From Candidatus Woesebacteria bacterium (GTDB taxonomy: Bacteria > Patescibacteriota > Saccharimonadia > Saccharimonadales > EFPC-124), in contig JASFQB010000002.1 in the NCBI GenBank assembly GCA_050115675.1, forward strand, positions 132,376 to 196,375: a DNA stretch of 64,000 nt, written 5' to 3'. The position numbers and the translations under genes were made by a program. Positions within the stretch are counted from its first letter, which is position 1. Every line of letters starts with the position of its first letter. The notes below the pieces were generated by a model. That model had not been told where the DNA came from, did no database searches, and was given only the letters and a program-made list of their open reading frames with translations. Below, piece after piece: positions 1-64,000 of the stretch.

Positions 1-865
1 CGAATCCGCCAGGGTAATCGTTGCCTGTTCGTATATTCTCTGCCTGATAAAAACGCCCTTGCATTGTACTTGCGGATATGTTTTTTATGATGCCTGGGCG
101 GTTTTCCCAGGTTTTCATGACTTGTGGATTAAAAGCTACCTCAATGTTTTTTGTGGCATCTGGCTCTAAATTGTTGAATTCCCAAACCAGCTTACCGTCT
201 TGTGCTGTAAAAAAGTCGTTAACGTTTGCAAACGGAGCAGTACTGCTAACCTGCCATGGGAAGTTAAAAGTAACTTTGCCATGCTCTATGTTGCCAGCCC
301 AATGCGAGCCAGTTTCCATCATGTATTCAAATACCAAATCTGACGATTTTGCGTAATTTACAACCCTAATGTCGTAATTAACCGTAATTGTTGTGTCTGA
401 ATTGGGAGTAAAACTTGCGTTAAAAACTGCTGCTGCAACGCTGGTTTGGTCGTTGGTGAATATGCTATCTACGTAGGTTAAATCGACAGGCTGATCGTTT
501 ATTGTGACGTTAGCATTGTTTGCTTGTTGCATGTCGCCATAGGGACTATATGTATAAAACGGAAAGAAAAGCTTTTGATCTTGTTGTTGATCTGTTAAAT
601 TGTTCATGGTGAAAGTAGCGGTAACATGAGCATAATACTCTGGAACAACAAAACCGAATGCTGTGTTGTCGTCATTTTTTTTAACGTCAAAATATACATC
701 TTCCGACTTCATTGCAATGCTGTCGGTCTTATCTCCTGGGGTGATTGTGCCTCCAGGACTAGGGAACTCTCCTACGTCCGCCTTAACTTTATCTATTCTT
801 AGGCAAAATGTTAAAAATAAACATGCAAATACAAATAACCCTGCTAATTTAATTGACTTAACCAT
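1..865 (-). CDS. Secreted or anchored hypothetical protein, C-terminus cut by the window edge (absent from the supplied ORF track)
   Basis: Manual reverse translation from ATG 865-863 gives MVKSIKLAGLFVFACLFLTFCLRIDKVKADVGEFPSPGG (hydrophobic signal/anchor). The frame stays open for 288 codons to nt 1 (...RTGNDYPGGF). The + ORFs 78..356 and 663..872 are antisense shadows. ETGSHWAGNIEHGKVTF is reminiscent of DUF4424-type proteins (unverified). Confidence 0.6.
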   Translation of the reverse strand, partial: MVKSIKLAGLFVFACLFLTFCLRIDKVKADVGEFPSPGGTITPGDKTDSIAMKSEDVYFDVKKNDDNTAFGFVVPEYYAHVTATFTMNNLTDQQQDQKLFFPFYTYSPYGDMQQANNANVTINDQPVDLTYVDSIFTNDQTSVAAAVFNASFTPNSDTTITVNYDIRVVNYAKSSDLVFEYMMETGSHWAGNIEHGKVTFNFPWQVSSTAPFANVNDFFTAQDGKLVWEFNNLEPDATKNIEVAFNPQVMKTWENRPGIIKNISASTMQGRFYQAENIRTGNDYPGGF

Positions 866-1117
866 GCTTTAATAGTACCTTATAATGCTTTTGGCAAACA
901 GTATTTACGTTGACGCTGTTTTATGGTAACATTCACTGGCATGTTAATTTTGTATTTTAGAAGCAATACGGACAGCTTGTTCGCTCCGGCAACTCGGAGC
1001 TTTTAGAGCTGGCCAAAAATATATGAAATTAACCTAAAAACAGTCAAAATAGTTTGATTTTTCTTACTATCCAGCGCGGCCAGCTTGTAAAGCTGGTTTT
1101 TTGTATGGAGAAATCAA

Positions 1118-1579
1118 ATGAAACGCAAACATAAGCGCTGCATATATAAAACACAAAAACGCGAGCAAAGTAGGGGATTTAAATGCTGTAATTGCAAAAT
1201 GCAGATTGCGATACATCAGTTTATGGGTACGGCTAACCGCAACCATTGCAATGTTTGTTTATGGTCGCGTCATGTAGATATAAACAAAGGAGATCGAAAA
1301 GCCGATTGCAAATCTGGCATGAAGCCAATAGCCCTAACTTTTAAAAACGAAGGCATAAAGCAAGGCGAAATAATGCTAGTGCATAAATGTACAGGCTGCT
1401 CAAAAATATCTATAAATAGAATAGCCGCTGACGATATTGAGGCTGTAGTGCTTGATGTATATAATAAGTCATTAAAAATTGAGCCCGATATGCGCGGTCA
1501 ATTGTTGACCCAAAAAATAAAAATCGCACAAAAATCTGACGAAAAAGAGGTGAAAGGACAGCTATATGGTTACATTTGA
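1118..1579 (+). CDS. RNHCP-domain zinc-ribbon protein
   Basis: Cys pairs CCNC, NRNHCNVC, C-x-CTGC. The ANRNHCNVC string matches the name-giving RNHCP motif. GGAG lies 7 nt upstream of the ATG. Confidence 0.6.
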   Translation: MKRKHKRCIYKTQKREQSRGFKCCNCKMQIAIHQFMGTANRNHCNVCLWSRHVDINKGDRKADCKSGMKPIALTFKNEGIKQGEIMLVHKCTGCSKISINRIAADDIEAVVLDVYNKSLKIEPDMRGQLLTQKIKIAQKSDEKEVKGQLYGYI

Positions 1580-1647
1580 CAAAAACCATGCCATTGTTTA
1601 CTATTCGGTAGACTATATTCCTTTGACGCTGTACGAATTGAGGCGCT

Positions 1648-3624
1648 ATGTCGGATGCAGGCGATTTGACTGATCATGCAGTAGAGGCGCACTGTGCTAG
1701 CGGTGGCTTTGATTGGCTTGAAGATGACTTTCTGCGTACAGAAATGTGGTTGCGCGATCAGAGTGCAAGGCTTAGAGGGTTTGTTGGTCGATTGGGTGAT
1801 GGCGAAGGGTCCTTTAAAAGAGAGTTGTGTAACACGCCGTATCCGTACTACAGCTCGCCTGCTGCCGTAAGGGCGGGAGCTGCCTATCTGTTTTCGCGTT
1901 ACTGTCTCTATAAGTGTGAGCCTGATGGTGAGATAGAGATGGTTTTGGACATGCACGATATTGCTGTTTCTGCTGGTGGCGATCAAGCAATGGCGGCAGG
2001 TTGTAGTGTTTCATCAGATGGAAATTTTGTAGCTATCTTGGTATCTGTCTCAGGGCGAGAAGAGCAGGCTATTTTGGTTTATGACCTTAATAATAATCGC
2101 ATTGCAAACGATGGTATGTCGGGATTAAGTTTGCGTATACCAAATGTTGAATGGTGCGACGAGGACGGGTTCTTTTACTCGTGGGCTGATTCCAGTAGCG
2201 CGTCCATGGATGTCCTTAGAGTATATTGGCATCAATTGGGTACGCATTTTAGCGAAGACGAGCCAGTGTCAAATCTGCCATATCTATGTGGTGAGATCGA
2301 TAGGCGTTTATTCGGCGAATGGATGATCGTAAGAGACATATCTTTAGCGGTTAATTTGCATTATGTCGCAGCATACAACATCAAGACTAGTGAGCTGCGT
2401 ATTTTGGCTAATCAGCTAAAGCAGCAGTCTGAAGGGTGGATTGTTGATGACGTTGTCTACCTCTTGGCTAACGATGAGTCTGGTAGGCGCTGTTTGATGG
2501 CGACGCCGTTTTGCGCAAAAATGCCACCATTGAGCCAGTGGCAAAAGGTTATTTTTGAGGAGAGCTCAACTTTAAAGAGGGTCTACTTTGTTGCTGGCGG
2601 TATGGTTGCTCATTACCAAAAAGAGTTTGAAGATGTCTTAGTTCTTTGCGATCGTGATGGTGCTTATTTGAGCCGCATTGAAATTCCAGATGCCTGTCGA
2701 GTGGATGTTGTTGAGGGCGATCTTGACGCAGGTGACTTTTGGTTTTTTGTTAGAGGGTTCTACGAAACCCTTCGACTTTATCGGTATGAAATTGCAAACC
2801 GTAATCTTAAACTGGTTGATACTTGCGAAGGCGAGCTAGACCATAAAGAGTATTTTGTGACACGGCATCTTATCACTAGTCCAGTGGACGGCGTAACTGT
2901 GCCTCTGGCTGTGGTCCATCATTGTGGTGTTGTGCTAGACGAAAACAACCCTGTTGTGCTAAGTGGCTATGGGGGGGTTGGCGGAACAGTTAAGCTCTCT
3001 GCGATTCGGCACTATAAGTCACTTTTGGATCGCGGAGTTGTAATAGCTCGCGTCTGTCTCCGTGGTGATGGTGGCAAGGGAAGTCAGTGGGCTGATGCAG
3101 GCACTGGCGCTGATAAAAAATGCAACACGATTAGTGATTTTTTGGCTGCGGCAGAATTTATGCGCACTCATTACACTCGAGATCGGTTGGCAGTGGTCGG
3201 AATGTCAAATGGTGGGCTAACTGTCGCTGCTTCAGTGGTGATGAGGCCGAAACTATTTAAGTGCGCTGTATTTGGGCATACCGTATTGGATATGCGGCGC
3301 CTTTTGGTTATTACTGCGATGTTTGGTGGCTACAAAGCTCATTATGGTGATCCTTCAGACCCTGCGCAATGGAACTCTATGAAGACTTGGTGCCCATATG
3401 GCAATTTGCGAGCAGATGTTAGGTATCCTCCCATGCTTGTTTTTCAGTCGTCAGGCGACCAAATTGTTGGTCCAGCGCACGGTTGGAAGTTTGTTACAAG
3501 GCTGCAAGCGCTAAAAAACGATTGCCTGCTTTCAGCGCCATCTAAAGCAGGGCACGCCCAGACTTTTGATGATGTGGCTCTAGAAATGCTGTTCATTGCT
3601 CATCATTTGGGAGTGGATGTATAG
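1648..3624 (+). CDS. Prolyl oligopeptidase family (S9) serine peptidase
   Basis: The C-terminal alpha/beta-hydrolase part has the GMSNGG nucleophile elbow, later SSGDQIVGP (Asp) and KAGHAQ (His). The N-terminal ~400 aa fit a beta-propeller. GC-richer than flanks (antisense shadow ORFs 1570..1986, 1814..2014). Start uncertain. Confidence 0.75.
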   Translation: MSDAGDLTDHAVEAHCASGGFDWLEDDFLRTEMWLRDQSARLRGFVGRLGDGEGSFKRELCNTPYPYYSSPAAVRAGAAYLFSRYCLYKCEPDGEIEMVLDMHDIAVSAGGDQAMAAGCSVSSDGNFVAILVSVSGREEQAILVYDLNNNRIANDGMSGLSLRIPNVEWCDEDGFFYSWADSSSASMDVLRVYWHQLGTHFSEDEPVSNLPYLCGEIDRRLFGEWMIVRDISLAVNLHYVAAYNIKTSELRILANQLKQQSEGWIVDDVVYLLANDESGRRCLMATPFCAKMPPLSQWQKVIFEESSTLKRVYFVAGGMVAHYQKEFEDVLVLCDRDGAYLSRIEIPDACRVDVVEGDLDAGDFWFFVRGFYETLRLYRYEIANRNLKLVDTCEGELDHKEYFVTRHLITSPVDGVTVPLAVVHHCGVVLDENNPVVLSGYGGVGGTVKLSAIRHYKSLLDRGVVIARVCLRGDGGKGSQWADAGTGADKKCNTISDFLAAAEFMRTHYTRDRLAVVGMSNGGLTVAASVVMRPKLFKCAVFGHTVLDMRRLLVITAMFGGYKAHYGDPSDPAQWNSMKTWCPYGNLRADVRYPPMLVFQSSGDQIVGPAHGWKFVTRLQALKNDCLLSAPSKAGHAQTFDDVALEMLFIAHHLGVDV

Positions 3625-3631
3625 GACGCAC

Positions 3632-3657
3632 AGGGCGTTGCTTTTTAGCAACGCCCT
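3632..3657. terminator. Perfect 10-bp hairpin terminator after the peptidase gene
   Basis: agggcgttgc-ttttta-gcaacgccct, 8 nt after the TAG stop, followed by a T-rich tail. Confidence 0.6.
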
Positions 3658-3760
3658 ATTTAATTTGGTGCAGTATTGCGCTTGTACTGCTTAAAATTAA
3701 GCTTGATGACTTGGAAAAAAAAGTAGAATGCAGTATAATTTAAACGGATTAGCGCAATAT

Positions 3761-3835
3761 TGGGGAGTGGCCAAGTGGTAAGGCACCAGGTTTTGGTCCT
3801 GGCATTCGGGGGTTCGAGTCCCTCCTCCCCAGCCA
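3761..3835 (+). tRNA. tRNA-Gln (anticodon UUG), CCA encoded
   Basis: 75-nt cloverleaf folded by hand. Acceptor TGGGGAG/CTCCCCA, anticodon stem CCAGG/CCTGG with loop TTTTGGT, T-arm GGGGG-TTCGAGT-CCCTC, discriminator G plus CCA. Collinear with E. coli tRNA-Gln. Confidence 0.9.
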
Positions 3836-3837
3836 TG

Positions 3838-3868
3838 AAAAAAGATTGACAAATTGTCAATCTTTTTT
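3838..3868 (+). terminator. Rho-independent terminator of tRNA-Gln (first copy of the repeated junction)
   Basis: aaaaaagattgac-aaat-tgtcaatctttttt; A-run, 9-bp stem, T-run. Confidence 0.7.
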
Positions 3869-3919
3869 CATGATCTACTTATTTTATAACTTTAGAACAG
3901 GTGAGAGTCGGGAATGCTG

Positions 3920-3948
3920 TTGACATAGAAGTTACATAGGAGTATACT
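3920..3948 (+). promoter_or_regulatory. Near-consensus sigma70-type promoter with overlapping ACATAG(G/A)A repeats
   Basis: TTGACA 3920-3925, 17-bp spacer, TATACT 3943-3948. ACATAGAA/ACATAGGA/ACATAGGA start at 3923, 3934 and 3954 (spacing 11 and 20 bp), just upstream of the wHTH-ATPase gene. Confidence 0.5.
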
Positions 3949-3969
3949 TGTTTACATAGGAATGTATGT

Positions 3970-5025
3970 ATGCAAACAAAAGATTTAATTATATCAGCGA
4001 TCAAGAAAGTTTCCGTAAAACACTCTCGTTTTCAATTGAGTGACGTTTTGAAGCTACTTCAAAAAGATAGGGTTAGTAGACAATACGCATCTAGAATTCT
4101 TGCTGAGGAGGTTGCGGCTAAACGACTTGTTTCCTCTGGCACCAGGCGTTATACATTCTATGCCTTGCCTGAAAATGTCGATTCACTTAGAGAGAAGCAC
4201 AGCTGGGGGTTTAAAAATAATGATTTACGCGAATATGAATTGTATCAAAATACTATAGTTGCAACTACGCCCTTCCTTCAGTCTTTACCCGACAATGCAG
4301 AGAGCATACTTGGCTACGCTTTCTCTGAGATGTTTAATAATGCTATTGACCATTCCCATTCAGAGAAAATCAGCACAACTTTTTATCACGAAGATGGCAG
4401 TGTAGTTTTTATTGTACGCGATTTTGGAGTTGGAGTTTTTGAAAGTATTAGAGAAAAATACAGGCTTAGTAATTCACTGGAGGCTATTCAGGAATTACTC
4501 AAGGGCAAGACTACAACAGCCCCTAAGATGCACTCGGGTGAAGGTATTTTCTTTACCTCTAAGGTTGCCGACAAGTTCATACTAGATAGTCGCGATATAC
4601 GTTTGATTATCGATAATACTATTGATGATATTTTTGTGGAAGCACGGCCCCATACTTTACAGGGAACCAAAGTGACCTTTTCTGTTAAAGAGCGTACTAG
4701 AAAACATTTAAGCGATATCTTCAAAGAGTATCAATCTGACGAAGAAGCAATGGCATTTGATAAAACTTTAGTACACGTTAGGCTTTATACGCTAGGTACT
4801 GTTTATGTGTCGCGCTCACAGGCAAGGCGTATTCTGTCTGGGTTAGCGGCCAAGTTTAAGCTAGTCGTTTTAGACTTCGATAAAGTGCCAACGATTGGTC
4901 AAGCCTTTGCTGATGAAGTATTTAGGGTTTTTGTAAATTCACATCCTGATGTAAAAATTGAAGCAGTAAATGCCAATCAGGCCGTAGAATTTATGATTAA
5001 TCGTGCGTTAAATACAAAGCGTTGA
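3970..5025 (+). CDS. wHTH - GHKL (HATPase_c) ATPase - STAS-like DUF4325 protein
   Basis: N-box-like EMFNNAIDHS, G1-like RDFGVGV, G2-like GEGIFFTS. The C-terminal FKLVVLDFDKVPTIGQAFADEVFRVF...MINRA matches the DUF4325/STAS-like pattern. The N-terminal ~60 aa fit a helix-turn-helix. Confidence 0.7.
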   Translation: MQTKDLIISAIKKVSVKHSRFQLSDVLKLLQKDRVSRQYASRILAEEVAAKRLVSSGTRRYTFYALPENVDSLREKHSWGFKNNDLREYELYQNTIVATTPFLQSLPDNAESILGYAFSEMFNNAIDHSHSEKISTTFYHEDGSVVFIVRDFGVGVFESIREKYRLSNSLEAIQELLKGKTTTAPKMHSGEGIFFTSKVADKFILDSRDIRLIIDNTIDDIFVEARPHTLQGTKVTFSVKERTRKHLSDIFKEYQSDEEAMAFDKTLVHVRLYTLGTVYVSRSQARRILSGLAAKFKLVVLDFDKVPTIGQAFADEVFRVFVNSHPDVKIEAVNANQAVEFMINRALNTKR

Positions 5026-5439
5026 GTTTACGTATGTATTCAAATTTGGAATAAAGGTCAAATTTAAAGACTGACCTTACGATATATCGTGACAAAATAT
5101 CAATCGACAACCTTGGTCTTGGTGAACGCGTTTTTATAAAGACTAAGTTTTCGCCTAATAGCAGGAGGTCAAAACGCGATCTAGACGTTGTTCTCATTGA
5201 CAGCGTTCCTGTAAAGCTAATACAATTGCATCGCAATAATTACCCCGCGTAGATGGCCAAAATAGTAAGTACCAGGTGGTGAGGTGTCTGACGATTGATT
5301 GCTTCGTCGACCCCTTGATCTAATCACTGCATAATGCCATATTGTATCCAACTGTGGTTATAATACAATCCAAAATGCGCTATTAGCTAAGTTGATGTTA
5401 TAATAGTATTATGCAGAATAATAATCTAGCGGAGGGCTC

Positions 5440-6831
5440 ATGCAGAGTGTTGATGAGCAGTTTGTAGCGCTGACAAAAAAGGGCGTTCAATGTTATGGGT
5501 ATGAGTATGATTTTACGACAACTATTAGTGAGTTTGTAGAAAGCCAGGGAAACAAAGTAGCCGGACGTGTTCTTGAGATTGATGGCGAAGCGCTGAAGGC
5601 CACAGTTGGCGATGCGACTGCAACTATCAAGGTATCGTTTGAGCATAATGATCACAATACTGCTCTACTGTCATTGTTTAGACCTGGTGACATCGTGGGG
5701 TGCGAAGGTGAATGGAAAAACGACTCACGACGTTTCATCTGTAGACAAGTAACTCTTTTAACAAAAACGCGCGTTGAATACGGCCTGCCCGACAGTCGTG
5801 ACAACCAGCTTAAACTTAAGCATCTTCTGTATATTAATGACAATAATAGCGCCAAGACGATTTTTAAACGAAGCGAAACAATACGTTTAATAAGGGATTA
5901 TTTATACACAAAGGGATTTAACGAAATCGATACGCCGCTACTTCATCCTTTTCAGGGCGATTCTACATCTAAGCCATTGTTTGTTAGTCCTAGTGCATAT
6001 GACGATTTACAGTTCACTCTTGCATCGTCGCCAGAGCTTTACTTAAAAAAGATGCTTGTGAGCGGTTTTAATAAAATATTTACAATCAATAAAGTATTCC
6101 GTGATGAGCAAATAGACAACGCTCATTTAATGGAATTCACGTCGATTGAGTATTATATGGCATACGTTGATTATCGCTACATGATGAACTTTACCGAAAA
6201 ACTATTAAAAAACCTTGCCTCTAAAGTCGTTGGCAAAAAACAGCTACCGTTTAACGGTAATATTATTGATTTTAATAAGCCGTGGGCGCGCATGTCCATT
6301 CATAAAACACTCAAAAAGCATTTTGGTAAGGACATTTTTAAGCTGTCTTACAAAGAATTGCTCGAGTTGGCAAAAACAGTCGATATAACATACGAAAACC
6401 CCACATCATCAGGTAATATTATTATTGATATATTCGAAAGCCTATACCTACATACGCTTATACAGCCAACGTTTATTTATGATTTTCCAAAAGATGCGAG
6501 CGTAATGTGTTATGACATCACGATGGCGAAGGATAGCCGAGAGAATAACCTGCTGCTTGAAAGGTTTGAGCTGTATATTGGTGGTATGGAGCTGGCAAAT
6601 TGCTATTCTGAGCTTAATGATCCAGAAGTGCAAAAAAAGGCGTTTGACAACTTTTTAAAACAGCGCAACAAAGAGCTTAATATGGACGCAACGTTTTATC
6701 ACGCATTGCGCGTTGGCATGCCGCCAGCAAGTGGTGTTGGTTTTGGTATAGATCGTTTACTGATGATTTTGACAGATAATGCAATAATTACAGAAGTGGC
6801 GCCGTTTTCTACATACCATGAAAGCCTTTAA
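5440..6831 (+). CDS. lysS: Class II lysyl-tRNA synthetase, divergent (463 aa)
   Basis: SPELYLKKMLVSGF, motif 2 FRDEQIDNAHLMEFTSIEYYMAY (canonical FRNEG...HNPEFT), ERFELYIGGMELANCYSELND, motif 3 GVGFGIDRLLMILT. N-terminal OB-fold region. GGAGGG RBS 4 nt before the ATG. Confidence 0.75.
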   Translation: MQSVDEQFVALTKKGVQCYGYEYDFTTTISEFVESQGNKVAGRVLEIDGEALKATVGDATATIKVSFEHNDHNTALLSLFRPGDIVGCEGEWKNDSRRFICRQVTLLTKTRVEYGLPDSRDNQLKLKHLLYINDNNSAKTIFKRSETIRLIRDYLYTKGFNEIDTPLLHPFQGDSTSKPLFVSPSAYDDLQFTLASSPELYLKKMLVSGFNKIFTINKVFRDEQIDNAHLMEFTSIEYYMAYVDYRYMMNFTEKLLKNLASKVVGKKQLPFNGNIIDFNKPWARMSIHKTLKKHFGKDIFKLSYKELLELAKTVDITYENPTSSGNIIIDIFESLYLHTLIQPTFIYDFPKDASVMCYDITMAKDSRENNLLLERFELYIGGMELANCYSELNDPEVQKKAFDNFLKQRNKELNMDATFYHALRVGMPPASGVGFGIDRLLMILTDNAIITEVAPFSTYHESL

Positions 6832-7321
6832 CGAAACACAACTTTTTGAACGCGTACGCGATATTCCATACTATACGAGCGATGCCAGCGCGCAATCCTG
6901 CTTTGATAAATGCATTGCATTAAAGCATAGGCTTGATGCTCATGGTCACATCTGCAACTTAATGATTGGCGATTTTTATTGGTCAGACTTAAAATTACCT
7001 AAAGAAATCATGAGACTTTGTAATAAGGATAAGGAGGGTCATGTATTCTTGCGAGTAAAAGCGCCTACAGGCGGTGGCTGGATGAATCTTGATCCAACTA
7101 TAGACATAGCTCTTGGTGAATATTTTACTGTCGAGCAATGGGATGGCAGATCGAGCACTGGTATTATGATGCCGCTCACAAATATTCGTGTCTATCGACC
7201 GTTTTCGTTTTTGGAACGGACTAAATCGAAGGCCCGACGACTGCTTCACCGAACAGAACCAAACAAAGTTTTTTACAGAGCTTTTGATTCTTGGCTCGAT
7301 GATATGCGACTAGGTAATTAG
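6818..7321 (+). CDS. Transglutaminase-like (Cys-His-Asp) superfamily protein
   Basis: Pattern RDIPYYT...QSCFDKCIALKHRL...GHVFLRV...WMNLDPT fits the transglutaminase-core Cys/His/Asp order. Overlaps the lysS 3' end by 14 nt. Confidence 0.55.
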   Translation: MKAFNETQLFERVRDIPYYTSDASAQSCFDKCIALKHRLDAHGHICNLMIGDFYWSDLKLPKEIMRLCNKDKEGHVFLRVKAPTGGGWMNLDPTIDIALGEYFTVEQWDGRSSTGIMMPLTNIRVYRPFSFLERTKSKARRLLHRTEPNKVFYRAFDSWLDDMRLGN

Positions 7322-7560
7322 TTACAGGTAAGAGATTACTGCGTTTCGATATAATTGCTTCTACGCAATTTACGCTGTACTCTCTTCGTTGCAGCGCAGC
7401 GTTGAGGTTTAAAGAGGGCGAGCATCTCGATCAGTCTCCTCGAACATAATTTCTGCAATTCGTGCCTCGACATCACAATGATAACACTCTAGCTTCTTCA
7501 ATTTCTCCGCTATAAGAAGCAATCTAGGATAAATCTGGTGCCACCTGATGGATACTACGT

Positions 7561-7599
7561 CAGCCATAAAAAAAGATTGACTAATTGTCAATCTTTTTT
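7561..7599 (+). repeat. Second copy of the tRNA-Gln 3' end plus terminator junction
   Basis: cagccataaaaaaagattgactaattgtcaatctttttt vs 3830-3868. Upstream, actacgtc (7554-7561) matches 9888-9895. Confidence 0.7.
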
Positions 7600-7709
7600 C
7601 TTTATATAAAGTTAACAATACTGCGCTCTGAAAATGCACATATTACTTGCATAGTTTCTACAACCCTGCTAAGCTAAAAATACACTAAAATATTTCATAA
7701 GGAGCTGCC

Positions 7710-8105
7710 GTGATGGCATTCGAACGTTTCAGTAACTTCAACTCTAGAAGCGGCAAATCATACGCTAACATAACTCGCAACTACGCAATCAACTTTTCTT
7801 CTGGTTTCGGTGAAGAAAATGGTATTGCCAAATTCAAGTACGCAGTTTTATACTTCGATAAAAAGGATTGTGCTATTGGTGTAAAATTTACAAATAATGC
7901 AACTGAAGAAGCAAAATTTGTTGCTGGCAAAAAGCAAGCAAGCTCGGGCGTTACGGTAATAGCGCGTTCCTTTTTTAAAAAGTATGATATTGATTTGGAA
8001 AAATATGACAAAATCCGCTATGCACCGTACAAAACAAAATTGCGTGATATCGGCATCGACGAGCCGGGTATAATGTACGTCATAAAACTTGAGGAAAGGG
8101 GCTAG
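7710..8105 (+). CDS. Hypothetical protein (131 aa)
   Basis: ORF with AGGAG 5 nt upstream of the start. No motif recognised. Its stop lies 6 nt before the NYN gene start. Confidence 0.5.
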   Translation: MMAFERFSNFNSRSGKSYANITRNYAINFSSGFGEENGIAKFKYAVLYFDKKDCAIGVKFTNNATEEAKFVAGKKQASSGVTVIARSFFKKYDIDLEKYDKIRYAPYKTKLRDIGIDEPGIMYVIKLEERG

Positions 8106-8111
8106 CGAACC

Positions 8112-8711
8112 ATGGGCAAAACTGTCTACGCTTTTATCGATAGCCAAAACCTTAACCTGGGCGTTCGCTCTTTGGGTTGGCGCATTGACTACAAGAAATT
8201 TCGGCTCTATTTAAAAAACAAATATAACGTTGAACGCGCATTTATGTTTATTGGGCTTGTTGGCAATAATCAAAAGCTTTACACGGAATTGTAGGCGGCT
8301 GGTTTTATTTTGATTTTTAAGCCAACTGTTCAGTATTTTGAGAATGGTAAAAAGACGGTAAAAGGTAATGTGGATGCTGAGCTTGTTCTGCATGCCGCTG
8401 CAATTGAATTCGCAAATTACGATAAAGCGATTATTGTTAGTGGTGATGGAGATTTTGCCTGTTTATTGGAGTTTCTTCTAGACAATAAAAAACTCAAAAA
8501 TATCTTGACTCCAAACCATAAATACTCAAAGTTGCTCAAGCCGTTTTCTTCACATATTATTCACATCAGCCAGCTAAAAAATCTATTGAATACAAAAAGA
8601 CCGGCATCGGCGGTCGAAACCTTAGGCCTATCCGGTCATGGTGATATTGTTAGTATAACAGGCGCTCTAATGATTTGTCAAATATTAATAATCATTTCTT
8701 GGCAGGTAAAA
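8112..8711 (+). pseudogene. NYN/LabA-like (PF01936-type) nuclease gene interrupted by in-frame TAG
   Basis: YAFIDSQNLNLG...MFIGLVG...LYTEL*AAGFILIFKP...GNVDAELVLHAA...AIIVSGDGDFACLLEFL is collinear with NYN domains. TAG at 8292-8294 is in frame. No stop separates this gene from the next. Confidence 0.7.
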
Positions 8712-9719
8712 ATGTCAAATCCGATTCATGTAAAATCAATTGCCTACGGCGTATCCGAGTGCGACCCAATTGAGCTAGCACGCTCCGTAGACGACACTAG
8801 GCGGCTCGTTTTTCTGCCTATCATCCATAATAACAAGGAGAAAAATGGCGCCGTTACCGGTACTTTTGTATATCAGCGCAAATTAAAAACCGATAAGTGG
8901 GACAAGGTGCCGTCGGGGGACGAACAGCTTAGTAGGCTTAAAGCTGGCGAAGGATATCGATTGGAGCTAAGCACCGATGCGGTTACTAAATTAGTCTCCA
9001 GTCTTATGGAAATCGAAAGCATTGCTGAACAGGTTCGTAGTGGATCAACTAACACTACATTTGTGCCTACGGCAAATGATCTGGCTCCATTACTTACATA
9101 GTTACTAGAGAGTCTTGGCGATAAAGAGGCTTTGGCAGAAATATCTAGGTTAGGCAAAGAAAACGCTCTTCGCCTAAACGACCTAATCCTGAACGCGCGA
9201 ATCCGCTCTGCCCTTAAATATTGGCAAGAGCACAAGGATGACGCAGACGAAGAAGCTTGGCAACGATTTTTTAGTAATCGGCCCTGGATACTGTCTCTGA
9301 TATCGCCAGAACCTATCGTAATTCTCAAGGATAAAATGTACGTTGGCGGAACAAATGCGTCCGCGAAGGGCGGCAAAACGGTAGATTATGGCTTAATTAA
9401 TAAGCAGACAAATAATACGGCACTCTTAGAAATCAAGACGCCAAAAACGCAGCTTTTAGGAAGCGAATACAGGGGTGTCTTTCCGCTCTCTAATGCCTTG
9501 TCAGGATCAATCCTTCAAGTCTAGACTTACAAATATAATCTAATCAAGAACCTTCCTACGCTCAAAGAAGATTTCGGATTTTTCGAAGCAGCAAATGTTG
9601 CTACTTATGTCCTAGCTGGCAATACAACACAGTTAACGGATGAGACTCAAAAACGCTGCTTTGAACTGGGACGCAAGCCTAGAATTCGTCAAGCGTATCT
9701 TCCTCTTCGTCGTCATTAA
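8712..9719 (+). pseudogene. Shedu-like DUF4263 (SduA-type) nuclease gene, two in-frame TAGs and truncated C-terminus
   Basis: EEAWQRFFSNRPWIL...GKTVDYGLI...ALLEIKTPKTQLL...SGSILQV*TYKYNL...TYVLAGN matches the DUF4263 D...E-x-K...Q core. TAGs at 9099-9101 and 9522-9524. The usual C-terminal TYDeL segment is missing. Confidence 0.65.
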
Positions 9720-9855
9720 GCTGCAAAAGTAGCGTAAAGAAATCTACGAGTCCATCCCCAATTTCTTTGACTTCTTCAAGCGCATAGCTTCGCCCATCCT
9801 GCTTTTCTAAAATCAAACGTAGCTCCTCGTACTTTTCATCGCTAATTTCGGCCAT
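9679..9855 (-). CDS. Small very acidic protein (58 aa), below the ORF-track cutoff
   Basis: MAEISDEKYEELRLILEKQDGRSYALEEVKEIGDGLVDFFTLLLQLNDDEEEDTLDEF. Its 5' end and upstream region are duplicated at 18602-18633, where the copy is truncated (MSEISDKKC*). Confidence 0.4.
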   Translation of the reverse strand: MAEISDEKYEELRLILEKQDGRSYALEEVKEIGDGLVDFFTLLLQLNDDEEEDTLDEF

Positions 9856-9950
9856 AGCAAACCCTGCCGATCATGACATAAAAGGTTTGGACTACGTCCT
9901 TCCTCGCCAGCCATGGAAAATGACACATGCACAAGTATGTGTCATTTTTT
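9836..9950 (+). repeat. Third junction copy: ~80-bp direct repeat containing a degenerate tRNA-Gln 3' end plus hairpin terminator
   Basis: gtccttcctcgccagccatg matches tRNA gtccctcctccccagccatg at 18/20. It is followed by aaaatgacacat-gcacaagt-atgtgtcatttttt. 9836-9918 aligns with 18602-18686 at about 75%. Confidence 0.65.
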
Positions 9951-10018
9951 ATGACAGATCATAATAGCTGAGTTGAAGCTATTCTTATACTCCTGTTTCT
10001 AAGATATACTATCAACAT

Positions 10019-10852
10019 ATGAATAGCCCAAGGCTTATCTCTACTTATCTGCTTGATGGGTCAATTGAAGGTGTGCGGATTATTGAACTGTCTGAAAGCT
10101 CAATTAAGGCTTTTGTTATCCCGCGTATCAAGCTCAACGACGTTAAAACGCGCGATGAAATAAATTGGCCAGCACTGTATCTGCTCATAAATTCCGGCGA
10201 CAACCAGCTTTACATTGGTGAAAGCGAAAAATTTTATGACCGCGTTAAAAATCACGATCAGTCCAAAGACTTTTGGGACGTAGTAGTTGCTATCGTGTCT
10301 AGTAATAATTCACTAGAGAAAAGTGATGTAAAATACCTTGAAAGCCTCGCGGTTAAAAAAGCCAAAACAACCGCGGCTATGGAAGTGCTAAATAAAACCG
10401 TACCTGTGCGCAATAACATACATGAGTTTAAGATTCACTCGTTGGAAAAAACTTTGGAAGATGTCGCGCTAATTGCCGAGAGTTTAGGTTATAGTATATT
10501 TAGGTCTGAAAATATAACCGCCGCCAGCACTTGGTATGTTAAAGCCAAAAAAACCGACGCCAAGGCCGAGTTTCGTGGTGATAAATTTGTAATTATAGCC
10601 GGCTCTAAAATAGACAAGAGCGTAGCCCTAAGCTTCAAAAAAGGTTGGCCAAAACGCTATCTAGAAAGAGAAGAAATACTTACAAAGGCCAAAGATCACG
10701 GCGACCACGTAGTGCTTTTAGAGAATATACCGTTTAAAAGTCCTAATTTGGCATCAGATTTTGCAACTGGCAGATCTACGAATACCTGGATTACCTGGAA
10801 GAACAAAGACGGAAAGACTATGGATGAAGTTATACGAAAAGGAGAATCATGA
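10019..10852 (+). CDS. GIY-YIG nuclease domain / DUF4357 protein
   Basis: [28 protein letters not shown] (GIY-YIG-like core). The C-terminal [18 protein letters not shown] is typical of DUF4357. ATGA overlap with hsdM. Confidence 0.65.
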
Positions 10853-12411
10853 GCAGTAGCCATAACAATCAGCGGTCAGAATTACATCGCGCCATTTGGC
10901 AGATCGCCAATGACGTGCGTGGCGCAGTTGACGGCTGGGATTTTAAGCAATACGTGCTTGGTGCGCTTTTTTACCGCTTCATTAGCGAAAACTTTGCTGC
11001 TTATATTGAGGCCGACGATGCAAGCATTAATTACGCCAGTATGCCCGACGACGTTATCGCCCCTGAAATCAAAGACGACGCCATCAAGACGAAAGGCTAC
11101 TTCATCTACCCCAGCCAACTGTTTGTTAATGTGGCGAAGAATGCCCACGACAACGAAAGCCTCAATACGGATCTAGCTAAGATATTTTCTAGCATAGAAT
11201 CATCGGCCAACGGCTATCCGTCGGAGCAGGACATTAAGGGCCTGTTCGCAGACTTTGATACTACCAGCAACCGGCTTGGCAATACTGTTGCAGCCAAGAA
11301 CGCTCGGCTAGAGCGAGTGCTTAAGGGTGTAGCGGGTCTTAAGTTTGGCGATTTTCACGGCAGTGAGATTGATCTTTTTGGTGACGCATACGAGTTCTTG
11401 ATCTCAAACTACGCTGCCAATGCGGGTAAGTCCGGAGGCGAGTACTTCACGCCGCAAAACGTGTCCAAGCTTATCGCCCAACTAGCCCTTCATAAACAAG
11501 AGAATGTCAACAAGATTTACGACCCTGCTTGCGGTTCTGGCTCCCTTCTTTTGCAAGCCAAGAAGCAGTTTGACGCCCACATCGTCGAAGAAGGTTTCTT
11601 TGGCCAAGAGCTTAATCACACCACTTACAACCTAGCACGCATGAACATGTTTCTGCACAACATAAACTACGACAAGTTTAATATCCAGCTGGGCGACACA
11701 CTTATTGACCCACACTTTGGTAGCGACAAGCCATTCGACGCCATCGTGTCCAATCCGCCATACTCCGTACATTGGAAAGGCTCCGATAATCCAACACTTA
11801 TCAATGACGATCGCTTTGCGCCTGCTGGTGTTTTAGCACCCAAGTCAAAGGCAGACTTTGCTTTTGTGCTGCACGCTTTAAGCTACCTTTCTGGCAAAGG
11901 TCGCGCGGCGATTGTGTGTTTCCCAGGCATATTCTACCGCGGTGGTGCCGAACAGAAAATTCGGCAATATTTGGTAGACAATAACTATGTTGAGGCGGTC
12001 ATATCGCTGGCGCCTAACCTGTTTTTTGGAACAACCATTGCAGTAAACATCCTGGTACTTGCCAAGAACAAGCTCAATACTAGTACGCTGTTCATTGATG
12101 CTAGCGGCGAAGAGTTTTTCAAAAAAGCTACCAACAACAATGTTATGTTGGATGAACATATCGCCAAGATCGTGGGGATGTTTGATAGTAAAGAAGATGT
12201 TGAATATATAGCAAGGTCCGTAACGTATGAAGATATCGTCCAAAACGATTACAACTTGTCCGTTAGCTCCTATGTCGAAGCCAGAGATAATCGCGAAGTT
12301 GTTAACATTGCCGAGCTGAATGAAGAAATAAAAACCACTGTTGGCAAGATAGACCAGCTCAGGAGCGATATAGATAAAATTGTGGCGGAGATCGAGGGCG
12401 GTAAACAATGA
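10849..12411 (+). CDS. hsdM: Type I restriction-modification system, DNA methyltransferase subunit
   Basis: N-terminal HsdM_N pattern ([10 protein letters not shown]...[13 protein letters not shown]), AdoMet motif [10 protein letters not shown], catalytic VSNPPYS. Confidence 0.9.
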
Positions 12412-13244
12412 AAAGCAAAATCCAACTATTCCAAGACCAGCAAGTACGAACCGCATGGAACGTAGACAAAGAAGAATGGCTTTTGTCTGTAGTTGATGTT
12501 ATAAGAATACTAACCGACCAGCCAGACCACCAATCCGCACGAAACTATTGGAAGGTGCTAAAAAATAGAATACAAAAAGAAAGTGGCCAACCGGTTACAA
12601 AACGTAACCAGTTGAAAATGCGAGCCGAAGATGGCAAAATGCGCCTAACCGATGTGGCGAATCAACAAGAGTTATTGCGCATCATTCAATCAGTACCAAG
12701 TAAAAAAGCAGAGCCGTTCAAGCAATGGCTAGCGCAGGTCGGTGCAGATAGATTGGATGAAATTCAAAATCCAGAACTGGCCATAGATCGCGCCATGATA
12801 TACTATCGCAACTTAGGCTACGACGAGGGCTGGATAAATGCTTGCTTGCAGTCCATACAATTCCGCAAAGAACTTACCGACGAATGGAAACGCACTGGCG
12901 TCAAAGAAGGCCAAGAGTACGCAATGCTTACTAATATTATGGTACAGGGTTGGTCCGGTAAAACAATCAAAGATTATAAGCAGTTCAAGGGGCTCAAAAA
13001 AGAAAACTTACGCGACAATATGACGAGCCTTGAGCTTGCGCTCAATATCTTGGCAGAAACTACGGCAACAGAGCTATCAAAAACTAGTGATCCGCAGGGC
13101 GTCGCTGCCCAAAAAGACATATCTCAACGCAGCGGGAAAATAGCTGGTGATGCGCGTAAGAATATCGAAAGCCAAACTGGACAGAGTGTCATAAGCCCAC
13201 AAAATGCCAAAGATTTACGATTAGGCGAAGGCAATAGAAAATGA
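12408..13244 (+). CDS. Bro-N domain protein (phage antirepressor-like) inserted in the R-M operon
   Basis: [29 protein letters not shown] fits Bro-N. ATGA overlaps at both ends. Flanked by a duplicated hsdM 3' end. Confidence 0.6.
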
Positions 13245-13298
13245 GCAAGATAAACAGTCCAAGGAGCGATATAGACAAAATTGTGGCGGAGATCGAGG
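13245..13298 (+). repeat. Duplicated copy of the hsdM 3' terminus (insertion scar)
   Basis: 13262-13298 aggagcgatatagacaaaattgtggcggagatcgagg vs 12361-12397 (36/37). Looser similarity extends back to 12344/13245. Confidence 0.8.
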
Positions 13299-13299
13299 C

Positions 13300-14307
13300 A
13301 TGAGCCAAGAAATCCAATTCCTGATATACAGCACGCCACAAGAAGACATTAAAGTTGATGTGGTAATGCGCGATGAAACCATCTGGCTTACGCAAAAAGC
13401 CATGGCGGCATTGTTTGATGTGCAAGTTCCCGCCATTGCCAAGCATCTAAAAAGTATCTTTGAAGACGGAGAGTTGCAGACAGAATCAACTATTTCCAAA
13501 ATGGAAATAGTTCAAAACGAAGGCCAACGTGAGGTCAAAAGATTTATAGAATTTTACAACCTCGATGCCATAATATCCGTTGGCTATCGGGTGAACTCGG
13601 CCAAAGCGACTCAGTTTAGAATTTGGGCAACCAAAACGCTTAAAGAATTTATCCAAAAAGGTTTTGTGCTGGATGACGAACGCTTAAAACAAGGCGAGCA
13701 AGTATTTGGCAAAGATTACTTCCGTGAACTGTTAGACCGCGTTCGCTCCATCCGTGCCAGCGAACGACGCATTTGGCAACAAATTACCGACATCTTTGCC
13801 GAATGCAGTATCAACTACAATCGCAATTCGCCCGTTACAAAAGAGTTTTATGCGATGGTGCAAAACAAGTTTCATTTTGCCATTGCGAGTCAAACAGCTG
13901 CCGAGATCGTTTATGCCAAATCAGATCGGCACAAAGACCATATGGGGCTTGCGACGTGGAAAAACGCACCAGATGGGCGGGTGTTAAAATCTGACGTGAC
14001 AATTGCCAAAAACTATTTGCCCGAAAAAGAGATTAAACGACTCGAACGTGCCGTAACAGGATATTTTGATTACATCGAAGATTTGATCGAACGCGAAAAT
14101 ACATTCACCATGGAACAGTTCGCGCAGAGCGTAAATGAATTCCTGGCTTTTAGAAAATATCAGATTCTAGATGGCAAAGGTACGATTTCTAAGCAACGAG
14201 CTAGCAAAAAAGCCGAGGCCGAATACGACGCATTTAACAAAACCCAAAAAATCATTTCTGACTTTGATAAAACCGTTAAGGCACTTGAGAAAGAAGGTGG
14301 CGTATGA
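13300..14307 (+). CDS. RhuM family protein
   Basis: IVQNEGQREVKRFIEFYNLDAIISVGYRVNSAKATQFRIWATKTLKEFIQKGFVLDDERLK is the characteristic RhuM core. Confidence 0.8.
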   Translation: MSQEIQFLIYSTPQEDIKVDVVMRDETIWLTQKAMAALFDVQVPAIAKHLKSIFEDGELQTESTISKMEIVQNEGQREVKRFIEFYNLDAIISVGYRVNSAKATQFRIWATKTLKEFIQKGFVLDDERLKQGEQVFGKDYFRELLDRVRSIRASERRIWQQITDIFAECSINYNRNSPVTKEFYAMVQNKFHFAIASQTAAEIVYAKSDRHKDHMGLATWKNAPDGRVLKSDVTIAKNYLPEKEIKRLERAVTGYFDYIEDLIERENTFTMEQFAQSVNEFLAFRKYQILDGKGTISKQRASKKAEAEYDAFNKTQKIISDFDKTVKALEKEGGV

Positions 14308-15479
14308 GCCAGCCTGGCTTTTTAGAAAAGTTGCTTGATGATGCCGACGTAGAGCGGCTACCTTTAGGTGATGTAGTCAAACTTCAGAGAGGCAAAAGGC
14401 TTGTGCGAAGTCAACTGGATGAAGTCGGTAAATATGCTGTATACCAAAATAGCATGAAGCCGCTGGGTTATTATCACGAAAGTAATGTTGAGGCCGATAC
14501 AACATTTATTATATGCGCTGGCGCAGCAGGTGAGATTGGCTATAGTGATGTCAATTTTTGGGCAGCGGATGATGTTTACATCTGCTTAACGCCAAATAAT
14601 CTATTGAGTAGGTATTTATACCATTTTTTGTTGGACCAAAAGAGTACTATTCTATCTCAGGTTCGCAAGGCAAGTATTCCGCGTCTATCCAAAACAGCGA
14701 TTGAAAAGCTGCAAATCCCAATCCCATGCCCAGATGATCCGGAAAAATCGTTGGCTATTCAAGCAGAGATTGTACGTGTGCTAGACTTGTTTACAGAGCT
14801 AGAAGCAGAGCTAGAAGCAGAGCTAGAAGCAGAGCTAGAAGCACGTAAAAAGCAATACAACCACTACCGCGATCAACTTCTCACTTTTGGGCCAAGTGTT
14901 GAACGGATCAGCCTAGCTGATGTTGGCAAAATATCTATGTGCAGACGTATATTTAAAAACGAAACTTCACCCGATGATGGGATTCCTTTTTTCACAATTG
15001 GCACATTCGGGAAAAAGGCAGCTTTCTACATATCCAGAGAACGATTTGGGACCTACAAGAGTAAGTACTCATATCCTAAAGTTGGAGATATTCTTTTGTC
15101 TGCTTCAGGAACGATAGGAAGGCGAGTCATATTTGATGGCTCAGATTCATACTTTCAAGATTCAAATATTATCTGGATTGATAATGATGAAAGTAAAGTT
15201 CTAAATAAATTCCTCTTCTACCTTTACGAAATTATCACATGGGAGACTGAGGGCGGAACAATTAAACGGCTTTACAACCGCAATATTAAAAAAATTGAAA
15301 TACCAGTTCCGCACCTCAAAGAACAGGCGCGAATCGTAGGCATTCTTGATAAGTTCGACACACTGGCCAATTCAATTAGTGCGGGTCTACCGAGAGAAAT
15401 TGAACTGCGCCAAAAACAATATCGATATTACCGAGATTTATTATTTAGTTTTTTAACAAAAAAGGAACAAAATGACTGA
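14304..15479 (+). CDS. hsdS: Type I restriction-modification system, specificity subunit
   Basis: Two variable target-recognition regions are separated by the central conserved helix ([13 protein letters not shown]...[15 protein letters not shown]). Distal conserved region [15 protein letters not shown]...[16 protein letters not shown]. Confidence 0.85.
14796..14843 (+). repeat. Perfect 12-bp x4 tandem repeat (gagctagaagca = ELEA) in the hsdS central helix
   Basis: Read directly: four identical in-frame units at 14796-14843. Confidence 0.95.
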
Positions 15480-18400
15480 AGAAACAAACCCCATTGCTGA
15501 ATCTAAACGGTTCGTCATATTAGACAAGTACGTCAAACAATGGGTGCCGGTCGAGAGCTATCAAAGCGAGGCGGATCTAGAGCGCGAGCTCGTTAAGGAC
15601 TTAATGAGCCAAGGCTATGATTTGGCTGCTGAAATAACCTCTCCTGAGGTGATGCTTGGCAATGTGCGTTTGCAGTTGCAGTCGCTGAACGATGTGCAGT
15701 TTACGGATGCGGAGTGGGCTCGCTTTGTAGAAACGTATCTGGATAAGCCAAGCGACACTATTACCGATAAAACCAGAAAGATTCACGACGATCACATTTA
15801 TGATTTTGTGTTTGACGACGGCCGCATACAAAACATACAACTCCTGGACAAGGCAAATATATCACGCAATAAAGTGCAAGTTATAAAGCAGTTTGAGCAA
15901 ACAGGATCACATGCTAATCGCTACGACGTGACCATTCTCGTTAATGGGCTGCCATTGGTGCAGATCGAGCTAAAAAAGCGTGGCGTTGCTATACGCGAGG
16001 CCTTCAACCAGGTACACCGCTACAGCAAGGAAAGCTTCAACAGCGACCAGTCGTTGTACAAATACTTGCAGCTATTCGTCATCTCCAATGGAACTGACAC
16101 TCGCTACTTTGCCAACACTACCAGGCGCGACAAGAACAGTTTTGATTTTACTATGAACTGGGCAACTGTCGACAACAGCCCTATTAAAGATCTCAAAGAT
16201 TTTACCGCCACGTTCTTTCAGCCGCGCACACTCCTAAAAGTATTGCTGCATTACTCGGTATTTGATGCGAGAGACACCCTGCTTATAATGCGCCCTTATC
16301 AGATTGCCGCAACCGAGCGTATCATCTGGAAGGTCAATAGTTCGCATCAGGCAAAAACCTGGAGCAAGCCAGAGAGCGGCGGTTTTGTCTGGCACACAAC
16401 TGGATCTGGCAAAACATTGACCAGCTTTAAGGCGGCACGCATGGCAACCGAACTTGATTGTATAGACAAGGTGTTTTTTGTGGTTGACAGAAAAGATTTG
16501 GACTACCAAACCATGAAAGAATACCAGCGTTTCTCGCCCGACAGTGTGAACGGATCTGACAGTACTGCAGGACTTAAACGTAATCTAGACAAAGACGACA
16601 ACAAGATCATCGTTACCACCATCCAAAAGCTCAATAATCTGATGAAGGGCGAGGCTGACTTGCCCGTATATGACCAACAAGTAGTGTTCATTTTTGATGA
16701 ATGTCACCGTAGCCAGTTTGGTGAGGCGCAGAAGAATCTACGAAAGAAATTTAGGTCATACTACCAGTTTGGTTTTACTGGCACGCCAATAATGCCAGAA
16801 AACGCTTTGGGCGCGGAGACGACTGCTAGTGTGTTTGGTCGAGAGCTACACTCTTATGTGATAACCGATGCAATCCGTGACGAGAAGGTGCTGAAGTTTA
16901 AAGTTGACTACAACGACGTACGCCCTAAATTTAAGAGTGTGGAGTCCGAGCAAGACTTGAAGAAACTCACTGCTGCCGAGAACAAGAAAGCACTCTTACA
17001 CCCTGAAAGGATCCAGGAGATATCGCAGTATATTCTAAGTAATTTCCGCCAAAAAACCCACCGAACATATGGGGCAAACAAGGGGCTCAACGCAATGTTT
17101 GCAGTGAGCAGTGTAGAGGCCGCCAAGCTGTATTATGAGATGCTAAACAAGTTGCAAGCCAACAGCGATAGGACTCTCAAGATCGCCACAATATTCTCAT
17201 TTGCGGCCAATGAAGAGCAGGACGCCATTGGCGACATCCAAGATGAAAGCTTCGACGTGTCTGCGATGAACAGCAGTGCCAAAGAGTTTTTGAACTCCGC
17301 AATCAATGACTACAACGCATACTTCAAGACCAACTTCAGTGTGGATAGCAAAGGATTCCAGAACTATTACCGTGACCTTGCTAAGCGCGTTCAATCTCGG
17401 GATATTGATCTGTTGATTGTAGTGGGCATGTTCCTTACGGGTTTTGATGCACCAACGTTAAACACGCTTTTTGTGGACAAAAATCTGCGGTATCACGGTC
17501 TGATGCAAGCGTTCTCGCGCACCAACCGGATTTATGACGCAACGAAAACATTCGGCAATATTGTCACCTTCAGAGATCTCGAAAAGGCCACGATCGATGC
17601 GATCACTCTGTTCGGCGATAAAAATACCAAGAATGTGGTGCTGGAAAAAAGCTACAAAGAGTACATGGACGGTTACAATGACGTTGTAACTGGTGAAGCG
17701 CGTCGTGGTTTTATTGATGTAGTGGCTGAACTTGAAGACCGGTTCCCCGACCCAGCCAATATTGTGTTGGAGGCCGACAAGAAGGCTTTTGCTAAATTGT
17801 TTGGCGAATACCTGCGCGCAGAGAATATCCTCCAGAACTACGACGAATTTGCCAGCTTAAAAGAGTTACAAGACACGGACATAACCAACGATTTGGCACT
17901 AGAGACCTTCAAAGAAAAACACCACTTGACTGATGAAGATCTTGAGATTATGCAAAAAGTGCACATGCCTTCTGAGCGCAAAGTGCAGGACTATCGGTCA
18001 ACGTACAATGATATCCGCGATTGGTTGCGCGAAAAGAAGAATTCTAATGATCAGAGCGAGTCCGCGATTGATTGGGATGATGTAGAGTTTGAGGTTGACC
18101 TCCTGAAATCACAGGAAATCAATCTGGACTACATACTTGAGCAGGTATTTGAAAAGAACAAGAAGATCAAGGACAAGTCAGCTCTTGTTGATGATGTACG
18201 CCGAATAATCAGGTCTAGCATTGGCAACCGGGCAAAAGAAGGCCTGATAGTTGACTTTATAAATCAGACGGATCTTGACCAAATACCAGATAAGGTTGGT
18301 ATTATTGAATCTTTCTTCAAATACGCACAAGTAGAGCAACAACGGGAGGCTGAAGAGCTGATCGCTGCCGAAAACCTAAACGACGAAGCCGCCAGGCGGT

Positions 18401-18573
18401 ATATAAACACCTCGATTAAGCGCGAGTATGCAAGCGATAACGGCACCGAGCTAAACACCCTTCTGCCCAAGATGAGCCCCCTCAATCCAGAATACCTAAC
18501 GAAAAAACAAAGTGTTTTTCAAAAAATAGCGGCATTTGTCGAGAAGTTTAAGGGGATTGGCGGGAGACTTTAA
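15472..18573 (+). CDS. hsdR: Type I restriction enzyme, R (helicase-endonuclease) subunit
   Basis: N-terminal nuclease region ([20 protein letters not shown] = D...E-x-K), Walker [15 protein letters not shown]-type [15 protein letters not shown], later helicase motifs ([19 protein letters not shown]). Confidence 0.9.
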
Positions 18574-18601
18574 GAACACAGTAACCGGTCAAAGGCTCAA
18601 C

Positions 18602-18686
18602 ACTTTTTGTCGCTAATTTCGGACATAACAAACCCCGTAAAACGTGGCATAAAAAGTTTTGACACTGCCCTTCCTCTTTAGTCATG
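18602..18686 (+). repeat. Fourth junction copy (distal direct repeat of the R-M island)
   Basis: gtcgctaatttcggacataacaaacccc...ataaaaagttttgacactgcccttcctctttagtcatgag aligns with 9836-9918. Confidence 0.6.
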
Positions 18687-18772
18687 AGATTATTGCAAAA
18701 GTAACTCCTTCAAAGGGGCTGTTTTTGTCTAGCGTAAAGAAAATCCAGATTTATGTCTGCTATACTGGAAGC

Positions 18773-19222
18773 ATGAACATTGTAATATATAATATTTCTA
18801 TAATATCCATAGGGCTGTTCGCTGGTCTTATGATGACACTTGTTTTTTTATTGCAGCGTCAATGGATGAAGCAGCAAAAAGACGAGTATGCATTATATTT
18901 TAAACAATTTTTGCTCGTCGCTAAGGGCCATCCGCTTGTTGCGCTGTTAAGCTTTGTATCGTTTATCGGGCCTTTGTATTTGGCTGTGCAATTTCCTGAC
19001 ACGATTGCTCTATGGGCTGCTGGCTTAATATTTTTCCTGGGCTGCTTTGTTGTTACTGTTTTCTTGAACTTGCCTATTTATCGCCGCGTCATCGCTTGGA
19101 AAACTACTGACGATTATGCTAGCTGGCAAGAAGTGCGCGCACGTTTCTTTATGCTAAATATTGTACGTTTTGCTAGTGCTCTTACTTCACTAGTGTTATT
19201 ACTGGGCGCGAGCCCCAAGTAG
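18773..19222 (+). CDS. DUF1772 (anthrone-oxygenase-like) membrane protein
   Basis: Four hydrophobic helices; the pattern FLNLPIYRRVIAW...WQEVRARFFMLNIVR is typical of DUF1772. The ATG at 18773 is preferred over the track start 18659, which lies inside the repeat. Confidence 0.55.
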   Translation: MNIVIYNISIISIGLFAGLMMTLVFLLQRQWMKQQKDEYALYFKQFLLVAKGHPLVALLSFVSFIGPLYLAVQFPDTIALWAAGLIFFLGCFVVTVFLNLPIYRRVIAWKTTDDYASWQEVRARFFMLNIVRFASALTSLVLLLGASPK

Positions 19223-19761
19223 AGAATTGCGTTTTTCGTTTAACAGACTCGACGAGGTCGAGTTGACTATCTATGCTTTGGCTATCCTTAACTTTTTGGT
19301 TGAGAAGGTCGCTGATTTTATCGACATCGCAGTTAAGTGCCTAGCACTACAGGCAGTAGGCGGCTGCGGAATCCTTGATGTTAGTTACTGGGTTGGCGCG
19401 TAGGCCGCGACGTAGCGCAGCAGGAGCTGTACAGTGTCCTGTCCAGGCGCTTGAATCAACATGTGGCCGTCCGCGAGATGCACGATGCGTATATCAACTG
19501 CACCATCGCTTGTCATTGATATAATTCCTGCCCACTACGCACCATACGATATATTTAGCCCACACGCACGTAAGGCGATTGGCTTTCGTTGCTATCAGGT
19601 GTCTCGGTAAAACCGAGTGCCTCAACCGTGAGATGGTTGGGTTGTCGAGCGCTAACAATATCGAAGCCTACAACTTGATAATATCGTAAAAGGTATATTT
19701 GCAACACTCTACGCACACTGTAGATGCTGTACTATATCAAATAATATAACGAGAAGCTAGC

Positions 19762-20189
19762 CTATTGACCCTCATACAACTTCAGCGCCACGGTATTTAT
19801 GCAATACCTCTTGCCGCTTAGCGGTGGGCCGTCGTTGAACACGTGGCCTAGGTGGGCGCCGCATCTGGCGCATAGGACTTCTACGCGGTGTATTCCGTGG
19901 CTGTCGTCCTGGTGTAGCTTTACATTTAGGTCTGATACCGGCCGAAAAAAGCTGGGCCAACCGGTGTCAGACTCAAACTTCGACACAAATCCGTGTCACA
20001 GCAAACGCACTGATAAATTCCGTCTTTGCCGAGAGGTACGGTGCATGTTTTGGAAAAGGCCGCTTCTGTGCCTGCCCGCCGGGTAATGTCGAACTGTTCT
20101 GGTGTTAGCTGACTGCGCCATTGCTGGTCGGTTTTGGTTATTGGCTCGACTTGCTTGACCTGGTTGGTTTTGGCGTCATATATCTTCAT
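19762..20189 (-). pseudogene. msrB: Methionine-R-sulfoxide reductase MsrB, split by a frameshift
   Basis: The N-part (...[11 protein letters not shown]) is in ORF 19926..20267. The C-part ([13 protein letters not shown]...[16 protein letters not shown]...RYCIN) is in ORF 19762..19986. The frames switch within about 19970-19990. The start forms an ATGA overlap with the msrA stop. Confidence 0.75.
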
Positions 20190-20689
20190 AGCTCCCTCCC
20201 AGGTATGGGGCATGCGTAGTCGGTATGTTTTAGAAAGTATTTTTGATGATACTCCTCGGCTGGCCAAAATTTGGTTGCGGCGCTGACCTCGGTGGTGACT
20301 GGCGCATGGTATTTGCCAGAGCTATTCAGGTTTTCTATGTAGCGTTGGGCTGCGTGCTTTTGCTGGTCGTCTAGGTAAAAGATCGCCGAACGATAGTTGC
20401 TGCCCACGTCCGGTCCTTGGCGGTCGACCTGCGTTGGGTCGTGGATGTCGAAAAGGACGTCTAGTAGCTGCTGGTATGTGACTTTGGCGGGGTTGTATGT
20501 GACCTGTACTGTCTCGGCATGACCTGTTGTTTGACTGCAAACTTGTTCGTACGTTGGGTTTTGCGTGTGACCACCAGTATAACCTACCTCTGTCTCGACC
20601 ACGCCAGGTGTTTTGTAAAAGGCTTGCTCGACACCCCAAAAACATCCGGCCGCAAATAGCGCCTTGTCGGTATGGAGATTGCTAGGCAT
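20186..20689 (-). CDS. msrA: Peptide methionine-S-sulfoxide reductase MsrA
   Basis: [13 protein letters not shown] catalytic motif, GYTGG, DPTQ.DRQG.D.G..YRS pattern. Confidence 0.9.
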
Positions 20690-20991
20690 GGGTTGCGCTC
20701 GCAGCTACTTTGTTGCCTAGCCGTAATAATCGAAACGATAATCGAGAATGTCTTACTAGTTTAGTGATGTATTTATGCATAGAATATTCCCTTAGCTATT
20801 TAATCAAATATACAAGATGTATGGTAGCGGCGGTTTTTACAAGTGCAAGCTTGCTGAGGGTAGGCGCGACAGTTGTGTGGCTTTAGGTCGCGCAATGCGG
20901 ACATCGCTTTGACTGGCGGTGTACTTGATGTTTGGTATGTATTTTTGATGCGATAAAATGTACATTAGGCATTAAATTTATTATTAAGCTA

Positions 20992-22003
20992 ATGGTTAAC
21001 ATAATAAAAGGCTTAGGGCTAAGTCGTTTATTGCCATCAAAGACGATGTGGCAAAGGATTGCTTTAATTGCGGCGTTGTTTTTGACGGTATTTGTTTTAG
21101 TATGGGTTGTTCTTGCGGTGCCGTTTTTGTCTAGGTGCCATCCAGAGCTTAGCGCAACTTTGGATACTTCTGAAAGTTTTTACAATTCCGAGACGGGCGC
21201 TGTGGGCCAAGTTGTAAATAACCTAACGCTTTTAAACTATGACGTTACTAGCACGGGCGATGCGTACGGTGTAAGTGCTAAGTTTGTTGTGCTTGATTCT
21301 GAGGGGCGGAGCTGTGGAAGTCTGTTCATGACTATAGTATTGATGCGCGAACTAAAGAGGTCCAGGGCGCGGGCGGATATCTATCTAGCCCGCCCATGAC
21401 TGACGGTGTTTCAGATTATAATTTTTGGGATCCAAAGTATGGCACAGAGCTGCATATGAAGTTTATATCTTCAGAGACACTCCAGGGGCTTGAGGTTGAT
21501 CGCTGGCAGACTATGATCAAAACGTTACCCAGCAATTTAAAGACTCTCAGGGCTACTCAGGAGATCATGACATTGTCTCAAAAGGCACCGTCACCGCCTG
21601 GGTGGAGCCCGTAACGGGCAACTTGATTGATCTTAATAGAACAGAGAATTTATATTATTATGACCAGCAAACTTTTGAGGATGTTTCTTTATGGAAAAAG
21701 GTTGTAAGTAAGTTTAGCTATTCTTCTGTTGTTGATTTGGCGGCGCAAACGCGATCACAAATATCGTTTGTGAATATTGTTAGCGCCTGGGTGGTAGTAA
21801 TCGTTATGTTAACTTTGGCAATAATTATTGCCTACATCGTTGGCTCGTATTTTGATAGCCATAAAAAAATGGTGTTGATGGTATTTCGGCAGGGATGTAT
21901 TCGACAGTACTTACCCTTAGTCTTTTTATGCTTATTGGCAGTGTGGCAATTGATCCTAATGGCATCGCAAAGATTAGTGGGCTTTTTGAGATTCATCCTA
22001 TAA
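20992..22003 (+). pseudogene. DUF3068 (PorA-family) membrane protein gene broken by two frameshifts
   Basis: Three consecutive ORFs in three frames (20932.., 21396.., 21602..). The pieces are collinear with DUF3068: N-terminal TM, YNFWDPKYG, then KGTVTAWVEPVTGNLIDL readable across 21577-21630, and a C-terminal TM. Confidence 0.6.
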
Positions 22004-24612
22004 GTGCAGACGTTTTGCTTGTCTTGGCGATAATTGCAATAATAGCGTCCTTTGCTGGCAAAATAAGCAAAATTATAAAGGCGGCAATGCTATTAGCGTT
22101 ATTGGCGCTGATTGTGCTGGGTGTCTATCGTTTATTCTTTGACGGCACAGTTGAGATTACGCAGCTTGGCATATCTTGTTTAATGCTTATTAGCCTTGCG
22201 CTTTGTCTTGCGATTATAGATTCTGCAAATAAGATCTTAATATTTGTGTTTAAGGCGTCTCTTATGATTGTCGGGGCGTTGATGTTTTTATCTGCAATAC
22301 TTTCGCCGTTTAAGCTAGAACTAGAGAATTATATATTTTGGTTGGTGGACGTGCCGCTGTCTAGCGCGGCGTTGATATTGGTTTTGGCTGTGGCGGTATT
22401 TAGGTCTAGCTACAAAAAAGCACATAGCTCGAAAAATATATTTACGGGTGCTGCAAGGGCGGCGTTAGTAGTAGGCTGTGTCTCTGTTTTGCTTACGGGA
22501 TATATTTGGCGTTCGCTTGAGGATACCGCCGCTGTTAATGTCCAGCAGGGATTTGAAGAAGAAACTAACGACATAGTTGAGCTTGTCGATGATGGTCTAA
22601 GCTCTCAAGCACTTGCTCTTGAGGCTGGGGCTGGGTTGTTTATGGCGTCGCCTAATGTTAGTCGCGCAGAGTGGAATAACTTTTTCAGTAGCCTAAGACC
22701 TTTAGAGAATTTTCCTGGCGCGGTTGGTATTGGTTTTGCTCGATTAATTGATACTCCGGAAAAGAAAAAACAATTTGAGCAAGTTTTGCAAAATTCAGGT
22801 TTTGGGCATACCGAGATTTACCCTCAGGAGCCAGCTCGAGATTATTATGTTGTTGTAGACTACGTTGCTCCTCATGAGGAGAACGCCAGCGCAATTGGCT
22901 ATGACATGTATTCTAGCACCGTACGCAAAAAGGCTTTAGATACCGCGCGTGATAGCGGCGAAGTAACGATGAGTGATAGCACGGTTCTGATTGTTGATGA
23001 AAGCGATAATCCGCAGTACAGCTTCCAGATATATGCCCCAGTCTACAGGGCGGGTACGGAGTTTGACACGCTTGCGCATCGTCGAGAAGGCCTGATTGGC
23101 TTTACGCTTAGCCCAATTCGTGTAACCGAATTTATGCAAATTGTTGTTGGCGATCGCTATGATGATATTGGAATCAATATTTATGACACTTCGAGTGCTG
23201 ATGATGCTAGCGAAGAAAATCTGGTTTATAGCTCGGCAAAAGGCGCAGATCTTGCTGCTTCTAAATATTCACGCACAGTAGTTTATGCCTTTGCTAACCA
23301 TAATTTGGTAATTGAGTTTGGCTCTTTGCCGGGCTATGCTTCGACCGGCACTGCCGCAAGCTATTCGGTTTATGTTTTAATCAGCGGAATTATGCTAAGC
23401 CTGTTTTTGGGAACAGCTACTTATGGACTTTATCGTTCGCGACGTCGTGTATCGGACTTGGCCAAAAATATTACAGAAGATTTGCGATTGGAACGCAACC
23501 AGGCTGTAAGAATTAAGAAGGAAGACGAAGCTATCTTGTCTAGTATGGGGCAAGGCATGATGTTTTTTGACAGAAAGGCTATCATTCGCCATTCAAATGT
23601 TATGCTCTCGCAGATTACGGGTTATCCGCAGTCTGAGTATCTAGACCATAAGCTATCTAGTATTTTTAAGATGGTTGGTAGCTCAGGAAAGATCATCGCT
23701 GCGGATGACGAGATAGTTTACGCAATGATGAAAAACTCTCAAATGCATTCTGAATTTGAGCGTCTGGTTTTGCGCAAGGATGGCAGTACTGTTCCTGTAA
23801 AGGTTAATCTCTCTTTGGTTTTGATTGGCTCGGAGCCTATTGGTGTTGTTGCGATCATAACTGACATGACGAAGCAGCATCAACTGGACCAAGCTAAAGA
23901 TATGTTCTTAATGCTGGCGACTCATCAAATCAAAACTCCTGCCACAGCTATTAAATGGTACGCAGAAATGTTGCTTGGGCGTGACGGCAGCTGGCGTAGC
24001 TTGCCTGCAGACAAAAGAAAAGTTGCTTTGCTTATAGACAATAGCGTAAAACATATGCTTTATGTTATGAATAATCTCTTGGACGTTTCGCGACTTGAAA
24101 CTGGACGCCTTAGGCTAGACCTTAAACGTACCAGTCTGGATAAAATCGTTAGGCAGGTTGTTGGCGATTTCAAGTTTCAAACAAAAGCCAAAGGGCAACG
24201 CATAAAGTACACTTGTTCTGATGGTTTGGCACTGGTTGCTACAGACAAACAGCTTATGACGCAGGTATTCGCAAATCTAATAAGCAATGCCGTAAAATAT
24301 TCACCTAATGGCGGAGCTATCGAGGTGTGCATTGAGCAGGATTCAAAAAACGTATCTATCTCAATAAGCGACAGTGGCATGGGAATTCCAAAAGATCAGC
24401 ACGCCGAAGTTTTTAAAAAGTTCTTCCGTGCGCAGAATGCAGTCAAAGAAGAATCAAGCGGTAACGGCTTGGGCTTGTATTTGGCTAAGGCGGTCGTTGA
24501 AGCTAGTGGCGGAAAAATCACCTTTAAGAGCACTAAAGGCAAGGGGTCGACATTTACCGTAACTCTGCCTCGTCATACAGAAGAAAAAGAGATTAGAGTA
24601 AAACTTAATTAG
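21895..24612 (+). CDS. Membrane sensor histidine kinase with CHASE and PAS domains
   Basis: About 8 N-terminal TM helices. CHASE-like segment (AVGIGFARLI...YYVVVDYVAPHEENASAIGYDMYS...FQIYAPVY). PAS region. H-box LATHQIKTPATAI, N-box NLISNAVKYSP, G1 DSGMGIP, G2 GNGLGLYLAK. The start is uncertain because the ORF overlaps the DUF3068 3' end. Confidence 0.8.
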   Translation: MYSTVLTLSLFMLIGSVAIDPNGIAKISGLFEIHPISADVLLVLAIIAIIASFAGKISKIIKAAMLLALLALIVLGVYRLFFDGTVEITQLGISCLMLISLALCLAIIDSANKILIFVFKASLMIVGALMFLSAILSPFKLELENYIFWLVDVPLSSAALILVLAVAVFRSSYKKAHSSKNIFTGAARAALVVGCVSVLLTGYIWRSLEDTAAVNVQQGFEEETNDIVELVDDGLSSQALALEAGAGLFMASPNVSRAEWNNFFSSLRPLENFPGAVGIGFARLIDTPEKKKQFEQVLQNSGFGHTEIYPQEPARDYYVVVDYVAPHEENASAIGYDMYSSTVRKKALDTARDSGEVTMSDSTVLIVDESDNPQYSFQIYAPVYRAGTEFDTLAHRREGLIGFTLSPIRVTEFMQIVVGDRYDDIGINIYDTSSADDASEENLVYSSAKGADLAASKYSRTVVYAFANHNLVIEFGSLPGYASTGTAASYSVYVLISGIMLSLFLGTATYGLYRSRRRVSDLAKNITEDLRLERNQAVRIKKEDEAILSSMGQGMMFFDRKAIIRHSNVMLSQITGYPQSEYLDHKLSSIFKMVGSSGKIIAADDEIVYAMMKNSQMHSEFERLVLRKDGSTVPVKVNLSLVLIGSEPIGVVAIITDMTKQHQLDQAKDMFLMLATHQIKTPATAIKWYAEMLLGRDGSWRSLPADKRKVALLIDNSVKHMLYVMNNLLDVSRLETGRLRLDLKRTSLDKIVRQVVGDFKFQTKAKGQRIKYTCSDGLALVATDKQLMTQVFANLISNAVKYSPNGGAIEVCIEQDSKNVSISISDSGMGIPKDQHAEVFKKFFRAQNAVKEESSGNGLGLYLAKAVVEASGGKITFKSTKGKGSTFTVTLPRHTEEKEIRVKLN

Positions 24613-24669
24613 TTATTTACGAGGTCTATAAATCTTAAGCTATATTTTTTATCTGATATAATAAGCTTT

Positions 24670-25482
24670 GTGATTAATTTAAAACAAAAAATATATACTA
24701 CACCGACGGCAGTAATTCGTTTTTGGACAAACGACTTAGGTAAAAAGCCAACTGTATTTTTTATGCATGGGGCGGCGATGGATCACCGTATGTTCGATGA
24801 TCAAATTAACGCAATGGCCGGCGATTACAATATTATTACTTGGGATGCGCGAGGCCATGGCGAATCGCGGCCCGTTAACGGCGCTTTTACCATTAACGAT
24901 TTAGCCAAGGACGCCTGCGGAATACTTAATAGCCTTGCAATCCCCTCTGCAATATTTGTTGGCCAGTCAGAAGGCGGCATGATTGCGCAGGAAGTGTATA
25001 AAATCGATCCGGCAAAGGTGCTGGCGATTGCGACAATTGGCGCCTCGCCTATTATGTTACCGTATAGCAAAATGGATATAAGGTTGCTGCGGCTTTCGAC
25101 GACTATGATTAAAGTGTGTCCGTACCACAGTTTTATGAAAGCTCTTGCCAAGAAGACGGCTATTAAGGCGCCAACGCAAACGTATGCGCTGGAGACTGTT
25201 CAAAAAATTTCAAAGAGGGATTTTCTTAGTATCTGGAGCGGTGTTACTGGTTCGATATCTGTAAATGGTATCAAGGATATGCATATCAAGGTGCCGCTTT
25301 TAATAACATACGGCCAGTATGATATGACTGGGACGGTCAAAAAGAATAACGTCCGTTGGAAGACATACGAACCTTTGGCAACGCTGGTAGAAATACCAGA
25401 TGCAGGTCATAACGCCAACCAGGATAATCCAACATATCTCAACAAATTGCTACTTGAGTTTTTGCAAACTGTCACCAAATAG
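24670..25482 (+). CDS. Alpha/beta-fold hydrolase
   Basis: FFMHGAAMD (oxyanion HG), GQSEGG nucleophile elbow, C-terminal DAGHNAN histidine. GTG start. Confidence 0.7.
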   Translation: MINLKQKIYTTPTAVIRFWTNDLGKKPTVFFMHGAAMDHRMFDDQINAMAGDYNIITWDARGHGESRPVNGAFTINDLAKDACGILNSLAIPSAIFVGQSEGGMIAQEVYKIDPAKVLAIATIGASPIMLPYSKMDIRLLRLSTTMIKVCPYHSFMKALAKKTAIKAPTQTYALETVQKISKRDFLSIWSGVTGSISVNGIKDMHIKVPLLITYGQYDMTGTVKKNNVRWKTYEPLATLVEIPDAGHNANQDNPTYLNKLLLEFLQTVTK

Positions 25483-25732
25483 TCGCAGATCGACTGCCAG
25501 CAACGACCTTGCGGGCTTATATATAAATTGATGTTTGTTTATAATATTCAATTGGGTCTACTAAGTAACTACATGCCCCTGCTGTGGCAAAAGCTAGCGC
25601 TCGCTGGTAATAGGTGGTGATTAGCAAGACTAAAAAAATGGCACTGTGTCGATTGCAATGTTTTGCGATTTTGATTCCTTTAAACAGTCGCCTCAGTGCA
25701 GTGCCAGCTGATATGCTCTCCGGTCGCGAGTT

Positions 25733-26344
25733 TTATTCGTTAATATGAAAAAACTCAGGATGTGAATCGAGTAGGTCGCGCACCTCATTATAATATTTGC
25801 CAACTTCTGTATGACTCTGAGCTTTTTGGCGATGCGCTTCGAGGCTTTTATCGTATTGAGAGATAGATACTTTGCGGTCTCGAAACATTTTGCCTTCGTC
25901 GATATAATCGTATGTTACGGCAATGTATTTATCGAGCGCGTACACAAACTTTGCTTCGTTGCTGTCTTTATGCTCGTATTCTTCGATCGTGCGAATAATC
26001 CACGGAAAATGCGCAAACTCTTTGGTGATTTGTTTTAGCGCTAACTCTTCGCGCGCAGCCTTAGAAGCAAGATCCTCGGCGCTGGCAAAAACTGAGGTGT
26101 CGTTTGCATACACCTCAACAAGATCATGCGCGGTCGCGTATTGAGCGATTTTTCCGACATCTAGCTTTGGGTCGATTTGTGGGGCGAGCGCACACGCTAA
26201 AAAAGCGACCGACCAAGAGTGTTCGGCGTCGTTTTCTGGACGTCGTTCTCCAATTGGCAGTGGTCTGTCGCGTTTTACGTGATAAAACGGTAAAATTATT
26301 TTTCGTATTAAGCGTTCAATATCTGCGTGAGTTGGTTTGTTCAT
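25733..26344 (-). CDS. HD-domain phosphohydrolase (YfbR-like 5'-nucleotidase type)
   Basis: RPENDAEHSWSVAFLA and TAHDLVEVYANDT give the H...HD...D metal-binding pattern. Confidence 0.65.
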   Translation of the reverse strand: MNKPTHADIERLIRKIILPFYHVKRDRPLPIGERRPENDAEHSWSVAFLACALAPQIDPKLDVGKIAQYATAHDLVEVYANDTSVFASAEDLASKAAREELALKQITKEFAHFPWIIRTIEEYEHKDSNEAKFVYALDKYIAVTYDYIDEGKMFRDRKVSISQYDKSLEAHRQKAQSHTEVGKYYNEVRDLLDSHPEFFHINE

Positions 26345-26491
26345 GAATAGTATTATATACTCTTCGTTGTTTTTGACTTAGCGTTGATGAATTATGTCGG
26401 CCACAATAACGCAAACTGGATGCACATTATTGCCCAAAAAGTCTAGTACTATATGCATGGCTTCAATAAGAAGTTGATTGTTTGTGGCCTG

Positions 26492-27079
26492 CTACCAAAT
26501 AAACAAAAGCTGCAAAAGAGCAAATGTTAATAATGCAATCCCTGTTAAAGAGCCTGTTAAAAACGAGGCTGAGAGTTTTGTCTTTTTATAAAAGAATACA
26601 GAAAAGCCGGCTATTGTCATGACCATAGCGCCAAGTACGCTTAAGTAAATATCAAAAAATATCCAGCTAAGTGGAATAAAATGCAGCCCAACGACAAAGG
26701 CTATCCAGCTGGCGATAAATTGCTTAAAACGCTTTGCAAGCACAAAAGCGCCAATTCCGCCAAGCGCGAGTTCTGCCGCCACAACAACTCCTAGCTGAAT
26801 GTACGCATCTCGCGAACTTAGCGCGGTTGCGTCGTGCCAGTGAGTTGCTGCTAAATATATGCCAATAAATGCAGTTAAAAAAGATAACACCGATCCTGCA
26901 ATAAGCCAGCCGCGCATTTTTTTGGGCGGGTTTTCTTGCGCCCAGCCAAACCAAACGGTGGCAAATGTGCCAAAAATGGCGACGTACATTATGTGGTCGC
27001 GAATAAAATCTATGTTCATATCAATAAATATATATTGAGGTGGGTAAAAGTGTAAAGATTTGACTCTATATATAAACAT
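26492..27079 (-). CDS. Integral membrane protein, unknown function
   Basis: Five to six hydrophobic helices. Start uncertain (internal ATG at 27019). Divergent from gadB. Confidence 0.5.
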   Translation of the reverse strand: MFIYRVKSLHFYPPQYIFIDMNIDFIRDHIMYVAIFGTFATVWFGWAQENPPKKMRGWLIAGSVLSFLTAFIGIYLAATHWHDATALSSRDAYIQLGVVVAAELALGGIGAFVLAKRFKQFIASWIAFVVGLHFIPLSWIFFDIYLSVLGAMVMTIAGFSVFFYKKTKLSASFLTGSLTGIALLTFALLQLLFIW

Positions 27080-27118
27080 AAGTAGTATAAGACTTAAGTA
27101 CTAAACAGGCTTTATTTA

Positions 27119-28504
27119 ATGACACCATTGCATGCACACCCAAAAGAAGATGAATCAATAATTCCTCCGTATGCTACTAATGCGGGTCACGTTGTAATAC
27201 CCAGAAACAACATCCCAGACACTGGCCTGGAACCCGAGACCGCTTACCGCGTCTTAAAGGACGAGCTCGCTCTGGATGGCAATGCCCACATGAACCTGGC
27301 CACGTTTGTCACCACCTGGATGGAACCCGAAGCCACCAAGCTGATGGCCGAAACGTTCGACAAAAACATGATCGACAAAGACGAATATCCGCAAACCGCG
27401 GCCATTGAGCAGCGTTGCATTAATATTTTGGCCGATCTGTGGAACATTCCAAAAGAAAATAACGTTATGGGCACCTCCACAATTGGTTCGTCCGAAGCTT
27501 GCATGCTGGCCGGCATGGCGCTTAAGTGGCGTTGGCGCCAAAAACGCGGTATTAAACCAGACCAAGCCCAAAGGCCAAACCTGGTCATGGGGATTAATAC
27601 GCAGATTTGCTGGGATAAGTTCTGTCGATACTGGGATATAGAAGCTCGGCAAGTTCCCATGGAACCGGGCAGCTATCACTTGCAGCCCGACAAAGCCATC
27701 GAGCTATGCGACGAAAACACCATTGGCGTAGTGGCAATTATGGGCAGCACCTTTGACGGCAGTTACGAGCCGGTCAAAAAGATCTCCGAAGCTCTAGATA
27801 AATTGCAACAAGAAAAAGGCTGGGATGTTTCCATTCACGTTGATGCCGCCAGCGGCGGTTTTGTGGCGCCGTTTATTCAGCCGGATCTGGAATGGGATTT
27901 CCGCGTGCCGCGCGTGGCGTCAATTAACACATCGGGCCACAAATATGGCTTGGTCTACCCAGGTTTGGGCTGGGTGGTTTGGCGCGAGTTTAACGATCTG
28001 CCCAAAGACCTGATTTTTTACGTTAACTATCTTGGTAGCCAAATGCCAACCTTTGCCATTAACTTTTCGAGGCCGGGCAACACCATTCTGGCGCAGTATT
28101 ACAACTTTTTGCGATACGGCCGCGAGGGCTACCGCGAAATCCAGCAGCAATGTCAAGACAACGCCGTTTACTTGTCGGGCGAGCTAGAAAAAACCGGTAA
28201 GTTTGATTTGCTATCTAAGGGCGACGAGCTGCCCGTATTTGCCTTTAAGCTCAAAGATAACATCACTAAATACTCCGTGTTTGATTTGTCCGAAAAGCTA
28301 CGCACCCGTGGCTGGCAAGTGCCCGCCTATACTTTGCCCGCCAATCTGGAGAAAACAGCAGTTTTGCGTGTTGTGGTCAAGCAAAACTTTAGCCGCGATA
28401 TGACCAACTTGCTGTTGGCCGACATTAAAAAGTTTGTCGAAGAACTAGAAAACACAAGTAGTAAACCTAAGCCGCCAGAGCAAATGTTTAATCATGCTCG
28501 GTAA
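27119..28504 (+). CDS. gadB: Glutamate decarboxylase (PLP-dependent)
   Basis: NLATFVTTWMEPEA, DKDEYPQTAAIEQRC, and INTSGHKYGLVYPGLGWVVWR (PLP lysine) are collinear with bacterial GadA/B. Confidence 0.9.
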   Translation: MTPLHAHPKEDESIIPPYATNAGHVVIPRNNIPDTGLEPETAYRVLKDELALDGNAHMNLATFVTTWMEPEATKLMAETFDKNMIDKDEYPQTAAIEQRCINILADLWNIPKENNVMGTSTIGSSEACMLAGMALKWRWRQKRGIKPDQAQRPNLVMGINTQICWDKFCRYWDIEARQVPMEPGSYHLQPDKAIELCDENTIGVVAIMGSTFDGSYEPVKKISEALDKLQQEKGWDVSIHVDAASGGFVAPFIQPDLEWDFRVPRVASINTSGHKYGLVYPGLGWVVWREFNDLPKDLIFYVNYLGSQMPTFAINFSRPGNTILAQYYNFLRYGREGYREIQQQCQDNAVYLSGELEKTGKFDLLSKGDELPVFAFKLKDNITKYSVFDLSEKLRTRGWQVPAYTLPANLEKTAVLRVVVKQNFSRDMTNLLLADIKKFVEELENTSSKPKPPEQMFNHAR

Positions 28505-28513
28505 ATAAACGTT

Positions 28514-29884
28514 ATGAACAAGAGTATAAAAAAGATTTCTACCCTAACCTTAATGCTGCTTACCATTGCGGCCATTGCTAACTTGCGTGGCCTGCCAAGC
28601 AATGCCGAACAAGGTATGCAGCTGATTTTTTACCTCGGCCTGGCAGCGGTATTGTTTTTAATCCCAACTGCGCTGGTGTCGGCCGAACTGGCCACCGGCT
28701 GGAAAGGCGGTATTTTTGATTGGGTCAAGCAAGCGTACGGCGATCGTTGGGGTTTTGTGGCTATTTGGTTGCAGTGGATTCAGAATGTGGTGTGGTATCC
28801 AACTGTTTTGGCGTTTTTGTCTGGCGCTTTAGCCTACTTTATCAACCCTAACCTCAGCTCAAACGGCCCGTTTATTGCCATTGTAATTTTGGTGGTTTAT
28901 TGGGGTTCAACCATTATTTCTCTTCGCGGTATTAAATTTGCCGCAATATTTAGTAATACTGGCGTGCTGCTTGGCACCTTGATTCCTGGTGCAATTATTA
29001 TTAGTTTGGGAATCCTATACTTTTTGCAAGGAAGGCCGCCGGCTATAGATATTAACGCCGCAGATATTATTCCAAAAGATATTTCGCTGCCTGTTATGGT
29101 GTTTTTGGTCGGTATGCTGCTTAACTATGCCGGCATTGAAATGAACGCCGTGCACGCTCGCGACATGAAAGATCCCAAAAAGAGCTTTCCGCTCGCAGTA
29201 TTTTTGGCAGCCTTCATTATTGTGTCGTTGTTCATTTTAGCTAGTCTGGCAATTGCGCTGGTTATTCCGGCCGACAAGCTCAGCTTAACCGCCGGCGTGA
29301 TTGACGCTTACAAAATATTCTTTGATGTTTACAATATTGGCTGGGCGGTTTACCCAATGGCAGTGCTGTTGGTGTTTGGTGTAATTGCCGCTGTTATTAC
29401 CTGGATTTCTGGTCCTAGCCGCGGTTTGCTACGAGTGAGCGAAGAAGGCTATTTGCCACGTGTGCTGCAAAAAGTTAATCGTCACGGTGTGCAAAATCGC
29501 ATTTTATTTGTTCAGGGTGTGATCGTGTCGCTACTAGCTCTGCTTTTTGCCTTCCTGCCAAATGTTTCCGGGAGCTATTGGCTGCTAACTGCTATGTCTG
29601 TTCAGTTGTACCTTTTAATGTATATTCTGATGTTCTTGACAGTATTTAAGCTACGAAAAACCCAACCTAACGTCAAAAGAGCTTACAAAGTTCCGGTACT
29701 AATTGCCATTGGTGGCATAGGCCTGTTTACGTCTATTGGCGGTTTTTTACTGGGCTTTGTGCCGCCAGACCTATGGACCGGCTCGACTATAGAATACATT
29801 GCAATCTTAATAGCCGGCATTGTTGCCTTGGGAGTTGGTCCATTCATCTTTTACGCTCTGCGTCGTCCTAGTTGGAAACGTTAG
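28514..29884 (+). CDS. gadC: Glutamate:GABA antiporter (APC superfamily)
   Basis: A 12-TM amino-acid permease starting 10 nt after gadB. The N-terminal pattern LLTIAAIANLRGLP...ALVSAELATGW is typical of GadC-type APC transporters. Confidence 0.75.
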   Translation: MNKSIKKISTLTLMLLTIAAIANLRGLPSNAEQGMQLIFYLGLAAVLFLIPTALVSAELATGWKGGIFDWVKQAYGDRWGFVAIWLQWIQNVVWYPTVLAFLSGALAYFINPNLSSNGPFIAIVILVVYWGSTIISLRGIKFAAIFSNTGVLLGTLIPGAIIISLGILYFLQGRPPAIDINAADIIPKDISLPVMVFLVGMLLNYAGIEMNAVHARDMKDPKKSFPLAVFLAAFIIVSLFILASLAIALVIPADKLSLTAGVIDAYKIFFDVYNIGWAVYPMAVLLVFGVIAAVITWISGPSRGLLRVSEEGYLPRVLQKVNRHGVQNRILFVQGVIVSLLALLFAFLPNVSGSYWLLTAMSVQLYLLMYILMFLTVFKLRKTQPNVKRAYKVPVLIAIGGIGLFTSIGGFLLGFVPPDLWTGSTIEYIAILIAGIVALGVGPFIFYALRRPSWKR

Positions 29885-30004
29885 ATTTCTTGTTTGCTGC
29901 TAGATTTAACGGGTAGTCTTTTTTGTGCTTGCTATACGACAAAGTGCTGAGCTATAATTTATTAAGTAATTCGCTACTTATCGAAAGTTGGTGTTTACTG
30001 TGTC

Positions 30005-30030
30005 TAAGCCTAAGCCTAAGCCTAAGCCTA
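30005..30030. repeat. Hexanucleotide microsatellite (TAAGCC)x4.3
   Basis: taagcctaagcctaagcctaagccta, read directly. Confidence 0.9.
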
Positions 30031-30267
30031 TCCGGAGGCATGGGGCGGGTTGTACTTGCAGTCATAGTGCAGCGCCTGGTCGGTCTAATCCATGGAACGG
30101 ATGCTTGCAGTGTGGTTGTAACTGCAAGGCGACATCTACGGGCAAGTGTCCTTGTTGTGGTGCGTAGACAGGCTCTATTGTTCATGGGAGACGGTTGGCA
30201 GGGTGCAAAGCCTGTGTTACGTCAATCGTCTCCACACCCTACTAGTGTTATCTGCGAGTATAGCGTT
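30031..30267 (+). ncRNA. Candidate structured RNA or structured 3' UTR (GC-rich, hairpin-dense, unassigned)
   Basis: GC-rich untranslated tract in AT-rich surroundings. Perfect 8-bp hairpin cttgcagt/actgcaag (30103-30128), with a second cttgcagt at 30053-30060 that could pair alternatively. 7-bp hairpin ggagacg/cgtctcc (30188-30233). Ends at a terminator. No RNase P, tmRNA or SRP signatures seen. Confidence 0.25.
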
Positions 30268-30302
30268 AAAAAATCCAAGATTCTTTGATCTTGGATTTTT
30301 TG
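30268..30302. terminator. Bidirectional rho-independent terminator
   Basis: aaaaaatccaaga-ttctttga-tcttggatttttt, with A-run and T-run on both sides. Confidence 0.75.
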
Positions 30303-30395
30303 TTAGATTTTTTGCGCTTTGCGCTTTGCAGCTTTTAGCTTCTTTTTGCGGGCGCGCTTAATGTCGGCACTGTGCCAATTGCGATGTTTTGCCAT
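30303..30395 (-). CDS. 30-aa highly basic protein (below the ORF-track cutoff)
   Basis: MAKHRNWHSADIKRARKKKLKAAKRKAQKI. AAAGGAAG lies 5 nt upstream of the ATG at 30395. The stop abuts the terminator. Confidence 0.45.
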   Translation of the reverse strand: MAKHRNWHSADIKRARKKKLKAAKRKAQKI

Positions 30396-30652
30396 ATTTA
30401 CTTCCTTTGTATTGCTACAATTATACCATATAGATGCCAATCGATTAAATAGCATTGTTGATGGGATAGGTGTTTGTGTGTACTAATGGGGCGCAAATAG
30501 TGTCTCATCCAATACTGTGTTCCTGATAAAGCGTTTTTTATTTGGCGTATTCGAAAGTAAATTTGTTTATTTCTTATAGGCATTGCAGATTACATGATGT
30601 ATATTAGTATTAAGTCTATTGTAGAGTTTGAATTGCAATTCAGGGAGGTAAT

Positions 30653-30922
30653 ATGAAGGTTCTAAAATTTGGTGCTGTGTGGTGTAATGGCTGTGTGGTT
30701 ATGAAGCCGCGTTGGGGTCAGCTAGAAAAAGAATTTCCATGGTTGCAAACCGAATTTTACGATTATGATCGCGATAAAGACATGGTTAGAAAATACAATG
30801 TCACTGACGAGCTGCCAATGGTAGTATTTTTAGATAAGCAAGGCAACGAGTTTTTGCGCATAAGCGGCGAAATTAGCAAAGAGAAGATCGTCGAAATTAT
30901 TTTGGCAAATAAGGATAAATAG
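30653..30922 (+). CDS. Thioredoxin-fold protein
   Basis: FGAVWCNGCVVMKP (WCxxC), 89 aa, GGGAGG RBS. Confidence 0.7.
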   Translation: MKVLKFGAVWCNGCVVMKPRWGQLEKEFPWLQTEFYDYDRDKDMVRKYNVTDELPMVVFLDKQGNEFLRISGEISKEKIVEIILANKDK

Positions 30923-30923
30923 A

Positions 30924-32165
30924 ATGCTTAAAATTAAAACTATTTTGGTTTCGTCTGTTGTAGCCTTGTTTGCATTTTTATTTTTGCTAGTGCCGCAAGG
31001 CGTAAACGCTGCAGAGGATACAACTAGCGGTGTAAATATCTATTTGTTTTGGGGTCAAGGTTGTCCGCACTGCGCTAAAGCCAAGCCATTTTTAGAGGAG
31101 TTAGATAAAAACTCGGACAAGATACATCTGTATACTTATGAGGTTTATTACAACTCGCAAAATCAAAAGTTATTTCAGGAAGTCGGGCGAATGTTTAATG
31201 CTTCTTCTGGTGTGCCGTTGATCGTTATTGGGGATAGGACTTTTGTCGGTTATTCTGAGTTGTCTGCGGATGACATAAAAGCGCGCGCAGAAGCTTGCGC
31301 AGAAAGTGTAACTTGTTCTGATAGTGTGGCAAGTGTTGTTGGCGCTCCTAGCGTTTCAAATTCTAACCCGTCGACTGTGGGTCAGGTTGATCAGCAGGAT
31401 TCGGTTGCCGATTATAGTAATAGCGTAAATTTGCCAATATTTGGCGAGATTAGCGTAAGTGACTTTTCTTTGCCTTTGCTTACTGTAGTAATTGCGGCGC
31501 TTGATGGCTTTAATCCGTGTGCGATGTGGGTTTTGCTATTTTTGATAAGCGTACTTTTGGGTATGAATAATCGCAAACGCATGTGGGCACTGGGCGGTTC
31601 GTTTATTGTTGCGTCTGCATTTGTTTACTTTATGTTTTTGACAGCATGGCTGAATATTTTCATGTTTATAGGGGTCGTGTCTTGGGTTAAGGTTTTAATT
31701 GGCATAGTTGCTGTGGCGGCTGGGGGTTATTATCTTTACGATTTTTGTTACAACAAAGCAGGAAGCTGTAAGGTTGCTGGGGGTGGTAGGCGCGAAAAAA
31801 TATTTGCTAAAATTCGTCACATTGCGCACGAAAAAAGTTTTTGGCTGGCAGCAGTCGGAATAGTCAGTTTGGCTTTTGCTGTAAATTTGATTGAGCTAGT
31901 GTGTAGCGCAGGGTTGCCCGCAGTTTATACAAGCATTTTAAGTGGCGCCAACTTGCCAACGTGGCAATACTACGGCTACATATTTTTGTATATGTTGATA
32001 TTTATGGCAGACGATTTGTTTGTGTTTTTTGTGGCAATGTTTACTCTGCAAGTAACTGGGGTTCAAACTAAATATGCCAGGTTCGCACATCTTATAGGTG
32101 GGATTTTAATGCTAATATTGGGAGTGTTATTAATATTCGCACCTCAGCTTTTAATGTTTGGTTAG
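30924..32165 (+). CDS. Exported thioredoxin/glutaredoxin-fold domain fused to a DsbD/CcdA-like membrane domain
   Basis: Signal anchor, FWGQGCPHCAKAKPFL (CxxC). The C-terminal 6-TM part has the ALDGFNPCAMWVLLFL motif, typical of thiol-disulfide electron-transfer membrane proteins. Confidence 0.6.
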   Translation: MLKIKTILVSSVVALFAFLFLLVPQGVNAAEDTTSGVNIYLFWGQGCPHCAKAKPFLEELDKNSDKIHLYTYEVYYNSQNQKLFQEVGRMFNASSGVPLIVIGDRTFVGYSELSADDIKARAEACAESVTCSDSVASVVGAPSVSNSNPSTVGQVDQQDSVADYSNSVNLPIFGEISVSDFSLPLLTVVIAALDGFNPCAMWVLLFLISVLLGMNNRKRMWALGGSFIVASAFVYFMFLTAWLNIFMFIGVVSWVKVLIGIVAVAAGGYYLYDFCYNKAGSCKVAGGGRREKIFAKIRHIAHEKSFWLAAVGIVSLAFAVNLIELVCSAGLPAVYTSILSGANLPTWQYYGYIFLYMLIFMADDLFVFFVAMFTLQVTGVQTKYARFAHLIGGILMLILGVLLIFAPQLLMFG

Positions 32166-32169
32166 TAGT

Positions 32170-32598
32170 ATGAATAAAAGATGTATAGTTGTAATTGCTT
32201 TTTTGGTCATTGGGGCTGTTGCAGTAGTCGCTATTATTGCAAATCAGTCTTCTTGTAATGCCCAGTCTTGCGATTGGCAAGCTGTCGCTGTGGCAGAGGG
32301 GACTGAGATAGAAGCTATCAACGATGACTTAGATTCTGGAGCCTTGCTAGTAGATGTGCGTGCGGCTGAAGAGTTCGCCAAATCTCATGCCTCGAGAGCG
32401 ATAAATCTGCCTTATGATCAGATTATATCTGGCAAGTATCCAACTCAAAATAAAACCACAAAAATTTATTTGTATTGTCACAGCGGGAAGCGTGCAGAAG
32501 CTGCTTTAAATGCGCTAAAACAAGCCGGCTACACGGATGCGAGTAGTCTAATTAGTCTTGACAATTGGCAAAAACTTGGTGGAGAAGTTGTCTGGTAG
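32170..32598 (+). CDS. Membrane-anchored rhodanese-domain sulfurtransferase
   Basis: N-terminal TM. The active-site loop YCHSGKRA (CxxGxR) sits in a rhodanese-like context (LVDVRAAEEF...INLP). Confidence 0.7.
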   Translation: MNKRCIVVIAFLVIGAVAVVAIIANQSSCNAQSCDWQAVAVAEGTEIEAINDDLDSGALLVDVRAAEEFAKSHASRAINLPYDQIISGKYPTQNKTTKIYLYCHSGKRAEAALNALKQAGYTDASSLISLDNWQKLGGEVVW

Positions 32599-32643
32599 TT
32601 GCTTAATATAGATACATTCTATTGCATCTGGCGACTGCAGTAA

Positions 32644-33282
32644 TTAGCTATCCATGAGAGCCAGTTCTGTAACTGTCTCTCCGCCAAAGATGCGTAGTCG
32701 TAAAAAGAATAGCCGCGCAAAGACAACGTGTATATGCAGAGTAATATATAGCATGACGCTTGCTATTGCGCTAATAGAAAAGCCAAACATTCCGCCAACA
32801 CTTTCTACGCCAATACGCCACAGCAACAGACAAAAAGGTGCTGCAATGTAGATATTAAATAGGAGGTATATGGTCCAGGTGGTTAATATTGCTATGCGGA
32901 CAAAAAAACGCTGTAGCCTTGCTTGACGCATGTATGTGGTATCTGATCGAGCGGTCCATAATGTTGTAAAAAACTGCCTTAGAATGTGCGTTGTAAGGTA
33001 GGCAATCGTGCTGATCGTTAGCGCAAACGCAAGTACGATTGTGCCATAAAAAAATGGATTAGCGGATATGGAGTCTTCTAGATCTTGTAGGCTGCTAGAC
33101 GATCTCTCCAGTACTGTAACTATACCGAGCTTACCGTAAAAAAAGTCAAATAGTTCTGGCATGGCTGCAAAATAGGGCCAGTCTATAGCAATAATAGTAA
33201 TGAGTGTGACAAGCGCTGTAAAAGAAAAACTGAACCACGAGGGTTGTAGTACAATTAGCGCTATCTTTATTTCTCTCTTCAT
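32644..33282 (-). CDS. Integral membrane protein, unknown function
   Basis: Five predicted TM helices. No motif recognised. Confidence 0.45.
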   Translation of the reverse strand: MKREIKIALIVLQPSWFSFSFTALVTLITIIAIDWPYFAAMPELFDFFYGKLGIVTVLERSSSSLQDLEDSISANPFFYGTIVLAFALTISTIAYLTTHILRQFFTTLWTARSDTTYMRQARLQRFFVRIAILTTWTIYLLFNIYIAAPFCLLLWRIGVESVGGMFGFSISAIASVMLYITLHIHVVFARLFFLRLRIFGGETVTELALMDS

Positions 33283-33397
33283 TACTCTAATTTAAGCAAG
33301 AAGTTAATTTAAGCACAAGCACTATTGACTTGGAACTTACTGATAAATAGAATAGTAAGCAGTAGTGGTAAGAAAATAATAAGAAAAGAAGGGCGAA

Positions 33398-34984
33398 ATG
33401 CTATATAAAAAAAGACGTGCAAGTTTCTCGTTAAGCGCGGTAGTAATGTCGAGTGTTTTGTTGGCAATAGCATTGCCAATGCACTCTGCGGGGGCGGCAC
33501 GTTTGGCTAGCTGTGCCGTTCCTTCTATTAATTATGGCACTGCTACTATGCAGCTTAATGTTAGCGAAGCTGGCGATTACAAGATCTGGACTCATATGTA
33601 TGCGCCAGACTCAACTAACGATTCATTTATGCTTGAGCTGGATGGAAACAGTTGTTTTGTGGTTGGTAATGGCGGCGTACAGAATGGTGCCTGGGCTTGG
33701 GTTGGGCACAAGGACGGCAACACTACAAATTATGTCACTGCCACCCTCTCTAGTGGTAACCATACGATAAAACTTATTGGCAGTGAGCCTGGAGTCAAAA
33801 TTGACCGCGTTTTGGCATCTGCCGACCAGAGCTGCGTGCCTACTGGTACGGGCGATAACTGCATGACTGTCTCTGACACTACAAAGCCAGTGGTTAATAT
33901 AACCTCGCCCGAGGATGCCGCTGCCGTTAAGGGCGTTGTGACTATAAAGGCCGATGCTACAGACGATACAGGTATCGCCAAGGTGGAGTTTTACGTACAG
34001 GGCAATTTAGTGAGTACGGTCACTTCTAGTCCATACGAATATAGCTGGGATACTTCTGAACTGGTAAACCAGATATATACTGTAACTACCAAGGCCTACG
34101 ATGCTGAGGGCAATGTCAGCAGTGACTCAATAACTCTTGCCCTAGAAAATGAAACCGCACAAACCGTTAGTGCGGCATCGAACCTGACATCAGTAGCGAC
34201 GTCTACTAACAGTGTTGAGCTAAAATGGGATGGAAGCGCAGAAGCAGTCTCTTACCGAGTAGCTCGCAACGGCGTTGTTATCGTAACGACAAATCAGACT
34301 ACATACACTGACAACACCGCAGTATCCGGCGAAACCTATGAATATACTGTTGTTGCTGTAGGGATTAATGGTGAGGTGTCTGATTCTTCGAGTGTCTCTC
34401 AGGTTACAATGCCAACCCCGCCGGCCGGTGACACTGTAGTGCCAACTACGCCAGCCGATCTGACGGTAGCCGCTCAGGGTACCAATCAGATAAATCTAAG
34501 CTGGACGGCCAGCACCGATGATGTGGGCATTAGCGGCTACGATATCTACCGGAACTCGGACGAGGACAAAACCTTCAGAAAGGTTGCTACAACTACAGAA
34601 ACAAGCTATGGCGACAGCGATGTTTATGACAATACGACATTCACCTATTACATCATTGCCAATGATGCGGCTGGTAATGCTAGCGAACCATCGGCTCAGT
34701 CTGCGGCAACTACCCCGTCGATTCGTAGTAGAAATGTAAGTTCCGTGAGGGGCACAATACACGATTCACATGGTAAGCCTATTGCTGGAGCTAGAGTTGC
34801 GGTATGGGTTGGGTCGCGACGCTACCATGCAACCACCAACTGGCGCGGGCGCTATGTAATCACGAATGTACCTTCTGGTAAGTATGAGGTTTCCTTTGGT
34901 AAGGGCGGTTACGAGCGGACATCGAGCTATGTAAGCTTGAGATCGCATCTAACTCGTTGGCTAGACGCCAAACTAAGGTATTAA
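33398..34984 (+). CDS. Secreted multidomain surface protein (CBM-like, Ig-like, 2x FN3, CarboxypepD_reg-like)
   Basis: Signal peptide. CBM-like GDYKIWTHMYAPDSTNDSFMLELDG. Ig-like TKPVVNITSP...VKGVVTIKADATDDTGIAKVEFYV. Two FN3-like units (LTSVATSTNSVELKWDG; LTVAAQGTNQINLSWTAS). C-terminal GKPIAGARVAVW...TTNWRGRYVITNVPSGKYEV. Confidence 0.65.
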   Translation: MLYKKRRASFSLSAVVMSSVLLAIALPMHSAGAARLASCAVPSINYGTATMQLNVSEAGDYKIWTHMYAPDSTNDSFMLELDGNSCFVVGNGGVQNGAWAWVGHKDGNTTNYVTATLSSGNHTIKLIGSEPGVKIDRVLASADQSCVPTGTGDNCMTVSDTTKPVVNITSPEDAAAVKGVVTIKADATDDTGIAKVEFYVQGNLVSTVTSSPYEYSWDTSELVNQIYTVTTKAYDAEGNVSSDSITLALENETAQTVSAASNLTSVATSTNSVELKWDGSAEAVSYRVARNGVVIVTTNQTTYTDNTAVSGETYEYTVVAVGINGEVSDSSSVSQVTMPTPPAGDTVVPTTPADLTVAAQGTNQINLSWTASTDDVGISGYDIYRNSDEDKTFRKVATTTETSYGDSDVYDNTTFTYYIIANDAAGNASEPSAQSAATTPSIRSRNVSSVRGTIHDSHGKPIAGARVAVWVGSRRYHATTNWRGRYVITNVPSGKYEVSFGKGGYERTSSYVSLRSHLTRWLDAKLRY

Positions 34985-34997
34985 AAAGGCAAGGGAT

Positions 34998-35456
34998 ATG
35001 GAAGACAAAACTATGCAATCACCTCAAATGTCAATGCAAGAGCAGTCTAAGGCCCCAGGTAAAAACCCGTTGCGCGTGGCGCTACTTATCGCGGTTATAA
35101 TAGTCGCGATAGCCAGTATTATTGCACTGGCGTATGTAATAGTGAATTTTAATGGCGTTGAGACAGTGACTGACGAAACCTTTGGCACGGTTACCATAAC
35201 AGACGATGGCACCACCCCTTCTGCTATAACTATAAAGAGCGGTGAAAGTGTGACTTGGATCAATGATAGTTCTAGTTCTCATTCTTTAGAGATAACATCA
35301 CCAAATATTCCTAGGGAGCTTGAAGGGTTTGGTAGTGACGAACCCATTTTGCAGGAAGAGTCCTATAGTTTTATTTTCGAAGCTGCAGGTACTTTTACTT
35401 ATGATGATCCAAGTAACCCTAGCCTTATTCAGGGAACTATAGTTGTTGAAGAGTAA
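34998..35456 (+). CDS. Membrane-anchored cupredoxin-like small protein
   Basis: TM anchor, then ITIKSGESVTWINDSSSSHSLE...GTFTYDDPSNPSLIQGTIVV (cupredoxin-like beta-sandwich pattern). Confidence 0.45.
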   Translation: MEDKTMQSPQMSMQEQSKAPGKNPLRVALLIAVIIVAIASIIALAYVIVNFNGVETVTDETFGTVTITDDGTTPSAITIKSGESVTWINDSSSSHSLEITSPNIPRELEGFGSDEPILQEESYSFIFEAAGTFTYDDPSNPSLIQGTIVVEE

Positions 35457-35727
35457 AAAAATAAAGGAAAGGCTAGGATAGTATCTTGAATATCATAAAA
35501 AGGTTCCTTACCTATATCAGGCACAACCCATTAGAATCAGCTGCAGCTTTGAGTGTATTTGTGGCTCTTGTTTTGGGAGGTATTGTATTTGTTGCTAGTC
35601 GAGCGGCTTCGTTTTATGCCTATGCGGATGCTTCGCAGGCTAGCGTGGCAGATGGTGCAGAAATTGTCTCGGACTCTTCTGCTATTGGCGGCAAAGCAAT
35701 TCAGTTTGCTAGTGCCTCTACTCAGCC
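35445..35727 (+). repeat. 283-bp direct repeat, copy 1 (RBS, TTG start and first 78 codons of the GH46 gene)
   Basis: No mismatch found on reading against 36550-36832 (offset 1105). The copy starts in the last 12 nt of the cupredoxin-like gene (gttgaagagtaa). Confidence 0.9.
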
Positions 35728-36466
35728 AAGTAATAATGATAATGATAATGATACGGTTGATTTGAGTGACCCGGTTAAAAAAGATATTGCAATGCAGTTG
35801 GTATCGAGTGCAGAAAATTCTTCGCTTGATTGGAAAGCACAATATTCATACATTGAAGACATTGGAGACGGACGTGGTTACACAGCAGGCATCGTTGGGT
35901 TCTGTACTGGATGTGGCGACCTGCTCAAGGTTGTAGAAGTATATGACGGTCTTTCTCCGAATAACGTTCTAAGTAAGTACATTCCTGCTCTTAGAAAAAT
36001 TGGTAGCTGGGACGATACGCATGATGGCCTTGATCCTAACTTTACTAAGGACTGGAAAACTGCTGCGAATGATGAGAAGTTTCGGCAAGCACAGGACATA
36101 GAACGCGATCGAGTATATTTTGATCCCGCTGTCGAGCAGGGTAAAGCTGATGGCTTACGCGCTTTAGGCCAGTTTATATATTATGACGCGCTTGTTATGC
36201 ATGGCCCAGGAGATGACTCGGTCAGCTTCGGCGGTATCCGTGCTACAGCCATGAAAAAAGCGAAAACACCAGCACAAGGTGGCGATGAAGCGACTTATCT
36301 TAATGCCTTTTTAGACGCTCGCGCTGCAGCTATGCGTACCGAGGAAGCCCATAGCGACACTACCCGTGTAGATACCGAACAACGTGTCTTTTTAGATGAC
36401 GGCAACTTCAACTTAGACACACCGCTTAGCTGGAAGGTATACGGTGACAGCTATTCTATTAAGTAA
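35486..36466 (+). CDS. GH46 chitosanase (Streptomyces CsnA-like)
   Basis: VSSAENSSLDWKAQYSYIEDIGDGRGYTAGIVGFC, ERDRVYFDPAV, LRALGQFIYYDALVMHGPG and AHSDTTRVDTEQRVFL are collinear with actinobacterial GH46. TTG start. Confidence 0.85.
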   Translation: MNIIKRFLTYIRHNPLESAAALSVFVALVLGGIVFVASRAASFYAYADASQASVADGAEIVSDSSAIGGKAIQFASASTQPSNNDNDNDTVDLSDPVKKDIAMQLVSSAENSSLDWKAQYSYIEDIGDGRGYTAGIVGFCTGCGDLLKVVEVYDGLSPNNVLSKYIPALRKIGSWDDTHDGLDPNFTKDWKTAANDEKFRQAQDIERDRVYFDPAVEQGKADGLRALGQFIYYDALVMHGPGDDSVSFGGIRATAMKKAKTPAQGGDEATYLNAFLDARAAAMRTEEAHSDTTRVDTEQRVFLDDGNFNLDTPLSWKVYGDSYSIK

Positions 36467-36549
36467 GGTACAAAACTAAAATTGACATATATTATTGAAA
36501 GCTGTAGTTTTTATTGGAGTAGGGCTTGCCTCTTTAGCGGTCGGATCGG

Positions 36550-36832
36550 GTTGAAGAGTAAAAAAATAAAGGAAAGGCTAGGATAGTATCTTGAATATCA
36601 TAAAAAGGTTCCTTACCTATATCAGGCACAACCCATTAGAATCAGCTGCAGCTTTGAGTGTATTTGTGGCTCTTGTTTTGGGAGGTATTGTATTTGTTGC
36701 TAGTCGAGCGGCTTCGTTTTATGCCTATGCGGATGCTTCGCAGGCTAGCGTGGCAGATGGTGCAGAAATTGTCTCGGACTCTTCTGCTATTGGCGGCAAA
36801 GCAATTCAGTTTGCTAGTGCCTCTATCCAGCC
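36550..36832 (+). repeat. 283-bp direct repeat, copy 2 (5' module of the GH18 gene)
   Basis: See copy 1. This copy retains the orphan gttgaagagtaa remnant of the cupredoxin gene end. Confidence 0.9.
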
Positions 36833-37778
36833 GGAAACAGGTGGTGGAACTACGGGCACTGCCTATCTTAATCCGTATAGCCTTGGTTTGGCGCCATATA
36901 ACTATATTCCATGGGAAGGCTCACTCACTGATTTTAAGAATGCTTCTGGAGTAAGTAACCAAGTGGCAGCGTTTATTATCAGCTCTGGCGGTTGTACGCC
37001 TGCCTGGGATGGTGATTCATCTTTGGGTCTGAGTAGTTCTAGGTCTAATACCATTGCAAGCGAGATATCTAATGTCAGAAACTCTGGTGGTGATGTTATG
37101 ATATCTTTGGGCGGTGCAAGCGGCAACGAGCTTGCCTACTCGTGCAGCAATGCTTCTCAGTTAAAACAAGCTTACATAAGTATTCTAGACAAATATGGCA
37201 TAGACAAGATCGACTTTGACATCGAGGGATCGAATGCTTCAAAAACTTCTGCAAACGCAACTCGTGCAGAGGTAGTTGCTGCTTTGCAACAAGAGCGAGA
37301 CCTAAAGGTTTGGGTGACATTGGCGGTTGAAACTGACGGCCTGACATCAGAAGGCCTTAGCGTAGTTAAACAAATGCGAGAAAAAGGTGTAGCCTTGTCT
37401 GGTATAAACATCATGGCGATGGACTATGGGACCAACACCAAGGATATGGGTGCTGCAGCGGTATCCGCGGCTAACAGTACATTTAGTCAGCTAAAATCAA
37501 TTTATCCAGAAAGTAGCGACTCAGACATCTGGAAAGCTATAGGCGTAACCGCGATGATAGGCATAAATGATACTGAGCCAGAAGCATTTACGCTTGCAAA
37601 TGCCAAGACACTCAAGGATTACGCGGTGCAAAAAGGCATAGGTATGCTTAGCTACTGGAACGTTGCTCGTGACGTGGCCTGTAGCGGCAATAAAGCAATT
37701 CTGAGCGACTCGTGCAGTGGTGTTACGCAAAGCAAATACGACTTTGCTAATGCACTAAACATCTCATCAATTAATTAG
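36591..37778 (+). CDS. GH18 chitinase-like glycoside hydrolase
   Basis: Catalytic DKIDFDIEG (DxxDxDxE). MISLGGASG, AMDYG and SYWNVARD fit the GH18 TIM-barrel strands. N-terminal 78 aa are identical to the GH46 protein. Confidence 0.8.
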   Translation: MNIIKRFLTYIRHNPLESAAALSVFVALVLGGIVFVASRAASFYAYADASQASVADGAEIVSDSSAIGGKAIQFASASIQPETGGGTTGTAYLNPYSLGLAPYNYIPWEGSLTDFKNASGVSNQVAAFIISSGGCTPAWDGDSSLGLSSSRSNTIASEISNVRNSGGDVMISLGGASGNELAYSCSNASQLKQAYISILDKYGIDKIDFDIEGSNASKTSANATRAEVVAALQQERDLKVWVTLAVETDGLTSEGLSVVKQMREKGVALSGINIMAMDYGTNTKDMGAAAVSAANSTFSQLKSIYPESSDSDIWKAIGVTAMIGINDTEPEAFTLANAKTLKDYAVQKGIGMLSYWNVARDVACSGNKAILSDSCSGVTQSKYDFANALNISSIN

Positions 37779-37803
37779 AATAAAATAGCTTTTTAGGTTT
37801 GAT

Positions 37804-39090
37804 ATGCAGGTTTTTAGAAGATTGGCTTTGTCAACGTTTTTAGCGATAGCTTTTGTGCTAATTAATCCTGGGCAAGTGCTAGCAACCAGCGGTGTAGCTT
37901 GGCCGGTTCAGGGCAATGTGTCGGCAATGTATGAAGAATCATGTAGCTCTTTATACACTCATGATAAAGGTGTAAAAATAGCTAGCAACTTAAAGGGTTT
38001 ACCCGTCTATGCTGCACAGGATGGACTTGTTACTGCTAGCGGGTATAGTTTGTTTTATGGCAGGTATATAATAATCAGCCATGCTAACGGCTGGTCTACA
38101 ATGTACGGAAACTTAGCTGATGTTTATCGTGGGTCTGGTGTAGTCACCCAGGCCGAATTAATCGCAACTACAGGTGTAAAACACCGAGGTAGTACCGAAG
38201 GTCTATTGTATTTTGAAGTCCGCAAAAACGGCATAGCGCAAAATTTTAATAAAGCTATGTCATGCGGGCAAACTATCTATGATCGCACGGCGATAAGATT
38301 TAATTTTGCTGATCTTTATGGTTTTCCTCCAGAATACGAAGAAGTCACAAACGGCGGCGGCACGCGCATAACCGGCAACAACGCATACCTTGACGTTTCG
38401 TCTACCGGCCAGGTTTACGCCTGGAACACTACCAACTTTGGCGGGTCGCCATATTCGTACAATGGCCGATTTGTGGATGCCAAAGTTACGCCAGGTGCTT
38501 TGGGCTACTGGTTGCTAACTTCTGCCGGCCAAGTCTTTACCTATGGTAACGCTCACCATTTTGGCGACGAGCCCCAGGGCTTTAGCGGCGAAATCGTCGC
38601 CATGGCAGCCCAACCAAACAGCCAGGGCTACGCCATGGTCAGCAGTCTTGGCCAAGTTTATACATATAATATGACCAATTACGGCGGATCGCCCACCACT
38701 AATATTGGCAAATTTGTAGACATCGAGCTAACGCCGGACGGCCAAGGTTACTGGCTACTAACTTCTGCGGGCGAAATATTCGCCTACGGCAACGCCCAAA
38801 ACTTTGGCGACCAGCCCAAATATTTCGTAAAAGCCATGGTGGCCATGTCGCTCACACCCAGCGGCAACGGCTATGTAATGGCTAGCAAAACCGGCGAGGT
38901 ATTTGCCTACGGCGACGCGCAAGTAGTGGGCACCCCGCCAACCGGCCACAGCGCCACATCAGAAATAACAGACATAAGCTACAGGCAAGACGGCTATCCA
39001 GGCTACCTAATGATAACCTCGGACGGTAAACATTACGGACATAACTATCCGTTTATCGATGACCCAACTGGGTTTAGTGGATTTTTTTAG
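37804..39090 (+). CDS. Secreted degenerate M23 (LytM-like) domain protein with six C-terminal ~40-aa propeller-like repeats
   Basis: M23 scaffold YTHDKGVKIA...PVYAAQDGLV...IIISHANGWSTMYGNL...GLLYFEVRKNG. The usual HxxxD Asp and the HxH histidines are substituted. Repeats follow GYWLLTSAG(Q/E)(V/I)F(T/A)YGNA..FGD. Confidence 0.65.
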   Translation: MQVFRRLALSTFLAIAFVLINPGQVLATSGVAWPVQGNVSAMYEESCSSLYTHDKGVKIASNLKGLPVYAAQDGLVTASGYSLFYGRYIIISHANGWSTMYGNLADVYRGSGVVTQAELIATTGVKHRGSTEGLLYFEVRKNGIAQNFNKAMSCGQTIYDRTAIRFNFADLYGFPPEYEEVTNGGGTRITGNNAYLDVSSTGQVYAWNTTNFGGSPYSYNGRFVDAKVTPGALGYWLLTSAGQVFTYGNAHHFGDEPQGFSGEIVAMAAQPNSQGYAMVSSLGQVYTYNMTNYGGSPTTNIGKFVDIELTPDGQGYWLLTSAGEIFAYGNAQNFGDQPKYFVKAMVAMSLTPSGNGYVMASKTGEVFAYGDAQVVGTPPTGHSATSEITDISYRQDGYPGYLMITSDGKHYGHNYPFIDDPTGFSGFF

Positions 39091-39160
39091 ACTACAAGTT
39101 AAATGCCGGTTCCGGAAGCTTTGTTGAAGTCCGAAACCGGCTGACTAACTCGAGCCTAGA

Positions 39161-39352
39161 TTATGCTTTTGCCGTGTTTTTTACGTTATCATGTCCGGCT
39201 GGGCATTTGCCCGTCCATCTGTACATGCCTATATTGGGCCCTGTACCTTCGATGCCAGCAAGACGCCACCTTCTTACAAATGCAGCGCATTGCGCGCATT
39301 TGGAGGCGCGCGGAGGGGTGGGTGGCTTATCGCCCATAGCTACTCCAAACAT
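39161..39352 (-). CDS. Possible small zinc-ribbon protein (63 aa)
   Basis: KCAQCAAF...GKCPAGH cysteine pairs. GC-rich patch with three mutually overlapping ORFs, so the strand choice is tentative. Confidence 0.3.
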   Translation of the reverse strand: MFGVAMGDKPPTPPRASKCAQCAAFVRRWRLAGIEGTGPNIGMYRWTGKCPAGHDNVKNTAKA

Positions 39353-39449
39353 CTAGACAACCATTATGCTACTTAATTTTAGCATTAATTTACGTTTTCG
39401 AGTATCAGTGAGGTATATTATGATCTATGCCTATGCTGCGTGTTGCAAA

Positions 39450-40049
39450 TTAGGCTCGTCGCCACCATCTTCTTTTTGTCTTTTTGCGTTTTAGGCTGCT
39501 CTGAAGGCTGCCTAGTACTGCTAACTTAGAATTTTGATCTTCTCCAAGCGGGTACGTCTTGCCGTTTACTGACATACTTATTATTGTATGCATTGAGCCA
39601 ATCCCCGCGGGGGTTGGCTGATACTCCTCTTGTGCTGTTATAGCTGCGGTTGCGAACTGTTCGTATGCTACGCAAATGCCAGGAGCGCATCTTAACCCCT
39701 TGGTTGTAAAAGCAATAGTGCCTACGTAAAAGTTGCGTGCAAGCGGCAGCCATGGGTTATCGTTGTAAAGACCTAAAATTCTCTCTCCTGGATCGAGCCT
39801 GTATACTGATCTTATTCGAGCTCGAGCTTTTTGAGGGATCATGCTTGGGTTTGGATAAAACTTACCTTCTTCTGAGTGTATTATCTCAAGACCCTTGCTT
39901 ACCAAACTTCCCATAAATGGCATAGCGAAATTACCCACGATCGCTACTGCTCTAAGCAGTGCGATGTCAAATGGATTACGAGTGGGGCGAATGTAGTAGC
40001 TGCGCAATATTTGTAGTACAATCTGTTCTACGTCAGCCTGCTTTGCCAT
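39450..40049 (-). CDS. Hypothetical protein (199 aa) with basic C-terminal tail
   Basis: ORF with GGAG-containing upstream region. No motif recognised. Ends KRKKTKRRWWRRA. Confidence 0.45.
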   Translation of the reverse strand: MAKQADVEQIVLQILRSYYIRPTRNPFDIALLRAVAIVGNFAMPFMGSLVSKGLEIIHSEEGKFYPNPSMIPQKARARIRSVYRLDPGERILGLYNDNPWLPLARNFYVGTIAFTTKGLRCAPGICVAYEQFATAAITAQEEYQPTPAGIGSMHTIISMSVNGKTYPLGEDQNSKLAVLGSLQSSLKRKKTKRRWWRRA

Positions 40050-40142
40050 GCGTCATACTCCATCCTAGGTGACTTGCAAACGTTTTGGCTATACAATAAG
40101 GTTAACTTTTTTGTGGGTTGCACGCAAGTTGTTTATTGGCTG

Positions 40143-41955
40143 CTAGGTAGTTAGATCGATTGCATGCTCCGTAGAGTCTTTGCCAAGGTTGCCTAAATCC
40201 TCGACATGCCTTAGTTGTTTACTCCATAATTTTGCATAAGTGCCATTTTTTGCTAGCAGTTCGTTGTGTGTGCCATCTTCTACGCACTTGCCTTTTTCTA
40301 TTACTATAATTCTGTCCATTTCTGACAGGGTGCTTAGGCGATGAGCGATTACGATTGCGGTTTTGCCTTTTAATATTCTAGAAAATGAGTCTTTAATAAT
40401 CTGCTCACTTTCGCTGTCTAGCGCGCTAGTAGCCTCGTCTAAAACTATAATTGGCGAGCGTTGCAAAACAGTTCTGGCTATTGCGATACGCTGCTTTTGG
40501 CCACCGCTAAGTTTAACGCCTCGTTCGCCAACAATGCTGTCCAATCCATTAGACAGTTGCAGGGTAAATTTTAGCGCGTGGGCGGCATTTAGCGCATCGC
40601 GCACTTCGTCATCTGTGGCGTCGGGGTTAGATAAAGTGACGTTGTCGCGAACGCTAGCATGAAACAGTAAGGGCTCCTGTGGAACGTAGCCTATTTGCTT
40701 GCGTAAATTAGCTTGTTTAAGGTCTTTAATATTAATTCCATCCAGTAAAATCTTGCCGCTGTCTACGTCGTTAAAGCGCAGCAGTAGTTTAGCTAAGGTG
40801 CTTTTGCCAGCGCCGCTTAAGCCCACGATGCTCACTTTTTGTTCTGCTGGTATATCTAAAGAAAAGTCTGTAAAAACTGGCTTTATATCTCTGTCTTTGT
40901 CGTAGGTGAACGTAATTTTGTCAAAGGTAATATTGCCGTGCGTATTTTTTAGAGTTTTTGGTTCGGCGGGGTCAGTGATGATGTTTTTTCTGTCTAAAAT
41001 TTCGAATGCTGGAATGATTTTATCGATTAGATCGTCGTGTTGGTCTAGGTCATCCGATAATGTATAGATACCCGCAAGAATTGTTGAAGTATATGTTACT
41101 ACCAGAACTGCGGCTGTAATGTCTATAAAGCCACCACTCATGCGACAAACGGTTAGCCACAGTAGTACCAAAAAGAATATTACAGTTATGACTTCGCGCA
41201 AAGCGATAAACTTAGCTTGCATGGTATAGCGTACAGCAAATGCATTTCCTTCTTGCTTTGAACCTTGCTTCACCTGTCTTGAGCACGTAGCTTCTTGAGC
41301 TGTAGCTTTTACCGCCAAAATATTAGATACAAAATCGGCCATGCGACCAGAATTGCGCTTGTAAATCTCACGGGATTTAGAGCGGTACGGTGTAATTGCG
41401 TGCGAGGCCCATATTAGATATATAGCTTGCGTTGTGCTAAGTACTAAGGCCACTAGCCCAAGCCATAAATCAAGATAAAATATTACGCACAGCGGAAAAA
41501 TAATGCTAAGAACTGTGTTTTAGGTAGCGATCGCGCAGAGTTCTCACGAATTGCACGCAGCTGTCTACGTATTGCCTAGTGGCGGTAGTTAAACAGCCAG
41601 ATAAATTCGAATGAAAGTAGTCTAAGTCGGCCGACATCAAATGCGAAAAGTAATTGCCAGTAATGTTGCGGTATGCTTTGTTTTCTCCAAGCATACCAAT
41701 ATACTTAATTAGAGGAGAGAGTGCGCCTAAGGTGAGTGAGAATCCAGCATAGATAAACACTGCTTTTTGGGCTTCGTCAAAATTGTTTTTAGAAAGACCG
41801 GTAATTATCAAGCTAATTGCAATTGGTAGGGCAATTAATTTGCACATACGGGCTGCGATTTGCATAGCAAAAGAAGCCTGCACCTGCCAGGATTGACCGT
41901 AGGTGTGCCACAAATGGCTATATACTAATTTGTATTTATCTGTACCTCGTAGCAC
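40143..41955 (-). pseudogene. ABC exporter (fused TMD-NBD, MsbA-like) with a frameshift at a homopolymer
   Basis: NBD motifs GLSGAGKST (Walker A), LSGGQKQR (signature), IIVLDEATS (Walker B). The TMD is split between ORFs 41506..41955 and 40143..41453. The frame continues (VLSIIFPLCVIFYLDLW) after a shift at the A4 run (T-run 41517-41520 on +). Confidence 0.75.
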
Positions 41956-42063
41956 TTAGTCTATTCTACCACTACGCATTTTGTTATCCTAATGTATTTA
42001 GCGTGCAGCTGGACACGCTTTACGCTAAAGGTTATCATTTAGTTATTAATAAGGAATATAAAC

Positions 42064-42708
42064 ATGGAACCACAAGAACCAATGACTCAACCTGTCATGC
42101 AACAACCGCAACCTAAGGGCAAAGGGGTTTGCGTACTGGTTTCTGCTATTATAGCCGTTTTGTTGGCTGGAGCCGCAGCTGGGGGTATGTATTATTACAT
42201 GGATCAACAGGCTAAGGACACCAAAGCTACTACAGATAGTCAGATCCAGGGCTTACAACAAGAGGTTGCAGACCTTAAAGAAGCTGCGAATTGGCAGACA
42301 TATACAAACTCTACTTATGGTTTTTCGTTTAAGTATCCAACTGGCTGGACTGTTGCCGAAAAAGCAGCCAGTTATGGCGATGCGCGTGAGTACGAAATAT
42401 CTTTTGATGATGAAGGTTATTACGTGACGGTGTTTGGCATGGGTGATCAAACTGCAGATGCGTTTGTTTCGAGTTATTATGGTGGCGTCGAGGCTGGGCC
42501 TTCGGATATCGAGGACGTTACCATTAACGACAACGCGGTTGTAAAATTCTTTATGCAACAGCCTAGTGTTAGTGATGAGACTGTAGGTGGTACAAATTAC
42601 TTCTTTAGTAAAAATGAGACTGGCGTAGATATCAGCAATAGCATGAAAGCCAAGGGTGCAGACGACGCAACTTTAACTGGCATTGTTGATAGTTTTACAT
42701 TTAACTAG
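42064..42708 (+). CDS. Membrane-anchored extracytoplasmic protein, unknown function
   Basis: Q/P-rich N-terminus, one TM (VCVLVSAIIAVLLAGAAAGG), then a ~140-aa globular domain. Confidence 0.5.
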   Translation: MEPQEPMTQPVMQQPQPKGKGVCVLVSAIIAVLLAGAAAGGMYYYMDQQAKDTKATTDSQIQGLQQEVADLKEAANWQTYTNSTYGFSFKYPTGWTVAEKAASYGDAREYEISFDDEGYYVTVFGMGDQTADAFVSSYYGGVEAGPSDIEDVTINDNAVVKFFMQQPSVSDETVGGTNYFFSKNETGVDISNSMKAKGADDATLTGIVDSFTFN

Positions 42709-42728
42709 CTGGTATTGGGTCAAAAATA

Positions 42729-42775
42729 ATAAGACGGCGTAGACACATGTACGCCGTCTTATGTTATTGTTTTAT
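42729..42775 (+). terminator. Rho-independent terminator
   Basis: ataagacggcgta-gacacatg-tacgccgtcttat (13-bp stem) followed by gttattgttttat. Confidence 0.75.
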
Positions 42776-42818
42776 CCGGTGTCATGTTGTTTTACTACGT
42801 ATTATGTAGTAATATCAT

Positions 42819-43193
42819 ATGGAAATGACACAAATTCGTAAACGTGATGAAATAAATGACTTTGCTAAGTTGATCACTGATTGGCGGTCAATGGCTATTG
42901 TTCATGCAGTATATGAGCATGACTCGCTGCGCTACGCAAGTCTCGATAGGTTATTAGGATTTAGTCCAACCGTGCTTAGCCAAAAACTTGCAAAACTAGC
43001 AGAATCTGGAATAATCGTCAGGCGCAAAATCGAAGGCGCAAAAGAGGTATTATATTTGCCAACAGACCTCGCAAAGGACGTTGTTTGCGCCTATCACATA
43101 CTAGAGGGCGTAAGTGTAAAGCTTGCCAATGCGCATGACGCTGCCGTTGACGTGTCTGTTTGTAGGATTGATGACGAAAGAGGAGTAAAGTAA
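42819..43193 (+). CDS. Winged-helix transcriptional regulator (HxlR/MarR-like)
   Basis: WRSMAIVHAVYEHDSLRYASLDRLLGFSPTVLSQKLAKLAESGIIVRR fits an HxlR-type wHTH. Its stop is immediately followed by the zupT start. Confidence 0.55.
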   Translation: MEMTQIRKRDEINDFAKLITDWRSMAIVHAVYEHDSLRYASLDRLLGFSPTVLSQKLAKLAESGIIVRRKIEGAKEVLYLPTDLAKDVVCAYHILEGVSVKLANAHDAAVDVSVCRIDDERGVK

Positions 43194-44002
43194 TGCTTTT
43201 AGCTTTTTTATTAACGCTGCTCGCGGGGCTATCTACCGTAATTGGCGGACTAATTGGTGTGCACAAAAGTTTACTTAAGTGTAAGTCTCTTGCTGTAGCG
43301 CTTGGTTTTTCGGCAGGGGCAATGATTTATGTTTCGTTTATGGATTTATTGCCAGAAGGGCAGTTGTCTTTAGAGTCAGCGTTTGGCGAATATACAATGT
43401 GGATTGTAGGAGTTGCTTTTATTTCAGGACTGTTGGCAATTAGTCTCTTGGACAAATTTATTCCACACGAGCCAAATATCTGCGAGGTTGAACAAGCTTT
43501 AGAGGGTAAGAATAAAGTAACCGCTTATAGATATAAAAAATTGCTTCGAAGTGGTATTGTTGTTGCCATTGCTTTGGCCTTGCATAACTTTCCAGAGGGC
43601 ATCGCAACATTTGCTGGCGCAATGCACGATGCATCCTTGGGTGTATCTATAGCTATTGCAATAGCACTGCATAATATACCAGAGGGCGTGGCTGTCGCCG
43701 CTCCAATTTATGCCGCAACAAAAAATAGAGCAAAGGCAGTTGGATACGCTGCACTTTCGGGATTGGCGGAGCCACTAGGGGCAGTGGCGGGCTATGCTCT
43801 TCTTTCTTGGTTGTTGCCAGATGGCGCAATTGGTTTAATATTTTGTTCTGTTGCAGGTATGATGGTGTATGTTAGTATTAACGAGCTTTTGCCCGCAGCA
43901 AAAGACTACGAAACTAGTCGTCATCAGTCTGCAGTTGGCTTTATAGCAGGGTGTTCCGTAATGCTAATAAGTCTTAATTTGCTAGCAGCAAGCAGTGCCT
44001 AG
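43193..44002 (+). CDS. zupT: ZIP-family zinc transporter ZupT
   Basis: ALHNFPEGIATF and ALHNIPEGVAVAAPIY signature pair, 8 TM, length typical of ZupT. Confidence 0.85.
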   Translation: MLLAFLLTLLAGLSTVIGGLIGVHKSLLKCKSLAVALGFSAGAMIYVSFMDLLPEGQLSLESAFGEYTMWIVGVAFISGLLAISLLDKFIPHEPNICEVEQALEGKNKVTAYRYKKLLRSGIVVAIALALHNFPEGIATFAGAMHDASLGVSIAIAIALHNIPEGVAVAAPIYAATKNRAKAVGYAALSGLAEPLGAVAGYALLSWLLPDGAIGLIFCSVAGMMVYVSINELLPAAKDYETSRHQSAVGFIAGCSVMLISLNLLAASSA

Positions 44003-44329
44003 TACGAGTCTTGAGTAAAATTTAATATCGATATTGCAACAAAATATAAAGTATGTTCGCGCTGGGCTCTAGGTAAGGTTTGTTGCCCTGATCTTTATCA
44101 ACCACAACGTGTCAAAGCCAGCAGCACTTCAGTGCAAATTGGATTCGCTCATGACTGGGGAATCCTGCGTCACTTGCGCGCTGTACGGCTCTGAAGCTCT
44201 CGGCGTAGTATCAAATTTTATTTGCCTTTAGCTTATTGAAGGTGTTTTTATCTCATCCATTATCTAGACGTGTATATCTATATATTGGGCGCTTATTATT
44301 GTGGCGTTGGGATGGTTATATAAGCTTAA

Positions 44330-44358
44330 AAACAAAACCCCGCGAATTGACGCGGGGT
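44330..44358 (-). terminator. Rho-independent terminator of the 44410..44715 gene
   Basis: Minus strand reads accccgcg-tcaatt-cgcggggt followed by tttgttttt. Confidence 0.65.
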
Positions 44359-44409
44359 CCTCTGACCTGAGTCAGGACGCTAGAATGGCTAGCGATTTTT
44401 TTTATTGTA

Positions 44410-44715
44410 TCATTGCTCGTTCGGGCTCATGCAGAAAGGTGTGAACATGATGAAGATCACGTATCCCGCACCAAGCCACCCCCACGGCCAGCACGCCACC
44501 TCGAGATTATAGTTGAGAATGGCGTTGAGGCCAAGGATGACTGCGGCCATCCAGGCCGTCACACTTGCGAAGTTGCGTGCGCGCGACAGTTGTTTTGAGC
44601 AGACGTGCGCGGCTGCAAACGCAAGTGCAAGACACACGATGGCAAGAAGCAGGTCGATGTACCAAGGTGTAGAAGGCAGCACTGAGACTCCTGTTGCATG
44701 GAATGTAAAGAACAA
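44410..44715 (-). CDS. Small membrane protein (101 aa, 3 TM), GC-richer than flanks
   Basis: Hydrophobic helices. Competing ORFs on both strands indicate local GC enrichment. This frame was chosen for TM periodicity and the terminator. Confidence 0.4.
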   Translation of the reverse strand: MFFTFHATGVSVLPSTPWYIDLLLAIVCLALAFAAAHVCSKQLSRARNFASVTAWMAAVILGLNAILNYNLEVACWPWGWLGAGYVIFIMFTPFCMSPNEQ

Positions 44716-44823
44716 TGTTTATTAAAGTATAACATATGCTAAGTAATTTGTCAACATCATTACAATTAAACATTGCCGTATTTTTTTGGTGCAAAGTAGT
44801 AGATATATGCTTACAATATAGTC

Positions 44824-45732
44824 ATGGACTATTTAGCGTTAGCTTTGGGCTTGGTTCTGCTGTCGGTTGGTGCCAACTACTTCGTTGATTACGCTGTAGG
44901 TCTGGCAAAATACTTGCGAATACAAACCGTTGTGTTTGGTGCAATAATTGTGGCTATCGGCACATCTTTGCCAGAGCTGATAATCACAATAGGGTCTGCG
45001 TTTAGTAATAATCCTGAGATTATCGTGGGTGATATCATGGGCTCAAATATTGCTAATGTTGGACTTGTGTTGGGCTTGGCATTGTTGTTGGGTAAAATTT
45101 CTCCAACTCATGACAAGCTAGATAGTAAAAATGTTCTACTTATAGTTGTGACATTAGTTTTTGTAGGGCTGCTTTTGCTTAGGCTCTTATTTTGGCCAAT
45201 TGGCGTGTTGCTTTTAGGTTTGTCGGGCTTTTTGATTTTGGGGCTGGCAAAAGAGCGCGATATGTCTATGCAAACTCCTGACATTAAGACAAAGAATGTA
45301 ATTATAAATTGGAGTGTGCTGATTTCTTGTCTGATAGGTGTAATTGTTGGATCTCAAATAACCATTGATTCTTCATTGGCAATTGCAAAAACGCTAGACA
45401 TATCAGTTGGGGTGGTTGCAGCTACGATAATTGCTATTGGCACATCACTGCCAGAGCTTGTAATAACTTTAATGGCCATAAGGCGCAAAGAACATGGCTT
45501 AGCGGTTGGTAATGTAATTGGAAGCAACCTATTTAACCTTGTATTGATTGGGGGTGTAGGGGCGACTATGTCTAATCTAAGTGTTGAGGTTTCTTTGCGG
45601 ATGGTGGTGTTTTTCTTGTCGTTTGCTTTAGTTCTTTATATGTTGGCAAGTGGGCGCTTAAAGCCTAATCGCTTCTATGGAATAGCGCTTTTGGTGTCAT
45701 ATATAATTTACGTTGTGCTAGAGTATGTATAA
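44824..45732 (+). CDS. Ca2+/Na+ antiporter family (CaCA, YrbG-like) transporter
   Basis: Two alpha-repeats, GTSLPELIITIGSA and GTSLPELVITLMA, each followed by G(S)N(I/L)(A/F)N. Confidence 0.8.
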   Translation: MDYLALALGLVLLSVGANYFVDYAVGLAKYLRIQTVVFGAIIVAIGTSLPELIITIGSAFSNNPEIIVGDIMGSNIANVGLVLGLALLLGKISPTHDKLDSKNVLLIVVTLVFVGLLLLRLLFWPIGVLLLGLSGFLILGLAKERDMSMQTPDIKTKNVIINWSVLISCLIGVIVGSQITIDSSLAIAKTLDISVGVVAATIIAIGTSLPELVITLMAIRRKEHGLAVGNVIGSNLFNLVLIGGVGATMSNLSVEVSLRMVVFFLSFALVLYMLASGRLKPNRFYGIALLVSYIIYVVLEYV

Positions 45733-45866
45733 TAAAAAGCGGAGTCAAGATTGACTTCGCAAAAAGCTATATTGTGCCCATAGAAAACGTCATTAAAATT
45801 GCAAAGAATACCAAAAAATACACTGGCGTTTCAATCGTTAGTGTGACCGATGGTCTCAATTATAAA

Positions 45867-45900
45867 CGAAAACCCCGGGCCTGTGTAGAGGCCCGGGGGT
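45867..45900 (-). terminator. Rho-independent terminator of the GC-rich gene
   Basis: Minus strand reads cccccgggcc-tctacaca-ggcccgggg followed by ttttcgttt. Confidence 0.7.
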
Positions 45901-45907
45901 AGTACAT

Positions 45908-46630
45908 TTACACGTGGATCTTGCGACTCAGGCGCACCTCGTCAAGGGGTGCACCGTAGCGGGTTGCGTCAAGCGCGACGTGTAGGCGCCGCCGTTTGGC
46001 GCGGTGATACTTGCCACGGCGAGACCTGCTAGGCTCGCAGCAGCTACAACCACGGTTGCCACCGTGGGCTCCGTCCGAGGCTTCCCAGACGCAACGTTTG
46101 CGATCGGGGGACATCCAGGGGTTCCCGGGAAGCTTGTGGTTGTACTTGGGGTTGGTCGAGTGGTAGTCGCAGGGCGCCTGAATACGCCTACGAGTTGTCA
46201 CATCGCGCTCGCCAATCACGCTGCTACGCGTAAACTCGTCGCCCGGATCGGGCAGAGTCTTGACGGCAAGGTAGTTGCTGATTCGCAGCTTAAGCGTGCG
46301 GAGTGCCCTTGCGAGTTCCGGAGAAGTCTCCAGAGTGTCGTTGTAGCGAGTGCGACGGAAACGTCCGAAGTATGCTGCGTAAACGAGCTCCTCGCTAGGA
46401 ATCACTTCGCCAAAAAGCTGCGAGTAGAATTCCCTGGCTTGCGGCGCGTATGGCCTGGTGTGGCATTCGCAGCAGCCGGCAAACTCATCGAGCAAATCGC
46501 CCCACGTGACGGGGCGTCGCTCGGTGTGAGTGACGTACACCCAGTGGTCGTGGCGCACCTTCCCGGCACGGCGACCCGTGGGGTCGCTGATCTGCAGGGA
46601 GTAGGGGCGGGTCTTGTCAGTGCGACTCAA
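45908..46630 (-). CDS. Cys/His/Arg-rich hypothetical protein in a strongly GC-rich foreign segment
   Basis: MSRTDKTRPYSLQ... with CCECH, CDYH and CSCCEP clusters. Spot count of 46021-46080 gives 40/60 G+C versus 12/60 for 46681-46740. A full-length antisense shadow ORF (46004..46645) is typical of high-GC DNA. The N-terminal TDKTRP motif recalls actinobacterial or actinophage proteins (from memory, unverified). Confidence 0.55.
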   Translation of the reverse strand: MSRTDKTRPYSLQISDPTGRRAGKVRHDHWVYVTHTERRPVTWGDLLDEFAGCCECHTRPYAPQAREFYSQLFGEVIPSEELVYAAYFGRFRRTRYNDTLETSPELARALRTLKLRISNYLAVKTLPDPGDEFTRSSVIGERDVTTRRRIQAPCDYHSTNPKYNHKLPGNPWMSPDRKRCVWEASDGAHGGNRGCSCCEPSRSRRGKYHRAKRRRLHVALDATRYGAPLDEVRLSRKIHV

Positions 46631-46781
46631 CGCTACCTCCGCTAAGAGTGCTATTAAAATTGTGATTTGCTGCCACGTGTAGTAGCTAATATACTATTAT
46701 AGATTAAATTTAAAAATTGTCAAGTATGCTTAGTGTAATATCGGGTCTGGTATACTTAGCATAGATAATTAGGGCAAAATT

Positions 46782-47444
46782 ATGTCTGATAAAAAACATA
46801 TTGATGTCTTAAGCAAGATCTACGCCCATCCTCTGGTGCATAACATTAAGTGGATAGATTTAGAGCCCGCCTTGCGAACGCTTGGAGTATTTCGCGCGGA
46901 TAAAAATGGCAGCCATCACTTTACACGGGGTGGTAGAACAGTAGTTTTTGAGTACGAAAATGGCGACACGTTAAGTGCTGACGATATTGTAAAGTTGCGG
47001 CATTTTATAAATATCAGCGCTGGTGATGATAACGAAGGTGATCTGCAAGATGATGCCGTGTTAGCAATAGACTACCAAAGAGCAATAATATTTTTTGCGC
47101 CTGACCTAGATGGGCAGAATCGTGAAGTCGTGAAGTCAAAATCTCCAAAAACAAGAATACTCCACGCTAAGCCAACAGCTCCTCCGTACAGTAATGCAGG
47201 ACCAGAAGTCGATCAAAAGTATTTTGACGATATTATCAAGGATATAGCCAAGGCAAAGCGTGTTGTTATTTTATGTCACGGTTCGAACACAAGTAATGCG
47301 GCCTTTAGGCTAATGCAGATAATTAGGCAAAAGCATTCAACATTGGCGCACAGGGTTGCTGCGATTAAGCGCTGTGACTTGGGTGCAATGAGCGAGCGCC
47401 AGATGTTGCAATCTGGTGTGGATCTTTTAAGAATGACTTTTTGA
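46782..47444 (+). CDS. Hypothetical two-domain protein (HicA/YcfA-like N-terminus)
   Basis: N-terminal IKWIDLEPALRTLGVFRADKNGSHHFTRGGRTVVFEY...IVKLRHFI resembles the HicA-type fold signature (GSH). The C-terminal ~130 aa are unassigned. Confidence 0.45.
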   Translation: MSDKKHIDVLSKIYAHPLVHNIKWIDLEPALRTLGVFRADKNGSHHFTRGGRTVVFEYENGDTLSADDIVKLRHFINISAGDDNEGDLQDDAVLAIDYQRAIIFFAPDLDGQNREVVKSKSPKTRILHAKPTAPPYSNAGPEVDQKYFDDIIKDIAKAKRVVILCHGSNTSNAAFRLMQIIRQKHSTLAHRVAAIKRCDLGAMSERQMLQSGVDLLRMTF

Positions 47445-47525
47445 TAATTGTTCTACTGGTTGACTGCTGTGGTAATTAATTCTAATCTGTAATAGCGGAC
47501 AGCCTACGATAGGGAGTGTATTGTC

Positions 47526-48197
47526 ATGGCATTTTTACCGTACATTAGCTTGAATGAGATTCCGCAAGCACTTTGGGTGGTGGCGAGCGGCGTCAGTAAA
47601 TTGGGTGTTGCTCCGTGTGACTCTGAACATCCTTTTGCCTATAATATTGGGTATCAAAATCCCTTGAATAATGCTCAAGCGCAGAGCCTTATGTACTATT
47701 TACTTAGCCTGCCGTGCGTAAGCGGGTTTAAGGAGTGTGATCCGTTTAACCCAGGCGATGCTATTCCTGGCTTGTTTGATGTTAGGGTTAGAATGGATAA
47801 TCCTGATTGTGCGCAACAGGTTTTTGAGGTAATTGTGACAGACCCTTCTCAAAACCGTTGGTCTATATCGGAGATTAAGAGAATTGTTCGTCCAGATTGC
47901 CTATATACTGCATTGGTTGTTCACAGCGCTCAAAAGCTAGCTGGAAACACAGGGCTTTTGTGGATTGTGGTGCGTGATATCTTGACCTCGGTTGAACGCG
48001 ATAGATTGCTAAGACAATTGCCAAAATTGCACGCTGTACATAGTGCAACGCTAAGAGGTGAGTCAATTTTTGAGTTGCGCGTGGACTATAGGGCTGTAAA
48101 AGATGTAAATCTGATGACTAGTCGTCTTGCGGTTTTGGGAATTTTCCCAGACTTTAGGGCCGAAATAGGTGGCACAGTGTATCAGTCTACTATGTGA
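47526..48197 (+). CDS. Hypothetical protein (223 aa)
   Basis: ORF with GGGAG 9 nt upstream of the ATG. No motif recognised. Confidence 0.45.
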   Translation: MAFLPYISLNEIPQALWVVASGVSKLGVAPCDSEHPFAYNIGYQNPLNNAQAQSLMYYLLSLPCVSGFKECDPFNPGDAIPGLFDVRVRMDNPDCAQQVFEVIVTDPSQNRWSISEIKRIVRPDCLYTALVVHSAQKLAGNTGLLWIVVRDILTSVERDRLLRQLPKLHAVHSATLRGESIFELRVDYRAVKDVNLMTSRLAVLGIFPDFRAEIGGTVYQSTM

Positions 48198-48323
48198 CTT
48201 TGCAGGCGGATGGGTTATGTTTTATGAGCTCATCCGCCTTTAAGATTGTTGATATTTTTTTACAACGTTTGTATTATTATAGTGTTAATGGTTAATTAAT
48301 CTAAAAAAATAAATAGGGGGCAA

Positions 48324-48884
48324 ATGGCAGCTAAGACGTCAAAGAAAACAGTAAAAGAAAGTACTAGCGTGGCGCGCACGGCGCTGGTTTTGCATGGTAT
48401 TGCGGCAATTATATTTGGTATTGCGGCAGTGTTTTGGCCAGGACTTACAACGGTTACGTTGGTGTATATATTGGCAGCATTTTTAATGATAGATGGTGTA
48501 ATTGCACTTGTTTGGGGGCTTGTACGATTAAACAATTTCTTGGTAGCTTTGCTTACGATATTGTTAGGCTTGGTAGAACTTGGCGCGGGTCTGTACTTGG
48601 TTCGCGAGCCTGCCCTAGCGCTTGCGACATTAATTATAATCTTGGGGTTGGTGCTTGTCGTACGGGGTGTTATAGCTTTTGTGCACATGTTTACCGAAAA
48701 AGACTTACCGTCTGTTAAGGCTATGCATGGAATCCAGGGATTTTTGGGTATAGTAGTAGGTATCTTTATTTTGGCACAACCTGTTGCAAGTGGATTGGCC
48801 TTTGTTTGGGTGCTTGGTTTTTACGCGCTTATTGCTGGCGCTGTGATGATTGCAATGTCTTCAGTTATTTACGACAAGAGATAG
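48324..48884 (+). CDS. hdeD: HdeD-family (DUF308) acid-resistance membrane protein
   Basis: Repeated DUF308 helices (HGIAAIIFGIAAVFWPG...AAFLMIDGVIALVWG...GIQGFLGIVVGIFIL). GGGGG RBS. Confidence 0.65.
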   Translation: MAAKTSKKTVKESTSVARTALVLHGIAAIIFGIAAVFWPGLTTVTLVYILAAFLMIDGVIALVWGLVRLNNFLVALLTILLGLVELGAGLYLVREPALALATLIIILGLVLVVRGVIAFVHMFTEKDLPSVKAMHGIQGFLGIVVGIFILAQPVASGLAFVWVLGFYALIAGAVMIAMSSVIYDKR

Positions 48885-48904
48885 GTTATTCTGGCAGTAA
48901 TAAT

Positions 48905-48930
48905 AAAAAGCGGACATATGCCCGCTTTTT
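48905..48930. terminator. Bidirectional terminator between convergent genes
   Basis: aaaaagcgg-acatatgc-ccgcttttt. Confidence 0.55.
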
Positions 48931-48931
48931 A

Positions 48932-49879
48932 TTATGAGCTTGTCGCATTGACTTTTGCGCTGCCAGAATCCTCTGTGGTACTATTGTTGGTCTGTATGTC
49001 AACGTTTGCTGATGACCCCGAGGTAGCTGCGTCAACGCTGTTGGTTTTGTTTGGATCAAAGATCCTCTTGGATTTGTCTACTATATATTTAAGAAAATTT
49101 GCAAAGCATATACCTGTTAAAAATGCTAACCCGGAGCAGCTGTATGGATTTGAGTCCTCGATATTAGCGCTTTCTAGTGTTGTTAAATTAAAAAGCGATA
49201 CAAATGTAAAGATAAAAAAGCCACCTATTGCACCAAGTAGTGGACGCGTCATCCAGTATGGGTATGATTCATCCGAAAAGCGTCTTTGTTCTTTGCGAAT
49301 TGAGCGCAAATATTCTTGCTGTTCTCTAGGATATATGTTGCATGCTTCTTTTCTGATTGCGCCTTTTTCTTTTTCGTCGCCTTGGTCATCCGCATAAGTA
49401 AATGAAGTGCCTGCAGGGTTGGTTATGTGGTTGTATATAGCGCAGACTCCGTAAGTTGCACCACCAATAAGGCCTGAAATAACGCAGTACGCAGGTATTT
49501 TAAAGGTGTCCATTCTATCTGGAGGTATTGTTAGTCCTATTATTTGCAGTAAATCGATAATAGCTCCGTTCCAGACTGCAACAAGGCAAAATATACCAAT
49601 TATCACCCACAAGACTTCCCAAGTTGTTAACAGCAGTGGTTTTAGGGGGCACCAAAATAAAAACCATCTTTTGTTGAAGCTGGAGCCTTTTTGCAGGGCA
49701 TGCTTTTGTATGCAGGTGTAGCACTCTTCTTCAAGTGCGTTGTTTGCCTTTGTGATTTTTATTTCATCTTCTTTGTATAGTTTTGCTTGTTCTTTGCAAG
49801 TCTCTGTAATTGCTTTTTCGTTGCACGCAGTGATTTGACTACCAGCTCGTGGTTTTTCTTGTCCGTTTGGTCTTGCCAT
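48932..49879 (-). CDS. Membrane protein with cytoplasmic Cys-containing N-terminus, unknown function
   Basis: 315-aa ORF, about 5 TM helices, S/T/N-rich C-terminal tail. No motif recognised. Confidence 0.45.
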   Translation of the reverse strand: MARPNGQEKPRAGSQITACNEKAITETCKEQAKLYKEDEIKITKANNALEEECYTCIQKHALQKGSSFNKRWFLFWCPLKPLLLTTWEVLWVIIGIFCLVAVWNGAIIDLLQIIGLTIPPDRMDTFKIPAYCVISGLIGGATYGVCAIYNHITNPAGTSFTYADDQGDEKEKGAIRKEACNIYPREQQEYLRSIRKEQRRFSDESYPYWMTRPLLGAIGGFFIFTFVSLFNLTTLESANIEDSNPYSCSGLAFLTGICFANFLKYIVDKSKRIFDPNKTNSVDAATSGSSANVDIQTNNSTTEDSGSAKVNATSS

Positions 49880-49946
49880 ATTATGCCCTCCAACAAATAA
49901 TATGAGTTCATTATACTAAATAAAATTAATCTATTAAATTTGTATT

Positions 49947-50237
49947 TTACTTGTGCTTTTTGCCTTTGGGTAATTTGTTTAGGGCGATTGCAAGCACGTA
50001 AACAATTACACAAAAAGGTATTGCTGCGATAATGTGTGAGATTCCGCTAAAATCACCACTAAAAATTTCTCCAAATCCAAAAAAAGCAAAAAATATTACT
50101 ATAGCAGTGCATAGTAAAGATGTAGCGCAGGCGATTAATTTAGCAATAAAATATTTATTTACTGTCTTTTTTATTTTAGTCTTAAAGACATAAAGCAAAA
50201 TTGCAACAATGCATGCGCCAATTAAAAATTCTATCAT
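49947..50237 (-). CDS. Small membrane protein (96 aa, 3 TM)
   Basis: Hydrophobic ORF with GAGGAG upstream of the ATG. Confidence 0.45.
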   Translation of the reverse strand: MIEFLIGACIVAILLYVFKTKIKKTVNKYFIAKLIACATSLLCTAIVIFFAFFGFGEIFSGDFSGISHIIAAIPFCVIVYVLAIALNKLPKGKKHK

Positions 50238-50322
50238 AATACACTCCTCGTATATTATTATAATAATATTTAATGCTTGATATTTAAAACCTTTTATATG
50301 CTAAAATCAGCTAAATTTGAAA

Positions 50323-50351
50323 CGCCCCTGCAAGACTGGCTTGCAGGGGCG
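50323..50351 (-). terminator. Rho-independent terminator of the PBP gene
   Basis: cgcccctgcaag-actggc-ttgcaggggcg (11-bp stem). The minus strand continues tttcaaattt. Confidence 0.7.
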
Positions 50352-50368
50352 GTGCAGTGTACTAAAAA

Positions 50369-52591
50369 CTATTCTGGAGTGCTTACTGAGGGCGAAGTAG
50401 CAGACCGGCTTGGCCTGGGGCTTGCCGTGTGACTGACTGTGGCGCTGGGCATTGAGCTTGGCAAAGTCGACTCCGGAGCGATAGGGCTTGAGCTAGAGCT
50501 CGGCATTGTCATTTTGCTTAGCCCAATGACCCTGCCTGAGTTAAGCTCAGCGTCACTAAAGCTTACATTGGGGTAGTTGCTCAGCGCTGTCGCAAAGAAA
50601 TTCTGACAAATTTTAGCAACATCCGAACCCCAGATGTCGCCATCGGTGTTGCGGTTGTCTTTGTAGCCTGCCCAGGCAGAGCAGACGTATGTCGGAACCT
50701 CACCAGAGGAATCCTTCGCATTAAACGCCAGCATCCAAGCGTCACTGTTGGTTGTTCCTGTTTTGCCGGCAAGTTGATGACCAGAGACTTGTGCGTTCTT
50801 GGCGGTGCCCTTGGTGAACACGCCGGTCATGACCTGGTTAATGGTGTTTGCCGTGCTTTCAGAAACAATTCGCTTTGACTTGGTGTTGTTCTCGTAGATT
50901 GTGCCACCCTCACTCGAGGTGATTTTCTCGATGATGTAGCGGGAAGTGTGAACTCCACCATTTGCGAGAGTCGAATAAGCAGAAGCCATCTTGAACGGTG
51001 TAGTAGTTAGCGTGTCGCCAATCGCCAGCCTGACTGCCTCTGCAATCTCGGTTTTGTTAGTTCTTCCGGGCACAAGGCTATCGTCTCCACCGAGTTCTCG
51101 GTAGAGCTCGGCAACTGTTGCAGGGCTAACTGGATAGTCATCGTCAATATCAACAAGCTGGCCAGTGTTGCAGTCTGCCATCTTGCCAGAGATCATCTCG
51201 ATGGCAATTGGGTTGTTAGAGTAGGCAATCGCATCAGCAAGAGTCAGCTTGCATCCATTTGCAGCCTTTTTGTCGTCATTCCAGATGGCAGGACCATCAA
51301 TGGCAATAGACGCAGGCGCAGCAAACTGCGACTGCACAGAGATTCCTTCATCAACAAGATCGGCCAAAACCAGAGGCTTCATGGTAGAGCCAGGCTGCCT
51401 GTTGGCGTAAAGTGCGTTGTTAAACCCGTCTGAGGAGTAGTCGGTGCCGCCATACATGGCGACAATACTGCCAGTCTCGGGGTTCATAATTATCACACCA
51501 GCAGAAAGGCCGGTCTTGGGTAGCTTGCTTTTGACCGCTTTACCAACGGCACTCTGAAGTTTGGGGTCAATTGAGGTAGTAATGGTTAGTCCGCCACGAG
51601 CCAGCATAGACTCTGCGGTGGCTTCACCTTGATTGCTAGCCTCATCGTCGCTAAGTCCGTAGGTGTCCTTGGCGATTTGCGTTTGCAATTCGGTCGTCCA
51701 TGACTTAATGTGATCAAGAAGGAATGGGTCTGTGTCACTAGAGCTACCAGAAGGCTTGCTGCTGGTAGATATTGCAAGTGGCAACATAGCCTTGGCTTGA
51801 TCAATGATGTCCTGTGGAACCAAGTCTGACTCGTCGATGCCCTTAATTTTGCGTAGGCCATCAAGGACATACTTTTGGCGATCGACAATCTCATCTTCGT
51901 GGACAAGTTTGCCGTTCTCGATGGTGGAGTAGTAGCTTGGGCTCTTGATTAGGGCCGCCAAAAACGCGGCTCGTGCCACGTCCTCTGCGTCGTTTTGTCC
52001 GTCAATTGTCAGAGTTTTAGCATCAACGCCAAACCACATCTGAGCAGCATCTGCAATTCCGTACGAACCCCTACCGTAGTAGTTGGAGTTCATATACTTG
52101 TCGAGAATCTCGTCTTTGCTAAACTTGCTCTCAACCTGGTAGGCGTACTGAGCCTCACGAATCTTTCGCTCGGCCGTCTGCTCCTGGCTGAGGTATGCAT
52201 TTTTTACGTACTGCTGCGTGATGGTTGATCCACCGGCAGAAATTGCACCGTTTTTAGCGTTGGTAATCATGGCTCGGGTCAAGCCCCAGGCCGAGATGGC
52301 ACCATGCTTATAGTAGCTTCTGTCTTCGGCGGACAAATGAGCCTGACGAAGCAATACGGGCATATCCGCATCGCTAATAGACTCACTGCCTGCGCCACTT
52401 GCGGCAATGTGACCTAATTCCTCGCCGTTGGAGGCAAGAATGACTGAAGATTCGCCAATTTTCAAGGGCGGTAGCGGTAGCTTTGCCGCCTGATTCTTGA
52501 AGTACTGAGTAACTCCGAAATACGACCCCACTGCAATCAGCAGCGCAATCACAATTCCAAAAGTTACTACCTTTCGGAACAGTTTTTTCAT
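50369..52591 (-). CDS. Class A penicillin-binding protein (GT51 transglycosylase + transpeptidase)
   Basis: GT51 motifs SAEDRSYYKHGAIS and GGSTITQQYVKN. Transpeptidase STMKP (SxxK), YSNN (SxN), KTGTT. S/P-rich C-terminal tail. The ATG at 52591 with GAGGAG RBS is preferred over 52630. Confidence 0.9.
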   Translation of the reverse strand: MKKLFRKVVTFGIVIALLIAVGSYFGVTQYFKNQAAKLPLPPLKIGESSVILASNGEELGHIAASGAGSESISDADMPVLLRQAHLSAEDRSYYKHGAISAWGLTRAMITNAKNGAISAGGSTITQQYVKNAYLSQEQTAERKIREAQYAYQVESKFSKDEILDKYMNSNYYGRGSYGIADAAQMWFGVDAKTLTIDGQNDAEDVARAAFLAALIKSPSYYSTIENGKLVHEDEIVDRQKYVLDGLRKIKGIDESDLVPQDIIDQAKAMLPLAISTSSKPSGSSSDTDPFLLDHIKSWTTELQTQIAKDTYGLSDDEASNQGEATAESMLARGGLTITTSIDPKLQSAVGKAVKSKLPKTGLSAGVIIMNPETGSIVAMYGGTDYSSDGFNNALYANRQPGSTMKPLVLADLVDEGISVQSQFAAPASIAIDGPAIWNDDKKAANGCKLTLADAIAYSNNPIAIEMISGKMADCNTGQLVDIDDDYPVSPATVAELYRELGGDDSLVPGRTNKTEIAEAVRLAIGDTLTTTPFKMASAYSTLANGGVHTSRYIIEKITSSEGGTIYENNTKSKRIVSESTANTINQVMTGVFTKGTAKNAQVSGHQLAGKTGTTNSDAWMLAFNAKDSSGEVPTYVCSAWAGYKDNRNTDGDIWGSDVAKICQNFFATALSNYPNVSFSDAELNSGRVIGLSKMTMPSSSSSPIAPESTLPSSMPSATVSHTASPRPSRSATSPSVSTPE

Positions 52592-52733
52592 GCTCCTCAA
52601 GTTCCCCTCAGTCGGGATTTGCATGACCATATTTAGTTTTTAAGGTAACACTGACGTGCGGTATGTACTATATCAGATAACTTTTGTAAGTACAAATTAA
52701 TAGCCCGCGCATTATGTGCACGGGCGCAGTTAG

Positions 52734-53144
52734 TTAACCAAAATCTGGTGTAGAAATTTGGTAAAGTTCGATTTCTTTAGGATGGCAACTAATGGAACTG
52801 CCAAGTTCTAGCATGTTGGTACGAGGATTGCATCTGGTGTCGTAGCAATTTAGTACAATGTAGTGCCTCCGCCACACCATGATCTGCATAATGGCTAGTA
52901 CATTATCAGGGCTAACATAGTAATGACCTTTAGTTCCTGCTTCGATGTGTCGTATGACGGTAATGTGGTCGCTAAAGCGCGTATCAAAAATCTCTACCCA
53001 CTGTCCGCCAAAACCACTGTAGTTAAAGGCACCCCAAAACACTACTTTTGTGTCGTTATTATCCACATTTCTTCTGCCGCACTCAGAGCAAAAAGCACCA
53101 GCTCCGTTATTGCGATGTTGGATAGGACAAGTTAGCTTACCCAT
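52734..53144 (-). CDS. Hypothetical protein with N-terminal zinc-ribbon (136 aa)
   Basis: MGKLTCPIQH...FCSECG. AAAGGAG RBS 6 nt upstream of the ATG at 53144. Confidence 0.5.
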   Translation of the reverse strand: MGKLTCPIQHRNNGAGAFCSECGRRNVDNNDTKVVFWGAFNYSGFGGQWVEIFDTRFSDHITVIRHIEAGTKGHYYVSPDNVLAIMQIMVWRRHYIVLNCYDTRCNPRTNMLELGSSISCHPKEIELYQISTPDFG

Positions 53145-53283
53145 GTTCGCTCCTTTAATCTGAGGGTGTGATGCTATAGTTGCACATTTTAAACTTTGCG
53201 TCAAAGCGGCTGTTATTTTTAAATCAATTATAGTAAATTAATAAGCATAAGCATAAGCATATCAAAAAAAATGGGGGCTAGCT

Positions 53284-53754
53284 ATGCAAAAAAATACTAA
53301 AATCAAAGGGGTAAAAACATCCCAAAAACAATTAAATTGGTTTATGCGCATGAAGGTTTGGCAGCGAGTGCTGCTGATACTGGCTGTTATTGCGGTTGCT
53401 GTGGTTGTAGTTGCTAACCTAGCAACAAGTCCATCTGCGAAAGTGAGCGACGACTTTTTGAATAGCGTTCAGGCTAAAGACTCTGATTCGGCATATGCAC
53501 TGCTGTCTTCTGGTGCAAAAGAAACGATAACTAGTGCCGACTTTAAGGACATTGTTGATCAGATTGGACCAATCTTAAATACTCAAGAAAAGACAATAAC
53601 AAAATCAGTTCAAGCACAAACAGGCAGCCAACCTACGGCACGTGTTGAGTACGAAATACTTGGAACAGACGGAGTTACGTATTCAATCGTAGTAAACCTA
53701 GTAGAAGAAAACGGAAAATGGAAAGTTCTAAACTTTGAAAGTACGCAAAAGTAG
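53284..53754 (+). CDS. Membrane-anchored small protein (DUF4878/NTF2-like pattern)
   Basis: TM anchor, then FLNSVQAKDSDSAYALLS...VVNLVEENGKWKVLNF, typical of small NTF2-like lipoprotein domains (tentative). Confidence 0.45.
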   Translation: MQKNTKIKGVKTSQKQLNWFMRMKVWQRVLLILAVIAVAVVVVANLATSPSAKVSDDFLNSVQAKDSDSAYALLSSGAKETITSADFKDIVDQIGPILNTQEKTITKSVQAQTGSQPTARVEYEILGTDGVTYSIVVNLVEENGKWKVLNFESTQK

Positions 53755-53983
53755 TTCTATGACCATTTGCGATTGAACATAATTAAATAATAAACAAAAT
53801 TTATAAAAAAGCCTTGTAGCCAATTATTATGCGTGTTACGGTAGAAGTATGTTAGATAATTTAGTATACCTATTAAGCGCGTTGTTTCATCATTTAGATT
53901 TATTGTGTAAGTTTTTGCTTACGCATTAAACGATTGGCCGCAGCTTGCCTAAAAGCTGGTTTTATATTAGAATTTGCTTGTAA

Positions 53984-54892
53984 TTGTCGCCTCTCTGTTT
54001 GGGGGAACCTGTGAAGGCTTGCTTTTTTGGTGTTAGACGGCTTAGTGTATTCATCTGCACTTTAGCGTTGCTGCCTTTGGCTGCTGTGGCTTGTGACTTC
54101 GAGCCAAATAGTGTCGTTGTGCCAGATGGTATGCTTGTTGGTGTGTCAGTTTACGATCGCGAAAAGTCAAAGTATTTGGCAGAGCAAGACAGCCATAGAC
54201 CATTCATGGCCGCCTCTCTAACTAAGCTTTTGCTTGCTATTGGATTTTATAAGAATAATCCATCTCCAACGCGGACTCAAAAAGATACGATTGATCGCAT
54301 GCTAAGCGCAAGTGACGACGATGTTGCCTCTGCCATGTATCGTAATGGCGGCAAAAAAGCTATGATTCAGTCTGTCGTGGCAGAGATTGGTCTTGACGAT
54401 ACAACACCCCCTCCTGCTGGACATAATGGCTGGGGTGCTACTATTACGACCGCAAACGACATAGTTAAAGTGTATCAATATATTCTAGATTCTGATGCCA
54501 GCGTTCGTGAACCGATAATGGCTGCGCTTAGTAGATTTATTGAGTGTTCGGCCGACGGGTTTAATCAAAAATATGGACTTTTTGCATTTGCTGAAGATGA
54601 TAGGTACTCTGTTGCGGTCGCTAAACAGGGGTGGTACGCGTTTGCTAATACGCCAGCATCTGGTTCTTGCGATGGAAGTGTGAGCGGTGAAGCTCATGCC
54701 AAATATTCTGGCAATGCAGCTACTGTGGGCGGGGTAGATTGGTCTCGTGAATTTTTGCACACAACTGGCATTGTCGGAGATAGCAACCGATATATTGTTG
54801 CCGTTTTAACTTCGTCTTCAGCAGGAACATCATTTGCAGATGCAAATAGCGATCTTGAAGAGGTGTTGAACAGCGCTCTTGGCGGAGTTTAG
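53984..54892 (+). CDS. Class A beta-lactamase-like / DD-peptidase-like serine hydrolase
   Basis: Signal sequence, SxxK motif in FMAASLTKLLLA, later SASDDD and VAKQGW (KTG-like). TTG start. Confidence 0.5.
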   Translation: MSPLCLGEPVKACFFGVRRLSVFICTLALLPLAAVACDFEPNSVVVPDGMLVGVSVYDREKSKYLAEQDSHRPFMAASLTKLLLAIGFYKNNPSPTRTQKDTIDRMLSASDDDVASAMYRNGGKKAMIQSVVAEIGLDDTTPPPAGHNGWGATITTANDIVKVYQYILDSDASVREPIMAALSRFIECSADGFNQKYGLFAFAEDDRYSVAVAKQGWYAFANTPASGSCDGSVSGEAHAKYSGNAATVGGVDWSREFLHTTGIVGDSNRYIVAVLTSSSAGTSFADANSDLEEVLNSALGGV

Positions 54893-55026
54893 AGAAACTT
54901 ATCCTCGCGCATTGACAGTAAATGTAATGCGCGAGGTTTTAATTTGCATGATGTATTGACGGAAGCTGGGAATGTGATAATAATATTATATTGCGAGTTG
55001 GTTAGGGCCTGCATATTGGAGGAATT

Positions 55027-56157
55027 ATGTACACCTACGTGCACGATGGCGTAAGCATTCAAAGAGGTATGCCTGTGTACGCTTCTGATTCATGCTCTGC
55101 GTTTGATGCTTTAGGAGAAGGTCTTCGTAGACGTGTTCAGTCAGAAGGTTGTATGATGCTGTATGCGGCTGATATTGATTGCGATAATGATTGTGTTGTC
55201 GAAGAGCGTCAAGGAGAAAAACCTGGTTATGAGGTTTTGGTAATGATTCACGGTGTAGAATTTAAGATGTTTCAAAATGGCTCTCAAATTCGGGTACCAA
55301 TTATCCGTCGTAAGCAATTTTCTATTATAGTGCTTGCACGGGGTCAAGAGATTCAGCTTAAAAATGGAATCAACATCGTTTACGACACAAAAAACTATGA
55401 GCCAAAATGCACAGCGTGGCAGCAAAACCTTGTTGAAAAAGCGGATTCGTCCAAGCTACGCGCAGGCGAGTACGTTGAGTGTCTGTACCTTAGTCAGGCC
55501 TATGACAGTCATGGAATACCGAGCGATCCAGGTCAGGAGGGGTTGACGCAGATTTTAGCGCCAGGCATTAGCGTTTGTGATGATACGATCTTGGGTAATG
55601 GTGTGCCAATTGGGTTGGCAGAGGCCGAAGATTGTATTCCTGTTTTTGGTGAACCTCAAGACGATAACTATCGTCTGTTTACTGCCAAAACTTGTCACTT
55701 GGGCAACAAACCAGGAGATGATAACGTAAGCTTGTTTGGTCTTCTTTCGTGTGCTTTGGACGTGCCTTCGCGAGCTTGGCTAATTCAAATTGATAGCCTT
55801 ATGTTTCGCAATCCAATTGTGCTTAGTGGTAATCCGCGCATTATCAGGGGTGAGGCGAAGGACGATCATCCTGATATTTGTGAAGGTTTGGCTGTGGTTA
55901 TGCATGATGGTGATGCGTTGGCTTATCATATCTCTGGCAGCAGACATGCGCCTGGTTACATTTCGTACGTGCTGCACGTTACAGGCTCAAGGCCTCAAGT
56001 TACGCGATATCTAAAGTGGCGTGCCGAAGATATGAGACTTAGGCCTGATTACTATAATGCTGCTGGGCGTCGAGGTATTTGGCACTGGCTGGGCCACCGA
56101 AGCCCGAAGCGCAACCGCGAAATTGCGCCTTTGTCTGCGTGTGATTTTAGGGGTTAG
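55027..56157 (+). CDS. Hypothetical cytoplasmic protein (376 aa)
   Basis: Long ORF with GGAGG RBS. No motif recognised. Confidence 0.45.
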   Translation: MYTYVHDGVSIQRGMPVYASDSCSAFDALGEGLRRRVQSEGCMMLYAADIDCDNDCVVEERQGEKPGYEVLVMIHGVEFKMFQNGSQIRVPIIRRKQFSIIVLARGQEIQLKNGINIVYDTKNYEPKCTAWQQNLVEKADSSKLRAGEYVECLYLSQAYDSHGIPSDPGQEGLTQILAPGISVCDDTILGNGVPIGLAEAEDCIPVFGEPQDDNYRLFTAKTCHLGNKPGDDNVSLFGLLSCALDVPSRAWLIQIDSLMFRNPIVLSGNPRIIRGEAKDDHPDICEGLAVVMHDGDALAYHISGSRHAPGYISYVLHVTGSRPQVTRYLKWRAEDMRLRPDYYNAAGRRGIWHWLGHRSPKRNREIAPLSACDFRG

Positions 56158-56229
56158 CCTCAAGAGTGCGTAAGTTTTGCCCGCATTGTCTGTCAAAATG
56201 GCAAACAATGCGGGTTTTAATATCTGCAA

Positions 56230-56766
56230 TTATAACTCAATGTTAAGTATTACTTGGTCGTCGTTTTCTGACAGGCCAGACGGATTATCTTTTTTAAGCA
56301 CTAGCGTGCCAGCACCAGATCCGCTAAATGGTAAGATTGTACTAAAAGGCACCAAATCTGTAGTCATCCAGTCTCCATCAATTTTTACAATTGATTCGCC
56401 AATGTTATTGCCATCACTGTCCTTAACTGATATCACAAAATCGCCCTCATCAGCCCAGTTGCCAGGAATTTGCCCAATGACAGTTACTGGGCTGTCGATA
56501 ATGTCATTATTTGATGGGTTATAAACAAGCACTTGCTCGCCTTTTTGCGACATATAGCTAATTTTTGGAAACTCACCTATCTGTTGTTCTAAATCGCTAA
56601 TTTTGGCGTTTTTTTCGTTGATAACGCTTTGTTGCCAAAAGTAGGCAACGGCTGTAGTTGCAATAAATGTAATTACTAAAATAATTAAAACAAACACCTG
56701 GGCATTTTGTTTTTGAGGCGCAGGCGACGTAACATTGTGTTGTGATGAATTAAAATTATCTTGCAT
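56230..56766 (-). CDS. Membrane-anchored Gmad2 immunoglobulin-like domain protein
   Basis: TM anchor. SPVTVIGQIPGNWADEGDFVISVKDSDGN...DWMTTDLVPFSTILPF...GTLVLKKDNPSG matches the Gmad2 pattern. Confidence 0.6.
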   Translation of the reverse strand: MQDNFNSSQHNVTSPAPQKQNAQVFVLIILVITFIATTAVAYFWQQSVINEKNAKISDLEQQIGEFPKISYMSQKGEQVLVYNPSNNDIIDSPVTVIGQIPGNWADEGDFVISVKDSDGNNIGESIVKIDGDWMTTDLVPFSTILPFSGSGAGTLVLKKDNPSGLSENDDQVILNIEL

Positions 56767-56818
56767 GGTGAGTTAATTATAGCACTTAAGTATTGACTAT
56801 GCCTGCAAAAATAATACC

Positions 56819-56895
56819 TGGTGGAGCTGAGGGGAGTCGAACTCCTGACCTCTGCAATGCGAATGCAGTGCTCTAGCCAACTGAGCCACAGTCCC
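56819..56895 (-). tRNA. tRNA-Ala (anticodon CGC), CCA encoded
   Basis: 77-nt cloverleaf folded by hand. GGGACTG acceptor with G3:U70, anticodon stem CTGCA/TGCAG, loop TTCGCAT, T-loop TTCGACT, discriminator A plus CCA. Two A-C mismatches (4:69, 52:62). Confidence 0.8.
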
Positions 56896-56938
56896 AATGC
56901 AAACATTGTGGCAGCTGACGCAGGGGAGGTCAATAAAT

Positions 56939-57232
56939 TTATTCTTTTGGGTTTAGATGTCCGTAATGTGGTGCTGTAGGTTCGCCATGGTGGGCGTTGA
57001 AGTCTGTTGCACCTGTAATGCCTTCGTCATAAATCTCTGCTGGTTGCATTTCGCCATCCGTTCTTGGGTCTTGTGGCGATAAGGTTTCTTTTATGTCGGT
57101 CGGTGGCGCAGCTGGGGATTCGTAATCTTGTGATAGTCTTGGCTCGTCGTGCAGAGGGTCAAAAATGTAATTTGCTGCTTTTGGTTTTTCTTCTGCTAAA
57201 AAGTCTAAATCGTCATTATTTTGACTGCTCAT
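56939..57232 (-). CDS. Acidic, Pro-rich, probably disordered protein (97 aa)
   Basis: ORF with AGGAGC upstream of the ATG. Composition-biased sequence, no motif. Confidence 0.4.
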   Translation of the reverse strand: MSSQNNDDLDFLAEEKPKAANYIFDPLHDEPRLSQDYESPAAPPTDIKETLSPQDPRTDGEMQPAEIYDEGITGATDFNAHHGEPTAPHYGHLNPKE

Positions 57233-57334
57233 TTTTTGCTCCTTAACTTATTTTTAAAGGCGGTAGGTGTTGTAGTTTATTAAAAAACAACTTTATTACC
57301 AAGCACGTTAACTTACTTATGTTACCATAAAAAT

Positions 57335-58096
57335 ATGAGACCTGTATGGAACGGATCAATAAGCTTTGGACTGGTATCTATTCCGGTCAGTGCTTTTGCT
57401 GCGGCTAATCCACGACAGGGCATTGATTTGACTATGTTGCATAAAGATGATGGAGGGTCTATACGCTATGCTCGAATCTGTCGAAAAGACGGGCAAGAGA
57501 TACCCTGGAACGATATAGCCAAAGGTTACGAATATCAAGAGGGCGATTACGTTGTCTTGACTCAAAAAGAATTAGACAGATTAGGCGTAAAGAAAAGTCA
57601 GACCATAGATATTATGCAATTTGTTGATGAGCCAGAGATTGATATACGCTATTTTGAAAAACCGTATTACCTAGAACCGCAAAAGGGAGGCGAAAAGGCA
57701 TATGCATTGTTGCGCGAGGCCATGCAAAAAACAGGTAAACTTGCGCTGGCGAGTTTTGTTATGCACGAGCATTCACGCTTGGCGGCAATAAAACCAGTGG
57801 GCAAAGTGCTTGTCTTAAACCAAATGCGCTATCCATCTGATTTAAGAAATCCTCGTGATTTGCAATTACCAAGCACGTCTGGCTTGGCGTCTGACGAAAT
57901 TGATATGGCGCTAAAATTAATAAAACAAAACATAAAACCTTTTATCCCAGAGGATTTAAAAGACAGCTACACTGACGAGCTCGAAGATTTAATAAATGCA
58001 AAGGTAAAAGGTCAAAAACCAAAGATGCAATCTAAGGAGCGACAGGCTACTACAAAAGATCTAATGTCTGCGCTTAAAGCAAGCTTAAAGGGTTGA
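57335..58096 (+). CDS. ku: Ku protein (bacterial NHEJ DNA-end binding)
   Basis: MRPVWNGSISFGLVSIPV, YEKPYYLEP and KLALASFVMHEHSRLAAI are diagnostic for bacterial Ku. Basic C-terminal tail. Confidence 0.9.
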   Translation: MRPVWNGSISFGLVSIPVSAFAAANPRQGIDLTMLHKDDGGSIRYARICRKDGQEIPWNDIAKGYEYQEGDYVVLTQKELDRLGVKKSQTIDIMQFVDEPEIDIRYFEKPYYLEPQKGGEKAYALLREAMQKTGKLALASFVMHEHSRLAAIKPVGKVLVLNQMRYPSDLRNPRDLQLPSTSGLASDEIDMALKLIKQNIKPFIPEDLKDSYTDELEDLINAKVKGQKPKMQSKERQATTKDLMSALKASLKG

Positions 58097-58100
58097 GTGA

Positions 58101-60479
58101 ATGAGTTTGAGCGACTATTCAAAAAAACGTAATTTTAGCAGCACTCCAGAACCAGCTGTTGGTGTTGCAAAAAAGCATACTAAACTGGCGTTTGTTGTGC
58201 AACAGCATCAAGCGTCGCATTTACATTATGATTTTAGACTAGAGATAGATGGTGTTTTAAAAAGCTGGGCTGTACCAAAGGGGCCAAGCATGAATCCGCA
58301 CGAACACCATCTGGCTGTTATGGTAGAGGACCATCCATATTCGTATAAAGATTTTGAAGGCGAAATTCCAAAAGGTAGCTACGGTGCGGGAACGGTAAAA
58401 ATCTGGGACAAGGGCTACTATGAGCCTCGTAAGAGCAATGCATCTGAAGATTTGATGACTCTAAAGCAAGGGCTAGAAAGCGGGCACATTACATTTGTTT
58501 TGCACGGAAAAAAATTAAAAGGCGAATTTGCTTTGGTTAGGTTGCATAACTCTAGCCAAGAAAAAGCTTGGCTTTTGATAAAAAAAGCTGATAAATATGC
58601 AAAAAAATCATTAGAAGAAAAGCCTAGTCTAAGTGACTACCCAAAAAAGCCTATGCCCAAAAATGTTAATCCTATGCTGTGTATACTAACAGACGAACCG
58701 TTTAGTAAAGAGGGTTGGAGGTTCGAAATAAAATGGGACGGATACAGGGCAATTGCAAGCAAGCGTAGGGGTGATGTTAGGTTGTATTCGCGAAACCACA
58801 ACGATTTTACAGACAAGTTCGAGCCAGTTATGCAAGCCCTGCACGATATAAAACATGACGTTGTTGTAGATGGCGAGATTGTGTCTGTAGATTCTGAAGG
58901 GGTTAGTCATTTTGAGTGGTTGCAAAATTGGCAGTCTAATCCACGAGGGGTGCTGCAATACCAAATCTTTGACATTTTATGGTGCGATGGTGTGGATGTG
59001 CAAAAAATGCCGCTAAACTTGCGCAAATTTCTTTTAAAATCTGTTTTGCCAAAAAGCAAAACACTACATCTTAGTGATGACGTCGAGATTAAGGGTGAAG
59101 ATTTGTTTAAGCAAGCTCAAGGACATGGTCTTGAGGGTGTTGTTGCAAAAAGAGATGGCAGTCAATATAAACAGGGTGAGCGTGGTAACGATTGGCTAAA
59201 AATTAAAACGCATATGCGCCAAGAGTTTGCCATTGGTGGCTACACCGAACCCAAAGGGTCTAGGAAATATCTTGGCTCGTTGTTGCTGGGTGTTTTTGAG
59301 GGTAAAAAACTTATTTACGCTGGGCGCTCTGGCGGTGGAATGTCAGAAGAATTGCGAAAAACTTTAAGCCAGCAACTTGCAAAAATACAAATATCAGCCT
59401 CGCCATTTAATACTATGACAAAACTAAATTCTGTTGTACACTGGGTTCGTCCGGAGTTGGTGTGTGAGGTAAGTTTTAGCGAATGGACACAAGAGGGACG
59501 TTTGCGCCAACCAAAATTTGAAGGTTTACGAAGTGATAAAAAACCCGCAGAAATAAAAGTAGAAAAGTCCACTCTACCTAAAGCAAACTCTATGATTTCA
59601 AAATTAAATTTGCCGTTTGAAGCTACAAATTTAGATAAAGTGTTTTTTCCAAAGCATGGATACACTAAAGATGATTTGTTCGAATATTATATTTCGGTTG
59701 CAAAATACATTTTGCCTTACATAAAGGGTCGAGCTCTGTCACTTAATAGAATGCCAGATGGCATAAGCGGGCAATCGTTTTTTCAAAAAAATAACCCGCA
59801 CTTACCTGAGTGGGCTTCGTATGCGGATATTTTTTCTGAAAGCAATAATACAAACTTACGCTGGCTGGTTGGCCGTGATGAGGCAACGCTTTTGTACGCT
59901 GTTCAGCTTGGTTCTGTAGAAATTAATCCTTGGAATTCCAAGGTTAGTCATCTAACTAGGCCAGATTGGGCTGTGATCGATCTCGATCCTCATGGTGTTG
60001 GCTTTGACAAAGTCATAGAAACTGCAAAAACCGTTCACGCAATATGCCAGGAATGGAAGATTCCTAATTATGTAAAAACATCTGGAATCGCAGGCTTGCA
60101 CATTTATATACCTTTGCATGCTAAATATACAAATGATCAAGCAAAAAATTTGGCGCACTTAATTGCATTAGAGACAAACAGTAGATTGCCTAAGACTACA
60201 AGCGTCTTAAGAAGTCCTGATAAGCGGCAGCGCAAAGTGTATATTGATTTTTTGCAAAATCGCGAAGGGCAAACTGTAGTTGCTCCATATTCTGTGCGTC
60301 CAACGGCTGACGCCAGCATATCAATGCCATTAGCGTGGAGTGAAGTTGATATGGGGCTTGATCCATCAATGTTTAATATAAAGAATGCGCTTAAGCGTAT
60401 AAAAAAAGTTGGAGATTTGTGGACTCCAGTATTAAAAGAAGCCGTGGATCTAAAGGCGGTTCTTGAAAAAATCGATTGA
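58101..60479 (+). CDS. ligD: Multidomain ATP-dependent DNA ligase LigD (phosphoesterase-ligase-polymerase order)
   Basis: PE domain FVVQQHQASHLHYDFRLE...WAVPKGPS. Ligase adenylation motif EIKWDGYR, then LEGVVAKR and WLKIK. C-terminal primase-polymerase (DLDP...SGIAGLHIYIPL...VAPYSVRP). Confidence 0.9.
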   Translation: MSLSDYSKKRNFSSTPEPAVGVAKKHTKLAFVVQQHQASHLHYDFRLEIDGVLKSWAVPKGPSMNPHEHHLAVMVEDHPYSYKDFEGEIPKGSYGAGTVKIWDKGYYEPRKSNASEDLMTLKQGLESGHITFVLHGKKLKGEFALVRLHNSSQEKAWLLIKKADKYAKKSLEEKPSLSDYPKKPMPKNVNPMLCILTDEPFSKEGWRFEIKWDGYRAIASKRRGDVRLYSRNHNDFTDKFEPVMQALHDIKHDVVVDGEIVSVDSEGVSHFEWLQNWQSNPRGVLQYQIFDILWCDGVDVQKMPLNLRKFLLKSVLPKSKTLHLSDDVEIKGEDLFKQAQGHGLEGVVAKRDGSQYKQGERGNDWLKIKTHMRQEFAIGGYTEPKGSRKYLGSLLLGVFEGKKLIYAGRSGGGMSEELRKTLSQQLAKIQISASPFNTMTKLNSVVHWVRPELVCEVSFSEWTQEGRLRQPKFEGLRSDKKPAEIKVEKSTLPKANSMISKLNLPFEATNLDKVFFPKHGYTKDDLFEYYISVAKYILPYIKGRALSLNRMPDGISGQSFFQKNNPHLPEWASYADIFSESNNTNLRWLVGRDEATLLYAVQLGSVEINPWNSKVSHLTRPDWAVIDLDPHGVGFDKVIETAKTVHAICQEWKIPNYVKTSGIAGLHIYIPLHAKYTNDQAKNLAHLIALETNSRLPKTTSVLRSPDKRQRKVYIDFLQNREGQTVVAPYSVRPTADASISMPLAWSEVDMGLDPSMFNIKNALKRIKKVGDLWTPVLKEAVDLKAVLEKID

Positions 60480-60549
60480 TCCTGGCTATGGCGGCGCAGG
60501 AGCTGATAATATGTTATCATTGTTATGTATCATGATGTGATCTTCAACA

Positions 60550-60957
60550 ATGGAGGCGGTCGTGTTGGACGGCGCAAGGATTTTGCCACAAGCCGATCAT
60601 AAAATGAGTGTAAACGAGTTTAGAGGGTTTGTTGGGAGATTTGCGGCAGCTCAGTCGTTTTTTACTGTGACTATGTTTAGGCACACTAATCAAGGGTATA
60701 ATGTTGTTTTTAAAGGACAGGGAGGTGTCCCAGTCGTTAGAGTAGCGATTGTGGGCATAGGCAGTCATAATATTGAATCAACATGGGTTGCAAGCGATGT
60801 CATTGCGGTTAAGCTGACAGAGCGCGGGCAGTATAGTAGTGATGTTGCAAGGGTCGTAGAGCAGGCTCTTGACAATACACTTGGCAGCGTATTGTTGTCT
60901 GTCAGGTGTGGGGTTGTATTTTGTGCAACATTTTTGCAGGGCAACATACTGCCCTAA
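60550..60957 (+). CDS. Hypothetical protein (135 aa)
   Basis: ORF only. No motif. Weak start context. Confidence 0.35.
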   Translation: MEAVVLDGARILPQADHKMSVNEFRGFVGRFAAAQSFFTVTMFRHTNQGYNVVFKGQGGVPVVRVAIVGIGSHNIESTWVASDVIAVKLTERGQYSSDVARVVEQALDNTLGSVLLSVRCGVVFCATFLQGNILP

Positions 60958-61091
60958 GGTCTGATGTGGGCAAAGAGCTTGCTAAAACAAGTTCTTTGCC
61001 TACTAAGAAAGATATTGATGCTTGAGGGTATTGTTAAAATGCCAATAAATGAGTAAGCTTAAGCTATAAGTAATTAGGGGGTTAGTTAAAG

Positions 61092-61577
61092 ATGGAAGCA
61101 TTAGTTAAGCCGATCGAAGCGCTGTTAATGCCATTGTTTAAGTCTTTGCCATCATTGCCTGATGATGTCAGAAAAACGTTAGTTAAAATATGGCCATGGG
61201 CGGCACTTGTTATAGGTGTCTTGCAGGTTTACTCTTTATTCAGTTTATGGCAGCTGACCACGATTACCTATGGCTTTGGTCTTGGTGCCCGTTACGGAAT
61301 GGGGTTTTTCTTCTACTTGGGTCTGCTGACGCTGGCTTTAAACGGGGTGCTGATGCTATGTGCATTCTCTCCACTTAGAAAGTACAAAAAAAGTGGTTGG
61401 GATCTTTTGTTACTTGGCGCAACTGTCTACCTTGTTTATGGAGTACTGATGATGCTTGAGCCGCACTATGGCAGTGCCTTTGGTAGCTTGTTGGGTGCGA
61501 TTATTTCAAGTGCAGTCGCATATTACTTTTTGTTTCAGGTACGAGACTACTACACTGGCGCAAAAAAGATGAAATAA
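61092..61577 (+). CDS. Membrane protein (4 TM), unknown function
   Basis: Hydrophobic ORF with GGGGG upstream. Followed by a terminator. Confidence 0.5.
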   Translation: MEALVKPIEALLMPLFKSLPSLPDDVRKTLVKIWPWAALVIGVLQVYSLFSLWQLTTITYGFGLGARYGMGFFFYLGLLTLALNGVLMLCAFSPLRKYKKSGWDLLLLGATVYLVYGVLMMLEPHYGSAFGSLLGAIISSAVAYYFLFQVRDYYTGAKKMK

Positions 61578-61591
61578 TTTTAAATTTTTGT

Positions 61592-61625
61592 AAAAAATAG
61601 GCCTCATATGAGGTCTATTTTTTAT
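61592..61625. terminator. Bidirectional terminator between convergent genes
   Basis: aaaaaataggcctca-t-atgaggtctatttttt. Confidence 0.7.
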
Positions 61626-62056
61626 ACATCTTCTGGAACAGAAAGCAGCTTTTCTAGCCTAGCTCGGTTGGCCCATTGGTCTGCAAGCTCGTTGCCGGGG
61701 TCGTTATTGTGTCCACGCACCCAGCTTAGTTCGGCATTTGACTTGCGGTAAAGTGAGCAAACTTCAATAACTATGTCTAGGTTTTTTATTTCGCCACCTT
61801 TCTTTTTCCAGCCGTTTTTTTCCCACGTTAAAGACCACTTTGTAATTACGTTTATCCAAAATTCGCTATCTGTATGTATTTTTGCGCTTTGACTGCCCGC
61901 GTCTTTTAGCGCGGCTATTAGTGCAAAGCCTTCCATTCTAATGTTTGTAGATTCAATTTCGTGGCCAAGCAGATGAGGTTTCATCTCTTTGATAACGGCA
62001 AAACCCCCAGCGCCTGGGTTTGGCTCGCAACTGCCGTCAGTGTGATAAATGATCAT
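61622..62056 (-). CDS. rnhA: Ribonuclease HI
   Basis: DEDD residues in YHTDGSC, TNIRMEGFA, IHTDSE, GNELADQWA. Length 144 aa. Confidence 0.85.
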   Translation of the reverse strand: MIIYHTDGSCEPNPGAGGFAVIKEMKPHLLGHEIESTNIRMEGFALIAALKDAGSQSAKIHTDSEFWINVITKWSLTWEKNGWKKKGGEIKNLDIVIEVCSLYRKSNAELSWVRGHNNDPGNELADQWANRARLEKLLSVPEDV

Positions 62057-62165
62057 TTTAACATTTTATGCTGCAAATGCATTTTAATCAATGTAAGGGG
62101 CATTTTAAGCTGCGCCAAATTGTCAAGAGTTTACTTTGCACTATTTATTAATGATAATAATTACC

Positions 62166-62552
62166 ATGAACTATACGGGCGAAGTAATTGAAGAAAGTTT
62201 GCAAAGTTTAGACTTACTTGGTCAGCTTGATATTAAATCATCGCGCACAGAAAAGGTCACAGATGCGCATAAAACTCCGTGGCTTGAAAAATGGACTTTG
62301 CACACGGTTGAAGTATCGGCAGAAGCGATAGAAGATCTGGCTCACAAATTGAGCCAGATTTTAAAACCAAAGCACTGGTATGCGGATTTTAAAAATGACG
62401 ATAAGCATGTTATCGTGTTTCCAGGTAAGGTTTTTAATGTTGATCGTAATAATCAAAAAAACTATAAAGATGCAATTGATCACGGAGAGGCCTTGTCTAT
62501 CCCGCGACATCATTTTTGCTTTTTGTTAGAATCAAAAGATTGGAAATTATGA
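62166..62552 (+). CDS. Hypothetical protein (~128 aa)
   Basis: ORF whose stop overlaps the flavodoxin start (ATGA). Start uncertain (track start 62136 is TTG). Confidence 0.45.
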   Translation: MNYTGEVIEESLQSLDLLGQLDIKSSRTEKVTDAHKTPWLEKWTLHTVEVSAEAIEDLAHKLSQILKPKHWYADFKNDDKHVIVFPGKVFNVDRNNQKNYKDAIDHGEALSIPRHHFCFLLESKDWKL

Positions 62553-63016
62553 AAAGTTTAGTAGTTTATTGCTCTGCATTTGGTAATACTAAAAAAGTTG
62601 CGCAAGCCATGGCCGAAGAAGTTGGCACAAAGGCTATTGAAGCGCAAGATTTTACAGAAGAGTCATTAAAAGGACTAGACCTGCTTTTTGTGGGTTCGCC
62701 AACTCAAGGTGGTCGGCCTTTACCTGTTTTGACAAACAAAATTAAGTCATTCTCGCAAGATTCTTTTGCAGGACTTGCGGTAGCAACCTATGACACACGC
62801 TTTGCGCAAGATGGTCATGGCTGGTTTTTAAAAATATTAACAAAAACCATTGGTTATGCGGCAGAAAAACTTGCAAATAGCTTAAAAGACAAAGACGCAA
62901 ACATTGTAGGCGAGCCTGCTGGTTTTATTGTTGACGATAAAGAAGGCCCACTTGCCAGGGGTGAGTTAGAGCGTGCAAAAAAATGGGCTAAACAAATCTG
63001 CAATTTAATAGCCTAA
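62549..63016 (+). CDS. Flavodoxin-domain protein
   Basis: MKSLVVYCSAFGNTKKVAQAMAEEV (FMN phosphate-binding loop) and LLFVGSPTQGG. Confidence 0.7.
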   Translation: MKSLVVYCSAFGNTKKVAQAMAEEVGTKAIEAQDFTEESLKGLDLLFVGSPTQGGRPLPVLTNKIKSFSQDSFAGLAVATYDTRFAQDGHGWFLKILTKTIGYAAEKLANSLKDKDANIVGEPAGFIVDDKEGPLARGELERAKKWAKQICNLIA

Positions 63017-63021
63017 ATTAA

Positions 63022-63987
63022 ATGAAGCTACTTAATCCGGAACAATATTACAACAGTCTATATAACGCTATTTGTAATGCAAAAAAACGCATCATTTTGG
63101 CAAGCATGGTCATGTATGCAGACGACACGACCATGTCAATTTTTGAACAAATCTTAAAAGCAGCTAAAAGCGGAGTAAAAGTAGACTTGTACGTTGACTC
63201 GGGTTTTAGACATTTGCTTATTGGCAGCTATCCGTATTCGCCACGCAAACACCGCGAACTACTAGGTAAAACTATAGACATGTTTGCCAGGCTTGCAGAT
63301 TTTGGAGTGGCGATACACGAGCTGCGACAAGTAGGGCTAAATCCTTTTAAAGGCAGGTGTCATATAAAAGCCTCCGTTGTAGATGATCAGGTTTTTAGCT
63401 TTGGCGGAATTAATTTTAGCGGGCTGTCGTTTAAAAGCACAGATTACATGCTGCATAAAACAGATCAGCAGCTAGCAGGCAAAATTGCAGACTATTTGCC
63501 AAAATTAAAAAACAAAACCATGTACGACCAAGTAATTAAAATCGATGATATCAACCATATTTTATTAGACGCAGGTCGGACGGGCTGTTCGGTTATTTAT
63601 GACAAAGCATGCTTGCTATCTAAAAAAGCTAAAAAAATCTACTACGTTTCGCAGATGGTCCCAAGCGGAAAGCTGGCTAAAAGTATAAGATCTTCTGACG
63701 CAGTTTGCTATTTTAATCGCGCCTCACAGGGAGCGGGTGCTATTGTGCTGTCGCTTGCATTGGATAAAGCACATGCTCGTATAAAAAACTCGTATAAACG
63801 CAGCGAGTATATTCATGCAAAATTCATACTATTTGAGCTAAACGATGGCAGCAAAGCTCTTATAAGCGGGTCACACAACTTTAGTTGGCGCGGCGTAGCC
63901 TATGGCACTCAAGAGATTGCGCTTTATTCTAAAGACGAAACGCTGTGGCAACAACTGTACGATTTTATGCAAAAAAATATTGTTTAA
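63022..63987 (+). CDS. Phospholipase D-family (two HKD motifs) protein
   Basis: HKD-like motifs CHIKASVVDDQVFSFGGINF and IHAKFILFE...ISGSHNFS. Confidence 0.65.
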   Translation: MKLLNPEQYYNSLYNAICNAKKRIILASMVMYADDTTMSIFEQILKAAKSGVKVDLYVDSGFRHLLIGSYPYSPRKHRELLGKTIDMFARLADFGVAIHELRQVGLNPFKGRCHIKASVVDDQVFSFGGINFSGLSFKSTDYMLHKTDQQLAGKIADYLPKLKNKTMYDQVIKIDDINHILLDAGRTGCSVIYDKACLLSKKAKKIYYVSQMVPSGKLAKSIRSSDAVCYFNRASQGAGAIVLSLALDKAHARIKNSYKRSEYIHAKFILFELNDGSKALISGSHNFSWRGVAYGTQEIALYSKDETLWQQLYDFMQKNIV

Positions 63988-64000
63988 ATAATCGCAATCT

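Follow-up and report, generated by a model that had tools for sequence, protein, structure and literature searches.

The 64-kb window of DNA analysed here (the whole stretch, 64,000 nt) probably holds one instance of a conserved surface cassette of Patescibacteria, mostly of the Saccharimonadales type, that degrades polysaccharides, a reading to which we assign a probability of about 0.6. In such a cassette, a secreted surface protein would come first, followed by a copper-less, membrane-anchored cupredoxin-fold protein and then by at least one cargo enzyme tagged with a common leader. The two cargo enzymes of the window, a GH46 endo-chitosanase and a GH18 chitinase, would jointly cut β-1,4-linked GlcN/GlcNAc polymers; their targets would be chitosan and chitin that is partly deacetylated, polymers of the kind found in fungal walls and necromass, with the cutting done at or near the cell surface and the oligomers then taken up. 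The source is a Patescibacteria (CPR) bacterium, in agreement with the NCBI name of the organism, 'Candidatus Woesebacteria bacterium', and with the relatives of the cassette, which are almost all from Saccharimonadales. The features of the locus are the following:

33325..33353, + strand: candidate operon promoter, TTGACT-17-TAGAAT, 10/12 matches, 45 nt 5′ of gene 1
33398..34984, + strand: gene 1, secreted multidomain surface protein (predicted), 528 aa, from the ORF and Pfam
34998..35456, + strand: gene 2, cupredoxin-fold protein with a predicted N-terminal membrane anchor, 152 aa
35445..35720, + strand: repeat copy 1, a 276-nt perfect direct repeat
35486..36466, + strand: gene 3, predicted GH46 chitosanase, 326 aa, from Pfam and the 1chk alignment
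36550..36825, + strand: repeat copy 2, identical to copy 1, before and inside the GH18 gene
36591..37778, + strand: gene 4, GH18 chitinase-type enzyme, 395 aa, from Pfam and 9buf/2dsk
37804..39090, + strand: gene 5, predicted exported protein with a degenerate LytM/M23 domain, 428 aa

The ORF coordinates agree exactly with the five consecutive same-strand genes described in an earlier note on this DNA, which are all on the + strand and are separated, in order, by 13, 29, 124 and 25 nt. The promoter-like site upstream of gene 1 is weak evidence, because such sites are no more frequent in the region than expected from shuffling. By a heuristic scan, the N-termini of all five proteins have, inside the first 45 residues, 2-4 Lys/Arg and then a hydrophobic stretch of 19 residues (Kyte-Doolittle means of 1.7-3.2), which is the charged n-region plus hydrophobic h-region pattern of Sec export and is consistent with the signal or anchor sequences claimed for all five. 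The description of the locus as a cluster of exported glycan-acting proteins is supported.

The grouping of the genes exceeds chance, as many distant genomes have genes of the first three types, arranged in the same order. The succession of surface protein, cupredoxin-like protein and leader-tagged enzyme was found in about 16 of some 46 distinct loci from Saccharimonadales/Patescibacteria (among them L001, L003, L005, L007, L010, L011, L014, L015, L016, L020, L031, L050 and L051), and in L037 and L039 the leader enzyme lies upstream instead. The cargo in this slot varies: it is GH46 alone in L001, L003 and L005, GH6 with GH46 in L007, GH18 alone in L050 (82% identical to the window GH18), GH114 and GH16 in L031, a beta-helix protein in L018, L022, L037 and L039 and, in L051, a fusion of leader, GH18 and GH46 in one protein (P0138).

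The first cargo enzyme of the window matches Glyco_hydro_46 (PF01374, 1.4e-97) over the complete profile (1-210/210); the leader occupies aa 1-78 and the catalytic domain aa 92-325, and a disordered Asn/Asp linker (78-88) lies between them. It is indeed almost collinear with Streptomyces CsnA, as had been claimed, since residues 92-325 align to residues 4-236 of the Streptomyces N174 chitosanase (1chk) with one 1-residue indel (1.3e-111), and its AlphaFold model (mean pLDDT 83.4), which has the lysozyme-like two-lobe fold, was matched to 1chk by Foldseek with a TM-score of 0.93, an rmsd of 1.7 and 71% identity. In CsnN174, Glu22 is the acid, Asp40 the base and Thr45 positions the water; in the 1chk alignment, these correspond to Glu110, Asp128 and Thr133 of the window enzyme. 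Across 40 sequences, Glu110, Asp128, Arg130, Thr133 and Asp145 do not vary, and besides the catalytic pair the enzyme retains the equivalents of Arg42, Thr45 and Asp57 of N174. Actinobacterial chitosanases share 71-81% identity with the catalytic domain (78-81% for Sphaerisporangium and other actinobacterial proteins); the enzyme falls in a clade recognisable by GFCTGCGDLL, and GH46 proteins with the leader form two separate clades. The GC content of the gene (45-46%) resembles that of its own genome. The 'actinobacterial flavour' attributed to the cluster holds for GH46, but not clearly for GH18.

The naming of the second cargo as a GH18 chitinase-type enzyme is borne out by a Glyco_hydro_18 (PF00704) match above the curated cut-off (4.4e-11, 43.4 bits versus 29.6) and by an intact DxxDxDxE motif, D205-K-I-D208-F-D210-I-E212, in which, among 30 sequences, Asp210 and Glu212 do not vary and Asp208 hardly does. 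The protein has the same 78-residue leader as GH46, then a Gly/Thr linker and the catalytic domain. Its nearest solved relatives are chitinases (9buf, 'Exochitinase 1', 9e-60, and the Pyrococcus furiosus chitinase 2dsk, 1.8e-38); named relatives are just about 40-46% identical, and the close ones (52-83%) are unnamed metagenome proteins bearing the same leader. Neither enzyme lacks its catalytic residues on alignment, GH46 retaining Glu/Asp/Thr and GH18 DxxDxDxE, and, judged from their sequences, both appear catalytically competent.

Gene 1 had been described as a CBM/Ig/FN3 surface protein, of which the Ig and FN3 parts stand. It matches Big_7 (5.5e-20, aa 164-230), fn3 (7.6e-08) and CarboxypepD_reg (1.3e-13, aa 449-526) in Pfam and has two FN3-type modules, at about aa 255-340 and 351-435, with an FN3 module resembling the FnIII of Bacillus chitinase A1 (1k85, 2e-11). 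The CBM was not confirmed: the N-domain 'surfN' (aa 37-165) has no Pfam, NCBIfam or PDB sequence match, the best being GH115_C at E = 0.0097. This domain contains Cys, is beta-rich and begins directly after the predicted signal peptide at an 'AAC' conserved in about 40 homologues. For gene 2, the call of a cupredoxin-like protein holds as regards the fold (Cupredoxin_1, 1.1e-07), though not with a copper site. Compared with plastocyanin 1pcs, Cys is replaced by Asp, His by Ser and Met by Ile, with the first His alone retained, and none of 13 homologues has a Cys at the copper-ligand position; with three of the four copper ligands gone, a type-1 (blue) copper cupredoxin was ruled out. In about 21 loci the cupredoxin-like gene comes after that of the surface protein, and we infer the roles of both proteins in the cassette from linkage only.

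The leader of the enzymes consists of a hydrophobic helix, followed by a conserved AA[GST], and a short conserved beta-hairpin with the consensus F..EAESGT....ATvVsD..ASGGKAlQF; it precedes a low-complexity linker and the catalytic domain. AlphaFold (40 sequences) places the helix at 15-41, the hairpin strands at 59-62 and 70-73 and the disordered linker at 78-88, so that a tag of about 35 residues adjoins the helix. The leader, including its hairpin, has no match in Pfam or NCBIfam. A profile of it recovered 1,461 protein clusters at E <= 1e-3 from 1.84 billion representatives searched, nearly always at the N-terminus, and the cargos among the 98 top hits include Beta_helix, GH16, GH114, GH26, GH12, alginate lyases, GH99, GH6, GH5 and Spherulin4, with no Pfam match for about half of the cargos. 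Public gene calls shorten the leader of both window enzymes, and this truncation hides their predicted surface location in databases. The identical duplicated leader and the architecture of the cassette had been overlooked in the earlier note.

Since about half of the cargos have no Pfam match and some belong to families of the exopolysaccharide-depolymerase type, the cassette family could serve to penetrate matrices instead of feeding. Its members would then be matrix or capsule depolymerases, comparable to phage tail depolymerases, that allow the cell to reach or hold a host surface or to cross a biofilm, with nutrition being secondary. The GH114, Spherulin4, alginate lyase and many beta-helix cargos of the relatives are typical of exopolysaccharide depolymerases, the leader is predicted to put the enzymes at the cell surface and the surface protein has adhesin-like Ig/FN3 modules. 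However, the cargo in the window is a chitosanase plus a chitinase, and neither chitin nor chitosan is known as a polymer of bacterial matrices, while cargos such as GH6, GH5, GH26, GH12 and GH16 suggest glycans of plant or fungal walls as substrates. Moreover, PMC9530719, citing Kindaichi 2016, reports GlcNAc uptake by filamentous Saccharimonadia, and Patescibacteria MAGs from deadwood express chitinase and mannanase (PMC11613949). We therefore regard matrix penetration as an unlikely main purpose of the cassette. Of the alternative posed by the earlier note between a cell-wall remodelling and a feeding toolkit, feeding is the better half, and the degradation of polysaccharides for nutrition is the favoured reading; a point against it is that no GlcN/GlcNAc transporter or catabolic gene lies within the 64-kb window.

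Gene 5 matches Peptidase_M23 (9e-17) through a degenerate LytM/M23 domain at aa 54-147. Aligned to 6muk and 3slu, and also to lysostaphin, the domain has GVK in place of GVD, YGNL in place of YxHL and LLY in place of HLH, with the first His unaligned. As the zinc ligands and the catalytic His are replaced, an active M23 metallopeptidase was ruled out, and the domain is predicted not to be a peptidase. The best named matches are the non-catalytic LytM factors SpoIIQ, DipM, EnvC and ActS, and with its M23 fold and substituted active site the domain agrees with a degenerate LytM factor. The C-terminal part (about aa 176-428) contains six beta-rich repeats in tandem, each about 41 residues long, which match no curated Pfam repeat family; a single-sequence AlphaFold model is all-beta, but unreliable at a pLDDT of 37.6. 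Hence, of the 'M23-like propeller protein' proposed before, the M23 part is retained and the propeller is not confirmed. The related cassette loci yielded no M23 homologue, and gene 5 is best described as a predicted non-catalytic LytM-type neighbour outside the conserved unit.

These properties weigh on the proposal that the locus is a toolkit for attacking or remodelling the peptidoglycan of a bacterial host, in which GH46 and GH18 would be muramidase-like and peptide cross-links would be the target of the M23 protein. GH46 enzymes do lie within the lysozyme-like fold class, and two type VI effector-immunity entries, 4noo and 4nso, came up as weak Foldseek matches of the window enzyme (E = 5e-3). 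Gene 5 does have a domain of the M23 family, and CPR bacteria are known for an epibiotic life on other bacteria (PMC11613949). However, in this M23 domain the Asp is lost, as are the catalytic His and the two His of HxH, and the domain resembles inactive LytM factors; the gene is missing from every related cassette locus. GH46 shares 71% identity and the conserved active-site residues with a characterised chitosanase, GH18 retains the chitinase motif and has chitinases as its nearest solved relatives, and the cargos of the relatives (cellulase, beta-glucanase, GH114, beta-helix) include no known peptidoglycan hydrolase family. The cell-wall attack or muramidase reading is thus improbable and finds no support. 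Slightly less probable still is self-protection by a membrane-proximal chitosanase that detoxifies antimicrobial chitosan, a role reportedly proposed for CsnA of Streptomyces lividans: the GH46 enzyme is close to the CsnA-type subfamily and its predicted position is near the membrane, but the paired chitinase, the GH18-GH46 fusion, the linked surface protein and the other cargo families are left unexplained.

The two enzymes of the polysaccharide-degrading cassette share an identical RBS and identical first 78 residues, both supplied by the 276-nt repeat. Copy 1 takes in the 3′ end of the cupredoxin gene (12 nt, GTTGAAGAGTAA), the region of the RBS and, from GH46, the TTG start along with codons 1-78, and copy 2 includes a relic of the cupredoxin stop region. 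The 276-nt repeats flank a unit of 1105 nt, composed of the leader, the catalytic part of GH46 and a 3′ flank of 83 nt, an arrangement that a single crossover with a circular intermediate, or else unequal crossing-over, would be expected to leave; the second enzyme was probably gained via homologous recombination within the leader. Leader patches of high nucleotide identity are also found in L007 and L011, and a Microlunatus chitosanase has a decayed copy of the leader. That GH46 and GH18 strain variants were instead stitched in tandem by the assembly is very improbable, even though both single-cargo arrangements exist (L001, L050) and short-read assemblies break at this 276-nt repeat (the independent assembly L052, 100% identical across 5295 nt, starts 30 nt, or k-1, before the repeat's end), because the left junction of copy 2 (36549/36550) is a unique sequence in which the GH46 3′ flank runs into the closing 12 nt of the cupredoxin gene, is found in neither single-cargo arrangement and must therefore be present in the reads, both reading frames are intact and tandem leader-cargo pairs also occur in L007, L011, L019 and L031.

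Identity of the hairpin is 0.70 within one genome versus 0.38 between genomes, despite different cargo families, and that of the leader helix is 0.45 versus 0.19. As the hairpin is more alike within a genome, is linked with both upstream genes at about 16 loci and belongs to no curated family, we tentatively suggest, as a speculation with the odds against it, that it could be a genome-specific address tag docking the cargos on the surface and cupredoxin-like proteins, with the leader DNA as a recombination handle. This would amount to a minimal cellulosome-like enzyme display of ultra-small bacteria, in which the handle would permit the capture or exchange of catalytic domains, perhaps reaching Actinobacteria, an exchange suggested by the GH46 identity of up to 81% and by the decayed leader in Microlunatus.

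A large share of bacterial diversity belongs to the Patescibacteria, whose activity outside hosts is debated. The locus points to a modular and recurrent means by which these bacteria equip their surface with enzymes that degrade glycans, and it offers a testable handle both on whether Saccharibacteria-type cells of soil and sludge scavenge fungal chitin and chitosan and on gene movement between such cells and Actinobacteria.

Compared with known systems, the window enzymes are ordinary members of well-known families, whereas the plug-in design with an identical leader appears undescribed: no description of the leader was found in the literature searched, nor of the constant two-gene core in the libraries and papers searched. 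Collinear as its catalytic domain is with actinobacterial GH46, the window enzyme carries the Patescibacteria leader of helix, hairpin and linker where those enzymes have an ordinary signal peptide. The GH18 has DxxDxDxE in common with the chitinases 9buf and 2dsk and aligns to them over the whole catalytic domain, but has neither the ChtBD3 nor the CBM2 module found in many named relatives. Like the dLytM factors EnvC, NlpD, DipM, ActS and SpoIIQ, gene 5 has an M23 fold in which metal and catalytic residues are replaced, but it has its six C-terminal repeats and no coiled coil or LysM. The locus resembles PULs, CAZyme clusters and cellulosomes in that exported glycan-degrading enzymes stand beside a non-catalytic multidomain surface protein and vary about a constant core, each with a short conserved non-catalytic tag. 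It differs in that the tag is N-terminal and the core includes a copper-less cupredoxin-fold membrane protein; moreover, no SusC/SusD, cohesin or dockerin family was matched by the five genes or their neighbours, and without a cohesin-dockerin or SusC/SusD pair, an identity as a cellulosome or Bacteroidetes-type PUL was rejected. With polymorphic toxin loci of the Rhs/CdiA type, the locus shares a common segment that would act as a recombination handle for swapping a variable functional domain. The constant part here is an N-terminal export leader, however, the variable part is a glycan-degrading enzyme and every copy is a whole gene that brings its own RBS; the analogy is evolutionary and not functional.

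Five consecutive genes were found on the + strand, at exactly the coordinates that the earlier note had claimed for them, and Pfam agrees with its domain calls (Ig/FN3, cupredoxin-like, GH46, GH18 and M23):

33398-34984, + strand: ORF 1, surface protein (Pfam Big_7, fn3 and CarboxypepD_reg)
34998-35456, + strand: ORF 2, cupredoxin-like protein (Pfam Cupredoxin_1)
35486-36466, + strand: ORF 3, GH46 enzyme (Pfam GH46, 1.4e-97)
36591-37778, + strand: ORF 4, GH18 enzyme (Pfam GH18, 4.4e-11, above the curated cut-off)
37804-39090, + strand: ORF 5, M23-repeat protein (Pfam Peptidase_M23, 9e-17)

The gaps between these ORF calls are 13, 29, 124 and 25 nt, and GC and GC3 do not set the genes apart from the remainder of the window (0.42-0.49, compared with 0.434 overall). 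By a sequence heuristic, each of the five N-termini has 2-4 Lys/Arg ahead of a 19-residue stretch of strong hydrophobicity, as expected from the claim that all carry signal or anchor sequences. In summary, the observation made in the earlier note is confirmed, and its interpretation as a glycan and cell-wall attack toolkit is partly supported.

A point missed earlier is that the N-termini of the GH46 and GH18 enzymes are identical. They are encoded within a 276-nt perfect direct repeat (35445-35720 and 36550-36825), which runs from the final 12 nt of the cupredoxin gene (GTTGAAGAGTAA) through the RBS region and the TTG start to codon 78 of either enzyme (codons 1-78, hereafter the leader). Since the second copy retains a relic of the cupredoxin stop region, it was a "cupredoxin-end plus leader" segment that was copied. 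The repeats are separated by a unit of 1105 nt, a structure that could have arisen when a circular fragment recombined within the leader by a single crossover, or through unequal crossing-over. It is unlikely that the duplicated leader is an assembly artefact: the sequence at the left junction of copy 2 is unique. An independent assembly (L052, 100% identity over 5295 nt) starts 30 nt ahead of the end of copy 2, as expected of an assembly graph with k = 31 where a true repeat ends. The public gene calls for both enzymes begin 3′ of the TTG start and are shorter (255 instead of 326 aa for GH46, 370 instead of 395 aa for GH18), so that the leader is unannotated in databases; the entries lack part or all of the export leader, at 35486-35700 and 36591-36665 of the window.

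In the AlphaFold model, the leader folds into a helix at residues 15-41 and then a hairpin whose strands span 59-62 and 70-73 (pLDDT about 74-81), followed by a disordered linker (78-88) and the catalytic domain. Diverged leaders share the post-helix consensus F..EAESGT....ATvVsD..ASGGKAlQF, then a Pro/Thr-, Gly- or Asn/Asp-rich linker. The leader has no match in Pfam or NCBIfam. A type IV pilin-like signal, considered for the conserved P-L-E before the helix, was rejected, as Gly is absent from position -1 and no pilin family was matched. Searched against a word-indexed database, an alignment of six leaders gave no match at E <= 0.01. An exhaustive search with the leader profile, over 1.84 billion representative proteins, then yielded 1,461 clusters at E <= 1e-3, 133 of them at E <= 1e-10, with the match nearly always N-terminal, in proteins of 340-400 residues. 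The few named leader proteins carry the label "Patescibacteria group bacterium" or come from contigs that were also among the Saccharimonadales loci. Pfam matches among the 98 top full-length hits were Beta_helix (8), GH16 (5), GH114, GH26 and Metallophos (3 each), GH12, alginate lyase and GH99 (2 each), and single matches that include GH6, GH5, Spherulin4, polysaccharide lyases, GDSL lipase and GH18.

The leader-tagged enzymes belong to a conserved cassette, in which a surface protein and a cupredoxin-like protein precede a variable, leader-tagged cargo. On three contigs of close GH46 relatives (L001, L003 and L005), the order is surface protein, cupredoxin-like protein, leader-GH46. In related loci, a leader-GH6 sits between the cupredoxin gene and leader-GH46 (L007), a leader-GH18 that is 82% identical to the GH18 of the window lies immediately 3′ of the cupredoxin gene (L050), or a single 647-residue leader-GH18-GH46 fusion directly follows it (L051). 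A scan with the surface-protein alignment, one genome per species, returned 41 loci, to which local profiles were then applied. The cupredoxin gene adjoins the surface-protein gene in about 21 loci, and the cassette is complete, with a leader-tagged gene, in about 16; counted anywhere in the flanks, a leader-tagged gene occurs in about 30 of 46 distinct loci, the total being approximate. Nearly all of these relatives are Saccharimonadales or "Patescibacteria group" MAGs. The cargo includes beta-helix proteins in four loci (L018, L022, L037 and L039), GH114 and GH16 in L031, and several domains without a Pfam match. In L031, a Saccharimonadia contig, six leader-tagged genes, GH114 and GH16 included, surround the surface-protein/cupredoxin core (1822-11872), an arrangement that resembles a complete multi-enzyme locus. 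Neither curated libraries nor the literature, where coverage was incomplete and an earlier description is possible, yielded a description of the leader, of the N-domain of the surface protein or of the cassette.

Leaders on different cargo families are much more alike within a genome than between genomes, both in the hairpin (identity 0.70 for 17 pairs within, 0.38 for 763 pairs between) and in the helix (0.45 for 17 pairs, 0.19 for 724 pairs). Two related loci, L007 and L011, have near-identical nucleotide patches across the hairpin with flanks at about 55-60% identity. Together, these patterns would fit gene conversion or leader transplantation; alternatively, the likeness within genomes could reflect co-evolution with a genome-specific partner.

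Of the two constant partners, the surface protein has an FN3 module that resembles FnIII of Bacillus chitinase A1 (1k85, 2e-11). Its N-domain (aa 37-165) has no sequence match in Pfam, NCBIfam or the PDB, and the earlier label "CBM" is thus a guess. The conserved "AAC" of the surface protein looks more like an AxA signal-peptidase-I site than a lipobox (lipoprotein anchoring). The idea of a split CBM, in which the leader hairpin would supply two missing strands of the N-domain, was largely rejected, because in about 50 proteins the N-domain directly follows a signal peptide or linker, and it is also found without a neighbouring leader gene. In L033, L036 and L044, moreover, the leader and the N-domain lie in one polypeptide, hundreds of residues apart, which also counts against it. 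These single polypeptides with a leader-like segment (L033:6270-8657, L036:2142-4400 and L044:7914-10052) point to a functional link of the two modules. In the cupredoxin-like protein, the first ligand His is kept relative to plastocyanin 1pcs, and the other ligands are replaced (Cys by Asp, His by Ser, Met by Ile); the ligand Cys is absent also in 13 homologues. The ORF 2 product is hence a predicted copper-less relative of the cupredoxin fold, not a blue-copper protein.

Both enzymes retain their catalytic residues. GH46 residues 92-325 align with residues 4-236 of the Streptomyces N174 chitosanase (1chk, E = 1.3e-111) with a single 1-residue indel, and the description "almost collinear" with Streptomyces CsnA is therefore apt. 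Glu110, Asp128 and Thr133 align with Glu22, Asp40 and Thr45 of N174, and Glu110, Asp128, Arg130, Thr133 and Asp145 are invariant in a 40-sequence alignment. The AlphaFold model built from this alignment (mean pLDDT 83.4) superposes on 1chk with a TM-score of 0.93 and an rmsd of 1.7 Å at 71% identity. GH18 matches 9buf, "Exochitinase 1" (9e-60), and the Pyrococcus furiosus chitinase domain 2dsk (1.8e-38), and has the motif D205-x-x-D208-x-D210-x-E212, with Asp210 and Glu212 invariant in 30 sequences. The two enzymes look like a genuine chitosanase and chitinase, ordinary members of GH46 and GH18.

The "actinobacterial flavour" attributed to the cluster is real for GH46, whose catalytic domain shares 72-81% identity with chitosanases from Sphaerisporangium, Dactylosporangium, Microbispora, Nonomuraea and others, but not clearly so for GH18: its close relatives are unnamed metagenome proteins (52-83% identity), chitinases with a named source (Chromobacterium, Ralstonia, Burkholderia, some actinomycetes) reach no more than about 40-46%, and no actinobacterial donor is evident among the relatives compared. 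A recent transfer of GH46 from a high-GC donor was ruled out, as the GC and GC3 of the gene are those of the window. In a crude midpoint-rooted neighbour-joining tree, leader-bearing GH46 proteins form two separate clades, one of them closer to the actinobacterial group. A Microlunatus panaciterrae chitosanase on a 4.07-Mb contig (P0036) clusters with the Patescibacteria GH46 clade (compare window 35486-36466), shares its GFCTGCGDLL and IGSxDxTH signatures, and still has the leader hairpin in decayed form (SPYDASKPTVTGRATV...), a hint of possible gene transfer from a Patescibacteria-type donor to an actinobacterium, a possible host group.

In the M23 domain of ORF 5, the zinc-binding Asp is replaced by Lys, the catalytic His by Asn and His-x-His by Leu-Leu-Tyr, and the best named matches are the non-catalytic LytM factors SpoIIQ, DipM, EnvC and ActS, suggesting a degenerate LytM-type protein with a dead M23 domain. 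Its C-terminal half (38329-39087) consists of six repeats, each of about 41 residues (GYw..tS.G.vF.YGnA..fG..P), which match no curated family, Pfam included; the single-sequence AlphaFold model (pLDDT 37.6) is too poor to judge the proposed propeller. A search of the related cassette loci found no homologue of this M23-repeat protein. In L007, the public gene-call record places a Peptidase_M23 protein that has faint FG-GAP hits at a distance of 7 kb from the cassette.

The other genes of the window (type I restriction-modification, a CHASE histidine kinase, glutamate decarboxylase and permease, a class A PBP and LigD) read like those of a probable small-genome bacterium. A RhuM-family gene is inserted between HsdM and HsdS of the HsdM, HsdS, HsdR locus (10019-18573), and the S gene contains a perfect tandem repeat (12 nt x 4.2, 14794-14843) that might vary specificity. 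A pyridoxal-dependent (glutamate-type) decarboxylase adjoins an amino-acid permease (27119-29884) in the layout of an acid-resistance pair, unusual for so small a genome. An ABC exporter (40143-41955, - strand) is split into ORFs of 149 aa (membrane domain) and 436 aa (the rest and the ATPase), likewise in L052, and may be a frameshift or a pseudogene. Just 5′ of the cluster, on the same strand (30653-32598), lie genes for a thioredoxin, a membrane protein with a glutaredoxin/thioredoxin-like N-domain and a rhodanese. An extracytoplasmic disulfide system encoded close by may be relevant, given that conserved Cys pairs occur in both the surface protein and GH18.

We propose that GH46 and GH18 would be displayed on, or released from, the cell surface, where they would cut beta-1,4 GlcN/GlcNAc polymers. 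The GH18-GH46 fusion in L051 argues for a common substrate, partly deacetylated chitin/chitosan, as in fungal walls. It is a reasonable guess that the surface protein and the cupredoxin-like membrane protein, as constant partners, serve in substrate binding or enzyme tethering. Ecological support comes from the GlcNAc uptake by filamentous Saccharimonadia mentioned in a passage of PMC9530719 that cites Kindaichi 2016, and from the expression of chitinase and mannanase by Patescibacteria MAGs in deadwood (PMC11613949). The 64-kb window holds no amino-sugar transporter or catabolic gene, which counts against a complete feeding story. A fair rival is that the cassette family at large encodes matrix or capsule depolymerases, in line with its GH114, Spherulin4, alginate lyase and beta-helix cargos, although this fits the cargo of the window less well. 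The earlier cell-wall attack or muramidase reading, with the peptidoglycan of a bacterial host as target, is poorly supported, as the M23 domain is dead and lies outside the cassette, the two glycosidases have the appearance of chitosanase and chitinase, and no known peptidoglycan hydrolase family was seen in the cargo slot of related loci. Chitosan detoxification is unlikely, as it would leave the accompanying chitinase, the GH18-GH46 fusion, the linked surface protein and the other cargo families unaccounted for. Compared with known systems, the cassette proposed here for chitin/chitosan cleavage is similar in architecture to polysaccharide utilisation loci, but no SusC/SusD family was matched in the genes examined, and loosely similar to cellulosomes, but no cohesin/dockerin family was matched in those genes; the way it changes is like that of polymorphic toxin loci.

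Follow-up and report, generated by a model that had tools for sequence, protein, structure and literature searches.

Two glycoside hydrolase genes that begin with the same leader lie in tandem on the forward strand of the window, a term used here for the whole 64-kb stretch of DNA that was analysed. They form part of a run of genes with gaps of 13-124 nt, and a promoter-like site (TTGACT-17-TAGAAT; 33325-33353, forward strand) lies upstream of the first gene. This site is likely to be the operon promoter, a weak assignment based on a consensus match only, and the count of promoter-like sites in the region was not above shuffle expectation. The first gene of the cassette (33398-34984) encodes a secreted surface-type protein with Big_7, fn3, and CarboxypepD_reg domains, as indicated by Pfam and aligned orthologs. 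Its N-terminal domain was modelled as a Cys-bracketed, CBM6/35-like beta-sandwich (AF2 single-sequence model, pLDDT 56, low confidence), and the top Foldseek matches of this model were all CBM35/CBM6. The second gene (34998-35456) encodes a membrane-anchored protein (PF13473) that has the cupredoxin fold only. A type-1 (blue) copper site, with its Cys, two His, and Met, is absent from this protein; five of six orthologs are without Cys, there is one His only in the window protein, and the scores against the Cupredoxin_1 and amicyanin profiles lie below the NCBIfam cut-offs.

The third gene (35486-36466) starts with TTG and encodes a 326-aa protein composed of the leader (residues 1-78), an Asn/Asp linker, and a GH46 (chitosanase) head at about residues 104-314. 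The head matches PF01374 over the full profile (1-210 of 210, residues 104-314, E 1.4e-97), forms a high-confidence helical domain in the AF2 model, and is 70-81% identical to annotated chitosanases (best 78-81%). The signature ENSSLDWKAQYSYIEDIGDGRGYTAGIVGFCTGCGD at residue 110 fits the PROSITE-type active-site pattern of GH46 with its catalytic Glu and Asp; chitosanase activity is predicted. The linker NNDNDND is encoded by a perfect (ATAATG)x3.5 microsatellite at 35733-35753, 5 nt beyond the repeat described below, which is atypical, as the linkers of GH46 orthologs are Pro/Thr-rich. An 83-bp spacer (36467-36549) follows. Neither the window nor the related loci contain a homolog of it, its RNA structure is not unusual (fold z = +0.69), and both the promoter scan and the terminator scan of it were empty. 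A TTGACA-17-TAGTTT arrangement at 36482-36510, under the scanner threshold, was seen there by eye. Linker, GH46 head, and spacer together make up a unique segment (35728-36549) that sets the window apart from the cupredoxin-leader-GH18 order of its closest relatives. Its composition (GC 45.1%, GC3 38.2%) is host-like, and a recent transfer of GH46 from high-GC Actinomycetota was rejected on these grounds.

The fourth gene (36591-37778), also with a TTG start, encodes a 395-aa protein in which the leader is joined to a GH18 (chitinase-type) head by a Ser/Thr/Gly linker, as in its orthologs. This head matches PF00704 (43.4 bits versus a cut-off of 29.6, E 4.4e-11), carries the DxxDxDxE motif as DKIDFDIE at residue 205, and has homologs annotated as chitinase. 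The TTG codons of the window leaders align with the ATG of orthologs, which begin with MN, and full-length gene calls exist from NCBI for GH18 and from JGI for GH46. Exact-sequence look-ups of the two window proteins and of P0001 returned no match. An M23 peptidase gene (37804-39090) begins 25 nt downstream of the GH18 gene and is possibly part of the same transcription unit; its product has a signal peptide of its own and repeats at the C-terminus.

A repeated 5' segment and its relic

The first-pass annotation described an identical 283-bp 5' module shared by the two hydrolase genes. The repeat is real, but its exact part is shorter. Base-by-base comparison at an offset of 1105 shows 276 of 276 identical bases between 35445-35720 and 36550-36825, and 281 of 283 when the copies are extended to 35727 and 36832. 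Two adjacent mismatches follow the 276-bp block (ACT versus ATC, giving Thr79 or Ile79), then five more matching bases (CAGCC), after which the similarity ends. Copy 1 (35445-35727, forward strand) stands in its native context. It opens with the 12 nt that close the cupredoxin-like gene, continues through 29 nt of ribosome-binding region (35457-35485) to the TTG start at 35486, and covers leader codons 1-78 and Thr-Gln-Pro. Copy 2 (36550-36832, forward strand) repeats the same elements, with the ribosome-binding region at 36562-36590, TTG at 36591, and Ile-Gln-Pro at the end. Residues 1-78 of the two proteins are identical; they span a probable cleavable signal peptide, a beta-hairpin motif of about 35 aa, and the start of the linker. 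Base comparison, open reading frames, and Pfam thus bear out the claim that the genes share a ribosome-binding region, a TTG start, and 78 codons before diverging into unrelated catalytic folds.

A self-comparison of the window, also proposed in that annotation, recovered the same pair of copies at 99% identity in an independent repeat search. A 45-nt probe from the repeat, with up to three mismatches allowed, had exactly two matches in the window, where shuffled sequences lead one to expect none, and tblastn over the window found no further diverged leader copy. The window thus holds two copies only.

The left end of copy 2 is informative. The 12 nt at 36550-36561 (forward strand), GTTGAAGAGTAA, are the same as the final four codons of the cupredoxin-like gene and are non-coding at this position. 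In the related locus L081, the cupredoxin-like ortholog ends in GTTGAGGAGTAA and the GH18 gene comes straight after it. This sequence is therefore native to the 3' end of the cupredoxin-like gene, and copy 2 keeps it as a relic, as had been proposed, so that the left end of copy 2 comes from a cupredoxin-adjacent context. Collinear copies, 276 of 276 identity, sharp ends, and an out-of-context relic together constitute the pattern of a recent segmental duplication. The age estimate also agrees with the earlier one: the longest exact identity between tandem leaders at other loci is 117 nt, and on this account the 276 identical bases are regarded as recent.

A repeat of this kind may also arise when leader-GH46 and leader-GH18 haplotypes of different strains are stitched together via the shared leader during short-read metagenome assembly. 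The contig is a 196,813-nt MAG contig from the single assembly on record, and a 276-bp repeat exceeds typical k-mers. However, the spacer-relic junction (36549/36550) shares nothing with the cupredoxin-leader context on the left; an assembly graph path could re-enter the leader only via a junction present in reads, so a GH46-spacer-relic-leader molecule must be real. In addition, both copies read in frame into full-length heads, and comparable tandems of leader genes are present in other, independent assemblies (L094, L097, L144, L150, and L159). We therefore consider an assembly artefact extremely unlikely.

The leader and its hairpin motif

The leader has a basic n-region (K5, R6, and R12) and a hydropathy peak in the 19-residue window from residue 19 (Kyte-Doolittle 2.63). 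A putative cleavage site, S38-R39-A40↓A41, has a small residue at -3 and Ala at -1. Ala40 is invariant in 34 GH46-type leaders, and GH18-type leaders show the same pattern; the site reads SRA↓AS in the window and TQA↓AG and SRA↓SG in relatives. The shared N-terminus had been taken for a signal anchor. Despite the long h-region, the invariant Ala at -1 and the small residue at -3 make a cleavable Sec (signal peptidase I) signal peptide the more likely prediction. Similarly, the repeat had been called promoter-proximal, a description that does not fit its upstream part, which is only 41 nt long (12 coding nt and the 29-nt ribosome-binding region) and in which no promoter was called.

The 40-aa segment behind the signal had been offered as a binding module. 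AF2 predicts a single hairpin here (59-62/70-73, pLDDT 62-76), followed by a disordered linker, and neither the leader nor the motif has a Pfam match at E<=10 or an NCBIfam family. A word-indexed search for homologs of the 89-aa leader gave no match; leader relatives were gathered by an exhaustive HMMER search. The segment weakly and locally resembles the first two strands of CBM35/6-type modules. If it were an autonomous carbohydrate-binding or anchoring domain, the swap would move a binding function between enzymes. The motif profile weakly matches 7ehg_A MiXBM at residues 7-37 (E 0.15), 2wz8 at 19-38, and 6yp6 at 27-45, which are N-terminal strands of solved beta-sandwich binding modules, and the GH18 homologs P0057 and P0071 from outside Patescibacteria have an entire CBM35/CBM6 at the corresponding place in their N-terminal part. 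A CBM6/35 fold requires about 120-130 residues, however, and only about 35 lie between the predicted cleavage site and the disordered linker; the hhalign probability against CBM35-bearing proteins is 2-4%. With the absence of a family match and the single-hairpin model, this makes an autonomous binding domain very unlikely, and the binding-module description gives way to a short hairpin with a disordered linker.

It was also considered whether the N-terminal domain of the Big_7 protein lacks its first strands and receives them from the motif, as one part of a split CBM. This idea was largely rejected, since the N-domain is also found at internal positions, behind fn3, where no motif accompanies it, lies between two conserved Cys, and in its low-confidence model aligns over full CBM35/CBM6 structures. 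Searches of PDB sequences with the N-domain profile and with a chimeric query returned nothing above noise. A match to P0096, a eukaryotic MAM-repeat protein, was spurious.

The cassette and the leader in related loci

About 50 related loci were compared, and they point to a three-gene cassette that is conserved in Patescibacteria. The order in relatives is a Big_7/fn3 surface protein, the cupredoxin-like protein, and the leader with a variable glycoside hydrolase, and this order, with one to several leader-bearing enzymes, is kept down to about 35% identity of the surface protein (the scaffold). The loci closest by flanking genes, L081 and L082, have the order cupredoxin-leader-GH18 without GH46; the window Big_7 and cupredoxin-like proteins are 66% and 70% identical to those of L081, and 61% and 58% to those of L082. 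More distant relatives include loci with cupredoxin-leader-GH46, and in many outgroups GH46 occupies the first slot position, as it does in the window. While the head in the slot is GH18 in the closest relatives, it is GH46, GH6, GH114, or a beta-helix in more distant ones, and GH6+GH46, GHL15, and GH16 heads were found as well. The leader of the window is the one that resides in this slot, and the head varies between genomes. The first-pass annotation spoke of an N-terminal module swap. Two unrelated heads do share one leader, but the leader is the constant element of the slot and the head is the varying part.

The window leader is 80, 69, and 73% identical to the leaders of L081-83 and 51, 56, and 43% identical to those of L084, L086, and L089, a pattern that parallels the Big_7 and cupredoxin-like proteins. 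Median amino acid identity of leaders is 66% within a locus versus 33% between loci. A GH46 leader resembles that of its tandem partner, which has another head, more than it resembles any GH46 leader of other loci (100 versus 56, 61 versus 54, and 70 versus 62). On these comparisons, leader identity follows the locus and not the head. For this reason, the GH18-type similarity of the window leader was dropped as proof of an original GH18 partner.

Mosaic tracts, short and identical within leaders that have otherwise diverged, were found in the tandem genes of L097 (24 residues and a 38-nt exact tract), L159 (55 nt), and L150 (117 nt). Since tandem leaders are more alike within than between loci, the reuse or homogenisation of leaders is general at the sequence level, and the window is the freshest case seen. 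The within-locus similarity and the mosaic tracts elsewhere are of the kind left by gene conversion; the window has one clean block, which fits a single duplication and conversion alike.

Origin of the tandem pair and comparison with known systems

We propose that a recent within-locus copying of the 283-bp unit in a conserved cassette gave GH46 and GH18 one leader, and we assign this reading a probability of roughly three in four. The left edge of the copied unit lies 12 nt before the end of the cupredoxin-like gene and its right edge in the first linker codons. A fuller version, to which we give slightly better than even odds within this reading, starts from an ancestral cupredoxin-leader-GH18 order. 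A GH46 head with its 83-bp 3' flank would have been captured between two leader copies by illegitimate or template-switch recombination, with the right junction in the linker. The outcome would be a new leader-GH46 fusion whose linker was later filled by the microsatellite, and both enzymes would be translated, exported, and presented alike. The GH18 linker of ortholog type and the perfect microsatellite in the GH46 linker count for the capture of GH46. On the other hand, GH46 in the first slot position of outgroups also fits an ancestral GH46 that was retained. No donor of the GH46 head was found among the catalytic domains compared, and the host-like GC of the head fits long residence and a related donor alike.

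The retention of GH46 leads to an alternative in which the pair is old and its leaders were homogenised by repeated gene conversion. GH46 would be ancestral, a leader copied from beside the cupredoxin-like gene would have been added, with a GH18 head, in the common ancestor of the window, L081, and L082, and both relatives would have lost GH46 by recombination between leader repeats. The outgroup position of GH46 speaks for this course of events, as do the mosaic leaders of L097, L159, and L150, which are its expected footprint, and a repeat-mediated deletion would yield the exact structure of L081 and L082. It would need two independent GH46 losses, however, because L082 is more distant from both the window and L081 than these two are from each other. 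It also requires perfect homogenisation over 276 bp, including the non-coding relic, while the orthologous leaders of the window and L081 fell to 72.6% nucleotide identity. Other tandem pairs are nowhere near 100%, and the GH46 linker departs from the native Pro/Thr type. We regard an old, converted pair as unlikely. Under the recent copying that we prefer, the 276-bp direct repeat could in turn delete the GH46 unit, restoring the state of the relatives, or amplify it. The potential for such a deletion had been pointed out earlier and gains weight from L081 and L082, which have exactly the architecture that it would leave.

The arrangement is a case of modular domain shuffling, a known kind of event. 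In shuffled modular hydrolases, a common signal peptide and CBM or dockerin modules are found on different catalytic domains, joined by flexible linkers. The window genes have the same plan, with a constant N-terminal non-catalytic part, a disordered linker, an interchangeable catalytic domain, and a junction in the linker. They differ in that the leader was copied as DNA along with its signals for translation initiation and part of the upstream gene, lacks a complete binding domain, and occupies one conserved chromosomal slot behind two partner genes. As a rule, domain shuffling in secreted enzymes is deduced from fusions that are old and have diverged. In the window, a shuffling intermediate is visible base for base, in which the signals for translation and a fragment of the upstream gene are duplicated too, and it suggests a concrete mechanism by which genome-reduced, host-dependent bacteria may vary their extracellular polysaccharide-degrading repertoire.

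Two further systems reuse N-terminal segments. The babA/babB genes of Helicobacter pylori are an example of concerted evolution, or gene conversion, of 5' segments in surface-protein paralogs. They likewise have identical 5' segments that include the translation start, and different downstream regions, reshuffled by recombination. In contrast, the window heads are unrelated enzyme folds and not alleles of one adhesin family, and the copies stand in tandem, 1.1 kb apart, with a relic that indicates true duplication rather than conversion alone. In Rhs/CdiA polymorphic toxins, a constant N-terminal part is followed by tandem variable C-terminal modules, with short common segments that permit exchange. 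Both window genes are complete, with ribosome-binding region, start, and leader, so that neither is an orphan module; their heads are glycoside hydrolases, and no small immunity-like ORF lies between them.

Our literature search found no description of this cassette or motif. The N-terminal motif and the operon are unannotated and merit functional work. One idea for such work, which we rate as a long shot, is that the cleaved hairpin of about 35 aa is a docking tag that tethers any hydrolase head to a co-encoded surface protein. The partner would be the membrane-anchored cupredoxin-like beta-sandwich upstream or the CBM35-like/Big_7/fn3 scaffold. The likeness to the cohesin-dockerin system of cellulosomes is a functional analogy only: many hydrolases bear one small tag beside genes of multi-domain surface proteins. 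The window tag differs in being N-terminal and about 35 aa long, its tethering is putative, and no dockerin or cohesin family was detected with Pfam or NCBIfam. If true, ultra-small Patescibacteria would possess a minimal system for displaying enzymes in the manner of a cellulosome, with the slot heads exchanged by recombination through the leader. The docking-tag idea fits the strict gene order and the existence of fusions between leader and scaffold N-domain, neither of which demonstrates tethering. Such fusions, with both parts in one natural chain, are found in L113, L130, and L157.

A repeated 5' unit on two hydrolase genes

Downstream of the cupredoxin-like gene (34998-35456), the window carries two TTG-start genes, one encoding a GH46 enzyme of 326 aa (35486-36466; PF01374, E 1.4e-97) and the other a GH18 enzyme of 395 aa (36591-37778; PF00704, E 4.4e-11). 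All three open reading frames proposed in the first-pass annotation were recovered, and the GH46 and GH18 catalytic signatures were both found in the respective proteins. The TTG start aligns with the ATG of orthologs beginning MN.., and full-length calls with adjacent accessions exist for the same MAG contig (196,813 nt, labelled Candidatus Woesebacteria at NCBI), the GH46 protein (326 aa) from JGI and the GH18 protein (395 aa) from NCBI.

Base-by-base comparison demonstrated that 35445-35720 and 36550-36825 are identical over 276 consecutive bases at an offset of 1105, followed by two adjacent mismatches (ACT/ATC) and five matches, after which similarity ends. A repeat search of the window returned a 283-nt pair at 99%, in agreement with this comparison; the earlier statement that the two 283-bp segments are the same is exact for 276 bp, while the last 7 bp include the two mismatches. 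With up to 3 mismatches permitted, a 45-nt probe from the repeat occurred exactly twice in the window and never in shuffles, and tblastn of the window found no diverged third copy. The 283-bp unit is present twice (35445-35727 and 36550-36832), with its left end 12 nt within the upstream gene and its right end at the linker start. Between the copies lie a linker, the GH46 head (the catalytic part) and an 83-bp spacer (36467-36549), for which no homolog was detectable within the window or among related loci.

Content of the shared unit and its linkers

The unit opens with the final four codons of the cupredoxin-like gene (GTTGAAGAGTAA). Next come 29 nt that include the ribosome-binding region, and then the TTG start and 78 codons, referred to here as the leader. 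The leader begins with a basic n-region containing a conserved PLE motif, continues with a hydrophobic core of about 19 residues and reaches S38-R39-A40|A41. Ala40 is found without exception in 34 GH46-type leaders, and the small-x-Ala pattern also occurs in GH18-type leaders, which is why a cleavable Sec signal peptide would fit better than the permanent signal anchor initially proposed. Residues 14-17 of both leaders (35525-35536) form a near-invariant [RK]xP[LF]E motif at the n-region/h-region boundary in this leader subfamily; unusual in Sec signals, it might reflect a sorting or processing step of its own.

The approximately 35 residues after A40 (FYAYADASQASVADGAEIVSDSSAIGGKAIQF) were predicted with moderate confidence as a single beta-hairpin, followed by a linker with pLDDT <50 and a confidently folded GH46 domain. 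This motif matched no family in Pfam or NCBIfam, and the local matches of a profile of 25 such motifs were only weak (E 0.07-0.6) and fell on the opening strands of beta-sandwich binding modules of solved structure, namely 7ehg MiXBM (residues 7-37), a CBM35 and NanS-p. Alone, the motif is too short for a binding module, a role first raised for it as a possibility. It seems rather unlikely that, once mature, this hairpin serves as a docking tag for one of the surface proteins encoded alongside it, the cupredoxin-like or the CBM35-like/Big_7 protein.

The unit had also been described as promoter-proximal, providing both hydrolases with the same expression signals. The upstream sequence common to both copies is only 41 nt, in which a promoter scan called nothing, and the best promoter-like match precedes the Big_7 gene (33398-34984). 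Intergenic gaps measure 13 nt (Big_7 to cupredoxin-like gene), 29 nt (cupredoxin-like gene to GH46), 124 nt (GH46 to GH18) and 25 nt (GH18 to the M23 peptidase gene). The duplication would give both enzymes equal translation initiation and export as well as one mature N-terminus, but not demonstrably equal transcription. An internal promoter for GH18 in the spacer is possible but unsupported, since the TTGACA-17-TAGTTT read there by eye falls below the scanner threshold.

Behind the leaders, the GH18 protein has a Ser/Thr/Gly-rich linker that matches those of its orthologs in kind and length, whereas the GH46 linker lacks the Pro/Thr-rich stretch present in all GH46 orthologs. The latter, NNDNDND, is encoded by a perfect (ATAATG)x3.5 microsatellite (35733-35753), in-frame and slippage-prone, which begins 5 nt past the repeat end.

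Leader-bearing cassettes in relatives

An exhaustive search with the 82-aa leader yielded 25 cluster representatives, in which this leader type stands before a wide variety of heads. Full-length searches returned GH18 orthologs bearing the same leader (82, 74 and 74% identity) and about 30 leader-GH46 fusions of 316-337 aa. On the relatives' contigs, gene order is constant: a Big_7/fn3/CarboxypepD_reg surface protein, a membrane-anchored cupredoxin-like protein, and then the leader-enzyme, which is GH18 in loci L081 and L082 and GH46 in L084-L090. A metagenome scan with a Big_7 alignment added 80 loci, where the slot after the cupredoxin-like gene holds GH46, GH18, GH6 then GH46, GH114, beta-helix proteins and others, and several loci carry arrays of 2-5 leader-bearing genes with differing heads, GH16 and GHL15 among them. 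Across the window (33398-37778) and L081-L170, each cassette encodes one to five secreted enzymes with a locus-specific leader. In one relative (P0018, 647 aa, on a 4.6-kb contig), leader, GH18 and GH46 form one polypeptide, an alternative deployment of both heads behind one leader. A literature search for the cassette, the leader motif and the head-variable slot found no description, consistent with the missing curated family for the leader; this conserved cassette is apparently undescribed.

Leaders track the locus rather than the head. Identities to the window (Big_7, cupredoxin-like protein, leader) are 66, 70 and 80% for L081 and 61, 58 and 69% for L082, both GH18 loci, and 47, 47 and 51% (L084), 52, 43 and 56% (L086) and 52, 51 and 43% (L089) for GH46 loci; the leader of L083 shares 73%. 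Flanking genes place the window nearest to GH18-type loci, and leader identity follows the same gradient. In all three loci that pair a GH46 gene in tandem with a different head, the GH46 leader resembles its neighbour's leader more than it resembles GH46 leaders of any other locus (100 vs 56, 61 vs 54 and 70 vs 62%). Since median leader identity over all loci is 66% within a locus and 33% between loci (95th percentile 51%), while heads in within-locus pairs share only 22-47%, leader reuse or homogenisation is general among these cassettes. The window stands at the extreme, with an exact tract of 276 nt between tandem leaders against at most 117 nt elsewhere.

The duplication mechanism itself is ordinary, working like classical domain shuffling in modular enzymes and like the concerted evolution seen at the 5' ends of paralogous genes for surface proteins. 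Polymorphic-toxin cassettes are alike only in joining an N-terminus that stays constant to modules that vary; their defining features are missing here, as both window genes are complete and immunity genes are absent. The duplication offers an unusually clean snapshot that exposes a widespread, undescribed operon of Patescibacteria.

Origin of the tandem pair

Copy 2 had been noted to carry the last 12 nt of the cupredoxin-like gene (36550-36561). Because the L081 cupredoxin-like gene ends in GTTGAGGAGTAA with the leader-GH18 gene directly after it, this native gene end bears out the claim: the 12 nt are a true relic, with copy 1 in its native upstream context. An assembly artefact is very improbable, as the spacer-relic junction, the sole re-entry of the contig path into the leader, has nothing in common with the cupredoxin-leader junction and must therefore exist in sequenced molecules; analogous tandem leader genes also occur in independent assemblies.

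Most likely, the ancestor had the cupredoxin-leader-GH18 arrangement of the nearest relatives, and the GH46 head with its 3' flank would then have been captured between two leader copies by illegitimate or template-switch recombination. This capture is favoured because the GH18 linker is of ortholog type and the GH46 linker is a microsatellite. In the main alternative, which is less probable, the tandem pair is older and conversion has kept its leaders identical, while relatives lost GH46 through recombination between the repeats. GH46 does occupy the first position in outgroups, and the mosaic tracts of identity found in L097, L150 and L159 show that conversion-like exchange occurs; however, orthologous leaders go down to 72.6% nucleotide identity, so the perfect identity in the window is better explained by recency than by maintenance. 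As the Thr-Gln of copy 1 agrees with the L081 GH18 ortholog, the two mismatches seem to have arisen in copy 2 after copying.

A recent GH46 import from high-GC Actinomycetota is excluded by the host-like GC and GC3 of the head, despite 78% identity of the catalytic domain (35790-36466; loci L001-L080 compared) to chitosanases of Sphaerisporangium and Nonomuraea. Among Patescibacteria the flanking cassette genes are only ~50% identical, a contrast suggesting either that the domain once moved between phyla or that it is under very strong constraint. In Saccharimonadales MAGs (L026, L030, L032), GH46 is fused to a repeated-QxW stretch, read by eye as ricin-type-lectin-like. At 36530-36558, the spacer end (CCTCTTTAGC) and the relic (GTTGAAGAG) form an imperfect inverted repeat, with a 9-bp hairpin spanning the duplication junction; it may be a chance feature, since the overall fold is no better than in shuffles.

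Further observations concern neighbouring genes. The cupredoxin-like protein of the window has a single histidine, and cysteine is absent in 5/6 orthologs (L081-L089 compared), so it cannot form a type-1 copper site and shares only the fold of cupredoxins. The Big_7 protein has an N-domain of ~110 aa (33485-33877), bracketed by Cys and without a Pfam family; all structure matches of its low-confidence AF2 model (pLDDT 56) are CBM35/CBM6 (TM ~0.5), and it shares one chain with the leader in L113, L130 and L157. In its C-terminal half, the M23 peptidase (gene at 37804-39090) contains ~41-aa repeat units (GQVFxYGNAxxFGD; 38527-38939), visible in DNA as a 47-nt direct-repeat family. On the minus strand (40143-41955), consecutive ORFs of 149 and 436 aa resemble the N-terminal membrane part and the remainder of one ABC exporter, which could reflect a frameshift, pseudogene or sequencing error. 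Around 30000-30060, SLSLSLSL and RLRLRL runs in translations of both strands indicate an intergenic simple repeat of the dinucleotide type.
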